DNA of 64,000 nt. It comes from Euglena gracilis (lineage: Eukaryota). Location: assembly GCA_039621445.1 (NCBI GenBank), contig CP154954.1:18834642-18898641 (forward strand), written 5' to 3'. Position 1 is the stretch's first letter. Each line of letters opens with the position of its first letter. Position numbers and translations under genes: made by a program. Positions 1 to 64,000 of the stretch are shown piece by piece. Under the pieces are notes generated by a model. That model was not told the origin of the DNA. It saw only the letters and a list, made by a program, of their open reading frames with translations, and did not search any database.

Positions 1-476
1 CGCGGGACCCCCCTGTCGAGTTGCGAACTCAACCCTACCGGTCGAGTTTGGTCATTTACAGGGGGGGGGGCTTGCAGGACCCCTGTCAAGTTCCGAACTG
101 ATTGGAATCCAATTTTTTTTTGATTTCCCCCCCGTCCAACCACTTCTGTCTGCCATCGCTCACGGTTGGCCGCGCCCATCAAGGCCGCAAAGTTTTTGTG
201 TGGGGTGAAGTTGGAGGGCTCTGTGGGACCACATGTTCTATGGGGAAGCCTCTGAATTTGTGTAACACTTTTAAGCTAAAATCGGCGTTCAAACGGGGGA
301 CCCCTGTCCACACCAGGAATCGTGATTGAACCCGATTTTTCTGATAGTAATTGCAATTTTACACCCATGCGATCACACCCACTCCCGATCCGGGCCAAAG
401 TATCTTTGTCCCACACCCATTCTAAAGTGGGTCAAGGCAGAGGGGGACATTGTGGGGGGGGGATGCCGGCGCAAGG

Positions 477-1950
477 CGGTAGACTGGGGGTAGTCGGCCG
501 ACTAGTCGGCCGACTACCCAATTGGTCCACCGACTAGTCCTAGTCGGTAGCTAGTCGGCGAGACAGGGGGGGGGGTAGTGGGTAGTCGGCCAACTAGTCG
601 GCCGACTACCCACTCTAATGTACTAACGGGTCAAAACCGCCGACTTTTAAGCCCCCCCCCCATGAACAAAATCCAATGCAATCTAGTCGGTGGCTAGTCG
701 GCGGTCATAAAAATGGTCTGTGGCGGGCCCAAATCACCCGGAAATGGTCCGGATGGGTCCAAATAAGTGTCTTACGCCTAAATAAACACCCCCAGATGGA
801 AATCTTTGGTCAGTGGGGGGTCGGTGGGCCCTTGGTGGGGGTCCGGAGGGGTAAAAAACCAATGATGAAACAGGGATTACATTAAAATCCTTTAGAAATG
901 CAATCTGCAATCTGCGTTTTGCATCACGAGAGGCAGAAAACTCCCCCCTCCACCCCAATCCGAGACTCAAATAACAAAATCCCTTCTGTGTTGGCAACGT
1001 ACTCGGGGGCTAAGTCGTTTTTGTGGCTCACTTTGGCATAGGCGGGGGGGGCTCCGCCCCCCCCGCACCCCCCCCCTCAAATAACAAAATCCCTTCTATG
1101 TTGGCAACATACTCGGGGGCTAAGTCGTTTTTGTGGCTCACTTTGGCATAGGCGGGGGGGGGCGCCCCCCAACCCCCCCCCAAAAAACAAAAACCCTCCT
1201 CTGTTCGCAACATACTCGGGGGCTAAGTCGTTTTTGTGGCTCACTTTGGCATAGGCGGGGGGGCTCCGCCCCCCCCGCACCCCCCCCCCTCAAATAACAA
1301 AATCCCTTCTCTGTTGGCAACATATTCGGGGGGTAAGTCGTTTTTGTGGCTCACTTTGGCATAGGCGGGGGGGGCTCCGCCCCCCCCGCACCCCCCCCCT
1401 CAAATAACAAAATCCCTTCTGTGTTGGCAACATACTCGGGGGCTAAGTCGTTTTTGTGGCTTACTTTGGCATAGGCGGGGGGGGGCGTCGCCCGCCCCCC
1501 ACCCCCCCCCCAAATAACAAAATCCCTTCTATGTTGGCTATAGACTTGGGGGATAAGAACCTTTTTTTGTGCAAATTTTGACTTATACTGAAAATTCAAT
1601 GGGGAGAGGTGTACTTTTGTCAAAAGTGGCCCAAAATGGACATTTTCCCCCAATTTTTTTGCATATTCACCCCCGATTGGGGGGTTCTGGAGCCATTTGG
1701 GTCGGTTTTGACCGGCGTTGAGGTGATTTAGACTTTTTTTTTTACCAGGGGGGGGGGGGGGGCTTAAAAGTCGGCGGTTTTGACCCGTTAGTACATTAGA
1801 GTGGGTAGTCGGCCGACTAGTCGGCCGACTACCCACTACCCCCCCGCCGACTAGCCACCGACCAATTAGTCGGCCGACTAGTCGGTGGACCAATTGGGTA
1901 GTCGGCCGACTAGTCGGCCGACTACCCACTACCCCCCCCCCAGTCTACCG
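477..1950. mobile_element. Non-autonomous element with ~185-bp terminal inverted repeats (TAGTCGGCCGACTA-rich) and an internal tandem array
   Basis: 477-660 (cggtagactggggg...ccgccgacttttaagcccc) is the reverse complement of ~1755-1950. No clear TSD found. Confidence 0.8.
968..1540. repeat. Tandem repeat, ~110-bp unit, about 5 copies
   Basis: Unit caaataacaaaatcccttct..ttggcaacatactcgggggctaagtcg.. starts at 968, 1078, ~1181, 1291, 1401 and 1511. Confidence 0.9.
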
Positions 1951-2455
1951 TTTGGCACTGGGGATGCCCCCCCCTCCCACAATGTTTCCGCCCCCCCACT
2001 CCGACAGGTCACAAAAAACACTCCCCAAAAATGACCCAAAAAGCATTTTCCCCACCTTCTTTTCATCAAAAAAAAAGAGGCCAAAAAGTGCTTTTTTCAC
2101 ATTTTCTGAAAAAAACTGCCCAAAAATTTTATACACCGCCACCGCAACCTCAAAATGGCGCACGCCCTAGGGTGGAGGCCAAGCCGTATTTTAGTCGGGT
2201 GCCGACCCCACCGGGGGGGGGGGGGTGCCTGCCTGGGCAGGCACTCCAAGGGGGGGGGGGGTAGGGCACAGGGCCAAAAGTGCCCTAGCACAACCCCGGT
2301 GCCGAAGGGGCCGGGGAGCTAAATATGGCCTGTTTTCAAAGGTATGTGCCTTGCCACAGGCCAAAATCTGACGCCCACAGGCACTCCGGACCCCCCCCGG
2401 GGTTGGTTAAAACCGTTAACCGTTCACGGGCTTCCCCACGTGAGGAAACGGGGTG

Positions 2456-2489
2456 CGTTCACGGGTGCGCACTACGGCACCCGTGAACG
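2456..2489. promoter_or_regulatory. loxP-geometry candidate recombination site A1 (13-8-13)
   Basis: cgttcacgggtgc-gcactacg-gcacccgtgaacg: perfect 13-bp arms around an asymmetric 8-bp spacer. Function is inferred. Confidence 0.55.
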
Positions 2490-2687
2490 GACCCCGTTTT
2501 CACATATGCGCACCCGTGGTCGGTTCACGGGTGCACGCACGGCAGCCGTGGACGGAATTTTGCCTTTAAAAAAGGGAAAATATTTATGCAGTAGGGAAGA
2601 GGATTTGAAACAAATGGCGAACCTGGTGAACTTGAGGGGTGGGGGCAGGAATGCAAGAGGTGGCATAGGGAACTGACACGCGACAAA

Positions 2688-3411
2688 CTAAATTTGCGGC
2701 TTGAAACTTTCGACCACCAACCGACGAAGAACCTCCCCTCGGTATCCGGTGGTGTACCCCAACAAAAGTACATTCCTCCTTTGGACCCAAAATGGTGTGT
2801 TCCCTTCGGCAGCCTTCAAAACTGTGAGCAACTCGTCCGCCTGCAAAACTGTGTTTGTCAACCCACCCTTGGCCTCCATTGCCTTTTTGGCCCTTTCGTG
2901 CGTGACGAGTGGCTTCATTAACGCATTGAACTGCGGGAACTGGGACACAGACGATGGTACAATGATGGCATAAACGGGAGCCAATGCCTTGTAAATGTTG
3001 CTTACAGCATTTACATAGGTCCGAAAACTGGACACTGGCATGGAGCGAAGGCGCCCATCTTTTCCTGCCTTCTCCTGCCTTGTCTGGACCCAGGCATCGG
3101 CTTCCTGCTGCGTCTTGAAAAGTTCACGAGCATCAACGCACCATCTGGCCCATCCCACCAAAACTTCGTCCAAAGAGCCAAAAACAATGCCATGCCGGTT
3201 GCAAACATCCATATACTCCAAAAAACACTTTACTGCGGCATGGTTCTTGGGGCCCAAGTCACAATTTTGACCACCGGTGGGGAGACTGCCTAAAAGGGCA
3301 TCCACTGCAGCAGCTCCTAGGGAGCTGGCACCACGTAAAACAGCCAGAAATTCATCTACGTTGGGGGGGGCGGGGCATCTGTGCTTCCATCATGTTGGCA
3401 AAACGCTTCAT
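2688..3411 (-). CDS. Tyrosine recombinase, Crypton-type, C-terminally truncated (~240 aa if one C is removed from the C8 run at 3363-3370)
   Basis: ORF 2688-3305 has KDG...SSFRTYVNAVSNIYK (core-binding-like) and NTPFWVQRRNVLLLGYTTGYRGEVLRRL (YR box I with catalytic Arg, resembling the Crypton TP..Q...G.RG motif). It extends to the ATG at 3411 with a 1-nt homopolymer fix. No convincing box II or catalytic Tyr follows. Confidence 0.72.
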
Positions 3412-3552
3412 CGGACTGTGGGGAAAAGCAGCAGACAGACAGAAACACAAATGTTAAAAACCCCAAAAAATTCAAATTCCGATCACGGGTAACACCTTGC
3501 GCAACCGTGGTCGGTTCACGGGTGCACGCACGGCAGCCGTGGACGGAAATTC

Positions 3553-3586
3553 CGTTCACGGGTGCGCACTACGGCACCCGTGAACG
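3553..3586. promoter_or_regulatory. loxP-geometry candidate recombination site A2, identical to A1 and in the same orientation
   Basis: Same 34 bp as 2456-2489; arms extend to 14 bp (3552-3587). Confidence 0.55.
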
Positions 3587-3701
3587 GCCAAAGTTCACCC
3601 GTGAACGCCAAAAACGAGATTTTTGACCCCCTAGGCATCTCGTTAGGAAGCGCTTGCCTACTGCGAGGAAGCCCGTGAACTTGTTTAACGGTTTTTAAGA
3701 C

Positions 3702-3798
3702 AAAAGCGGGGTCCGATCACGATTCCCGGTGGAGAAACGGGGGTCGCCTACGGCGCCCCCCGTTTCTCCACCGGGAATCGTGATCGGACCCCGCTTTT
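3702..3798. repeat. Near-perfect hairpin (47-bp arms, 3-nt loop), probable miniature element related to the YR element ends
   Basis: 3702-3748 versus 3752-3798 are complementary at 46/47 positions. Confidence 0.9.
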
Positions 3799-4712
3799 TC
3801 TTATAAAAAAAAACAGCCTGGTGGAGGGTGGGCATAAAATTCTTGCTTCCTGTCCCATGACCCATGGCACCCCATCACAAAAGGCACTGGGCGATATGTT
3901 CATATTTGACACACTTCTCCGCTGGCGGATTGTGACGTCCACTGCATAGTGGGCACGCCTGTTTTTTTTGACGTTGTTTTTTTTTATTTCTAACAATGTT
4001 TTTTTTAAAAAAAATGCCCACGAGGTTTTGCAACGAAAAATTTTTGAATGCATATTTCCAATCATTTTTGGCAACTTCTAGGTCATTTCTGCCAAAAACT
4101 GCCTTCCACAAAAAATGAAAAAAGTCATAAAATGCATTTTTTTGCATTTTTTGGGTGTTTTTGACCATTTTTTGGCACTTTTGAACTTATTAGGATTCGA
4201 AGTATGGTTTGGGTGTTTCATAACAAGTTTTTTTTAAATAAAATTTCCCATTTTTTTTGAATTTTTTTAGTGTTTTTTTTTTCTTCAAAAGAAACACCTT
4301 TTTTTTAAGAATACAAAAAAAATGCCCACTATGGTCCACTGCCACATCCATCTCGTCGTCCAAGGTGTTCATCGCTGCACGCAAGCAATTTCCATCTCTT
4401 GGAAAAAGTGTCATGGCAGGCAGAAGACCGAGGAGCTCTGTGATGCACGTTTAGGAAAGTTTGTTGTGAAGAAAACCGGCGTGCACCTTTTCTGTACACG
4501 ATGCTCCGGTGGGTTGGCTGTTTTCATTCCACTTCGTCCCAAGAGGACTCGGTGGGGCATTCTATGTATAACCTGGTGGTACAAACATACAAATGTCGTG
4601 TCCAGAAGTCTCCTACAGAAGAATGTGAGTGTGATTGTTGCAGAGGTCAACTGTCGAAGGTGGTCTGTGATGATTGTGTGGGGCGTGTGGTGTGGTGTCG
4701 AGCGGTTCAGGA

Positions 4713-5129
4713 TAAACCCCCCCAAATACAAAACCCCCCGGTTTTATATTTGGGCAGAAATTTCAAGACCCCACGGGGGGTTTTATATTTGGGGTTTTAA
4801 ATTCGGTCGGAAAAATGAACTTTTTGGCGGGACCCAGTAGTCACTTTTTCGGTCCAAAATCACAAATCCACCCTTGGGGTCCAAAAAATTCACTTTTCGG
4901 TGAAGGAGCAATTTTCACACTTTTGGGTAAAAATTGCTCCCAAATCTGCCAAAAATCACAATTTCAGGAGAGATTTTGTCGAATTTTTTTCCTTCCGGTG
5001 CTTCGTGCCGGAGGGGGGGTTTTATATTCGGGCGGGATTTCAAGGTCCTCAGGGGGGGTTTTATATTTGGGGGGTTTTTATATTTGGGGGGGTTTTGTAT
5101 TTGGGGGGGGTTATATTTGGGGGGGGTTA
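4713..5129. mobile_element. MITE with TAACCCCCCC-AAATA termini (TA-bounded, Tc1/mariner-pogo-like)
   Basis: Ends taaacccccccaaata / tatttggggggggtta with repeated TTTATATTTGGG. Close relative at ~11152-11437. Confidence 0.7.
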
Positions 5130-5461
5130 CTCAATTGGGTGTGTGGGTGGGTGTGTAGAATGTGGTTTTGTTCAGTGAATGGTGATGCATGGCTACCAAC
5201 AGGCGAGCTGGTTGTGCATGGGTCCAACAGCCAACCAGTTTAGCCGGCTTAAGGTTGTTTCGATTAATCAATTTTTTGATTAATCGTTCGCCACCCCTCG
5301 ATTAATCGTTCATTCGGCCAGGGGGTGATTAATCGAAATAATCGGTCTTCCCAAGGAAACCATTGAAAATGTAGTGCAAGAAAACAATTGGGAGTGATCA
5401 TTTTGGAGGCTCTGTCTCACAGAAATGTCACTGTGTGTTGCTTTCTTTTGGGCGAGACCCG

Positions 5462-5600
5462 TTAGGAAACACTGTGCAATTTTGGGAGGGGGTTGCTTTG
5501 CATGTGCCGATTTTGGCCAAAGTTGCAATTGCAATTTTAAGCCTTGGTGTTTCAGAAGCTTGTGTTGAGCGCAGTTTTTCTCACCAGAGTCTCCTGCATA
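5462..5600 (+). pseudogene. hAT transposase C-terminal dimerisation domain remnant
   Basis: QFWEGVALHVPILAKVAIAILSLGVSEACVERSFS matches the hATC pattern W...P.La..A..iL....SeA..ER.FS. Confidence 0.85.
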
Positions 5601-6579
5601 CCTCCCCCCTTGGAATATCGACTGGCATGAATGTCGAAAAGCAAATTTTCGTCCGATGAAATCCTGACTTGCGGCCCAGGTCGAACAGTCTTTTCTCGTC
5701 CGGTGATTTTTGGCGTGACTGTCGTCGTGAGAGGCAAGTTCCCGCTGGAAAAGCCATTTTCGTTACTCGCCTCTGAAATACGCTTTTTGACCTTGCCGTG
5801 CGAGACCAACGACTTGTGGTCGACATATTTCTATAAAAACTGTCAGTTTTGGCCGACTTTCATTCTTTTCAGGCGGGGGCAAAAAAAATTGCGAAACATG
5901 CCGAAAATATTTCAAAAAGTTTTCCGCGCCGTAAACTCTGGGCGGGGGGGGGGGGCTCGGCTGAACCTACCCCCCCCCCCGGTCTGTCCACGACGAAAAT
6001 TAGCCCCTGCCTCTGAACTACGCAACTGGGGGAGGGGGCAGTGAGGAAGCAGAATTGTCAACTTGGTTTCCAACAAACTGTCATGCAACAAGAATTGAAA
6101 AATTCAAAAAAAATTTCGTGAGCGGTGTAAAGTTTTTTTGACACGTTAACACTGAAAACAGAACAAAATCCTCGTGGGAAGCAACTGCAGTTCGCGGAGT
6201 TGTTTAAACAACTTCGGTCCACAAATCCCTGACCAATAATAACTGGTGATGCCAGGACCATGGCAAATGGAAAGACTTCATCACTTCCAGGTTTGACAGC
6301 ATCCACAGCTGCGTGAGGGGGGCAGAAGGACATGTTCGGGGGGGACAAAAAAAACAGGAACATGTCGGGGGGGGGGACTTTTTCAGGGGGGGGACAGGAC
6401 TTTGTGGGGAAAATGAGACTTGACTATGCAAAAAATGCAAAAGTTGAATATTCCCCCCCCCCCCTGCATTCAGGCAAAAGGGACTTGGTTTGGGGGGGAC
6501 TGAAACGGGAGGTCAAAAAAATCTCTGGGAATTCGCTCAGCAAATCCTGAGTCCTGATTGTTCCCCACGCATGGCCCAA

Positions 6580-6919
6580 GTCAATCTTCGTCTGGATGGT
6601 GGTGAACTTGCAGGCAATGTGGCAGTCCAGCACGGAGGCCAAACTGATCAGTGTGGTTCAGAATGATGACCTGAAGAAATGTGTATGTGAAAAGGGACAA
6701 AACGATTTGTCCATCTCTGGCACAGAATGGCACCAACCAGAAACATTTTTGAAGCCAGTCAAAAAACAATGAAGCCAGACAGAAAAACATTGAAGAGAGG
6801 CTTACCTGGGCAGTGAAGTCAGCAGTCTCCTTGGCGGGATCGTTCTTGGCGTTCGAGGCCACATAACCACGGCGAATATCCTTGACAGACACGTTCTCCA
6901 CGTTCTTCACGCTGAAGCC
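6580..6919 (-). pseudogene. EEF1A: Elongation factor 1-alpha fragment (two partial exons and a GT-AG intron at 6805-6671), degenerate
   Basis: GFSVKNV(ENV)[28 protein letters not shown] | [24 protein letters not shown]. Carries a 9-nt duplication, deletions and a frameshift. Confidence 0.92.
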
Positions 6920-7990
6920 AAGTCAAGGTCCGCAATGGCCTGCAGCACGTACTCTTCCTCTTGGGGTCTGGTGGTCTGGTGGTCTGGTCTGGTCTGGACG
7001 GTCGACGACACTGATTTCCCGACCACAAACTTGTCCATTCCTCTGAAGACAAAGTTCAGGATCTGAAAACACGTGGGGTGTTGAGCACCTTTGGCAGTTC
7101 AACGATCAAAGTAACCAAACCCAATGTCCAATTAGTAATATCCCGCCGCGTTCCCAGTCGGGATCATCTGTACCAAAGACGTGATCACTTTTTTCGAACA
7201 CTGTGCGAGCTCGAACAGAGAAATATCGACAAGAGAGTGGTTCGGCTTTAGAATTTCTTGAGTTTAGTACGTTCTACATTTGGATACCCCTGGTAGCGAC
7301 TTGCGCGCTAAGCTGGATGACTCTTCCCAGGCTGAGGAAGTGGCCGAGCAGTGATGGCCAGAGGGCCATTTCGGGTCACCCATTGCCCCACCTCCCGTTT
7401 CAGCTGTGGCAAAATATCATCCATTCAAGGGAAACGAAGCGTTTGTTGGTCATCATAATGCTAGGAACCCAAAGGGGGCATTAATCGTTCGGTAATCGTT
7501 CGCCACCCCCCGATTAATCGGCATTAATCGTTCGGTGCCGTCGATTAAGATTAATCGTCCAACCTTAGCCGGCTGACACAAGACGGCGCTTTTTGGAGGG
7601 AGGGGCCGGTGGTGGATGTGGAGACCGCAACGGAGGGAAAGACAGAGGGCAAGACAGAGAGGTCCTGTGCCACCTCTGCCCCCTCCTCCGCCGGTGGAGC
7701 CTCCCACGCCAGCCGCCGCGCCCATTGCTGCCGGTTGCGCTCGATCGCCTCGTCGTCATCATCCGACTCCAAGAGAGGAGGTGATCAGGAAGCATTCTGA
7801 AAATCTTCAAACAAGTCAATGAAGAAGCTCCAGACCAGTTAAAGGAGGAGCTCTCATTTGAGGACCTCTGGCCACTTTTCTCATGTTATCAGTTCCCGGC
7901 GGACGGGGCAGTTTTACCCAGACCGTGCCCTGGCCCAGAGGAGCTCTCATGAAACTAGGAATGCCTGCTTGGGACAAGATCAAAAATACC

Positions 7991-8061
7991 AGGTCCTACT
8001 CGGATTCAAACCGGGGTTATGGAATCAGAATCCCATGTGCTAACCGCTACACTTTAAGACC
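7991..8061 (-). tRNA. trnQ: tRNA-Gln(CTG), probably a pseudogene
   Basis: Minus strand GGTCTTAAAGTGTAGCGGTTAGCACATGGGATTCTGATTCCATAACCCCGGTTTGAATCCGAGTAGGACCT. Acceptor, D and T stems pair and the anticodon is CTG; a T5 terminator follows. Lesions: T8>A, TTCGA>TTTGA, one base missing from the anticodon stem. Confidence 0.8.
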
Positions 8062-8699
8062 GATGCCCTTCGAACACAAAAAATTTCTCAAACAAAAAAA
8101 TTCAAATCCCAACCACGGATGCTTTGGGAAATCCTGTTTCCCCAGCCTCCCCGCCCAATTGACCAGGTTTTGCATTGTGCTGAGCTCTTTACGTGTCTTA
8201 TGGTGCCATGCTGCAGCAAATGTTTGAGGCCTAGTGCGCTCGGCGGCCCAGCGGCACAGCGGTCCAGCCCCGCCCAGTGCCCGGCGGCATGGCTAGTGGC
8301 CCGGTGGCCCAGCCCAGCCCGGCCCGGTCAAAATGTTGAAAAAGACTCATTTTTGGCTCATCCTAAATGTGGCTGAAAATGGCCAGTCAAAACAGGCCAA
8401 AATTGTGCAAAATGGGCAAAATTGTCTGACAAAAATGGCCGTAACTCGAGCTAGGCGGGGAAGTGTGGGGAAATCAAAATACTGTTAGATAGGGCATTTT
8501 AAGGGTTTCAATAGTTAGATAGGGCTTTCCTTTGATTCCCCAACATTTTTGAAAAATTTCAGAAAAATCGAATTTTTTTTGACCCAAAACAACGACCAAA
8601 AACGGCCAAGTTGCAAGCCTGCCGCACTGTTTTGGGCCGTAAATCGGCCATATCTGGTGGCGGGGAGTTGCGGGGAAATCAAAACACCATTAGATAGGG

Positions 8700-9114
8700 T
8701 AAAACCCCCCCAAATAGTATTGCACCCGCAGCTCTATTGGACGGCCGCCTCCGGCGGCGGGGGGTGCAGCACTATTTGGACCTGTGGCACTATTGGACTG
8801 GGTGCCTCTTAGTCCTGGCCTATCACCACAGGCACCCTTTTTGTCTGCTCAATGTCCTTCTCTGAGGCTAGTGAGGTCGTGTGGTTCATCTTCGGACCAC
8901 TTCTCTGAGTTGTTCGGGTGGGGATTTGCCCCCTTTCCCCTCTCAGCGGATTAAAAAAGGCGCCTGCAGTAGGCTGCACCAGCTTCTACGCATTTCACAT
9001 TGCTGTGATTTGGAGGGGTGCAGCACTATTGGACGCTCGCTTCATCCGGCGGGGGGTGCAGCACTATTTGGACCGCAACTCTATTGGCCCCGCAACACTA
9101 TTAGGGGGGGTTTA
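8700..9114. mobile_element. TA-bounded MITE (taaaacccccccaaatag / ctattagggggggttta)
   Basis: Inverted ends and repeated GGTGCAGCACTATT. Relative at ~62834-63067. Confidence 0.7.
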
Positions 9115-9357
9115 GTTCTTTGATGTTGCTTCATTTCCGAGAGATTTTAAAAAACATCGATTTTTTGACCCCGAAAACAACCCAAAATGACCCCAGAAGT
9201 TGGCCAAAATTGGCCGAAAATTGGCCGTAACTCGGGCAACGGCCTGGGGGTCCAATTGCAATTGGTAAGGGGTCGTTGATCTCTTACCTCTTTAAAGTAA
9301 GAGCGAAGCTCACCACTGGGGAAAAGGGGGGGGTAGACCCCCCCCCCGCCCCTGGGT

Positions 9358-11148
9358 TAAGTTGGTAGGATGGTGTTTGTTCAACTTCGTGAACGAATAA
9401 AAGCGACTAATCTCCCCATCCGAACGATTAATCGACTATTTTTTACCTTAGAGTACCACCCCCCCCCCCCCTTTATTGTCCCCCCCCCTTTATTGTCCCT
9501 GGGCCCCGGCCGACGGGGGGTTTTTTTGGCCCGGCCAATGAAATTCCTTTGGTACCCCTTTATTGTCCCCCCCCCTTTATTGTCCGGTCGGGCCTCCCGG
9601 GGGCAGGTCGGTGGGACAATAAAGGGGGGGGGGGTGGTAACGTGAGACTTCTGTGGATGCTTAATCCCTTTATAGGACAACTGGATCCTATTTTAAATCT
9701 CGCGCTGCCGATCTGTCACTAAAGGTCACGTGAACCTCAACGGCATCAACTTTGTTGCAGTTTATGTAAGTTAAATTCAATACATCTGCTTCAGGAATGT
9801 ATTATCGAAGCAGGTGGCCCTCCAAATTATAAGAAAAACCCCAAAATATGTTGAAACCGTGTATTGGGGCTCTGGCTTCACGCCCGAACCGGCGTTCTGG
9901 ACGCCGGTTCGGCGCAGAAATTTCTGCGCCGAACCGGTGTCCAGAACGCCGGTTCGGGCGGGAAAACGGCGTCCTGGGGACCGAAAATGAAAAGTGCCAA
10001 AAAGTGTCCAAAATGGTTTGTAGACATGAGGCAATCATATCTGAGCACTTTTTGGGGGGTATTTGGCCAGAAATTGGGGTATTTTGTGCAACAATTTCCA
10101 TTTGGCCAAATCTGGGGATTTTCTGAAATAGAATACCATGCAGCAGGGCTGAAATCTAAGGCCATCTAAAACCCTTGAGAAGGGTTATCGATCAAGGGGC
10201 AACATGGCAGGTGAACAGTGGATTTTGGAATTTGCGAAAAGGGTCCAAAAATCGTAATTCTGAAAAAACCCAAGGGGTCCAGCTAAAATTTCCTAACCAT
10301 AATTCTGAAAAACCCAGGGGAGGGTCCAACCAATTTTGAAAACACCCAGGGGGGCCAAAATTTCCCAACTGTAATTAACATTTCCCAACAATTTTGAAAA
10401 ATTCCCGGGGGGGTCCAGCCAAAATTTCCCAACCGTACTTCTGAAAAACCCTAGGGGGGGCTCCAGCCAATTTTTTTTTCAACCGTGTTTGTGAAGAAAC
10501 CCAGCCAAAATTTCTGAACCGGAATTCTGAAAAAAGGGGGGATCAAATCCCAACCATAATTCTGGAAAAAAAACCAGCGGGGTCCAACCGAAAATTCGGC
10601 ATTGCAAATCTGAAAAAATCTGGGGGGGGGTCCAGCCAAAATTTCCCAACCGTGATCCTAAAAAACCTAGGGGTGGTCCAACCCAAAAAAAATTCCAAAT
10701 CGTAATTCTGAAAAAAAAATTTTTCGATTGATGGGTAACCTGGCATCAGACGGATGAAAACTTCAATCGGCCGATCGACATGGCCATGAGCCCAAAGGAT
10801 CCCAAAAATGCCCAAAAATGTTCAGAAACTGGGTGTTTAGGGCGAAATTGGCCTTTATTCCTTGAACGCCGGTTCGGGCGTGAAGCCAGAGCCCCTAATC
10901 CACGGTTTCAACAACTGTGTCCAGAACGCCGGTTCGGGCGTGAAGCCGTGTTCCAGAACCGGCGTTCCCGAACCGGCGTTCTGGAACACGGCTTCACGCC
11001 CGAACCGGCGTTCTGGACACAGTTTTCGTATCAGATTTTTTTGTTTTGCGAAAGTAGCAAATCTGTTCACGACAATTCTTTTTTTGCGTGAACGATTAAT
11101 CCTGTTCGGGGGTCCCGAACGAATAATCGACTAGTCGTACCAACCTTA
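9358..11148. mobile_element. hAT-like non-autonomous element related to 5250-7567, with nested insertions
   Basis: Ends taagttggta / taccaacctta and GATTAATC motifs. Contains MITE 9454-9639, palindromic CCGAACCGGCGTTC blocks (9850-9960, 10864-11020) and a degenerate tandem array (10250-10720). Confidence 0.6.
9454..9639. mobile_element. Short MITE
   Basis: taccacccc..ctttattgtcc / ggacaataaagg..ggggtggta inverted termini. Confidence 0.8.
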
Positions 11149-14100
11149 CCCTTAACCCCCCCCCAAATTTAAAACCCTCCCGGTTTCATATTTGGGCGGA
11201 AATTTCAAGACCCCCAGGGGGTTTTATATTTGGGGGGGGGGCAAAGTCACAAATAGGCCCACCTCGGGGGTCCAAAAACTTCACTTTTCGGGCAAAGGAG
11301 CAATTTTCACACGTTTTTTGGTAAAAATTGCTCCCAAATCCGCCAAAAATCACAATTTCAGGAGAGATTTTGTCGCAATTTTTTTCCTTCCGGTGCTTCG
11401 CGCCGGAGGGGGGGTTTTGTATTTGGGGGGGGGATGAAAACCGCAGATTATCACCATCACCCTAGCCCGGTTCCCGGATTTTTTTTTTTCAGTCGCGACT
11501 GGATCCCAAGTTTCCAAATCACCTCCATTTGACCCCCGACTCCCTGCTGGGCCCGAGCCATTCAACCGCGAAGGGGTCCAAAATGGGTGGGATTCGCCAA
11601 CCCCTCCCCCAGTTTCGACTCCTCTGCCATTTCGCCGGGGTGAGATTTTCGGTCAAAAATCGATTTTTGATATTATCTCGAGAGAATGTACATTATCTGG
11701 AAGTGTCTCACTGACCAAATGTACCCCTGGTTGCCCTCTATCACCCCCGTTCGCCTTTTTGACTGCCGACACGTCTAACCCGTGTTCCGGCGCGCTTTTT
11801 TTTTGTGGCCTAAAACGGCCATTTTGGGATGTTTTTTGGGCCATTCTTGGTCAACAAATCGGTCTTTCCAAATTATCTTGACAATGAAGCAAAAATAAAA
11901 AGAAATATCCAGAGACCGGGAGTGAGGCCCCTGGAACGCCCTTTCCATCCATGGACCCCAGAGGGGTGTCATTTGGTATCTCTCTTTTGGGGGGGGGGAA
12001 ATACGGCATGTGCCAAAACCAATACCTTTTAACTTGTGGGCAGAGCGATGGTTTTTTGATCCTCGCCTTTTGCAGATATTGATGGATGTACCTTGACGCA
12101 TGCATTTATCGGGATCCAGCCAAAGACAATACGGCTCATTTCAATGTTCCCTTGGAACCCAACTGGTCAGGCGCTTGGGGACAGGACACACAGTTTGAAA
12201 ACACAAAAAAACACATGCAGATTGTTTCAAGGCAGAAGCACAAAAGCAGAAAAAAGGTAGCGGCAAGCGAACTTTGTGGGCGCAATTGCAGTTTTGGCTG
12301 TTTGTAAATCCATCAGCACAAGACTCCCTTTCTTGGAGTTCCAAAACAATCGAATGTTGGTTTCTCTGTGAGCGTCCCAGCCCAATATTTATAATCTCTC
12401 CACCTTGTGCAATTTGAATAAGAATTGTGGGGGGTGTTTCCCCGGACCCCCTTGCGACCCCACTCTGAACCCAGTTCGGCCTTCCAAATGGTACAGAACA
12501 TTCCACACTGTAGGAATTTGCCACTCAATAAGGAATCAACTACAAAAAATTTGTCGCACGTTCCTTATTGGGCCAATTTTTGGACAAAATGGCATGCAAA
12601 TTCCCAATTGAGATCTAAAGTCAGAGGAAGAAAATGACCTCATGCAATTCGTGCGTGACCTGCCCCCGTGCAACCCCCCCGCGACCCCCCCGTAAACCCA
12701 CCACAAGAATGCTTCTTGTGTGGTCTCCCCCATTTCCCCCATCACCCCTGCTCTGCAGTCGTTCCCAAGAGAGACAGCCACGTGCTTCCCAAGTGATTCC
12801 AGCATTTCCCAAAGGTAGGCGGGCCATAGAGGGCCAGAAAAGCTGCACACACACTGCGCTTGACCAACACCAATCGGCATTAGACCCACCTCATGAAGAT
12901 CTACCAACACACCCATCCTCATTCCCTCCCACCTTCACCCCAACCTTGGTTGAGAAGCACAAACATTTTTCATGCCATCCAACCATGCTTTGACCGAAGA
13001 GGATGTCTTTGCATGCCCTCACCCCCCCCCTCCGCGTCCCCCACCTCATCCAGAGGCAGGGGGAGCGGTAACTGGATCCTCTGGATCATTTTGCCCTGGG
13101 TTGACAGTTCAGGGGGGAATCCGAACTGGATTGCCTAACCTAAACAAATTTTGCAACTGGATCGATTTTAAATTTGCTCTGAAAGTGCATTGGTTATTTT
13201 TGGCATTTTTTTTAAATGAAAAGATTATTTTTGTGCATTTTTTGGCGTGAAGGTGTGTCGGGTGGTACGCAAGGAGACGGTAATGCCTGGAAAAGGATCA
13301 TTTTTTAAAAAACACCCGTTTTTTGCCTTTTTTGAAAAAAGTCCGGTTTTTGTTTTTTAAACAAAAGTATCAGCTCTGGTTGTGGTCCATTTATTTCCAA
13401 TCGATGATTTTTGTGAGTTCAATCTTCTGCCTTTTGGACATTGAGGAGGTAACATTGAGGTTGAGGTTTTCTTGCAAACCTCAACCTCAATCCAGCCCTG
13501 GATGAAGTTCCCATGTTAAAATGGACCCCTAACCTAACCTCGCCATTGGGAAATTCACTTGGATTTTACCCTAACCCAGATGGGGCAAAGGATTATTCCA
13601 GATGGGGTAAAGGATTATTAGGCAACGTTTGGACCCTACACACAAAGTATGAGGTCCCAGAGGCCATCACAGGGTCCTCTTCACCTGTTGCCCTCCACTG
13701 CATATCTCACCCCAACACGTTTTGTGAAGAAAATTCTTGCTATTTCCCCCTGTCAAAGCTTGCATCCATTGCCACGCAGGACATCACCGCCACGCCGGAT
13801 GCAGTATTTCACAGCCTCTTTGGATGGCACAGACGTTATGGTTTTCAATATGTATGTTTCTTTGTCCCCACATGGCCCTGCACAATTGACAATTTGAATG
13901 CAAAAGAAAGTGGCAGTTAAACCACGGTGAACGATTTGGCCTGCACTACATTGAACTTTTTGGTCTTTGACCCTCTACTGCCCAACCACCCCAAAGGAGA
14001 CCTGGGTCTTATCTTTGGGAAACAGGGGGTCCCAGCCTCACCCCCTCATGTCCAAGTCCCCACCGGGGGAAATTATCGTAGCCACTTCCCCACCTCATAC

Positions 14101-17100
14101 GTGCAAATCAGACCACTATCAACAAGCACAACCAAGATCAACAAGAAGGCAATTCAAGACATCCACCCCCCAAAAAGGCACCCTGCCCCCAAACCGACCA
14201 AGCAACCTCCCCCAATTTAGACGATGAAAAGGTTCTTTGAAATATTGTGGAAATTCCCAATTTTTAGGAACAAAAAAATCACACCACATCCCCGATAGTG
14301 TCCCCCCCCCCCGGTAGTGTCTCATAACCCTTTGCCTTTCGCCTCGCTTTCCTGGACCCTGCATCTCCATTTGGATAGACAGCCCCCCCCCCCCCGATAG
14401 TGTCCCATGCCCACCTGTGGTTGAGCCAGGTATGGGACACTATCTGGGGGGACATGGCTTTTTCTCGATGCTTTGTAATTTTTTGAGAAACAAAAAAATC
14501 ATGAGATCTCGATTTACCCATGCCGCAAAGTGCCAAAGTGCATAAAGAAAAGTTCTGTTTTTTTGGAAGGAAAATGATAGCTGTCTGCAGCCTTCAGGTG
14601 TTACCATGCCCCCCCCCCCCCACGAGCTATCCCCTCCCGAGCTAAGGAGGGGGACGGGAATTGCCTTTGGGAAGTGACCGAAATCAGCCCAAAACGAAGT
14701 CAAAAAAAGACAAACTTTTTTTAAAAAATTTTTTTAACAAAAAATGCCATTGAGGCAGAATCCAGAGACCTACACCCGAGCCGATGTCCTGGACACAGTT
14801 TTTGAAACCGTATATTAGGGCTCTGGACTCACGCCTGTCTAGGACGCACGGGATTGTCTTATTTTGTCTGCAGGCTTTTCTGAATGTACCCTGGCCAGGT
14901 CTCCGCCGTTTGCACCAATGCGATGCCCTGCCGAAGATGGAATTTTCTCAAAAGTTGCAAAAAAATCACAAATGAGATAATGTGGTTTCTCTCTTTGAAT
15001 TATGCTGTTTTATGTCACGTTGGTTTGTCACACTCACCCATGGAGCTTGCTCGAGAATGGAGGATGAAAGGAGAATCCATGCTTTTCTGCACTGTCACTG
15101 ACCACCACACCTCTGGAAATTTCAATGAAAAAATCAAATCTGTGGTTTAAAAAAATGCGAAAATTTCAAAAAAAAATGCGAAAAATTCTATGGTTTTTGA
15201 AAAAACCATTTGAAAAGAGGTTTTTTTTCAATTTTTTTTGAAAAAAAACAAAAAAGTGGGAAACTCACAAAAAAAATGCGCAAATTGAAGGGGCCGAAAA
15301 AACTGGGTCTTTTTTTTTGACAAGGTGGTTGTTTTCTATGGTCAATACTTATCTGAAGCAAAGGTTTAAGAAGTGCAGAAGATATCACAATCAAGCACAA
15401 TTCATGCTGGTAGCAAATTCATTTAAGCATTGTTTGGTTAGCACTTTGACTCAAAAAGAAAACTTGCCCGATAAGAATACTGTGTTACACTATTTACACT
15501 ATTTACTGTGTTACACATTTCTTTTTTTCTTTTCAGCCTTAACGCTGACCTTTGTCTTACCCAATGGGCCCTCACCCTAAGCCTTGAGTACCATCCCCCC
15601 CATATAGGACCGGGGGAAAAGGGGGGAGGAACGACCCCTCCCCCTCCCCCCTTGCCCCACGGAGAGGTAGGAGAACCAACGTATTATCACCCTGACCCTG
15701 GATCCATTCCCGGATTTTTTTTTTCAGTCACGAGCGACTGGATCCCGGCTTTCCAAATCACCTCCGCTTGACCCCCAACTCCCTGCCAGGCCCAAGTTAT
15801 TCAGCCGACAAGGGTCCACACTAGGTTGGATTATCCTCCCTCCTCAGTTTCGACTCTGCCATATTGCCCAGGTTTTTCAGCCCAAAAAAATCGATTTTTC
15901 AACATAATCTCGAGAAAATGCAAATTATTTACAAAAGTGTCTGCCAGACTAACTGTGCCTGTGGACATCCTCTATCGCCCCATTCGCCGTTTTGGCCGCC
16001 GACACGCCTGGCCCGTGTTCTGGCTCGGTTTTGTGGCCCAAAATGGCCATTTTTGGTGTTTTTTTTGGGGCTGCTTTTTTTGGGGAAAATTGATTTTTTT
16101 CAAAATATCTCCACAATGAAGCAAAATCAAAGGAAATGTCCAGACCAGAAATGAAGCCCTTCCAGCATTCCAAGGTGATATGGTTTGTTTTTTCCAACTC
16201 TTCCCAAGTTACGGCCAATTTAGCCATTTTTCGGCCAATTTTGGTCCATTTTGGACGACTTTGGGCTGTTTTCGGGGTCAAAAAATTGATGTTTCTAAAA
16301 TATCTTGGAATGATGAATGAAGCATAATCAAAGGAAAATGTACGGCGACCTAAAACAAAGCCCTGCCTAAACGCATTTTAATGTCCCCGCAACTCCACGA
16401 CTAGCCCGAGTTATGGCACTTTAAGGGCATTTCGCTCCAAATCTGTCCTGTTTTGGCCTGTTTTTGGGGCCATTTTGGAGTCAAAAAAAATCAAAAATTT
16501 CAAAATATCTCCGAAATGGTGGCCAATGAAAGGAAATCATTGCGGACCTAAAAAAAATGAAGCCTTATGGACCCTCTATTAAACCCCCCTCCCAAATTAT
16601 AAGCCGTCCCGGTTTATTATTTGGACACTCAAAATCGGGGTTGGGTCCAGGGGGGTTTATTATTTGGGGGGGGGTATTTGAGCAAAACTTTTGAAGTCAA
16701 AAATCGACCCAAAAACCTCCCAGGCTCTGATGGCACCATTTTTGACAATTTCGGGAGTTTTTGAAGAAATGGATACTCTTCTGACATATTTTATGCACCA
16801 ATGATTGCATTTTTAGATTTTTTTGCAACGTTTGTGCAGATTTTTGTCATTTTTTTCTTTGATTTCATAATTGTCGGAGGGGGGGTTTATTATTTGGGCA
16901 CCTGAAGTCGATCCTCAAGGGGGGGTTTATTATTTGGGGGGGGGTATTATTTGGGGGGGTTTATCACTTGGAGGGGGGGTTTACCTCTATAGGCCCCAAG
17001 GGCCAGTTGTGTGCCTGGCCCCAAATACACCCCATAGGGTGCCTGCCCCTAGCAGGCACACCCCCGGGGGGGGGGGTCCGTGGGGGGACCCAGAAAATTT

Positions 17101-17482
17101 GCATTGAAAATGGCCTTTTCCGGGCCCCCAGTGCCTTTGGGGTCGGGGTCGGATGGGGTGCTATGGGGTGCCTGCCCCTAGCCCCCCCCCCCCCCGTGGG
17201 GTAGGCACCTGACTAAGCACAAGCCGGGACCCCCCACCCAGGCGTTCTCGCCATTTTTTTGGCCACTTCGGGGACAAAGAATCGAAAATATGAAAATATC
17301 TGCCAAATGGTGGGGAATGAAAGGAAATCACTGGGGACCTAAAATAAAGCCCCCAGGGGTCCTATCACCTTGCACAGACGTCCAGGGCCAGCTGGTCCTG
17401 TTCCGGACCGGGTCAGGCCGGGCTGGGCCGGGCCAGGCTGGGCTGGGTTGCCTGGCATGAGGCAGGCAAAGAGCTCAGCACC

Positions 17483-17983
17483 AACCCCCCCCCCCAAATA
17501 TAAGAAACCCCTCGCTATAAGAAACCCCCAAATATAAGAAATCCTTTGACCGATTTTCAACCGACACCCAAATTTAAGAAACCCCCAAATATAAGAAACC
17601 CCTGGGCTGTTGGACACTGATCCATATGTAAGAAACCCCTCATCCATTTTCAACACAAGTCACAGCAAGTCTCAACAAAGAAGAAGCCGGTCCAGTCTAT
17701 TGCTTCTTTGCAAAGCAAGAGGTCAGAAACAACTGCTTTTTGGGTGGAGAAGGTGCAACTAGACTCAAAAACTCAGACATGAAGAAAAGCCAACACACAG
17801 CGGTCACATGTAATTTATTACACAAAGGAACCGAATGAAGAAAAAGTTCCATTTATAAGAAACCCTTGGGGCCTGCCTTCGACACCCAAATATAAGAAAC
17901 CCCCAAATATAAGAAACCCTTTGGGCCGATCGGCCGACACCCAAATATATGAAACGGGTTTCTTATATTTGGGGGGGGGGGTT
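17483..17983. mobile_element. MITE with AAATATAAGAAACCC repeats
   Basis: aacccccc..caaatataagaaaccc / gggtttcttatatttgg..ggtta inverted termini. Confidence 0.8.
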
Positions 17984-19903
17984 ACACAAAACCAGGTCTT
18001 ATATGGGGGGGCATGGTAGTTTTTCCCAAAGGGAAGGAAGTCATTGAAAATTCAGATTCTAAATTTTGTAACCCCTATGGTTCCAACGGAAGGAAAATGC
18101 AATGGAAACATTGCAGTTTTCTGACTGCTTTTTGGAAGTGGTTTTGGTCAGTGTGACCCTTAAGGAGGACTGGTGAGCATAAAACAAAATAAATAATTTT
18201 TGATGATTTTATTCAACCACCAGTGGCGGAGGTCTGCTAATTGTACTTTTAGGATATTCACACGGACCCGTGTGCTGTCGTGCTTGCTTTGCCAGGCAAA
18301 AGGTCGATGCCAATTCAAGCTCATCAACGTTGGACACGGCCACTTTTGAGCTCTTCGGACAGGAGGTGTGCTTGGTAACGCGAGACAGGCAATCTGCGCC
18401 GCCATACAGCCACTGTATTTGCTTGGCTCGGCAGGGATTCAGTGAGTGTTAGTTTTGCACAGGGGGGATGGTCCAGACCACCCCCTTCAGGGGGGGGTCT
18501 GGGACCCCCCCAAACCAAAAATTTTCCTATGCCCTTCTTTGGCTTTTTTCGTTCCGGGGAAGATAAAATTTTCGGCACGGCTGCTTTTTCAAAAAGGTGT
18601 GAAAAAAACGCAATTTTGGGGGGTTTTTAAGCCCCCAAAATTTTCTGGCGCTTCGAGACAGAAAATCTTTTTTACAGGAGGAGGGCGGTCCCGACGTCCC
18701 CCCTCCCTCTGATTCCCTGCCCTTGGAGGGCCGGCAGAGCAAAATAAAAGTATTTCCACCTTGTTTGGGTGGGATTTTGTCCTCCAAAGACGCTAGCTCC
18801 CATTTGAACTTTAATGAGCGTGTGGTGGGGTTTGCCGTGGTTGACATTCTGTTCAAGAGGCATCATCTGGGTTGCCGAACCGCCAACCCACCACATGAAA
18901 TGGACCAATTCTTCTCTGTCCTGCAGTTCAAAGTGGAGAACAAGCCCCTTGGCAGCCCGGACAATCAGGGCCATCTATGGGTCCCCCAGAATCCAGTTGG
19001 TTTTGCCGAGCGCATTCTTCAGAGCCATTCCTCAAAAAAATTCATGGAAATCTGCCCAAGGGGTAACTCTGCTCACGCTGTAGATTTTTCAGGACCTGCC
19101 CTTCTCTGTTGGCTGTGTTGGTCTTTCGTCGGATTTTTCCCCCCTTTGTTCTCTCTTCTGAATGGGTGTGGTGGAACTCTTTGGGGGAACTCTTTCCGAC
19201 CCAAGAGCGTGTGCTGTGGAATGTGTGTTGTCAGTCATTGTTGTGGCCTTGCCCCAGGCTGGCATGTGGGGGGCATGGTTGAGTTTTTTTTTTGAGGCAA
19301 ACCTGAAATTTTTTTTGTCCAGAAACCCACAAAATTTCAGATTTTGTGAGGACGATGGAAAATGGGGCTCCCGTGCACACAGTCATTTATTCAGTGGCCG
19401 ACCCCGGGGTCGGCCACTGACTGATTTTCCGGAAAAAAAAGTGAGTGGCTGGTTTTTGGAATAGTGGAAGTGACCCCCCGGGGGGGGGTCAGTAAAAATT
19501 GTGTGGTCCCGTGCCAACCTGCTGGGGGAGATTTTGTTATTTTTTCAAAAGAAACCTGGGCCCCCAACAATTTTGGTCATTTGCCTTTTTTGACCAAAAC
19601 AAAATTTTCCTTGTGATTTGTATTGGCAAATTGGACATTGGTGCCTTTTTTTTTTACACTCAGGTGACTCACAAGCCTCTCTGTTTACTTGCTTACATTG
19701 TTGTCGAGGAAAAACTATCGAAGATGGGAAAGTGAACATATTTGGTTTGTCATAGAAGTACTCCCTCCCTGGCTAACGAAGTTTGTCTCCGTACTAACCT
19801 ATTTTTCCTCGTCGCACTTTTGGGTCACAATCCTTTTCTTTGGCCCTCTTTGGCACACGGTGGCAACTCTGTTCCTGTCTTTTGTGTCACTGTGGTCCAA
19901 TAG

Positions 19904-22900
19904 TAAAGGAGGGGGTGAGGAATTCCAGCCATGCAACGAGGTCCCTGCTAATATCCCAGTGAGCTCCAACCGGAAGGGTATCCCGCTTTTCAAGAAGGTG
20001 CCCTCGCAGCCTTCGGAGCTGGACGTCAATGAGGTGTGCCTCCTGCCCAGCTCAGGGCTTCCACACGTCATGTTTATATATATATATATATACAATAAAT
20101 ATATATACTATATATACACATATATACAGGTTATTGTATACAGGTTATTATTGCATATGTATGTATATGTATGTATATATATATATATATATATACATTC
20201 AGATTTAAAATCAGAAAAAAAATGTGCAAAGCTTTCCCCAATGCGAAGCGCTGGGGAAGAAAAAAATTTGGCTCCAAGGGGGTCCCAGACTCCCCCCCTC
20301 CCCCTAAATAGAAATCAGAAATTGAAACTGAAACACGATTTTTTTGAGTTTTTTTTTGAGCCCAAATTTTTGAGCCAGGTTTTCCTGAACAGGGGAGGGC
20401 CACCTCATTTAGTACCCAGGGGAGGTACCCTGTCCCCATTGTTTTATATCTGTGCCTGTGTGCTCTTGACTGTTCAAGTGAGCTGCATTGACTCAATTTT
20501 CAACTTAGGAGCACCTGGAAGAAATTGCCGCAGATGTGCTGAAGTACCAGCGCTACAGCTTATGTGGGTTTCGCATTGGGAAAAGGCTTGCCACGGGATT
20601 GTTGTGGTCTGGTGTGGTACCCCTGTGCCTCATCTGCCATGTCTTTTTTTCCCCGCATGTTGGTTTGCATATGTCAGTTGTGTTCACAATGTGTTAGATT
20701 TATATTCAACTTCTGTGCACCTGCTAAACACGGCAGGAGGACATTCAAGTTGCAATTTACATTTCTCTTGTATCCTCCAGAAATCTGAAAATGCTTTTTT
20801 TGCATTATACAAATCTTGCATTATAAATATCAGATAATTGGAGGTTGCAGACATAATTTGGGTCCAAATATTTTTTTTAAAAGTTGAATCCTGGGGGGGT
20901 TTGGGTGGGTGGGTTTGCTGGACCCCCCCAGGGGCACCCCCAGGACCTTGTGGGTCCCCCGCCGGAGCAGGGTTTGGGTCATTTTTGGCCTTTTTTTGGC
21001 ATGAAGCGCCAAAAAAAACCTTGACCCCAAAATTGACCCCCAAAAGGTGGGTCCCCGTCCCCCACAGCCCCCCCCAGAGGGTGGTACCCCCCCCGGACCT
21101 ATAAATTCCCAGGTGGACAAATTTTGCATTATTCTTGTTGCTCCATCAACATAAGTGCATGCATGCAACTGGTCAAATCATTCGTGCCATTGTGCAAGTT
21201 TGCACCGCTCTTTCTTTTGGTTAATGGCATTTTTTTGTTGTTTTTTTGACTTTTTGGCTTTTTCGAGAAAAAAAATCGTGCGGGGTGCTGCTTTGACAAT
21301 GGTTTTAATATTTTTAACATAACAAATCCCACCCCACTCATCAACCCCAACTTACCAGGTTTTGAATAGTGCTGAGCTCTTGATGAGCGCGCACCCACCC
21401 CTTCATTGAGAAACGCGCACCCACCCCTTCATTGACCCCCCCATATACACCGGCCCACTCCATGGAGCTCTTTTTACTGAAATGCAAGGGTTTTGTGCCC
21501 GAAACCGGAGACCAGGGGGGAGAAAAACAGTCGTTTTTGGCTCAAATAACACGTTTTCCGGGTCCGGGAGGCCAAAAAACATCGTTTCGGGCAAAAAAAT
21601 TTTTCGATCAAAATACCGGTAGATGGGGCGTTCCAAGGGCTTCAAATTAGGTCTCCGGACATTTCCTTTGATTTGGCTTCATTTTGGAGATATTTTGAAA
21701 TTTGACATTTTTTGGCCGAAATGGCAGAGTCCAAAGGGGGGGGGGCTTATCCAGGGGGGGGGGCGGGCCCATCCTACTCAGTTTGGACCCCTTCGCGCGT
21801 GAATAACTCGGGCCTGGCGGGGAGTTGGGGGTCAACTCCGGGTGATTCGGAAACTAGGAATCCAGTCGCTCGCGACTGAAAAAAAAAATTCCGGGAACGG
21901 GGCCGGGATCATGGTGATAATCCGTCGGTTCTCTGGTGGCCCCGACCCGGGGGGGGGGAGGGGGGGGTCGAGGGGGGGTTTCGCCGGGTGTAAGCTTCGC
22001 TCTTACCCATAAAGGGATAAGAGCTCAGCGATAAACCCCCCACTCAACCCCCCCTCCCCGCGCCGACCAAACAAAGCCCGACTTTTAACCCCCACCCCTG
22101 GGAAAGAAGAATGAAAGACGCTGGGAACAATTTTTGCCGGCTGCGAAACCCAAAAAAACTGATTTTTGGCAATTTTTATGCAAATAACCATGATCAAAAA
22201 TGCCATTTTTGACAGATTTGCCAAACAAAGTCTTCAGGAGCTCCCCAGAATTGTTCACTTTTCTTAACTCTTTTGGGAAAACTTTTCACTATGAAACATA
22301 AACCCCCCCTCCCCACTTACAAACCCCCTGGGGCTCCTTGGATCAGGTTTTGTTGGCCAGCCGAAGGGGGCTAAATAAGTGGGGTAGTCATCAGTTATAA
22401 GTCAAGGAATTGTTGGTCAAAATCCTGCCCACCAAAATGACCTCCTAATCCCCCCGATTTGGCATTCTTTGGAATTACATGCATGCCAACTCACATGCAA
22501 CTTTTTTTTTGCATTTTTTTTGCATTCCTTGCATGCATGTTTTGAGGTGTCTTGTTGCATAATCCCACTCTCTGCTGATGAAGCTATGCCCCATGTGTTC
22601 AGAACAGGCTACAAGTACCCAGCAGGCTCTCTCATCTCACACATCCAGGGAGTTGAAATCCTTACGTTACCAGCCAGAATGTGTGCCCTTTCGAACGTCC
22701 TGATCCTTGGAACCAAGGAACCCACCTCTGGTGACCACTGGTGACCCAGCAAGATGGTTTTTATGTGGAAATAGGAATGCGTAACCCCCCCTCTAAATAC
22801 AACCCCCCCCAGGGTTTCTATTTGGGCGATAAGGCAAGGCCCCCAGGGAGGTTTTTACACAAACATTTGTGTTTTTCGTTGCATTACATTTATTTTTATA

Positions 22901-24413
22901 ATTCGGCGGCTACATTTGGACTGGGGTGAATCAAATATCCAACGAAAGGCGTATTTGTTTCCCGATGCAGTTTTGCACTGATTGCTTTAAATTCCACTGT
23001 TTAAATAAAATTTGCAGCTGGTTACCATTTTTGTTCGTATTCATTGCCTAAAAACTGCCACAAAATGGTAAATTTTCAGGGGTTTCCCCCTCCTGGTACC
23101 ACCCGCATGGCGTCTGTCCAGGTTCTCATTGGGGAATAGGGGTTGTATTTGGTCACCATCATGCCCCATGGGGGGTTTCAACGGGGGAGGGGTTACACTA
23201 AAGGTGTGTAAATTTGGGAGGTTTTCCTCAGTTTGAAAATGCAGACTTCTTCAGCAAGGTTGCCAGAAATCCAAATTTTCCCCTGACGTCAATATTTTTT
23301 CTGCTGAGAAACTTCGAATTTCCATTTTTAGTTGAATGCGCTTGGCGGCAGATTTTTTTTTTTATTCACTCAAGGGCTGCCCTGGTTTTCAAGCTCACCC
23401 ACCTCGAAAATTTCATCCCATTGCTTCAGCAATCCTCTGTTATTCCAGCCTTAAACGCCTTCTTCGTAGGTTTTTCGGATAGTTTGTTTGTTGACCCAAC
23501 TTCTAAGCCTCCGGTGAAACGCTGCCTTCCACCCACACCGCCTGTTGCGGGGACGCCCCCTCCACTCGCACGCCGTCCTCCGTGCCTTGACCCTCCGCCA
23601 GGGGTGGTACTGGGCCACGTTGGCCAAAACGTCGCCCTCCCCTCGTTCGCCGACAACCTCTGCCTCAACTGCATGACCTCCACTTACTTCGTCGCCCTGT
23701 TCACCGCATGTGCGTCGGTGCTCATCCTGTCGCCGCCGGGCTTTCGCTCCCGCAGTGCGCCGTGTCCACCATACATTGTGATATTTTTCTGTCAGAAAGC
23801 TGTAGAGTTGATTTTTCTCCCCCCGGTGCTTTTATGCCATGCAAAAGATGTGCTGGTGCCCATCAAACTATTGGCATATTTGATTTATCCATCATCAGAG
23901 CTGCAGAGCATGGAACAATGGAACATGTTGGCAACCCAAAAGCGAATTTTTCGATGTTAAACCCAGAGTCTGTTCAAGGAGTTCAAAGTATCCTGAGCAG
24001 ATATTTTTTTTAAGTTTCGTGACCCGGCGGGGGGGGGGGTGGGTCCCTGGCCGAGCCCCCCCTTTCCCAGGAATGGGTACCCCCAGAGGTTGGGTTCTGT
24101 TCTATTTTCCCCGCTTGCACCGACAGAATTTTTTGGACCCCAAAATTGACCCTCCAAATGTCCAAGCCCCCCTCCCCGGGGGAGCCCAGTGGGTGGGTGG
24201 GTGCGTCTGGAACCCCTCGGGCCTTAAAAAACCTCTGATCCTGAGGATTAATAACCCAAAGTCAAAAAATCGTCAGGAGCATAACTGTGAGATTGTGTTC
24301 AATGTAAATTTGCAAGATGAAGATGTTTGACCAATTTTCAAAAAAAATTATCAAGCAAGGCTCCTCTTTGTTTCCTTTTGTTCCAGTGTATGTGTGAATG
24401 TGTGTGTATGGAA

Positions 24414-24447
<34 letters not shown>

Positions 24448-27400
24448 ACGCGCGTGCGCGTGCGTGCGTGCATTTGTGTGTGATGGGACCATGTCTCCTG
24501 CCCATCTGCATGTCTTCCTCTGTCGTATGGGGAAACTCTTTGACTGGGAATAAGGCCCCTGCCATTCTTCCTCGTCTGCTTGATCTCCCGGACTAACACC
24601 CCGGTGCAGCACCACTCCCACTCCTCTCTTGCGCTCGTGACACTGCACATGCCCCCCACCCTTTTTGTGGATGGCTTTATTGGGTCCTGGCTGGTTGCCT
24701 GAGCCCATTTCATTTCAGAAATGTCTTTGACTCACTGTCTCCCTGGATTTTTTTTTTGCCGCCAATCCTCCTCCTGAAGCTGTTGCTAACAGCCCCCCCC
24801 CCCCCTGGGACTCCGACTCGACTCTCTCGAGCCCCCTCCGGGGGGGGGGGTACTGCAAACCCTGAAGCAGAAGCCTGGAACAGATAGCAGAACTTCTGAA
24901 ACTCATTCTCAAGACCACAAAGGTCGGTACCCCCAATGCCAGGGGCTCTCGGAAACCTCGGGTCTGAACATCACATTCGGTGCTGGAGGTGGAAAGCCTG
25001 GGAACAGACAAAAGCAGTTGTGGAAGCAAAGGCTTCCATTTTTGTTCCTTATTGCCGTTTGAAGACAAAAGCTGTCACTCAGGCTGCATTTATGTGATCT
25101 GATGCTGAAAGTCTGTTCACACACGAGGGGAACAATGGAAGGTGGTGGGGTGTTGGGAACATGTTGCCTTCGTGATATTTTTTCTGAGTTCTGTTCAACA
25201 AGCCTGAAAAAAACCAGCAAAAATCAGAGAACCCTCAACCAGAGAAACGTCAGCTATCTTGTTTGCAGGTGCATTGCATCAGTGGAATTCGTTTCTTCTT
25301 TTTGCCCAGATGACTTTCCACATAAAAGCTTCTTTAAAACCAAGGTGCAAGGCACCGGCCTCAATGGCCCCGGGGAAATACACAATCATTGGAAGATGCG
25401 ATGAGATGTAACTGTTGCACTGCCACAAAAGAGTTGAAACGCGATGCTTCCGTTTGCGGCGCTTCACCGACCGCCGCTCCCCTTCCCCTGATAGGGAATC
25501 ATAGCATGGTCGCCATTCCAGCACTCGCCCCAACCGAAGGGACACACACCGCAGTGCCAGTGCCACGGACGCGGTGGTGGGCTTCCTGTCGGCGTGCGTG
25601 CTGCTCATCCGGGCCTACACCGCCCCCAGCAGCAAGGTCAGCCCGGTGTTCCACCCAGGGGTTCTCTTCCCTTTATCGAATACCGAACGAAATTCGTCGA
25701 ATGGCTCTTTCGTGTTGACCGGGGTTGAGTTTCACCCAAATCACGTGGGCTGCTTCCTGGCAGGAGGGATGGTGGCCCCACTCCAAGTTGGGTGCGACCC
25801 CCGTGGTGCAGGTGGTTAATCTGAACACTGCGCCTCACCATGGCTGGATCATTGCCTGTCCAAACGTTGCTGGGGAACTCTATCTCACTCCTTTCATGTG
25901 AGCTTTGGTGCTGGAGTCCCCTGCGCCTTGCAAGTGGGTCATCGTTCCGTGACCTGCTGATTTTCGCTGGGCCAAAACGTGTAAATGGAGTAAGAAATTG
26001 TGCAGGCCAGGATTGCATTCAGGGTTTTTTTTAGTTGTGGACCCCCGGGGGGGGGGGAGGGGGGGTAGGGTGGGTGGGTCCGGCCGGACCCCCTCAGAGG
26101 GGTGTGCCTTTTTTGGCTGGTGGGATCCCGGCGCTGAAGGGGCCGGAGAAAAAAATTTTGACCGGCGCCGAGGCGCCAAATTTTTTTGGTATCTTCTTTG
26201 CCGCGCCTCTTGTCACAGCCAAAATGTACAAGTGCTTTTGTGGTTCCATGTTGAAGAATTCTGGACAGTTACAATTTTATTTTATTATCCATCATTATCC
26301 ATCATTGTGAATGTCATTAAATTTCTCCTTTAAGTTGTCATTTGATTTGGTTTTTTGTTTTTCTTCGAAGCACAACATTACAGCGGCATACACAATTAAA
26401 CACAAATGAGCATTGCTTTGGTCTTTGCGACAATTCCACAGTAAAACACCAGCATTTTCTATGACAACAATGATAACAAAACATTGTAACTGCCGTCAAT
26501 TTTTTTTTCGATGATTGGCGTGTTTGCTTTGCCGCGTTCACGTTTCGCAGTGTCAAAAATACCCCCCCCCCAAAAGTGGGTCCATCGGGACCCCCCCCCC
26601 CCTGGGGGGCCCCCAAGGGGTGGGTGGGTGGGTGGGGGGTACCCCCGGTCTTAAAAAGAACCCTGATTGCATTTTTTTGCTTTTTGTTCTGCCTATCAGC
26701 ATCCATACTCGCGGGAATGTGGATGCCAATGAATCACGGCAAAGCATCATTCCAGGGTTCCGGAAGTTCTCTGTTCTGAAGTGCAGAGGGACTAATGTGC
26801 AATTTTCATTTATACCCCACCCTGAAGGAGCGAATCTTTGTCCCTAGGCCATTGCCTCCAGTGTCTCCATCTGCTACAGCATCCGACTCCATACGCTCTT
26901 CAAGGAGGAGGTATCGTCTGCTTGCTGCCTTTTTTTTAAGTCCTTGTCACTGCTTTGGGTTTTCAAGCGAAGCCTGGACAAGAAAATGTCCACACAGAAG
27001 AAGCGCACGCATGGGAAACCACCTGGCTCTTTTAAACAAATTCTGTTTTCCCCAACCGCTCAACCATTTAGGAAACGTAGGTATCGAAATGAAGGCAATC
27101 CGCCCCTGCAAAGTTATTTGGGCAGTGCCCTAACCCATTGACAGATTGATGGATCGATTCACCACATATCCTCCTATAACCCTTTTCCTGTTCCTTGTGA
27201 AGCGGGCAAGTCATTTGGACGGAACTTTTTCAGCTTTCCCCCTGCAAAGTTATTTGGGCATGCAAAACTTCAGGGCACTGCACATTTTGTTCGGGGGTTA
27301 ACTTGAGCACCATCACCGAAATCTGTTTGGAAGTTTTTGAGAAAAATGAACCTTTTCTGAACCAGCAAATGTTTCAAATTACAATCGATTTGTTTCTCCA

Positions 27401-30400
27401 TTTCCGCCCAAAAGATAAAGCTTCCCATCATAAAGAGGCCCCTCCAGAGAGAGTTGGAAGGTAAAGAAAAATTGGCGGAAAGTTGGAAAGGATGAGAATG
27501 AGGCAGTGGGTCCTCTGCCATTTCTTTTACCAGTGGGACCCCTCATCGATGATGCCGAGTGCTTTGGACGACGTTGAGGCCAAAAAGGTTGGTCCACTAA
27601 TTTTGCGGGGGGAAACGTTGTTTGGGAGGGGGGGCTAGTGAACTACTTAGGTTTAAACTTTTTGTGGTGGGGTTGGACTCCTTGTTCCTCAATTGGAAAA
27701 CATTTGTCCCTTGAGTGTCCCTTTTTCATTATCATTTTCCATTTTGGGTTCCTAGACACTTGCCAAAATTTCCTGTATGTCATGCTTTTTTTTTTGAATA
27801 GCTTCCCACTTGATGTATTGGTGTTTATGTTCGGCCCACGGGTCTGTTACAAAAAATACGCAGTGTTGTATTCAGGCAGTTTTTTTGGGGGGGCACCCCA
27901 CCACCCCATCACATTAAAGGAGCAGGAACTCGCCTTGTTTCTCTGTTATCCGAGTCTCCGTCCCGGCGCCTTCCAACCTTTGCGTGCGCCTTTCCAGTAC
28001 CTGACGTCCAAAGATGCCATCACGTGCCTCCTCGTGGTGTTTGGGTTGCTGCTGGCGATGCCCAGGCAGTAGCTCCCCCGCCCAAGGATATTTGTTTTAA
28101 AGGTTTGGTGACCCGGTGGGGGGGAGGGAGAGGGGTCCAGAGGGGGGGGGTCGCGCTGGCTTTCCCTCCATTTTCGGTGCGAAGTTTTTGGCTCATGCAA
28201 GCCCTGATTAGGCTGTTGATTAACGGTTTGCAGCACCCCCTGGGGGGGGAGGGGGCTGGACTGCAGCTAGTCCAATTTTGGCTGGTGGAAATCCCAGAGG
28301 ACCCCCCCGGGGGGGGGGTCCAGTAGCAGAGCTGGCAAGTGGAATTTTTTTTTCCACAGAGACCGGCACGAAGCGCCGGAAATTTTTTTGACTCCAAAAC
28401 TTATCAAAATGTCCATTTTGGGCCATTTTTGGAAGAAAGTCAGAAAACATTAAAAGCCTCATTTCCACCTCCGGCGCACAGCACCAGGGGAATTTCTTTC
28501 TCCCAGCTGGGGGGACCCCTGACCCCCCCAGTGGGAGGGAGGTCTAGTTGGTGGCTTTTTTCCAGTGTCTATCAAAATGGCGTGCCAGTGGGCCCCCCTG
28601 GGTCTTTGAGCCAGGTTGGCCACGGCGTTCGGCAAAGACCATGCGTTGGGTTGGACCCGGTGTGGTGCTTCAGGGTGGCATTGACCCCGCTTCAGCCCCT
28701 TGCTCAACTTTGACCCTCCCAGAGCTTGATCACAATCACCTGAACACCCCCCCCCCCCGGTCGTGGACAAGGAGAGTCCACGGAGTCCAAAGAGTTACGA
28801 GACTTTTTTCAGTAAATTCTTCCTGACACCTGAGGGTGACCTGGAGGGGATGCACCCTGAGGTATAACCAGAGGTTGGCAGGAAGGTTTTTCAAAAAAGA
28901 GTCTTGTAACCCTGTCATCACCATACATCTCTCTAAGGTTTTGCGAACCCCCCCCCCCCCCGGGGGGGTGACTGCAGCCAGCCCCGATTTGGGCCCAGCC
29001 CAGCCGCAGCAGCCGCCTCCCCCGGGGGGGGGGGGTGCTGCTAGCCCTAGCTAGCCAGCCCCTTTTTGGGGGTCCAGCCCAAATTTTTTTGAAAAACTGT
29101 GTTCAAAAGTGGCCAAAAATGGGGTTTGGGGGGCGTTTGGGGCATTTTTGGGGGGGTTTCAGATGCATCATTTTTTCAAAACTGTGTTCTGCAGGTCATT
29201 TTTGGGCTTTTTTCCGATTTCAGTCCAGCTCGCCCCGGTTCGGGTCCACCCCCCCCCCCCGGGGGGGGGCGGGCTAGCCAGCCCAAATTTCTAGCCCTAG
29301 CCCCCCCCCCCCCCCCCGGGGTCCTTAAAGAGATGTATGGTCATCACCCACCTCACCAATAGGCACGCAGTCCCACCCAGATGTTGCAGCCCCGAGGTTT
29401 CCGAATTATGATCCAAACGGTATTTACAATTTCCAAATGAATCATGCAGGAATGAGGTGAATTCATGTATTCGTTCCCATATGATGATCCGACGGGATTC
29501 AAACACAATGTGTTTTCCTGTTCCTGCCTCAACGCCCCTGGGGTCTGCTAGAGTCCAATCACCCCAGGGATGGATGGGAAGCCCTTCGGTTATGAGGTAG
29601 GTGGTAGGGGGTGGTCCTGACCCCCCCCCCCCCGCTGGGGGGTAAGGTGGTAGGGGGGGGTCCGGACCCCCCCCCCCCTCGCTGTCAAGAGGGGGGGGGG
29701 TCGGACCCACCCCCCCCCGAGCTTCCCATCCATCCCTGAATCACCCACAAGGAACCACACTCTCAGGGAATTTCTCTTCGCGCCAAATAGAGAGATTGAA
29801 AAAATGCTCTTTTTTGTTTTCTTTATTATTTGTCTCAAAAACTTTCGGTTGAGGGATGCCTGTGCCTGGCAATGATCCCGACGTGGAACGATCCACTGTG
29901 CGGCATTGACCGCGGGGTGGTATGGCCGCTCATCTGCCTCTTTGGCTGGTTGCCCAAGACCCTGCTGAACGTCTTGGAGGAGGTGTGTCCAGCCCTGCCT
30001 CTTCAGTCATTGCTCTTTCTTGGGTTTCCATATTGCCTTGTTTTAAAAAAGGACATTTGGCAGTTTTGCCAAATGTACTTTTTTGCCAAAATTTTTTTTT
30101 TGCGGCTCAGCTTTCCTTTGACCCCCTCCCCCAGTGACCCCCCCCCCCACGTGACCTGCAATTTCGAGTTTTGGCGGGTGGAGGAAGTAAAATTCCCAAG
30201 AGGACAAAAAATCCCCTTTCTTGAAAAAGGCCATCCCCCCCGTGACCTGTTGCACCCTCTAAAATGGCCATAACTCGTACCAGGCATGGGGGGGGCCAGG
30301 TCTCCCCCGTCTGGGGGTGGGGCAAGCTTGCCAGCCCAAATTCCCAGCCCCAGCCCAGCAGCCCCCCCCCCCCACTGGGGTCCTTGAAGAGATGCATGCC

Positions 30401-33400
30401 CACCGACACACTATTGGCGGAGCAGTTCAGGCAGAGTGGATTCAAAGATAGTCTCAGCGTGCCCACCAAGCACCTGTGAAATGACTGGGTGTGACTGGGT
30501 GTGGCTGGGCGTGACTGGGCATGACTGGGCGTGACTGAGCGTCACTGGGCATGATTGGGATTTTGCCCACATCTGGCTTCTTCTGGCGTCTTTTGGCCAT
30601 GTTCGGCCTTTTTTGTCCCGTTTTGTCCGCTTCTGGCTATCTTTGTCCATTTGTGGCCACCTATGTATATTTTTGCGAGTTTTTGAGCATTTTTTGGCCA
30701 CTTTTGGCCAAGCTTGGCCTTTTCTGGCACTGGGATTTCTGTGTGACGACTGGGTGTGAGTGAGCGCGACTGAGCGTGACCGGGTCTGGGATTCTGGATG
30801 AGTCTTGGTGCTTGCTGCCTGCCTCCTCCCCACCCCATCCCTTTGGCTCCCGCAGTGGCAGTTCGTGGGGGTCTGCCAGTCGGACGGCTGGCCGCTGCCC
30901 CAGCCCCCCGCCAACACGCTCCCCAACATCATCAGCCTCCTCTTCTGGGTCAACCTCTACGCCCTCTTCTTCCTCGTCGCCTTCTTCTGGACCGACATGC
31001 TCCCAGTCCCTCTGGGTGTGACTGGTCCCATGCAAAGTGGTGTCTGCTGGGCATGCTGCCTTTTGTGTGTCTGTGTCTCTCCCTGTTCGCGCTGCAGCTT
31101 GCAAATGCCAGCAAGCGATTCAGTGACGAAAATATAAGCTGGTGATTTTATTTCGAAAAATCCCAAACAAATCATATTCTGATGCCAGCCAGCTGTCAGA
31201 GATATTTCAACAACTGAACTTTGCTTCAACCAGCAAGCTTTGCTTCTACCCCCCCCCCCCAAACATGCGTCCACAAGAGTGTCATGGGCCAACAGAATGG
31301 GGTTAGCAAAGGGAGGGCTAATTGGCAGTTTTTTGTACATTTTTGTGGTTTCAATTTTTGGACCGCAGTCGGGCAGGGTTCGAGCCACTTGGGTGGGTCC
31401 CCTGGCTTGGGGGGGGGGGAAGGGGGTCAGCCAGCCAGTCCAAATTCTCCAGCCTCTGACATCCCCTCCCCTTCCCCGCCCTGGGGGTCCTAAGCGACGC
31501 CCTGGCCCCGATACGCCGCCGGAGGACACATCCCCGGAGTCTCCTCCTGGGCAGGGATGTGTGGGAAGCCCTTCAGTTTTGAGGTGGGGGCAACCACCCC
31601 TCCCCTCCTGGAGGGGGTAAGGGGGGGTCGATGAGCTCTTATCCCTTTATGGGTAAGAGCGAAGCTTACCCCTGGGGGAAAACCCCCCCCGAACCCCCCC
31701 CCCTCCCCCACCCCTCGGGGCCACCTCGGGAACCGGCGGATTATCACCATGATCCCGGCCCCGTTCCCAAATTTTTTTTTTCAGTCGCGAGCGACTGGAT
31801 TCCTAGTTTCTGAATCACCTGGGTTTGACCCCCAACTCCCCGCCAGGCCCGAGTTATTCACGCGCGAAGGGGTCCAAACTGGGTAGGATTGGCCCAACCC
31901 CTGGATAACCCCCCCCCCTTCGGACTCTGCCATTTCGGCCAAAAAATGTCAAATTTCAAAATATCTCCAAAATGAAGCCAAATCAAAGGAAATGTCCGGA
32001 GACCTAATTGAAGCCCTTGGAACACTCCATCTACCGGTATTTTGATTTTCCCACAACTATTCGCGTAGCCCGAGATACGGCCGTTTTTTCGGCCGATTTT
32101 GGCCATTTTGTACACTTTTTCCACTGGTGGACTTAGCCGTTTTCGGCCAAAAAAGGCGAAGATTTTCGAAGAAAAAATTTTCCCCCCAAAACCATGCTTC
32201 TTGGCCTCCCGGACCCGGAAAAAGGGTTTTCGAGCCGCAAATGGGCGTTTTTCAACCATCATGGCCATCATGACCCGTGATGACCAAGATGCCCATGATG
32301 ACCCATGATGCCAATCATGGGTCATGATGGGCATCATGGGGCATGATGGCCATCATGACCCATGATGCGCATCATGACCCATGATGGCCATCATGCCCCA
32401 TGATGCCCATCATGACCAAAGATGCCCATCATGACCCATGATGCCCATCATTGGTCATGATGGGCATCATGACCCATGATGCACATCATGACCCATGATG
32501 CAATCATGGGTCATGATGCCCATCATGACCAATGATGGGCATCATGACCAATGATGCCCATCATGACCCATGATGGCCATCATGACCCATGATGGCCATC
32601 ATGAGCAATGATGGCCATCATGACCCATGATGCACATCATGACCCATGATGCCCATCATTGGTCATGATGGCCATCATCGGTCATGATGGCCATCATCGG
32701 TCATGATGGGCATCATGGGTCAAAAAAGTCGAAAAAAAATCGAAATTTTTTTTTTTGCCCGAAACGATGTTTTTGGGCCTCCCAAACCCAGAAAAACTGT
32801 TTTTGGGCCGAAAATGAGCGTTTTTCGACCCGCCAGCGCCCCGTTTGGGGCTGCCAACCCATTGACTTTGGGTCATTTTCAGGTAAAAAAAGTCGAAAAA
32901 AATCGATTTTTTTTTGCCCGAAACGATGTTTTTTGGCCTCCCGGACCCAGAGAAACTGTTTTTTGGGCCGAAAAATGAGCGTTATTCGACCTGCCAGCGC
33001 CCCGTTTTGGACCGCCAACCCATTGACTTTGGGTCATTTTTGGGTCAAAAAGTCGAAAAAAATCGAATTTTTTTGCCCGAAACGATGTTTTTTTGGCCTC
33101 CCGGACGGACCCAGAGAAACTGTTTTTGGCCGAAAAATGAGCGTTATTCGACCTGCCAGCGCCCCGTTTTGGGCTGTCAACCCACTCACTTCCGGTCATT
33201 TTTGGGTCAAAAAAGTCGAAACAATCGAAAAATTTTTTTTGCTCAAAGCGCTGTTTTTTTGGCTATCCAGACCCAGAAAAGGTGTATTTTGAGCCAAAAT
33301 GAGTGTTTCTTCACCCCCCAGCGCCCTGTTTCGGCACAAAACCTTTGCATTTCAGTCAACAGAGCTCCATGGAGTGCACCGGTTTATATGGGGGTGTCAA

Positions 33401-35834
33401 TGAAGGGGTGGGTGAGCGCTTATTAAGAGCTCAGCACTATTCAAAACCTGGTCCAGACCCCCCCCCCCAGATGTCGGGAGGAGGTGTCCGTACCCCCCCC
33501 ACTCTCTTTGACAGGTTCCGAAAATAGCGAAAAGCTTTCTTCTGGCGCTCTGCACCAAAAATGCTTAAAAGGGGAGGGCCCGTATTAAGTTTGGTTTATG
33601 TGCAATTCTTTGGCTCTGGTTTGTGCCACAGGGCTGGGGTCCAACTTTGCGGAGTTCCTCTCGATGATCCGGGAGTCCCTCTACTGCTACGCCTTCTCCC
33701 GGCCGCAGTGCCCCCGCCTGTGCCCCCCGTTGTACTTGGTGGGTGCGAGGTCAATGGAAAATGGAAGGAGCCTCTCCGCACTCTGTCTTTGTGCATTTTG
33801 TTCTGTCTTGCATTTCAACGAACGTTGCATACAGGGCACTGTTCAGGAGAATTTGACCCCATCTGCCGGGGGTCCAGCCAGCCAGCAGCGTTTTTCCAGC
33901 CCCGGACCCCCTCTCCATCGAAGAGTTTTGTTTTCTTTTGCAACGGGCGGCTGGACAGTGACGCATTTTTTGGGGGGTGCAAGAATGGACAAAAAAAAAT
34001 GGGCTAAGTGGGTCGGTCGGTTTGGGCTCGCCAGGGCAAATTTGGTTGGGGTAAAAAAAATCCACTTTTGCACAATTGGCAGTATTTTGGGTATTTTTGC
34101 AGTTCCGATTTTTTGAATCTGGGTTGACCGAAGGTCAGGCCTGGTTCCAGGTGGGGGTGGGGGTGGGGTGGACAGCGTGGTGGTCATCCATCAGCCTTTT
34201 TCCAGCCAGCCCAAACTTTCCAGCCTCCCTTCAGAACTATGCCACTCGGAACACCAGAAGGGTGTTTGTCCTGCATTCGATCGTGTGTGACTGGGCCACA
34301 GATGCACCTGACTGTGTGTGACTTCCTTGGGGGGTTTTTGAGAATGGGTGGGTGGGTTGGGGTCGCTGGACCTGTCCCTCCCAGGGGCCAGGGGTGGGGT
34401 ATGCCATAGGTCAGCCTTTGGCCCGGCCGAAGGTTGGGTCAGAAAAATAATTTCAAGGGTTTTCGGGTGGGTGGTTTTTCTCTCTCTCTCTCTCTCTCTC
34501 GAAAATCAGAGGGTGGGTGGGTTTGCACCCAGGAAAAAGTGCCCCCGGGGGGCTCACTAAGTGAATCTATGAACCGGGCCATCCATGCAACGGGCCATGC
34601 ATGCCTGGACTGGGTCACACATCTAAACCGGGTCACGCGTGACCGCAGTGCCCAACCGTTGTCCCCCCCGGAACGGGGGCACGCCCCCACCTCGCGTTCT
34701 GGGCGACCTTCCACGTCCTCACCGTGCTGTGGACGTCTGTCTGCTGCGCCCTGGTGCAGGAGCAGGTGTTTGCCAAGCTGTCCATGGCGGCGGCCCTCGT
34801 GTACGTGCCCCTCAGCGTGCTGGCCTGGATGGGCTACTACCTCCGCCTCTCCAGCTGGCAGGCCTGCCCCACCCTGTCCCCCCATCGTGCACGCTCTCAT
34901 TTCGGTGTGAGCATCAGCAGACCAGGGGGTGAATTGGCAATGACCCAAGGTGGAATGGAAAGAAATTGGCAGAACAAAATCCCCCAAGTATTTTTCTACC
35001 GTTTTTGGCCAAGTTTGCCAAATTTCCCATATGATTTTCGAATTTTTTTTCTAGAAATTACCCATATTTTCTATTGCAAAAAAATTAGCGAAACAAAACT
35101 TTTGCCGAGACTGCCAAATTTTCCATCTGCAGATTTTTTTCATCCAGTTTTCTTTAGCCCCATTTCCCCCGCCCTGTGTTGTCAATGCCTGATGGGCAGT
35201 TGTGCCATTTGGGGTGGTTGCATGAAAGGTGGGAGCCACGTGATGGGTTGCTTTCAGTGAGGGGCTCGTCATCAGGGGGCCAGCCAGTGTATATTTTTTT
35301 GCGAAGTGTGAATGGCGACGGCACTTGTAACAGAGATGGGAGGATGCGAACTCCCCGCGAGCCCTTCCAAAGAATGATTGGGTGAAATTCCGACCCAACG
35401 TGCAGTGTTTCATTTCCCGCCCACCCAGAAGATCAGTGGGCATCCCCTCATGGTTTAAAGCACAAATGTGGTATGTGCGTTGAACAAGGATGCTGGGACA
35501 TTTTTTTTTGCTTCCCCCCCCATTTAAGTGCACAGGGTGTGCTCAGTTTTGGACCGTTGTTTCGGGCCCTCAAGGGTGCGCGCTTTCTTTGTGGCACTAT
35601 GGTGTGCCACAAAGTTGTGCACTTTTTTGGATTTCACTTCGGTGGGGTGACTGCGCTCAATTTTGGGGTTAGACCTCATATAGCACAACCAGAACAATCG
35701 CGATGTGGTCATTTTTGCGTCGATGCGCCATATGCTTTTGCTTCTTCTGCTCAGGCAGTGGTGCCCACGTTGATGGTGTACATGTGCGCCCTCGTCCCCA
35801 TCTTGACCGCCGTGGCAATGCATGGCCTGCTCAG
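19904..35834 (+). CDS. CRT-like (chloroquine-resistance-transporter homologue, DMT superfamily) membrane transporter, multi-exon, ends unresolved
   Basis: Approximate exons: 19904-20033(?), ~22570-22730(?), 23602-~23735 (GVVLGHVGQNVALPSF), 25561-25645 (VVGFLSACVLLIRAYTAPSSKVS), ~25850-25897 (VQTLLGNSISLLS), ~26848-26910, 27998-28059, 29874-29982 (WPLICLFGWLPKTLLNVLEE), 30856-31005 (SLLFWVNLYALFFLVAFFWTDMLP), 33632-~33719, ~34706-34861, 35755-35834. Motif order matches CRT homologues as recalled; no search was run. Confidence 0.68.
21354..22035 (-). mobile_element. GAGCTC-ended dispersed repeat, inverted relative to 31620-33452
   Basis: Ends gctgagctctt / aagagctcagc. The core (gattatcacc..cagtcgcgagcgactggat..) recurs at ~11440-11980, ~15680-16160 and ~31740-32040. 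Confidence 0.8.
23998..24237. mobile_element. hAT-type MITE, CAG...CTG, 8-bp TSD ATCCTGAG
   Basis: TSD at 23990-23997 and 24238-24245. Confidence 0.85.
26020..26665. mobile_element. hAT-type MITE, CAG...CTG, 8-bp TSD ATTGCATT
   Basis: TSD at 26012-26019 and 26666-26673; termini cagggtt / aaccctg. Confidence 0.85.
28060..29873 (+). other. Euglenid non-conventional intron (gcc-CAGgca ... tgcCTG-gcaat|G)
   Basis: Removal restores GLLLAM-IPTWND in frame. CAG at +4..+6 pairs with CTG at -8..-6; no GT-AG ends. Confidence 0.8.
28922..29339. mobile_element. hAT-type MITE, CAT...ATG, 8-bp TSD GTCATCAC
   Basis: TIR catacatctctctaagg / ccttaaagagatgtatg; TSD at 28914-28921 and 29340-29347. Confidence 0.88.
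30476..30560. repeat. 10-bp minisatellite (GTGACTGGGC)n
   Basis: About 8 copies; a further patch at ~30745-30785. Confidence 0.85.
32258..32720. repeat. Self-complementary satellite (CATCATGACCCATGATG-GC/GGC)n
   Basis: About 21-nt units built from CATCATG/CATGATG in both orientations. Confidence 0.92.
32717..33240. repeat. Tandem repeat, ~160-bp unit, about 3 copies
   Basis: ggtcaaaaaagtcgaaaaaaatcga recurs at ~32717, 32882, 33042 and 33203. Confidence 0.85.
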
Positions 35835-36917
35835 GTGGGTTTTCGGCTTTCTGGACCAAATGGCTCTCATGTCCGCAAATCCTTTCTTCTATTCTTCTGT
35901 TCTGCTATTTTTTTTAACCAATTTTTATCTTGTGTGTGCATGATATTTCAATGGTTTTCTCGTGCAAATAGTTTAAGCTCTTTTCAGCTTCTAAGAAGTG
36001 TCAAAAACTTAAAGTTACGCGACAACTAACCATTTTCTGTCTGCGAATATGGATAATTCTGCAGCCGGCAGGCACACAATGAGAGACAAATGATGGGCCC
36101 AAATCCTCAACAGGTAATTTTTTCCCAAACGTCATACTAGAGCCCTCCCCCCCCCCCCCCCGCCTCGCTTACCGCCCCCCCCCTGTCCCCCCCGGGCCCC
36201 TGCCAGCTTTTCCGTCGGGCCAACCCCCATTGGCCTCCCGGACCGGGCTATGACCGATGACCGCTACCTACCTCCCCACCTGACCCTCTCACCTCTGGCC
36301 TCCTCACCTCCTCACCTTTCACCCCGCATGATTGTAGGCCCTTGCCTTCTTTGCCTCGCAGGCGTTTTCCACCCTGCTCATTCATAGTGCACATTCGGCG
36401 GTGTGATCGGTGCACCCCTTGACATTTTCCAGAAGGGCTCATTGTCGAAGGTGCGAAGCAGGTAATCGTACGTAGAAGCTGTGAGAAGCCTGAGAGGCCT
36501 GGAACTTCAGGATGCTTTTGTCAGCATTTTGCTTCGTTTGACCCGTATGGGTGTGGGGTGACAGTGAGGGGGATGTGCGGGGCATGTTTGGTGTGACAGT
36601 GGTGGGGGGAGTGTGGGGGGGGGGTTTGGAAATTCCTGGAAAACCGACGTGTGAGAAGCGTCATTCACACCAATATTAACCATCAGCATCATGCACGACA
36701 TCAGCAAAACTGGACTTGAGAACGGTCCAAAAAAAAACCTGGCATACAAAGGACATTTGTGCCTGACCTTGCACAGGGAAGGATGATGCTGTTTTTGTTC
36801 TGGGGGGTTGGCTGGGGCCAGGCGAAGCCGAAGGCCGAGTAAGTCAAAAATGGCGTCAAAAATTTGCCCACCAAAGTGATTTGTGTGCCCAAAAATTGGC
36901 ATTCATTGAGGTCGAAG

Positions 36918-37156
36918 CAGGCTTTTTTTTTAAACTCAGAAGACCCCCCCCCGGGGGAGGGGGGTGGGTGGGTGGGTCCAGGGCTGGACCCCCCAAGGGG
37001 GGGGATCCTGGGCCGTAGGCCTGGGTCTGGGTTTCGGCGCGAAGTGGCGCAATTTTTTTTTTTGGGAAATGGCCTCAGAGCACCCGATCTTTGGGGGGTC
37101 CCGCACCGGGCTGGGTGGGTGGGGGGGACCCCCGGGGTCTTAAAAAGAAAAGCCTG
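36918..37156. mobile_element. hAT-type MITE, CAG...CTG, 8-bp TSD GGTCGAAG
   Basis: TSD at 36910-36917 and 37157-37164; termini caggctttt / aaaagcctg. Confidence 0.88.
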
Positions 37157-39762
37157 GGTCGAAGTGGGGGTGTGTTGGGGGGTGTTGGAGGGGATGTGGA
37201 GGTGTGTGGGGTCTGTGGGGTACTGTGGGGGCTCCACTTTAAGCCACGCAGCCTGCATTTCTATTTCACATTTTTTTCAGATTTCATATTTTGATGTGCT
37301 TTTTGTATTGCCCTCCTCTGGTTAATGAAAAGCCAACACCGACGCCATCCCACGACACTCTGGACCCGCCCAAATTTGGGACCCAACCTTTGGGCTGCAG
37401 ATTTGGCTCCATACTGTCATTATGCCTAAAGCACCCCCCACCCCGGTCCACAACAAACGGCATGCCCCACATATACACATACGAGTTGGGGTGTGCCGGC
37501 ATGAGTCCTCGGCAAACATAAATATAATATGCATACACAGGCTCACCCTCGCTGCTCCGGTATTTTCCTGCACTTAAAAGGTGACTGCAGATGCAGTAAA
37601 TCCGCATATTGTCGGCTGAGGTTGGAGGCCCCTCTGGGGGTCAATTTCTGAACGCCCAGGCAGATGCTGAACAACCACACACGCGCGCGCGCGCACGCAC
37701 CACTTACACACAGCATGCGAGCACACACACATCATTCCAGTTTACCTTCACCTGCTTTTGATTCCAGAAAAAAATATAAAAAGACAACTCCCTGCCTCCA
37801 CCTGCCCTCTGGAGTCATTTCGGTCGTCTCCTGGTGCACAGGAGAACAGATGGTTCGAGGTTCGAATGTTCCCATGTCATCATTTTAGTTCACGGAAGCA
37901 AGGTCGGCAGAATCCAGGCTCCAACCAAGCTGCCATGCCAAACTGCACCACCTTTTAGGAGCTCCCCAATCAGCCAGCGAACGCACCCTACAGTCGCCTC
38001 CTGTCAACCGGCGATGCATCCGCTGTGTACGTTCGATGTGTGTCACCGTTACACATTGAACGCTCAGCAGCCCCTGTGGCATTGCTCAACACCCCTGCTT
38101 TCCCTCTGAACGCACTTCCCATTCCCACTTCCGACTGACGATCGTCAGCACAGCGTTGCGAGCCCAATGTCCATAATATTTTTTTGCTTGATTTGATTTT
38201 TGATGATAATGTGATGGACACAATTTTCCTGTGGCATCAGTAGATATGACTTTAAGCTTGAAGATTGGAATGGCGCTTACCGAGCCCTGACTTTTACATG
38301 GCACAAGTGCCTGCACCACAGGTGAAAGGAAAGTGGTGTCACCCCCTGAGCATCACCCTTCACACATTTGCGGATTACCATATTCGCATGGCGCCTATGT
38401 TGGACAAAGTGGAATTCTCAATCTGCAGCATACACTTGGTGCAACTGCAGGGTACCCAGACATGGTGCAGTTTTGTGTGTGGGACCACCCCTCATGAATA
38501 CCACCAAAGGGTCACGGGTTCCTGAGAAAGATTTCAAAGCCCCGATAGGACGGCAGATGCCTGATACCCTCTCTCACAGCCACATTCTTAACTTCTGTTG
38601 CATCGTTCTGCAAACTCATCATATGCTGTAGCAACAAGGAGGTGCGTTGGGATTATCATAAAATTAACTGTTAAATTATTTGACACCCGACCCCTCCCCC
38701 TTCCATGTAAAACTTGGCGCTGCCAAAGTTGGATTGTTGGCGTAAACTTGCAAATCTTGGCCCTCGTTTTGGCTTTTTGTCCTATGTTGCGCGTGGCCCA
38801 ACAACATAACATGCAAATTTGGCTCCCAAGGTTGGCTTCCCAGCCTCCTTTGTGCCCGGACAGCCCGGGGAGGGAAGGGCCTACTTCCTCTTCAGTACAG
38901 TTAATAAGCCAAACAACTATTTTTTCCACCAAAACCTTGCATACTTCCATCATCTTGCGGTTTGCGGAGAACTGGAAAATGAAATGGTGGATGATATATG
39001 TTGCTCAAGTTGTTGAACCCAAAACGAGATCCCTGTGTATTTTTTGATTGCTTGTAGTCACACCAAAGCGGGGCAATTATTCTTGGAGTGGGCTTTTTCG
39101 TTTCCTTCTTTAGCCCCGCGAAGTTGGCTTCCCTGTGTGATGTTTGTCGCTCCACTATTCTCTTGATTGTGAATGATGATGATGATTGTGAACACTCAGA
39201 GGTTGACTGTCCTGATTTCCACCTGTTAAAGGGCTCCTCGACCCAGCCATCCTCTGCATTGGAAGGGAACACGTGTACTGGCAGTTATGAAGTTCCATTC
39301 TGTCCTTTCCAGGATGTCTCGCTGACCGGGACTTCTATTTCATTCTCAGAAGCTTGCAGTGCCTGTCTGGCGTTTCCATCAATTGGGATGAAACCAAGTG
39401 AGATATTTGCTTCAACCCCCCCCAATAACTTGGCGGGTCGCAAGGTTACTGGAACCATTTTTCTTTTGAATCACCCAGGACAGGTAGCAACATGAAATAC
39501 TAAAACAAATGTGCTCACCGTCGTGAACGAAGTGTCCATTGTGTGATCAATATGGATCATCTCGGAGGGTTCACTCCCTGCGGAGGGTATCAGACAAGCC
39601 CCCTTTCAGACCGTGGGCGACCCTGGGACCAAGAAGAATTTTCCCTGGCGCTTCGTGCCGGGGTGGCCTGGACCCCCCTGGGGTCCCCCTCCCCCTGTGC
39701 AAAGAATTTTTTCTGGTACGAAGCGTCGTCAAAATTCTTGGGTTTTGATAATGGCCCGCGAT

Positions 39763-39800
39763 TTCACCTTCCTCCTTTCTTTCGCTCATTCACTCCCCAG
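39763..39800 (+). promoter_or_regulatory. Candidate spliced-leader trans-splice acceptor upstream of NSUN2
   Basis: Long polypyrimidine tract ending in CAG, 135 nt before the ATG; alternative AG at 39887. Confidence 0.4.
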
Positions 39801-39935
39801 CGGGTGTGTCTCGGCAAAACGGAAGCGGCCGTGGAAAAGGTCCCGTCCAACGTGCATTTGGGGCGGGACCCCCTCACACTTTCACAGGGGTGCCCCGCGG
39901 GTGTGGTTGGGGCGCCGCCGCCGGGCCCCCCTGGG

Positions 39936-41190
39936 ATGGGGAAGCGGAAGTGGCAGAGGGGCGGCGGCAGAGGGGCGGCGGAGGAGGCGAAGAAGGCGCG
40001 GGGGGACCCGGAGTCGGAGCCGGCGGCCCCGGAGGGCAAGGTGTGCCGTGGTTGGGGTCAGGACCATACTCTTGCTTTAGGTGTGTCCGACCCCCCCCCC
40101 GGCGACTGACTGGTATTTTTTGGAGTGATTGATTGGTTTTTGGCTCCAGACCTGGGGGGGGGGTCATTCAGGGACCCCCAACAGTAGCCCACTCAGTGCC
40201 GAAAGGGTCATAAATTTTTTTGTGGGGGTTTTGGCCAGAAATGCGTTTTGTCTTAGGCCATTTTGGCCTGAGTCGTCTGAGTTACTAACCAGGGTGGGAA
40301 GTGAGTGACTGGTTTTTGAAAAGTGACTGATTGGTTTTTTTGAAAGTGGAAAGTGACCCCCCCCCAGCCGGTAAGCAGTGGCATGGTCAGAAGGTGGCCA
40401 TACCATGCCATGAGATAAACACACACACTTTGTTTGTCTGCTGCTTATCTGTCTGTCTGGCTGGCTGGCTGGCTGGATGTCTGTCTATTTGTCTGTCTGT
40501 CTGTCTCTCTGTCATTGCCGCACAAGCGGAAAAGGCAGACCAAGACGGTTTCGGACCCAGCCAGGCCATCTTTTTCGGGCCACCGAAGCCCGGTGGTAAC
40601 AGACCGCTTTCTGAGCATGCTCTGTTTGGGGGCTAGTCATGGACCCCAAGGGTATGCCAACCCCCGGGCCACCCACAGCTCGATCCAGGCGGGCGAGTCA
40701 CGGCTCCTTGGGCACCCACCTGGAGAGCAACTCTGAAGTCACGTGGCCAACACCCGAGGAACGACCTGTGTGCTCCAGTTGCCCAGAGGCTTGTGGCGCA
40801 ACCCCCTCTCCTTGGCATGAAGCTGGTCGCCCCTCTGGGATACTCTGGCCCCCTGCCGGCGCCGATGGGGTCCTGGCTACCCCATCAGCCCGCTTCCTTC
40901 ACCCTGGCCTCAGTGTGTGGACAGCCTTCCTGGAGCGCCCGCAAACAGTCCCCTGCCAATGAAGCCTAGCAAGTTATGGGGAGCCCGACCCGCATTCACC
41001 CATGCGACCCTCTCTTCAATGACGACTGAACTTGAGGCTGTGCGGGAGGGACCTTGCGCTCGAGTCCTTGCATGCTGCGTAGGGAGCCTAGTTCATGTAT
41101 ATTTTATATGTTTTAACCGCTGGCGGGAGCACCATATTCTTAGCGCCTGTCTGTCTGTCGATCTGTCTGTCTGTCTGCCTGCCTGTCTGT

Positions 41191-41223
<33 letters not shown>

Positions 41224-44200
41224 TATCTGTGTGTGTATGCGTGCGTGAGTGTGTATGTGTGTATATCAGGGGGAAAATTGACATGTGCAATTTTCCCGCA
41301 ATTTCTGTAATTTTCCGTGATTTCCCACGATTTTTTCCCTTTCTGCAATTTTTCCACCTATTAATCTGAAATGGAAGGTGAAATAGGTCCCGCCGGCCAT
41401 GCCAGACCTCCATTTAGAATGTATCACAATTTTTTTTTTACGTATCACATGTATCACAGCCCAAAAATTAATGTATCACATGTGTATCACCAAAATTTTT
41501 TAATGTATCACACATGTATCACCAAAAAATTTAATGTATCACATTTGTACCACCAATTTTATTTGGAAATTTTTTATATTTTTACATCAATATGTTTTCC
41601 CCCCTTTCTATTCCGCTTTTCATCCTTGTTTCCTTGCCTCTCTGCAGTGGTGCAAATGGAACATTTTTCTTCTGATAATGCTTTGGGGGACAGCTACGCG
41701 GAGCTGCACAATGTGGAGGACGAGGGCATCCCCGATTCGCCTCCTGGAGAGGGTTCTTCATCAGAATCTGCAAAAAATTGAAAGTGACTCTGCACACTTG
41801 AAAAGGAAATTGCCACCACTTCCGTATGGAATGGAAAAATGGCCGCGATTGGTTGCGTTTTTAAGCATCCCGTGGCATGTGGTGTGCTATTTGCCATCAA
41901 TTTTGTCAGAATCCAAAAGTTTGTAAAACTGTAAATTTTTTATCTTACAAATCTGTGCTTCACAACTTTTATTATATGTTTCACCAAGGAAAATTTGTGT
42001 ATCACGTGTGTATCACCAGCCTTTTTTTTTTAATGTATCTCATATGTATCACCAAAATTTTTTTTAATGTATCATATATGTATCACCCAAAAAAGAATTA
42101 ATGTATCACAGATGCGTTGTGATACGCAATAAATGGCGGTCTGGGCCATGCCTGGAATGCTTCACAAGGGAACACAAAGTAGTTTATTGCTAATTTCTTG
42201 CAAAACTTGCAAGTTATTTTTATGCTAATTTTGGCTTTTTTGTTGTTGTTTTGAATCTGCTGGGAAATGATTTCGAATAAAAAGAATTCCTCATCTTGGA
42301 GCAGATTTTTCCTCGAGTCCAAATTTTTCGTCAGCTTTTGCTATTTTCCGTTTTTATTTATTTATTTATAAACCAACACATTCCATATTTTTTTTGGAAT
42401 CGGAACGTTTTTTGACGTTTTTGTTGGAAACGGAATGAACGACTGCTCAAAACATACACCAATGTTGCAAAATGGAAACTTTGAAAAGTTTTCAAGTCCT
42501 CTCCAGCGGAAACGTGAGTGAACATTCTCAATATCAATTTTTCTGCACTTTCCCGCAATTTTCTGCGAATGTTCCCAAAAGGCCTCCAATTTCAATTTCC
42601 CCCTGATGTTTGTATGCATACATGTATATGCACACGTGTGTGTGTGTGTGTGTGTATCCCGGTGTGTGTTTGCACATGTGCGTATGTGGTGTGCGTGTGT
42701 TCGTTTGAGATGAGGGCCAATGCATACACATATCCCTCCCCCCCCCCCCGGCACCCACAGGGGAACACCTGGAAGGAGCCCTCTTACTGCAATGCCCTCC
42801 TGGAGCAGTTCTACGCTACAAACGTTGCGGTGGTGCCGGCGGACGAGTACGGGGAGTTCCTGGCTGCCTGTCGGTGTGGCTCCCCACTTCTACCCCGGCC
42901 TGCAACCATTGGTGCATTAAATTCTGGTGAGACCACACCAGCAGGGGTGATGGGGTTTCGGGAAACTGGGACCCCCCTGGGGGTTACACACACGGATGCT
43001 TGATGGCCAGGCTGGAATTCTCTTTTTCAGGGTTTTCAGCCAACCTTGGTGTGTGTGTGTGTGTGTGTGGGTGGGTGGGTGGGTGGGTGGGTGAGTGGGT
43101 GGGTTGATCGGCCATCCCTCAGAGGGGGTGTTTTCGGAAAAATAGTGGGTGGGTTTTAACCTGTGGAAGAGCATTTCAAGGGGGGCCCAATGCCCTTTTT
43201 TGAGGATGTGTGTGCAGGACCTCTGCTTTCGCCTTTTTTTATTTTTCAGACGGCCGCTTCCAGCAGCGTTCCGCATCAGTGAACAACGCTCAGATGTAAA
43301 GGACTACCTCATACGGCAAATCCAGACTGTGTGGATCGACAGGTGCAAGGCTATTTCACATTTTGGGTTCATTGTTGTGGGCACAACTGATGCATTTGAT
43401 TTTCAGGGTTGTCTTGTGCTTTTGACTTGCAATTCAGTTTGATTTGATTGAATTTGGATGACAGGTGATTCAGCTTGACATTGGAGGGAAGGTTGTCCTA
43501 AATGGAGATTTCTGAGCATCAAGAAGTGTGAGCAAGGATGCAAATTGTGAGGATGCATGCGTTCCCAGTAATTCACACATCACAGTATTTGCGTGTGCGT
43601 GATTCGGCTTCTGTTTAACTCAGACCCCCCGGTGGAAGGGGTGGGTGGGTCTGGGGTCGGACCCCGCGTGGGGGGGGGGGGTGCAGGCTGGAGGCCCGGG
43701 TTTGGTTTCGGTGCAAAACGCCGAGTTTTTTTTGGGAAATGTCCTTAGACTGCCCGATCTTTGGTGGTGTCATTCATGCAGGGACACCCCCCGTCTTCCT
43801 GGCTGGGTGGGTGGGGGGACGTCCCTCCCCCAGGGGTCTTTAACAGAATAATGAATAACAGAATAATAATCATCCAGGCAAGAATGAGTCCATGATCATG
43901 TGCAGCCTGCCAATGGGCACTTGGCAAATGATTGAGGAACACGACGAAGGTCATTATCAAAGGTGAATATTGAGACCTCATCGCATGAACGATAAGCTGG
44001 TGCTTCGCTATCCGTTGAGAGGAATCAACCTTGATGTGTCTCAGGTTGACAGAATTGGCGGCATTGCAGACCACTGATGGTGCAGATGAGGTGTCTTTAT
44101 GTGTGGTTGTTTTTTTCAAGCCCAAGGAGACCTCTCACCCAGATTTTTAAGCCACCGGTGGTCCCTCCAATAGTGAGCGATAGGATCCTGTGTTCGAAAC

Positions 44201-47200
44201 CTCGAAGGATCGAAGGTTTTTGGCTCATCAATATTTTCAGGCGAGCGACCCATACTGCCAAACTGAAAAGGGTCTTGAACAGAATCAGGCTTTTTTTTTA
44301 AGTCAGAAGACCCCCAGGGGGGGGGGGTTCGGGGCCAGACCCACCCCCCGGCCCCCCATGGGGGGTCTGGCCATGTTTTTTTTTTAAACCACCATGCTCT
44401 TGGCAACACAAAACAATGAATTTTTTTTTGCCTGTGCGCAGTTCCATGAAATTGACGAACATTTAAATTCTCCTCCTGATGTTTGTCGTCTTTTGAGCCT
44501 GTTTAACAAAGAGTCTCCTGATTTTAATGGAAAACAGAACGTCCTGTGTGCTATTCCATAATTCTATTTTTTTCCAAAAAGCTTTCAAGGATTGCTCTGG
44601 CACGAGTTCCCCTGCATTTCGGATGCTGTTTTAGATCCAAAACGATTTGATCTTTTGATATTTTTCCTCCTCTTTGACAAGGGAAAAGAAGAAGTGAAAC
44701 TCTCAAACGGAGCATAGCCCTCAGCTGTGCCATCAGAACTCAGAATTCATGCAAGGAGGAAAGAAAATGCCGGTCGTCAATGGCCAACAGGCTCGTTCGC
44801 TTGTTTCTACCCATTTCCGGTGTGTTGCACCCGGAGGGAGTCGGGTGCTTTTTTTTTTATACCTCTCTCCATTTTGCAGGACGCTGCTCTGAGCGAAGTC
44901 ATCGTGCCGCCGAAGTCAATGGGCTGGTACCCTGCGCGAAGCCTCCCTTAGGCCCAACACGGCAGAGGAAGTCATTTTCAATTTTCATGGTTGCTCACCG
45001 GGGTGGGTTGGTGCCTCCCCTCTGGGGTACCCCCCCTTCCGGGATGGTTAGGCCTCTGTTTTCGACGCAAATCATGACAAATGTTTGGACCACAAAATTG
45101 AACCGCAAAAGTGGATCCCTCCGAACCCCCCCCCCCAGGGGATGGGTGGGTGCCCTCCCCCCCGACCCTGAGGAACCTCTGCGCCACCGTTTAGCTATAT
45201 ATTATTAGCTGGATTTTGGTTCGTGTTTTTTTCTGGCCACGAAGTGGGGCAATGCATCAGATTGGGATGGCACTGAGTTTGGGACCCAGGATGAGCGACA
45301 CAGGTCCTGGGGGAGGGGGGGGACATGTGCAGAGGGGGGATTCCCAGGGATGGATGGGAAGCCCTTCGGTATTGAGGTAGGTGGTGGGGGGGTCCCGACC
45401 ACCCCCTCCCCCCCTAGATGTTGGGAGGGGATCCGGACCCCCCTCCTCGACAGGTGCCAAAAATAGCACAAAATTTTCTTCCGGCGCTGTGCGCCGGAAA
45501 ATGAGCAAAAACACCCCTTTTGCTGACTTTTGGACATATTGCCCATTTTTTGATGTGTTGGTGTTTTACCCCCCAAAAATGTTCAAAAAATTTCAAAAAA
45601 ATGAGCATTTTTGGATCGATTTTCAAAGAAAAATCAGGGATTTTTGACCGATTTCGACCCGATTTCCGGCCCTTTGCCCGTCCATGAAATCGAAAAATTT
45701 TCGGCCCCTCCTCAGTTTCGAGGTAGGAGGGGGGGGGGTCCGACCCCCCCCCCCTCAAGGCTTCCCATCCAACCCTGGGGATTCCCTCTGGCACTCGGGG
45801 TGGGGCATCACTATCGGGTGTCTCACCCCCCACCTGTGCCCAACGGAGTCCCCCGACCTCTCCGTTCAGCCTGCAACTTTCCTGATTTGACGGTTTGTTG
45901 GACGGGGCGGGGCCAGGGACAGCTTGCATTGGACCTCGTTATGGCATGGAGGGCGGCACTGGCAGTACTGTCGGGGCCGACGCGGGGGGGTGGCGGGGGC
46001 TCCACCCCCCCCACTTCCCTTGGCCCCGTCTTCCCCCCCCTCCTCCCCCCCTGGACCGTCACGATGCCGCGCCACGTCCTGCGGCGGAGCGCCGCGCTGA
46101 AGGGCTTCAACCGCATGCTGGTGGCGGAGCACATGCTGGGCGGCCTCGCGCGGCAGGGCGCAGCGCTGACCGGACAGGACAGTTGGAGGCACTGTTTTTT
46201 TTGCCGGGGGTGCTCGATGTTCCTGGAATTGGGGGGTAAGTTTCAAACCCAGCCTTTTTGTAGCGGCCTGCAGCGCCGAATAAAATTTTTGGGCCGAAGA
46301 AAAATTTTGGGCGTTCACTGGAGGAATTTGGATTTTGCTTAAATTTGTTGGAAAAAATCCGGGATGGATCCTTAAAAATGGCGGAATAATCTTGGACAAC
46401 AATCCGTACAGAATTTTTCCCACAACAATTTTTCCTGTCCAAGCCCCCCGGTTCTCCTGAAAGCAAAATAAATCGTTCCAGCCTTCCAGCCGCCTGAAGG
46501 GGTGCTGGAAATTTAAGAAACGAAAAACGTCCATGGGGGCAGGGGGTCCGGAGCTGGAAAAGGATGCTGGCTGGCTGACCCCCTGGATGACTGGATGAGG
46601 TGTGAGTTTAATGACGCCCTGGGAGCGCTACTCTTCAGGCGGCTGGACAGGAAATCAAGTTCGTCAATGAGCTGGGGAGGGGGCTGTTTTTTTTGTCCCA
46701 AATCACCTTTTAGAAGGTGTATTGTGCGTCCAGAATGAACAATGGGTCTCATTTCACCAATTTCACCAAATTTCACCCATTTTTCAATGTTGGATTTGGA
46801 AAAACCTTCGGATTTGATGTGAATTCTGGCGAGAATTTTTGCTAGCATTTTGAGGATTTGTCCACTGTGTTTCCCGACAGAGTACCCAGTCCGACCCTGG
46901 GCCCAGTTCCAGCTGGGGGACTGGGGTTTGCCAGCAGCCTTTTTCCATCCAGCCCAAATTTCCTCTGACCTGGACCCCCCGGGGGCTTCAAGCACCCCTG
47001 TTGGCTGGGCAGTATGAATTTTTTGTTTTGAAAGGTGAGTGAAAAAGGTGGCGCAAAACTAGGCAAATACCATCCAGAAACGGGCTTCCCAGCTGATATC
47101 TTAGGCCAACGGATTTTTTGCACCATTTGCTGAACTTCGGGCTTTCTGCGAGTTCAATCTTTGGGCTCCTGGTTCGACCACTTCCAGTTCCAGCCGGGGA

Positions 47201-50200
47201 TCCCCATGGGCCAGCCAGCAGCTTTTGCCAGTCAGCTTATTTTTTGGGGGGGGGGCGGTCCAAGCGACGCCCTGTTTGTGGCGCTGGAGCTGGAGGAGGA
47301 GATGGTCCATCTTTTTATACGTTTTTGCCACACATCGGTTGTCCCCATAGGCCCGTCATCCGCTGGTCGGATAGGAGGTGGTGATGATCCCCACCCCCCG
47401 ACGCTGAGCTGGACATCCGGCCCGGTGTGGCCCCTCCCTCCGCCGGCCCTCCGCTCTCCCCTATCCCCCGCGAGCCGCTTGCATGCCGTTCTTGGGGCAG
47501 CCCCGTGTTGGTTCATGGCAGTTTGTGAAGCGGACAGTGGTGCTTTCTCCCTTGCACAGGACAGCCTGGTGCTCGACATGTGTGCAGCTCCCGGGAGCAA
47601 AACCATTCAGGTCTGCTATGTTTATGCAGTATGGTGCGTCTTTTTCTGGTACTAAAGCCCTTCTTTGGTTCCTTCCAGGAATGCTTGTTTTTAGGAAACC
47701 TTATGAAGAAGCAAACATATTGTGGAAAGTCAGCACTCTCTTCCCTTTTCCCCTTACCTGCGGGTTGCAGGCAAACAAAGACGTCGCACTTTTCCGAAGT
47801 CCGGTGACCCTGACCGACGTTCCCCTGGCCTTCCCTCTCCCCAGCTGCTGGAGATGCTCGTGGCTTCGGCTCGCCAAGCGCAGGCGCCGGTGACCGAACC
47901 AGACCTTGGGCCATGCGCAAAACGTCAGCTCGATGCATTTAATTTGTGAAAATTTCCATCAATGTGCCGAAGTGAAGCGTTAAGTCGAGGGTTGTGCTTC
48001 GCCTTTCGTAGGCAAGACAAACACGGTATCTGTTTCATGCCTTTTTTTGTGACTTCAATGTTAGATGCCCCAACTATCAGGGTATTGGTCTGCTGAGTTT
48101 TCCACCCCCCAACCCAACCCCTCGATGGGTGACTGAAATTTTAGAAATTTTTCAATGTCCACAAGCAAATGAGCAAATCCTCTGATGCTTGGCTCCAGCT
48201 ACCAAGTTGGGTTGGTGGGTGGGTCCGGAGCTGAGCCCCCCCCCCCTTGGGTCCTTGCGCCGACCTGGGGAGAATGGGGACCCCCCCCCCCCCCACACAA
48301 GCGAAGGCCTAGCGCCTGCCGGCGGTGCGTGTGGCCAACGACGTCAGCTTCAAGCGGGCGGAGGTGCTCGTCACACAGACCCAGAAGCTGACGGAGCTGC
48401 TCGCCCACCTGGTCATCGTCAACCACGCCCAGCCCCTCCCCCGACACCTTTTGCCACCTTTTGCCCCTGCCCCCCCTGCCAGTCCAGCTGGGACTGGGTC
48501 GCTGCTCCCTGTTCTCCCAAATTCAGTACATATGGATTTCCTGTTTTTTTTTTTTGACCAGTGCCCCTGTTCCTTTTTATATGAAAGCCCTGTTCCTCAC
48601 CATACAATCACTTCTGGTCACGTCTGGTTTTTTTTTTTAGAATGACTGACTGTTTTTTTGGCCCGAACCCCTCCCCCCCGGGAAGGGTTTTGAAAAAAAG
48701 AACAGCAAAGTGAACCGCGCCGACACTTTTTTCTTACTGTCTTCTTCGTATCTGTGACTGATTTTTCGACTGTCCACCCTGAGGGGATTGCCTGGTTTTC
48801 CAAAAAAAAGCAGCTCCGTATTAGAAGAGCGGAAGTGGCCCCCCTCACCCCCTTGGCCCGTAAAATTGTCTGTTCCCCAACCTGTTAACCAGGTCTAAAA
48901 AAAATGCCCCAAAATGAGCTTTCTCTGGGCTTCCAGCACCTTCAGTGCTGGAGTGCCTCGGCCGAGTGCCCTTTTGGCACTCGATGATGTGCCCCCCCCC
49001 CCCCCCCGGAGAGTCAGACATCTGCCTGGGAGCGCCCGCCCCGGCAGGCACCCCCACCCCCGGGTGGTTGGCCTTGCCTCAAGAATTGGATCTTTTTGCC
49101 CCCGGACACTCCGAGACCCCCTCCCCCCGGGTTGGTTGTATTCTGCCCGGCTATCGCATCCCGGCACCATGAACGCCTCCAGCGGCTGTGGGGGGGGGGG
49201 GCTGTTGAGACGCGCGGAACTTCCCTCGGCTGGAGACCGAGGACGGCCATCACTGGGGCTTCGACCGCATCCTGTGCGATGTGATGTGCTCCGGTGTGCT
49301 GGGCCCGTTGTGCCACAGACGGATGAGACGTGACGGTTTTGTACTGGATTGTGGGGCTTTGCTTCTTTGCAGTGCCTGTCAGAGTGAATATTATTGCCAA
49401 TGATCTGGCAACCCCAAATGCCGCCGGGCCCAAGATTAGGGACCCAGCACCATTCTCTTACTTTATGCCTTTTTTAAGGTTATTGACCGAGCGACGGGGG
49501 GTGGGTGAGTGGGTGGATCTGAACTGTACCCTCTCCTCGGGGGGGGGGGAGGCTTGGGCCGGGTGAGTGCCCCTGGAAGGGTTTGGCCCCTTTATTCGAC
49601 GCTTTTTTTGCAATCTTCAATCCTTCAGTTTTTAGGGCCCCAAATTGACCCCAAACGGGGGGAGATCGGCATTTTGGCAATTTTTCCACAATTTCTAACA
49701 ATTTTCAGGCATTTTTCATTGAAAATGGAAGATGCAATGAGTTCCGACCATTCCTTGGGTGGTTAAGAAAAGGGGGAACACAAGCAGGGGTTTTCTCAAG
49801 CCGGAGGGGACCCCCCAGGGGGATCAGTCCAGCCAACACCTTTTTCCAGCCAGCACCTCCCAGCCGGGCTGCTGACCCCCCCCCCCCGGGCCCACTGAAA
49901 TAAAGTTCGGGCCTGCCCAGTGAAGCTGGACTGAATTTTTTTTGGCGAAAAGCGCCGAAAATTTTGGAACTTGGAAATTGGAGTGGAAAGGCCTGACCCC
50001 TTTTTTCAAAAATTCCACCGAAATTTTTTTTGGTCCAGCCTGGCTTCGCCGGGCTGGCTTGTACTTTACTTTTTCAGCGGAAATTTATTTCAAAATGGCC
50101 AAAAAATGGCATTTTTGGGTGGTTTTGGGGGTTTTCACCTTTAATTTTTGGCTGAAAATGCCAACCCAGCTGTATTTGGGCTTTTTTGGGCTTTTTTGGG

Positions 50201-53200
50201 TACCTGCCGGGTCCAGCTCCCAGCCGGCCGGACCCCCCCCCCCCCTGGACCGCCACCCATCACCTTTTTCCAGCCAGGCCTGAGGGACCGGACCCCGGGT
50301 CTTTTAGAAAATCCCTGAAGACATGTGCCCACTTTTTTGAATGTCTTAACCCCCCCCCCCCTAAATAAGACCCCCCCTGCCGATTTTCAGCAAAAATTAA
50401 AAAGCAGGCACCTCCAAACACAAGACCCCCCCCCCCGGAGTTTTGGGAATAATCCAAAAAAATAGACCCCCTGAAATTGTGAAAATGCCCCGAAAATGGG
50501 GGGCTTTTTTGACTTTTTTTTGATTTTTGCCCATTTTGCATGTGTTAAAACTAGCATTTTTGAGACAATTTTGCTCGTTGTCAGAAATCGCCCATTTTGG
50601 ACCTATTTTGGACCCATCTGCAGGAAATTTTTTTTTCGGTCGAATTTTTCAGCAAAAATCCAAAGAGTAGACCCCCCAAAAAGAAGCAGCAACGGACCCA
50701 AATAGTTCACCTGGGGTCATATTTGGGGGGGTAATATCTCCCAATTTTTGCAAAACATTGTGGGTTTTTGAATTTTTGTGTGTTTTTCTTGACTTTGCTG
50801 GGAAATGATTTAGACTTAGAAAACTCCGCATTCTGGACCAGATCCTTCTTTTGGCCAAATTTTCTGTCAAATTTTGTCATTTTGAATTTTTCTGCCAACA
50901 AACTCCATATTGTTGGAATCAGCAAGGTCTCCACCGAACCCAACCCCAGCCCACCCTGGGGAGTGGGTTCGTCGGAAAGAGCCGATCCTCCTCCCCCCTT
51001 CCTTGGGTCCTAAAAAGCCTCTGCATCATGCCTCTTGGATGATCGAAATCAATTGTACACAGAAACCATTTGTTTATCTTTGTTTCTCAGGGGATGGCAC
51101 ATTGCGCAAGTCTCCCGACAAATGGGACAGCTGGACGCCGCGTGAGAGCGCTTCGTTGCACCGGATGCAAATCCAAGTGTGTGGTGGCTGTGGTCTCCAT
51201 GCCTTTGACGTTCTCGAATGAATGAAACCGTCCATCCTGCAGGTTGCATATTTTTTTTTGCTTTCTTGGGTCACAGGAATATTGTAAGTGTTCGTTTACA
51301 GAGTTTTGTTTTGTTCCTCACAATTTCAAAGCTTCCTCGGGATTTTGTTGGCAGATGGCATTTTTTTTTGCATATTTTCCCCAACGCAATTTTCCCACAT
51401 ATTTTTGCCCCAACCTCCTGGCCACAGCAAGCCCTCCTTCTCTTGCCCTGTTGCATCTTTGCAGCCTTCACCACAAGAATGTGTTTGGTAGGGCTCCACA
51501 TTTCGAAGAAACGTCGCAGGAGTTTGTTGTTGCCCGTTGGCTTTCCTTCGCCCTGCCCAGTTCCCAGCACCCCCCCCCCCCCCACCGTACCCCCGCAGGT
51601 GCTGCAGCGGGCGATGTACCTGTGCAACGTCGGCGGCCGCATCGTGTACTCCACCTGCAGCATGAACCCCGTGGAGGACGAGGCCGTGCTGATTGAGTGC
51701 CTGACGAAGGGCGGAGGTGAGTGCTGGCAGTCGTGCAGAAACAATTTGCGCTGCCACGAACCTCTGGCCTCACTGGGTTGGCTCAAAACCGACCCCGCCC
51801 CAAATGTCCTCCTTAGCCCCCCCTCCCCCCAAGGGGTGGGTGGGTGTGTGTCAGTCCCCCAAGGTCCTGAAAAGGACCTCTACCCCCCGGCCCAGGGTGC
51901 AAGAAATTTGTCCGGAAGGCCCCTGGGGTGAGACTCCCTTGGGGGGCCTTCTGGCCTGAAACAGCTGCCTGCTCTCAAAGCTGCCTGCTGGGCACGGCCC
52001 TCCCCAGGGTGCTTCCAGTTGGTGGACACGTCCGCGGCGCTACCGGGGCTGCAGCGCCGGCCGGGGGTGCTGCAGTGGTCGGTGATGACGAAGGCCGGGC
52101 AGCTGTGCCCCGCGTGGTGTGCCAGGGGCCAGCCCCTCCCCCCAGCAGCGCCGCACCAACAGTTTCCTTTGGGGGGGGTCATGTGCCTGGCATTTCCTTG
52201 GCATGATACGTCACCCAGTGCAACCTCCGTTGTCGTTGACCGCAGGTTGAGGGGGGTTTGGGGGGGTTTTGGTGTCCCCATCAATCATCTGTGGCAGGTT
52301 TCATGTGAATTCCCCGTTGCTTTGCACAGGCGTGGAACCATTGTGACAATTACTCAGCTTCATGGAAAACACAGCTATTTCACAACAGGCAGACGACAGT
52401 CCACACACCTTTGGCCTGGAACTGCCATCTCCGATGGACAGCGGGAGATTTGTGGCATAAAAAACATGTCCACTTTCATTCAAGCAACTGGTCCTCGCGG
52501 TCGTGGGCATAAATTTCTTTGCATCCCATACTTGCCAGCTGAAGCCCAAACGCATGAGATGATGATGATTGCGGACGGTGCTGTGTTTTGATGTGGTTTC
52601 GGTTGGTTGGGGAGAAAGGGTTTGTTGATGTTTTTTCTTGACCATCAGAGAGGTTGTCACACTGACCCCCTCCCATGATGTTCAGAAAAGGGATTATTTT
52701 TCCTTTCGCCCAACCCGCACAACACAACCTCACAAGAATCAGTTTGTTTGACCCCATCCCGGGTGGGCCTGACGGTCATCGTAACTCGGAACCCTGCAGC
52801 ACTTCTCAGCAAGTTTAAAAGGTTCGAAGTTGGTGTGAACCAAATTAAATCCCTCCACATTCTGTTCCACAGCTTTGGAACAAACTTTTCAAAAGTTGAA
52901 TATTCATCCCGCAATTTTTTTGGGAGCATTTCACCATTTTTTTTTCATGACGTTGAATAACTTTGTTCAACTTTTGGACTTTGGTGCCCGTTTGGAGATT
53001 GTTCCTAACCCCCCTCCAAATGCACGGGTCTTATTTTTGGGTTTGTTGCTGGAAACCTCCGGGCGTCTTACTTTTGAGGAGGTTGAGGATTTCTGGATTT
53101 TTTCTTGACCGACCCAGGCCCCAAAAATTGTCATTTTTCAAACTTATAGAAACACGAAAATTTTTTATTCGCCGCTCACACCATGTGTAAAATGGATTGA

Positions 53201-56200
53201 GTTGGATTTCCCCATATTTTCTGTGTCGCAAAGCATCTAAAATATTATGATTTTCATCATTGTGGTGCCTAGAGTCGGTTTTTATTTTTGGAAATGATCC
53301 AGGGAATTTTTTTCATCGTCCCCGGCTTATTTTGGGGGGGGTTAAATTTTGTATTTGAAAAGGCTTATTTTTATGTTGGTAACTCCCATTTTTAATTTTA
53401 AACCCCTAATTTCTCTGACATGATCCTTTGTGATATGAATAATCAATTTATCCTCCTTGGGGAGCTTTCTAAATAATTTTCAGAGGCCCGAGGCCTGCAA
53501 AATATTTTGCAATTGCTGTTCTACTGAGAATGCCATTTTTTTGCGGGTGCAAAATTTTATTTGCCCATCTTCTTCAGCCCATATCCCCTGCGGAAGGACG
53601 CTCAGGTGCGTGCCAGCACACCACACGACACCACACCACACCGCACCGCACCGCACCGCACCGCACCGCACCGCACCGCACCACACCACACCACACCACA
53701 CCCCACCCCACCACACCACACCACACCACACCACACCACACCACACCACACCACACCACACCACACCCCACCCCACACCACACCACACCACCCCACACCA
53801 CCCCACACCACACCACACCACACCCCACACCACACCACACCCCACCCCACACCACACCCCACCCCACCCCACACCACACCACACCACACCACACCACAAC
53901 ACGTTGCTTTCAGGGAAGAGCTGCCAGACAATGAGCGGTCAGTGATCCTCCGCAGCTGTTTCCCCCCGGCCCTCGACACCGAGGACCAGCGCGCGGCGGT
54001 GGCCGCACTGCACATTGAGCGAGCGATGCGTGTCCTGCCCCACCTCCAGGACACGGGCGGCTTCTTCCTGGCCGTCCTGCAGAAGGTGCTGGGGCGGGGA
54101 CTCGCACTGTGAGCGAGCAGCTTTTGCACACAATTGGAACAAAGGCGAGGATGAATTAAAAATTAAATGTTAATCATAGCATAACGTGTATTGATATAAT
54201 GCAACATAAATTTTCGAATATCAGTATGATTTTTTTTTGCGATTGCATTTTATTTCTGTTCCAATATGTGTTCAAAGAACATGTGGCGCTTGAGTCGTCT
54301 CCATTGACTTAACATGCAGCTTAGCTGTTCAGGGCTCACTCAAACCCAGTAAAACAAGGTTTTTTTCCCTTTCTAAGGGCAAGCGCGGGGATGGTCGGTC
54401 CCAACTGGTCTTTCACCATTGCCCCGAACATCTTTTTAGCACAGGGTCACCACCCCCTGATTCCATTGCCCCTGATGTTAGAGCCAAGCTCGTCACACTT
54501 TTATTTTTGCAGCCATTCACCCAAGGCAACAAGGTCAGGTTAGACCGATCACCCCCTCCCCAGGTGGGTCTCATTGGGTTGCTTCTGCCAAACTTTGATC
54601 CCTGTTTCAAAGCACAATTTGACACTGCAGCAGGCGCTCCATTGAACCTCTCGTTTCTCTGTCGCAGATGGGTTCGCAACCGCCCAAAGGAAGTTGAACC
54701 CCAATTTCGATTTTTTTTTTTTGATGAAGTTCCTTGTCACGTGTTGGCATTTCCTCCATTGGCGTGTGTTGTTGTGGCTATGGTTTGCGGGCCAACCCGA
54801 ATTGGTTGACCTTCGTCGGCTGACCCATCCCCCGCTTCGCAGACTGCGCACTGGAACCCAGAGCTGCAGGGGGCAGGCGTGTCTCGCATTGCCTTCTTGG
54901 TGGATCCATCCATCCATCCATCCATCCATCATTCTTCCATCCGTTCATCACCCATCCCTCCTTCCATCCAACCAACCATCCATCCATCCATCTGCAGAAA
55001 TGTGTGTGTGTGTGGGTATGGCACCATATGTATACATACACACATATATGCATGCATATATGCGTATGGACACGGACATTGACCTGCACATGGACATATA
55101 CATACAGATATACGCACGCGTGCGTTTCTGTATGTCAATGTTTATGGCAATGTTATACAAGTGGGACCCATTTGCAGAACAGGGTGGGGGGGCTCTTCTA
55201 TGACCCATTTTAAATCTCGTGACGGAAGCAGGGTTAGTTGGATTTCAGCCAAACTTTGTCCTGAATTCCTGCTGCGGTTTGGCTGGCTTTCGGCCTGACC
55301 CAAGCCCAGTTTAGGCAAAAAATTCTACCCTACCCGCTGACTCCTAAACATGACCCCATTCCTATCTAACCCTGACCACTGCTGTGCGGGGGTCACCGCA
55401 GAGGTTTGGGCGAGGTTACTTTCTCCCTCTCCCTGCCTCCCAAGAGGGTATTACGAAAAATGAAATCCTGGCCCTGCAGTGACAACTGGTCGGCTGAAGC
55501 CCCCATGAGGCCATTCCTGTGGGACTCCTCCCATTTGTATAACATGCGCGCACGTGTGCGTCTGTGAGTATACACCTGGGATGTACTTCTTTACATGAAA
55601 TACAACATAAAAAACAACATAATGGCATACACGTACTGTAATCTGGTGAAGGAACAGGCTGACATTTAAGTTCAAATTACATTTGAGTAAATATAAATTT
55701 TCTTTAAGGCGGTACCGATCCCACGCCCGGTGGGGTGCCTGCCTGGGCAGGCACCCCAAGGCACCCAAATCCGACCCCCCCCCCCAGGGGTCAGGGCATT
55801 GGCCTAGGCATTTTTGGCGCCGAAGGCGCTGGAAGCCCATGAAAAGCCCATTTTGGACACTTTTGGCCCATGACCCCGCAGGCACCCAGGGGGGGGGGAG
55901 TGCCCTGCCCACGCACTCCAGAACACCACGCCCCCCGGGTTGGTCAATTTCGGCCTGCATGGGAGCATTGAGGCACCCCCCCCCCCCGGCAGGGTTGGCA
56001 ACCAACCCCAACCCCACACTGGGTACTTTGGCATAACCCCCCCCCCCAAATAAGACCTCGGATCCATTTCATGGGTCGGTTGCTGGAAAGCCCAAGGGGA
56101 GGCCTTATTCATGGGGGGGGGTCAATTAAATGGATTTTTGCTGGAAAATTTTTGACTTTGGAAAATTATTGCGGGATGCCCCTTTGAGCACTGATTCTCA

Positions 56201-59200
56201 CGTCACTTTATGTTCATGGACATAGACATGGCACAAAAATCACTTGCTTCTTTTCTCAATGAGGTCAGAGGCCAAAGCTGTGCTGCTGATGCATCTTTCC
56301 ATGTGCATTTCCATATCCGTATCCTATGCGTATTCAAAAACATATGCACACACATACACATACATGCATAGGCATATGCATATGCATATACATATGCATA
56401 TGCATGTGCATACACATATGCACATATATTATGTGCACACATGTGCATGCAGATATTCATATCTACATATTCATATGCATATGCACATTTATAAAGTATA
56501 CATACAAATATGCATATGCATATGCGTATGCATATGATATACACATACATATTCATATCCATACACAATTACGTACATACGTAACATATACAAAGACATT
56601 TCCATTTGCATATACATCTTTATGTACACACACATGTTCATATGGATATGCATATATGCACATCCATATACACGTATACGTAGCCAATCACCATCACCAT
56701 TTTGGTGCTAAAAATTGTCGTATTCCAACGTGCTACCACACCGCCAGGTGCATATTGTTTTGCCTGCCTAACTGCAGGGGAGGGAAGGAGGTCGGCCACA
56801 ACCGGCCAAAGTCGGGAGCCGGCCGCTGTAAAGAGCGACGCCACGGCCACCACTGCAGCCGCAGGAACGGTGGACAGTGAGCGGACAGTGGCAGCGGGCA
56901 GTGAGTCCACAGCCCGGAAAGGTACGGAGGCCACAGAAGAAAGCACACCATTGAAATGGCCCAGGAGTGAAACGATGTTGTGTCCAGTACTGCTGTCTTG
57001 TGCATATTGTAATATGAAACTGAAAGAGAGAGGCGCAAAGACTTGCAAAAACACGTTTTGATTTCATATTCTTTCAGCTCCACAACTGACAAATGTCAAG
57101 CCCACAATTTTTTTTGAAATTTTGAGTGAAACTTGCACATTATCGGTTTTCATTGCCTTCAGGCAAGGAAAGCAAGAAGCTGACTGACAATTTTATTCCC
57201 ATCAGTGACGCCATCATTGAGGTGTGCATATTTACACGCGCGCACGCATGCACACACATACACACATACAGGAACTTCATCGAAGAAAAATCATTTTTTT
57301 GAATACCAGGCTTCACGCAAGTGATAACCCCCGGATAATGGACATACAAATCATTCTGTTCACTTATTCTTCTTCCTCTTCCTGTTCTTAAACCCCTCCA
57401 GAAAGAGAATAGAGAATGAAGTTTGAAGTGAGGTCGCTACCAGATGGTCCTCCCTCCCACCACCAACCATCATACTATTGTAACTCGACTGTGCAGAGGT
57501 GGAGGTCGTATCCTCTGTTAGCTTTGAAGAGGGCACATGTTGATTTTCTCGCAATCATTACAGGGGGGGAAAATTGATATCCGCAATTTTTCCGCAATTT
57601 CCGCAATTTTCCGCAATTTCCGCAATTTTCCGCAATTTTCCGCAATTTTTCCGCAATTTCCGCAATTTTTCCGCAATTTTTCACCATTTTTTTGAAGAAT
57701 TTTTTCCCCACCACCGAAGATGGAAGATGCAATGAGTTCAAGCCATTCTTCAAATGGATCAACAGGTGTGCTATTGTGTTTTGTTGTCCCCCCCCCAGTT
57801 TACCAATTTTTCTCACAGGTGCACCACTGGTCACAGGATTGGGTGCGTCCCACCTGTGCAAAGAACATCAAGCGTGTTGATTTGTGCTCGCCTGCATCGA
57901 CGTGGGTGTTGCGGTGTTCTGAACCTCACAATTGAAAATTTCTAAGTCCCCCCAAGCAGAAATGTGTATACCCGATATCAATTTTTCCGCAATTTTTCCG
58001 CAATTTTCGCAATTTTTCCGCAATTTTTCCGCAATTTTTCCGAAGGCCTCCGATATCAATCCCCCCCCCCTGAATGATTCTCAAGGGCTTGCACTCGGCT
58101 GGAAAGGAGCTCACCTCTGTGACCTGTGGAGAAGCACCCTGTCACCCCACCCCCCCCCCCATCCCACCCCTCGCTCAGCAACTGCGGACTCAAATCCAGC
58201 TCACCGACTCCTTCCCGATGGCGTGCGTCCACCGACGGGAGCGGAACGTCGGGGCATACAAGAAGAAGCTGTTCTGGCTGTCCGAGACAGCGAGCAGGTG
58301 CCCGGTGGGGGGGGGGCAGGTTCTTGTGAAGGGTGTCATGTTGGGGCAGTCTTCTGCTTAAGGATTGGGGGGAGGGCTGCTATCAAAACCCAGCTAATTA
58401 AACATCCTTCGACCTCCTGTAATATGCCAAAGATGCTGATTTTTGACATTTTTATGGTTTCTGGGACTCAAATTCGGAAAAAAAATGAATCTGGTAAAAA
58501 TCTCATTTTTTTCATTTCCACAATTGTGCGAAGCATGGAGGATGTTTTCCTCCAGTTGGGGGGACCCAGCAGGGGGGGGAATATGCACTGTGCAGTTTTT
58601 GCAGTTTTTTGAAGTTTTTACATTTTGGTTTTTTTTGCAGTTTTTTGCAGTTTTTGCAGTTTTTTTGCAGTTTTTTTTGCAGTTTTTTTTGCAGTTTTTT
58701 TTTCCCTCGAAAATGCACATGTGCATTTTTTTTTGCAGTTTTCAGGTTTTGGTTGGCCCCATTTTGGTTGAAACTACAAGGGAAGTTTGCTGACCACGTC
58801 GCTTTTTTTTTCTCAACATTCCTGAACTTCAGCTGAGGTGGAGCGGTCCTTCAGTCTGGCTGGCTGCATTGACACAAAATTGCGCCATGCCTTGCCTGAT
58901 GAGACACGCAAATTATCCACCATGCTCATGTTCAATGGCGACATTGAGGGCCGATTCCGTTAAGGACCCTTTGCTGTTTGTTTCTTTCATGTTTCCAGCT
59001 GTGCCGTGCCCTTTCTGATTCGGAACGTCCTTTATGGCATTAGATAGGCCCTTTTGTGCAAATGGAACATCAATGGTCTCATCCTTAGTAATTAGCCTGA
59101 CTCGTTGCACGATGGCTTCCTCAAATGGGTTTTTTCTTGTGACGTGCAGTTTTTTTTGCAGTTTTTTGCAGTTTTTTTTGCAGTTTTTTTTTGCAGTTTT

Positions 59201-61050
59201 TTGCAGTGCAGTTTTTGACCTGCCCGTGTGCAGTTTTTGCCCCCCCCCCTGGGGACCCAGAACCCCGGGAGGGAGGGGGTCTTTCTACCTCGTGGCTTTT
59301 ACGTAACCTCCCACACCCCGGGGCCTCAAACAAAGGCCTTGATGGGGGGCACCCCCCCCCCCTGCTTCCTCACGCTGCTGGCAGTGCCGACCATCTGCAC
59401 CCTCAAGTGGTTGGAGCTACACAGAAGCAGTCTTTTTTGTTGCACTGGAGCTAGGTTTTGTGGTGCTGGTCGACCCAGGGCTGGGGTTTGCTGCCGTTCC
59501 TGTGCCCTTCCAGGGTGCTGCGCTGCATGAACCGGCGGGGCAAGTTCGAGGTCGTCAATGCTGGGCTGCGAGTCTTCGAGGAGCTCACCATCAAAGGCAA
59601 AGCGGTGTGGCTGCTTTCATGGTTCAGAGGGGTCAGTTTGGGTTTTTCGGATTGGGGCATTTTTACCCCATCCTCGCCAGCCAGGCACTGCCAATCAGGG
59701 TGCCGCCATCCCAGTCAGCCTCCTCTCTCCAGCACTGGACCCCCCCATCCACAAGTTTTGTTTGTTTTCCAGCAGCCCAAAGGGCGGCTGGACAGCATCG
59801 GATTTTTTTTTGCTTTTTTGCCAATGCTGGGTAAAAATCGGTTTGAAGAGCGCCGGGACGGCAAACTTTGGGTCGAAAATGAATGAATATTGCGTGATTG
59901 GCAGTTTTCTGGGCATTTTTTTTGCAGTTTCGATTCTTCGGTTCGACCCTGGGTCAGGCCCAGGTCCAGCCGGGGAACCCCCATGGGGTGCCCCAGTGCC
60001 CCAGGTGGGGGGTTTTCAAGCCAGCCCAACCAGGCTTCTGCTTAAGGGATTGCAGTACCCCCGGGGGAGGGGCTGGACTGCAGCTAGTCCAAATTTGGCT
60101 AGTGGGATTTCTAGCAGACCCCCCCCGGGGGGGGTGCTCTGCTAGCAGGGCTAGCAAGTGGAAATTTTTTTGGGGACCCCCAAAAATGGCCTAAAATGCC
60201 CATTTTTGGCCATTTTTGGGAATTTTTGGAACAAAATCAGCCAAAAACCTATTAAAAACCTCATTTCCACCTCGGTGCGCAGCGCCGGAGGAAATTTTTT
60301 TTTTTCCAGTTCGGGGGACCCCCGGACCCCCCCCCCCCCCGGGGGGAGGGGGGTGGTCTAGCTAGTCCATTTTTTCCAGTGTCTAGGTGTCTAGCCGATT
60401 GGCTAGCCAGTACCCCCCCCCCCCGCCCCGGGTCCTTAAGCAGAAGCCTGAGCCCAACCTTTTTCCAACCCCAGAACCGGGCCTCCCTCCCCCCGGTGGT
60501 CGCCAAGCGGCCCGGCCTACCAATGGTTTCCGTCCGAACCTTCAGGAACGTTGAACTGAGGGAACGTTGAACGTTTGCTGAAGGAGTGTTGCAACCATTG
60601 CACCCGCCCACCATTCCGTTACCTCGGCATGCTCATTGGTAGGCCCCGTTGTGTTTGTCGGGTGGTTCCTCCCGGGAAGGCTCGTACCGTCCCCCCCCCC
60701 CCCGCCCCCCCCCCCCGGCTGTTTGAGTCAATTTGCCCCCACATATATAACACACACTTTTTTTGACTCCCCTGGAGGCCACCCCTCCCCTGGCCATGCC
60801 CTCCTGCCACTGCCTCTCGACTGGTGCTCGGACTGTGCCGCGCCCGCCCTCCCCCGGCCCAGGACCACTGGCGGCTGGCGCACGAGGGGCTGTCGGTGGT
60901 CCGCCCGCACCTGCCGGCGTACCGGACGTTGCCCGTGGCCCGCGGGGACGCGGTCGCCCTCATCCGCAGCAAGGAGGGCAAGCTGCCGGTGTGAAATTTG
61001 CTTTCTTTGTGTGCGGTACATGGGCACTTTTTTGTTTCCACGGGCTGTTA

Positions 61051-61100
<50 letters not shown>

Positions 61101-63528
61101 CGGGTGGGTGGGTGATGGGGGCCATTTTTGGTGGGTTTTTGCGACAAAATGACCCTGCTGCAAAAAAAGAACCCCAAAATCCCCCTTCAATGGAAATTTT
61201 CGTTCTGGTCACAATGCAATGTTTTTCGTCAAAGTTGCTCCCTTGAGCGATGCTTCCGATAAGGGTGTGGGGTGGCGTGGCAGACAAGAAGACACCTTTT
61301 GAGGAAATGGCGGGGTGGGGGTACTTATTACGCATTGGGGTCAATAACCTGCAGGCTTATTATTTGGACGTTGGGGATCGACGATGCTCGCTTCCCCATT
61401 CAGGTTGTGGACCTGCAGCCTGACACACAGGCAGCTATTGTCCGCTTGCTGTTGCGGCTGAGCCCCATGGCCCTTCATGTTATGCATAAAGTTTCACTGG
61501 TTGAGCCTTTTGGCCTTTCTCCATTTGGACCCAAAATTCGAAAGCTTCGTGCTTGTCCTGCTTGCACTTCTCCTTCAGTCCTGGGATGCTGTCACGCAAG
61601 GTGAGGCACCAGATGAGGCAGTCGAGTAGAGATTTTCTTTGGAGTGGGGTTGCCACCAATAATATTAATTTTTTTCCAAGGGGACAAGGGAGAGAATTAT
61701 TGAGGTCGTTTGTCCCTTATGGTGTTACACTCATAAAAGTGGATTGCATTTCATTCCGGAAGTTCTTATCGTGTGGAGATCCTGTTTTGCGGTACTCAAT
61801 TTCGCTCGCAAACCGGCGAACAAAAAGATTCCTCGGAACAGATTAGGAACTCCCAACCTAATCTGGTTCAAAAGTAAACTTTTGCTGCGGAGTTTGATTG
61901 GTGGCGAAATTACATTTTCACGGGATAAGAGACTCCGGAATTTTAGGGCGGCCAAGAAAACATACTATTTCAAAGTTTATATTTCTGTATTTATTGTTCA
62001 ATATTCACAATGTAAATCATAATGAGTTAACGTTTAATGCAGATATGTGTATATTGTAATACGAATTTATTTTGCCTTCAGTCTTTGGTCAGTCGTGCAG
62101 GAGGTCCTATTTTCAGGAGTACCTTTTTTTCATCGGCAGTCCCTGGTGCAACCCCAGCCCCCCCCCCCTCCCCCGGGGAAACTGCCACCTGACAGGTTGG
62201 CCAGTACTGGGAACCTGACAACTTCCTATATATACTATATATACAGGTTGGCCGGTACCAGGGACCCTGACAGTTTCCCGGGTGGGCATTTCAAGAGAAA
62301 GTCAGTGAAAAATGACCCTGAGGTACCTGGGACCCTGTTTGGCCAGTACATGGGACCCTGACAGTTTCCTGGGCGAGACCCTGACAGGTTCTCGGGCAAG
62401 ACAGTTTCCCACTGGGGTTGGTACCTGAGTCCCAGCCGCCTCCCAGAACAAGGTGGTGGGCCGTGCGTCCTGCAGTGTGACGACGCCAGTCCAGCCCTCA
62501 GTACGGGGCTGCAGCTGTCGGGCTACTGTGGCGGCACGCAGCGCTGTGTGGGGAGGGATTCTGCCGGGGATGAATGTTATATTCTATAATTCATTCTGAA
62601 CCATAATTACTAAATTTATGTGTTAGGAATTGTTGTCTCAAGTGCATTACCTGATCCCCCCTTTTCATTCCTATATCAGCAACACATTTTTGGAACATTT
62701 ACCCGCAGTTTTGCATTGAAGTATTGTGATGTTGACGCAGCGTGTCGCTGACCCCCCCCCCCATGCAGTGGTTCATAAATGAACCACTACATGGGGGGAG
62801 TCAGTTTATGGACAAGGGGAGGGGCAGGTTCTTTAACCCCCCCCCTAATAGAAGCATGGATGCGCTTATAGGGGACCGCCGCCTCCGGCGGCGGGGGGTG
62901 CGCTTCTATTTGGACCCTACCTGCGCGGTTTTCGTTGATTTCCTTTAGAAATCCCATCAAAATGGGGGGTGCGCTTCGGCAGCGGGGGGGGTGCACTTTT
63001 ATTTTATTTTATTTATTTTGGACCCTGCGCTTGTAGCAGCCCCGTGCTTCTATTAGGGGGGGTTTAGGAGTTGTCATTGCCAATTCGATTATGGATTGTG
63101 GGTTGTGGTGGTGAACAATTCATTCTTCTTGTCAAGTCGTCAGTTGAACTTTCCGATCCCGGTCAAACCCATTTACTAGCTGAACACAAGGCCCTGTCCC
63201 CGCCATGCTGATGCTGTACCTGAACAAAGTGGACAGCGGCAACGTACTGTACCGCATGGGGGTCACCGAGGTGCGTAAACCCATGAATAGAAGCCCCCCG
63301 GGGCTTCTATTCGGACCGTTGGTCGAAAACCGAGGAGGGGAGCTTCTTTTCGGGGGAGGTTTACACGTGCGGGTGTTTGTGCATCATCCGGGTCTCGAAC
63401 GGGGCACGCCACTGTGCCTCTGCAGTCGGGTCGTCTTCCCAACTCAGGAGCCAACCACCGATGGGCCCACAGAGGGGAACGATGTGACAGAAGTGGCGGA
63501 GGTCGACCCAAAGGTGGACGATGCCTGA
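39936..63528 (+). CDS. NSUN2: tRNA/RNA cytosine-C5 methyltransferase NSUN2/Trm4, about 22 exons
   Basis: Exons: 39936-40040, 42761-42873, 43250-43342 (RPLPAAFRI), 44045-44090, 44880-44933 (GWYP), 45917-45928(?), 46052-46157, ~47373-47424, 47560-47610 ([12 protein letters not shown]), 47845-47889, 48313-48426 (ANDV), 49209-49293 ([12 protein letters not shown]), 51091-51176 (DGTLRK), 51599-51716 ([15 protein letters not shown]), 52008-52116, 53914-54085 ([17 protein letters not shown]), 54843-54876, 56778-56921, 57163-57221, 58179-58297, 59514-59604, 60863-60988, 61404-~61439, 62436-62535, 63202-63270, 63448-63528 (TGA). Both catalytic Cys motifs are present. Confidence 0.93.
41267..42606. mobile_element. 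CAGGGGG-ended MITE (CCGCAATTT type) with a nested insertion
   Basis: cagggggaaaattga / tcaatttcccccctg; same family as 57560-58072. Confidence 0.7.
41403..42143. mobile_element. hAT-type MITE with GTATCAC repeats, 8-bp TSD GGCCATGC
   Basis: TIR cagacctccattta / taaatggcggtctg; TSD at 41395-41402 and 42144-42151. Confidence 0.88.
48427..49208 (+). other. Non-conventional intron in NSUN2 (gcc-CAGcccc ... ggggCTG-ttga|GAC)
   Basis: Removal restores the conserved VNH-DA motif; the intron ends pair (cagcccctcccc / gggggggggctg). Confidence 0.82.
53618..53900. repeat. Pentanucleotide microsatellite (CACAC/CGCAC/CCCAC)n
   Basis: Direct inspection; ends about 13 nt before an acceptor. Confidence 0.95.
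56325..56680. repeat. Low-complexity CATA/CATATG-rich tract
   Basis: Alternating purine-pyrimidine sequence. Confidence 0.85.
57560..58072. mobile_element. hAT-type MITE with CCGCAATTTT repeats
   Basis: caggggggg..ttgatatc / gatatcaat..cccctg; degenerate TSD aatcatta / aatgattc. Confidence 0.8.
58570..59251 (+). mobile_element. Deleted hAT element with TGCAGTTTTT repeats and a transposase C-terminus (58829-58963)
   Basis: caggggggg / cccccccctg ends, flanking gggacccag duplicated, remnant [36 protein letters not shown]. Confidence 0.88.
60031..60450. mobile_element. hAT-type MITE, perfect 17-bp TIR, 8-bp TSD AGCCCAAC
   Basis: caggcttctgcttaagg / ccttaagcagaagcctg; TSD at 60023-60030 and 60451-60458. 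Confidence 0.9.
62536..63201 (+). other. Non-conventional intron in NSUN2 (acg-CAG ... CTG-tcccc|G)
   Basis: Joins SGYCGG to AMLMLYLNK in frame; CAG at +4..+6 and CTG at -8..-6. Contains a hairpin (62749-62803) and a MITE (~62834-63067). Confidence 0.85.
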
Positions 63529-63934
63529 CTGTTTCCCTGCGCCGCCCCCTCAACGACCCACTGACTGGTGACGGACTGGTCCTGAGGTCGGCCTCCAGTT
63601 GCAAGCCGGCAAATGTGAGGCTCAAACACAGGACATGCGATGTGTCACGTTGCCACATTGTTAAGCTGCCATTTTGACGCCAAGCTGTGAAAATTTGCCA
63701 GATTTGGTGCTCAACAAAAAAAATAGTCGAAAAAATTAAAATATCAGTTTAATAAAATTTCTGAAATTTTCTTTTGATCAACTTTTGCAGTTTTGCCTGG
63801 TGGATTTACCCTCATCAGTTGAATCTCACCCATGAAGTTTTTTGTGTTCAACGATTGAACAAACCTCTCAGCAGCCTTTCCAGAAACAATCTCTCCGGTA
63901 CTGCGACAAAACATTTATCCATACAAGGGCCAAA

Positions 63935-64000
63935 TATATACATATATATGTATATATCTATTATATATATATATATTATATATATATATATATACATATA
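63935..64000. repeat. (TA)n microsatellite
   Basis: Direct inspection. Confidence 0.95.

Follow-up and report, generated by a model that had tools for sequence, protein, structure and literature searches.

A non-conventional intron of Euglena gracilis with a repeat across its junctions, and CAG...CTG MITEs as candidate generators of its class

How the non-conventional introns of euglenids arise and how they are spliced has been an open problem since the 1990s, and a locus of Euglena gracilis raises the first question in a concrete form: could an intron of the geometry N3-CAG...CTG-N5 descend from a MITE that leaves the mRNA together with one 8-bp copy of its duplicated target? We analysed the whole stretch of 64,000 nucleotides around this intron (contig CP154954.1, 18,834,642 to 18,898,641; hereafter the window, within which all positions are given). 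Splicing of this class in Euglena follows an experimentally defined code, N3-CDG, stem, CH'G-N5-6 and purine, in which the 5' spacer is strictly 3 nt, the 3' spacer is 5 nt with 6 tolerated, the stem follows the CAG and the purine opens the next exon (PMC12501133); the same paper puts non-conventional introns at 71.8% of all introns in E. agilis. A strain-specific, recently gained gapC intron of E. agilis (intron 4 of strain ACOI 323) has 8-nt repeats at its junctions (PMC4770533), and a review terms the CAG/CTG of euglenid introns 'TIR' and their junction repeats 'TSD-like' (PMC11282704). An earlier note on this DNA, made from the letters only, held that a transposon origin had been suggested in general terms, and this is accurate: a MITE origin appeared in print in 2014, 2024 and 2025, always generally, and an explicit match of 3 + 5 to 8 was not found in the literature searched.

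Removal of the focal intron was recorded in the contigs of X15 and X18, both guessed to be RNA runs, and in a single read of X21, a raw RNA run: in each, 1814 bases are skipped and 28057 is joined to 29872. The reads covered came from these two runs and from two raw RNA runs of the same species label. The E. gracilis protein P0013 (EukProt name EG_transcript_7539) is identical across this joint (...LLLAM|IPTWND), the open reading frame is maintained through all joints, and the host gene, which matches that transcript, is a polytopic membrane-protein gene. Three letters at the joint fit either side, allowing starts at 28058-28061 and ends at 29871-29874; GT/GC-AG ends occur at none of these four offsets, and 28060-29873 (offset +2) is the sole slide that gives N3(GCC)-CAG...CTG-N5(GCAAT)|G, so that CAG follows the 5' border by exactly 3 nt and CTG precedes the 3' border by 5 nt, with a complementary middle base and a purine (G at 29874) opening the downstream exon. 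The geometry proposed in the earlier note is an allowed reading, as judged from the RNA-run joints and the transcript protein. Its removal and its geometry are thereby shown; the intron is genuinely non-conventional and probably a quite typical representative of that euglenid class. Among the 15 of 158 joints that were listed, none was a back-joint at its ends; the raw reads yielded mostly poly-C artefact joints (29317 to 36143).

The ends of the intron pair as had been claimed (caggca/tgcctg), and at +4/-6 they form six uninterrupted pairs, a stem shorter than the 12-bp stems of published synthetic introns (PMC12501133). The end duplex reached -31.3 kcal/mol, compared with -21.5 ± 3.1 in shuffles (z = -3.1). 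Across the junctions lies a direct repeat, CTGGC[G/A]ATG, whose copies match at 8/9 positions and both encode LAM, a match that 0/760 control offsets reached. This repeat sits 3 nt upstream of the register in which the earlier note had seen a fossil target duplication, and it takes in the 3' CTG. In the register of the note the flanks gcgatgcc/gcaatgat do agree at 5/8 positions (empirical p = 0.026), but the match is not significant by itself: with both Y|R positions of the junctions set aside it falls to 3/6 (p = 0.19). The better repeat lies 3 nt upstream. Because the imperfect 9-nt repeat spans both junctions, the balance tips slightly towards a target-duplicating insertion as the origin of the focal intron.

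The intron is long because it harbours three nested MITEs, one decayed and two fresh, and over half of the 1814 nt consists of this later cargo. Both fresh elements carry 8-bp target duplications, while the decayed copy (71% between 28210-28571 and 60032-60385, blastn) starts with TAG, is eroded at its 3' end and is without an intact duplication. The 5' and 3' ends of the focal intron itself matched nothing in the 64-kb window beyond G-rich 40-mers, and no terminal or subterminal likeness to a MITE family of the window was found.

Table 1. Features of the focal intron and of the other non-conventional introns and TIR elements in the window.
Feature	Position	Strand	Description	Location or evidence
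Upstream exon	27998..28059	+	...YLTSKDAITCLLVVFGLLLAM; gene matching EG_transcript_7539	
Junction repeat, 5' copy	28052..28060	+	CTGGCGATG, encodes L-A-M	junction alignment
Focal non-conventional intron	28060..29873	+	1814 nt, slidable borders	RNA-run joints, code fit, P0013
Terminal stem, 5' arm	28063..28068	+	CAGGCA, pairs with TGCCTG 29863-29868	predicted pairing
Decayed nested MITE copy	28209..28610	+	family of 60031-60450	in focal intron; blastn, alignment
Nested MITE	28922..29339	.	418 bp, CAT...ATG, 17-bp TIR CATACATCTCTCTAAGG (one mismatch), duplication GTCATCAC	in focal intron
Nested MITE	29565..29738	.	174 bp, CAG...CTG, TIR CAGGGATGGATGGGAAGCCC, duplication AATCACCC	in focal intron
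Junction repeat, 3' copy	29866..29874	+	CTGGCAATG, contains functional CTG + N5	
Downstream exon	29874..29982	+	IPTWNDPLCGIDRG...LNVLEE; gene matching EG_transcript_7539	
Intron p	18963..19952	+	N3-CAGGG...CCCTG-N5|A, flanks 3/8	
Intron q	23735..24563	+	N3-GGGCTTT...AAGGCCC-N5|A, flanks 3/8	
Intron s	24633..25572	+	N3-CGTG...CACG-N5|G, flanks 4/8	
Intron r	25653..26845	+	N3-CAGGGGTTC...GAATCTTTG-N5|A, flanks 2/8	
Intron b	33716..34688	+	N3(GCC)-TGTGCCCCC...GGGGGCACG-N5(CCCCC)|A, TIR ~13 bp, flanks CCCCCGCC/CCCCCACC 7/8	
Intron e	36405..37503	+	N3-CGG...CCG-N5|A, 11-pair stem, holds MITE 36918-37156	3' UTR of gene 1
Intron f	39365..39922	+	N3-TGGCG...CGCCG-N5|G, flanks 2/8	5' UTR of gene 2
Intron k	48427..49208	+	N3(GCC)-CAG...CTG-N4, spacer sum 7	
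Intron m	61451..62444	+	N3-GCGGCTG...CAGCCGC-N5|A, flanks 2/8	
Intron g	62536..63201	+	N3(ACG)-CAG...CTG-N5(TCCCC)|G, flanks 3/8	NSUN-type methyltransferase gene; P0002
TIR element	2477..3565		GCA...TGC, perfect 8-bp flanks	
MITE	3945..4333	.	389 bp, CAT...ATG, duplication GTCCACTG	outside mapped genes
MITE	26020..26665	.	646 bp, CAG...CTG, duplication ATTGCATT	inside non-conventional intron r (25653-26845)
MITE	36918..37156	.	239 bp, CAG...CTG, duplication GGTCGAAG	inside non-conventional intron e
MITE	41403..42143	.	741 bp, CAG...CTG, duplication GGCCATGC	inside GT-AG intron 40041-42760
MITE	45345..45777	.	433 bp, CAGGGATGGATGGGAAGCC, CAG...CTG, duplication GGGATTCC	between exons 44880-44933 and 46052-46156
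MITE	60031..60450	.	420 bp, CAG...CTG, perfect 17-bp TIR CAGGCTTCTGCTTAAGG, duplication AGCCCAAC	inside GT-AG intron 59605-60862

The same architecture recurs along the window. When each joint is given, from its allowed slides, the register whose +4/-6 stem is longest, 10/13 introns without GT/GC-AG ends read N3-stem...stem-N5|purine, in agreement with the published code (PMC12501133); the registers of introns b, f, m, q and s were set by this stem rule, which was devised after inspection of the data. Two further readings of the earlier note proved right, the N3-CAG...CTG-N5 geometry of intron g, whose joint was confirmed at the protein level by P0002 (EG_transcript_4336, ...YCGG|AMLM), and the 3 + 4 spacing of the intron that begins at 48427. 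Intron b, whose joint skips 973 bases with six shared letters, has the ends TGT/ACG; its junction repeat matches at 9/10 positions (p = 0.004) and its flanking 8-mers at 7/8 (p = 0.0013), and of all introns in the window it would best pass for the fossil of a transposon. A further candidate for the N3/N5 set, intron c (34859-35751, slide 5), was dropped, as it fits a GC-AG reading only. Every count leaves out introns d (35830-36192) and h (~47424-47559) and the P0002 junctions at residues 119->142, 142->187 and 208->229; at these three junctions there are small indels between window and transcript, or a missing micro-exon.

Taken together, the 8-mer flanks of the ten N3/N5 introns in the window agreed at 33/80 positions, where the null gives a mean of 21 (P = 0.003), and among lengths 4-12 a flank length of 8 gave the highest identity in the first six of the ten. 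The aggregate P rose to 0.04 without intron b, and to 0.23 without both intron b and the junction positions; this signal rests largely on that one intron, and seven of the ten show 2-3 matches of 8. Since Y|R stands at nearly all junctions (10/10 at the 5' side, 9/10 at the 3' side), part of the flank identity is signal, not history. Conventional introns, scored in the same register, had a mean of 3.8/8 because of their own consensus, and some of their junction repeats reached p ~0.013-0.05.

The window is rich in elements of the kind the hypothesis calls upon. The raw search gave 82 TIR pairs with perfect 8-bp flanks, compared with 0-2 in each of ten Markov shuffles; once low-complexity and tandem regions were removed, nine distinct elements were left, all with perfect 8-bp flanking repeats, six of them CAG...CTG, two CAT...ATG and one GCA...TGC. 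The earlier note had counted at least five and one of the first two kinds, so one more of each was found. Outside tandem regions 8 was also the modal flank length. The elements are short (174-1089 bp), without coding capacity, and end in TIRs of 11-20 bp; in all six CAG...CTG MITEs the duplication directly adjoins CAG and CTG. Middle-aged CAG...CTG pairs, whose flanks would agree at 6-7 of 8 positions, were not found outside the tandem regions of the window. The MITEs 29565-29738 and 45345-45777 belong to the same family; a metagenome scan with its 19-nt TIR returned eight loci, each with one match and no paired inverted copy, which were taken as chance.

In the focal RNA, CAGGCA is predicted to pair with UGCCUG in a stem that takes in neighbouring bases; the non-conventional machinery cuts 3 nt before the CAG and 5 nt past the CUG, ahead of the purine, and joins ...LLLAM to IPTWND.... 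The MITEs suggest how an insertion might become such an intron. Those with CAG...CTG ends carry exactly what the code requires, namely a stem started by CAG/CTG and an 8-bp duplication equal to the 3 + 5 spacers, and therefore, if one of them landed in an exon, it would be precisely erased from the mRNA. The arithmetic of the earlier note, by which excision of 3 nt, element and 5 nt removes exactly one duplication length, is correct, and its spacers match the experimental code. The full published code is present in three of the six CAG...CTG MITEs (26020, 36918 and 60031), with stems of 14-18 pairs and with the + strand as the sense strand of the host gene. This fit and the published 8-nt repeats favour the note's idea of MITEs as intron generators; against it, none of the nine MITEs in the window coincides with intron borders, and of 11 non-conventional introns none has ends that match a MITE or another repeat there, so the supposed family similarity between intron ends and MITE TIRs is not borne out in the window. 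CAG...CTG MITEs are credible generators of the non-conventional class, and for the focal intron we infer the link.

What, then, was the focal insertion, if there was one? That a hAT-type CAG...CTG MITE duplicated GCGATGxx, with the copies since drifted to GCGATGCC/GCAATGAT and the TIR decayed to 6 bp, as the earlier note would have it, is rather unlikely in our judgement. The geometry of the intron fits, the 5/8 flanks have p = 0.026, the duplication adjoins CAG/CTG in all six window MITEs, and the first five bases, CAGGC, are common to the MITE families 60031 and 36918. However, the flank match loses its significance without the junction positions (p = 0.19), the CTG lies within the 8/9 repeat, an overlap that this origin does not lead one to expect and that needs a 1-in-64 coincidence for the three matches on CTG, the focal TIR has six contiguous pairs versus 14-20 bp in the MITEs, and no family match exists in the 64-kb window. 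Another reading is a shifted register, with an element at 28060-29865, a TIR GC[C/A]CAGGCA (8/9) and a target CTGGC[G/A]AT (7/8), so that the 5' N3-CAG would lie inside the element and the functional 3' CTG-N5 would be duplicated target of exactly 8 nt. The best 8-nt junction windows agree with it (7/8, p = 0.0066; 8/9 for the 9-nt window), its TIR is read directly from the sequence, and TGCCTG occurs twice at the 3' end and therefore both pairings are possible; yet it was found by post hoc search, no other window element has such ends, and in introns e and g the upstream exon lacks the end that it predicts, CTGNNNNN (or the corresponding 3' triplet). We consider it quite improbable.

Alternatively, the intron arose without a transposon: its offsets of 3 and 5 nt would come from an endonuclease that measures from the stem, for instance with a 2-nt stagger, the equality with 8 bp would be coincidence, and the junction repeat would stem from double-strand-break repair, or from chance together with the Y|R preference. 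Break repair is what its authors proposed for the 8-nt repeats of the young gapC intron (PMC4770533), and the near-universal Y|R junctions, the seven introns with 2-3 matches, the spacer sum of 7 in intron k and the lack of any intron end matching a MITE in the window all accord with this account. It is nevertheless doubtful, as it must face the 13-bp TIR and 7/8 flanks of intron b and the 8/9 focal repeat, and calls for coincidence at once in the CAG/CTG triplets, the stem requirement and a length of 8. It is this joint agreement of end triplets, stem need and length that speaks against a chance match of the 8 bp. Returning to MITEs as generators of the class, we tentatively suggest that the 3 + 5 spacer rule may mirror, at the RNA level, the 8-bp target duplication, that any TIR element of this genome with 8-bp duplications and a stem from its very terminus may be self-erasing and an ongoing source of introns, and that intron b may be a fossil of one.

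If so, self-erasing ends would be mostly CAG...CTG, but also CGG/CCG or CGTG/CACG, and the MITEs 26020, 36918 and 60031 would already be excised as nested introns of 654, 247 and 428 nt; joints of these sizes were not among the 15 of 158 listed. Euglena would then own a splicing system geared to making one kind of transposon harmless, and introners would have a counterpart that works without the spliceosome. What the window adds is concrete: TIR elements that make 8-bp duplications and have ends fitting an experimentally defined code, and with them a simple quantitative prediction, by which the two spacers add up to the length of the duplication; should this prediction fail, the 3/5 rule would be purely a property of the enzyme.

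As to the superfamily, the MITEs of the window resemble hAT-superfamily MITEs in their 8-bp duplications, in TIRs of 11-20 bp starting from CAG or CAT, and in being short and non-coding; one family starts with what we take to be the same eight letters as the maize Ac terminal repeat. The hAT assignment of the earlier note has two grounds only, a duplication of 8 bp and ends in CAG. A transposase or autonomous partner was not seen among the ORFs scanned (10 of 41 of at least 170 aa), where the sole Pfam match was a weak RsmB/F hit that led to the NSUN-type gene. hAT elements have a weak target preference, which was not evident in the eight duplications. Merlin families with 8-bp duplications exist in E. 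gracilis, with TIRs that have a terminal 5'-GG (PMC8101967); the ends here, CAG, CAT or GCA, differ from that terminus.

The logic of the proposal is that of introners, in that removal of the element with one duplication restores the mRNA. Huff et al. in 2016 reportedly described introners as DNA transposons spliced out with one copy of the target duplication. Introners use the spliceosome and occur in many near-identical copies, whereas the euglenid machinery is non-spliceosomal and no repeat family could be recognised in any intron of the window (0/9 MITEs coincide with an intron, and the ends of 0/11 non-conventional introns match another sequence there). With the non-conventional introns of euglenids (PMC3935182, PMC4770533, PMC12501133), the focal intron shares CAG at +4..+6, CTG at -8..-6 and the absence of GT-AG, as well as paired ends, a downstream purine, borders made slidable by a repeat, and removal from the mRNA. 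Nothing essential sets it apart from them: it is long (1814 nt) owing to its three nested MITEs, and its junction repeat (8/9) exceeds chance length.

The focal feature (28060-29873) is a non-conventional intron of the ordinary kind, carrying nested MITEs. We mapped four sequencing runs to 25900-45899, namely contigs of X15 and X18, whose RNA nature is presumed from the record, and raw RNA-seq reads of X21 and X24, with the same species label. The X15 and X18 contigs contained a chain of joints and are spliced transcripts, since seven of these joints have GT-AG ends on the + strand. In both contig sets, and in one X21 read, the joint 28057->29872 skipped 1814 bases; three letters (ATG) fit either side, and therefore the intron can be written from 28058-29871 to 28061-29874. 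Of these allowed borders, 28060-29873 alone fits the published pattern, reading GCC-CAG...CTG-GCAAT with G as the next base. The open frame was kept across the joined exons, where the gene 1 protein P0013 (EG_transcript_7539) reads ...LLLAM|IPTWND..., and the intron ends paired moderately well (-31.3 kcal/mol vs -21.5 ± 3.1 in shuffles). The intron is real, and the N3-CAG...CTG-N5 arrangement claimed for it in the earlier note was confirmed, as it was at the protein level for 62536-63201 (N3-CAG...CTG-N5|G); the 3+4 spacing reported for 48427-49208 also held at the protein level (N3-CAG...CTG-N4, or 2+5).

The window is euglenid nuclear DNA and encodes, with 100% identity over the exons queried, both P0013 and P0002 (EG_transcript_4336), proteins with EukProt names of Euglena gracilis transcripts. 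P0013 has many hydrophobic segments and no Pfam family. Small indels relative to EG_transcript_4336, or a missing 5-residue micro-exon (SAGVA), were seen at 44934-46051, 47380-47425 and 48320-48331, differences that could be allelic, stem from a paralogue or result from misassembly. A tRNA gene lies upstream of gene 1 (7991-8061, - strand; Rfam, 42.6 bits).

Junctions gathered from RNA joints and exact protein threading (n = 41) comprised 23 GT-AG introns, 2 GC-AG introns, 13 introns without GT/GC-AG ends and 3 unclassed junctions at small window-versus-transcript indels. For each of the 13 we chose, among the offsets allowed by the data, the one giving the longest stem starting at intron base +4 and ending at base -6 (G-U pairs allowed). 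Ten of them showed 3-11 contiguous pairs, with a purine next in 10/10; the others were 48427-49208, with its 3+4 spacers, and two odd introns (d and h) which may reflect allele or assembly differences. The 3/5 geometry is thus general in the window and CAG/CTG merely its commonest triplet, with the caveat for introns b, f, m, q and s that the stem rule was devised after the first introns were seen. Untranslated regions hold non-conventional introns as well: intron e lies in the 3' UTR of gene 1, and intron f in the 5' UTR of gene 2, 13 nt upstream of the ATG.

Coordinates of genes, N3/N5 introns and MITEs, with end motifs and flank matches
Feature	Position	Strand	First/last stem triplet or ends	Flank matches of 8	Remark
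Gene 1	13799 to about 36385	+			matches P0013, 480 aa
Gene 2	39936-63525				matches P0002, 737 aa; RsmB/F methyltransferase and NSUN2 pre-PUA domains
Intron p	18963-19952	+	CAG/CTG	3
Intron q	23735-24563	+	GGG/CCC	3
Intron s	24633-25572	+	CGT/ACG	4
Intron r	25653-26845	+	CAG/TTG	2
Intron a (focal)	28060-29873	+	CAG/CTG	5
Intron b	33716-34688	+	TGT/ACG	7
Intron e	36405-37503	+	CGG/CCG	2
Intron f	39365-39922	+	TGG/CCG	2
Intron m	61451-62444	+	GCG/CGC	2
Intron g	62536-63201	+	CAG/CTG	3
MITE	2477-3565		GCA...TGC
MITE	3945-4333		CAT...ATG
MITE	26020-26665		CAG...CTG
Decayed copy, 60031 family	about 28209-28610				in focal intron; 71% identity over 28210-28571
MITE	28922-29339		CAT...ATG		fresh; in focal intron
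MITE	29565-29738		CAG...CTG		fresh; in focal intron
MITE	36918-37156		CAG...CTG
MITE	41403-42143		CAG...CTG
MITE	45345-45777		CAG...CTG
MITE	60031-60450		CAG...CTG

A scan for inverted ends of at least 10 bases, with at most one mismatch and directly flanked by identical 8-mers, returned 82 raw pairs against 0-2 per shuffle (ten Markov shuffles). Most lay in G/C runs, in a 19-bp satellite (32269-32705) and in other tandem or palindromic stretches, whose removal left nine distinct elements with perfect 8-bp flanks; where the earlier note had counted at least five CAG...CTG MITEs, there are six, plus two CAT...ATG and one GCA...TGC. Outside tandem regions the modal length of the perfect flank repeat was 8, and almost every row with 6-, 10- or 12-base flanks was one of these elements read in another register. 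The MITE ends folded far better than shuffles (z -7.4 to -10.9). Seven of the nine lie within introns of gene 1 or gene 2, four of these in non-conventional introns, and two outside mapped genes; in none of the nine do the borders coincide with those of an intron of the two mapped genes. Three nested copies, one of them decayed, occupy the focal intron. Intron 62536-63201 also has a nested inverted-repeat element, 62839-63062, with arms ...CTAATAGAAGC / GCTTCTATTAG... and bordered by G/C runs.

Several repeats need separate mention. The satellite, with units such as CATGACCCATGATGGCCAT, sits within the GT-AG intron 31016-33631 and has very high depth in RNA-run contigs; an Rfam MIR474 hit inside it (32437-32544) is probably spurious. 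A large nested palindromic repeat of TAGTCGGCCGACTA units (490-1930) was the source of many spurious TIR/flank pairs. Poly-C/G tracts at 29300-29317 and 36143-36164 were joined in hundreds of raw RNA reads (skips of 6825, and back by 6865) with poly-C loose ends, which looks like a homopolymer artefact or reads of other MITE copies instead of splicing.

To compare intron flanks, the 8 bases before the stem were matched with the 8 after it; as a null, each 5' 8-mer was set against 770 shifted positions around the 3' end of its intron. The ten N3/N5 introns totalled 33/80 against a null mean of 21.0 (P = 0.003). The signal was uneven across introns, with P = 0.04 without intron b, P = 0.03 without the two positions flanking the cuts and P = 0.23 without either. 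Identity was highest (0.44) at flank length 8 among lengths 4-12 in the six introns resolved first, lengths 5, 9 and 11 giving 0.38-0.40. Owing to the AG|G found at each end, conventional introns (n = 20) averaged 3.8/8 in this register, and therefore junction repeats as such are not specific. The base two positions before the cut was shared by the 5' and 3' junctions in 8/10 N3/N5 introns, its identity varying (A, C or G), and Y|R was found at 10/10 5' junctions and 9/10 3' junctions (18963-63201); these features may be a duplication remnant, or both cut sites may be read alike.

Intron b (973 bases skipped, 6 shared letters) is the best candidate fossil in the window. Its inverted ends, [T/C]GTGCCCCC(C)GTT, form an uninterrupted 9-pair stem in the +4/-6 register, and its flanking 8-mers, CCCCCGCC and CCCCCACC, match at 7/8 (p = 0.0013 vs a C-rich local null). 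It fits the proposed hAT MITE plus one 8-bp duplication save for its ends, which are not CAG/CTG. Introns b and s share CGTG...CACG-type ends ([T/C]GTG...CACG), both with 3/5 spacers.

The fossil TSD proposed at the focal intron is weak in the register of the earlier note: the flanks match at 5/8 (p = 0.026), dropping to 3/6 (p = 0.19) when the positions at the cuts are omitted, and a stronger repeat starts three bases upstream and includes the 3' CTG. Aligned at the splice offset, CTGGCGATG (28052-28060) and CTGGCAATG (29866-29874) match at 8/9, reached by 0/760 control offsets (best 8-base window 7/8, p = 0.0066), and both copies encode Leu-Ala-Met. Two registers are possible. A CAG...CTG element with duplication GCGATGxx, as first proposed, needs a 1-in-64 coincidence on CTG; an element at 28060-29865, with ends GC[C/A]CAGGCA (8/9) and duplication CTGGC[G/A]AT (7/8), would make the working CTG-N5 the duplicated target. 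Under either register, the repeat is most simply explained by target duplication at insertion.

The 2025 genetic dissection gives the splicing code as 5'-N3CDG-/-CH'GN5-6|R, the 5' spacer being strictly 3 and the 3' spacer best at 5 with 6 tolerated; the stretch following CAG has to be paired, and 50-bp synthetic introns splice (PMC12501133). Five of the six CAG...CTG MITEs satisfy this code on at least one strand and three (26020, 36918 and 60031) on the host-gene sense strand, each with CAG after a 3-base spacer, a 14-18-pair stem, and CTG before a 5-base spacer that is followed by a purine. As the earlier note had argued, splicing out 3 nt, element and 5 nt would remove one TSD length; a code-compliant MITE in an exon would be excised by the published rules along with exactly one duplication copy. 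In E. agilis, a strain-specific gapC intron has eight-nucleotide direct repeats exceeding those of the other introns studied, taken by its authors as break repair (PMC4770533). Because of the exon deduction, this young intron's repeat and intron b, the idea that hAT-type MITEs generate non-conventional introns is attractive, and the balance falls just short of favouring it. No intron in the window is itself a MITE. Nor did the ends of 11 non-conventional introns (first/last 70-170 bases) show the family likeness to MITE TIRs that had been looked for, yielding just 12-20-base chance matches and G-rich stretches within the window, a weak test, since the window spans 64 kb and the genome is very large. 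The alternative, in which the 3/5 rule comes from the enzyme itself and the match to 8 is coincidental, keeps some weight but is somewhat less likely. The original observation is confirmed and its interpretation partly supported.

A MITE-like origin was suggested in 2014 on the basis of inverted ends (PMC3935182), and a 2024 review applies the term TIR to CAG/CTG and describes the junction repeats as TSD-like (PMC11282704); the passages on origin in PMC12501133 call it unclear, 'MITE-like' at most. Our literature search, which covered article text, found no paper equating the spacer sum with an 8-bp duplication and no description of CAG...CTG MITEs in Euglena. What makes the finding useful is that it offers a sharp prediction, cheap to test, on a long-standing question. 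The Merlin families described in E. gracilis likewise have 8-bp duplications (PMC8101967); their termini are GG, whereas the elements of this window end in CAG, CAT or GCA.
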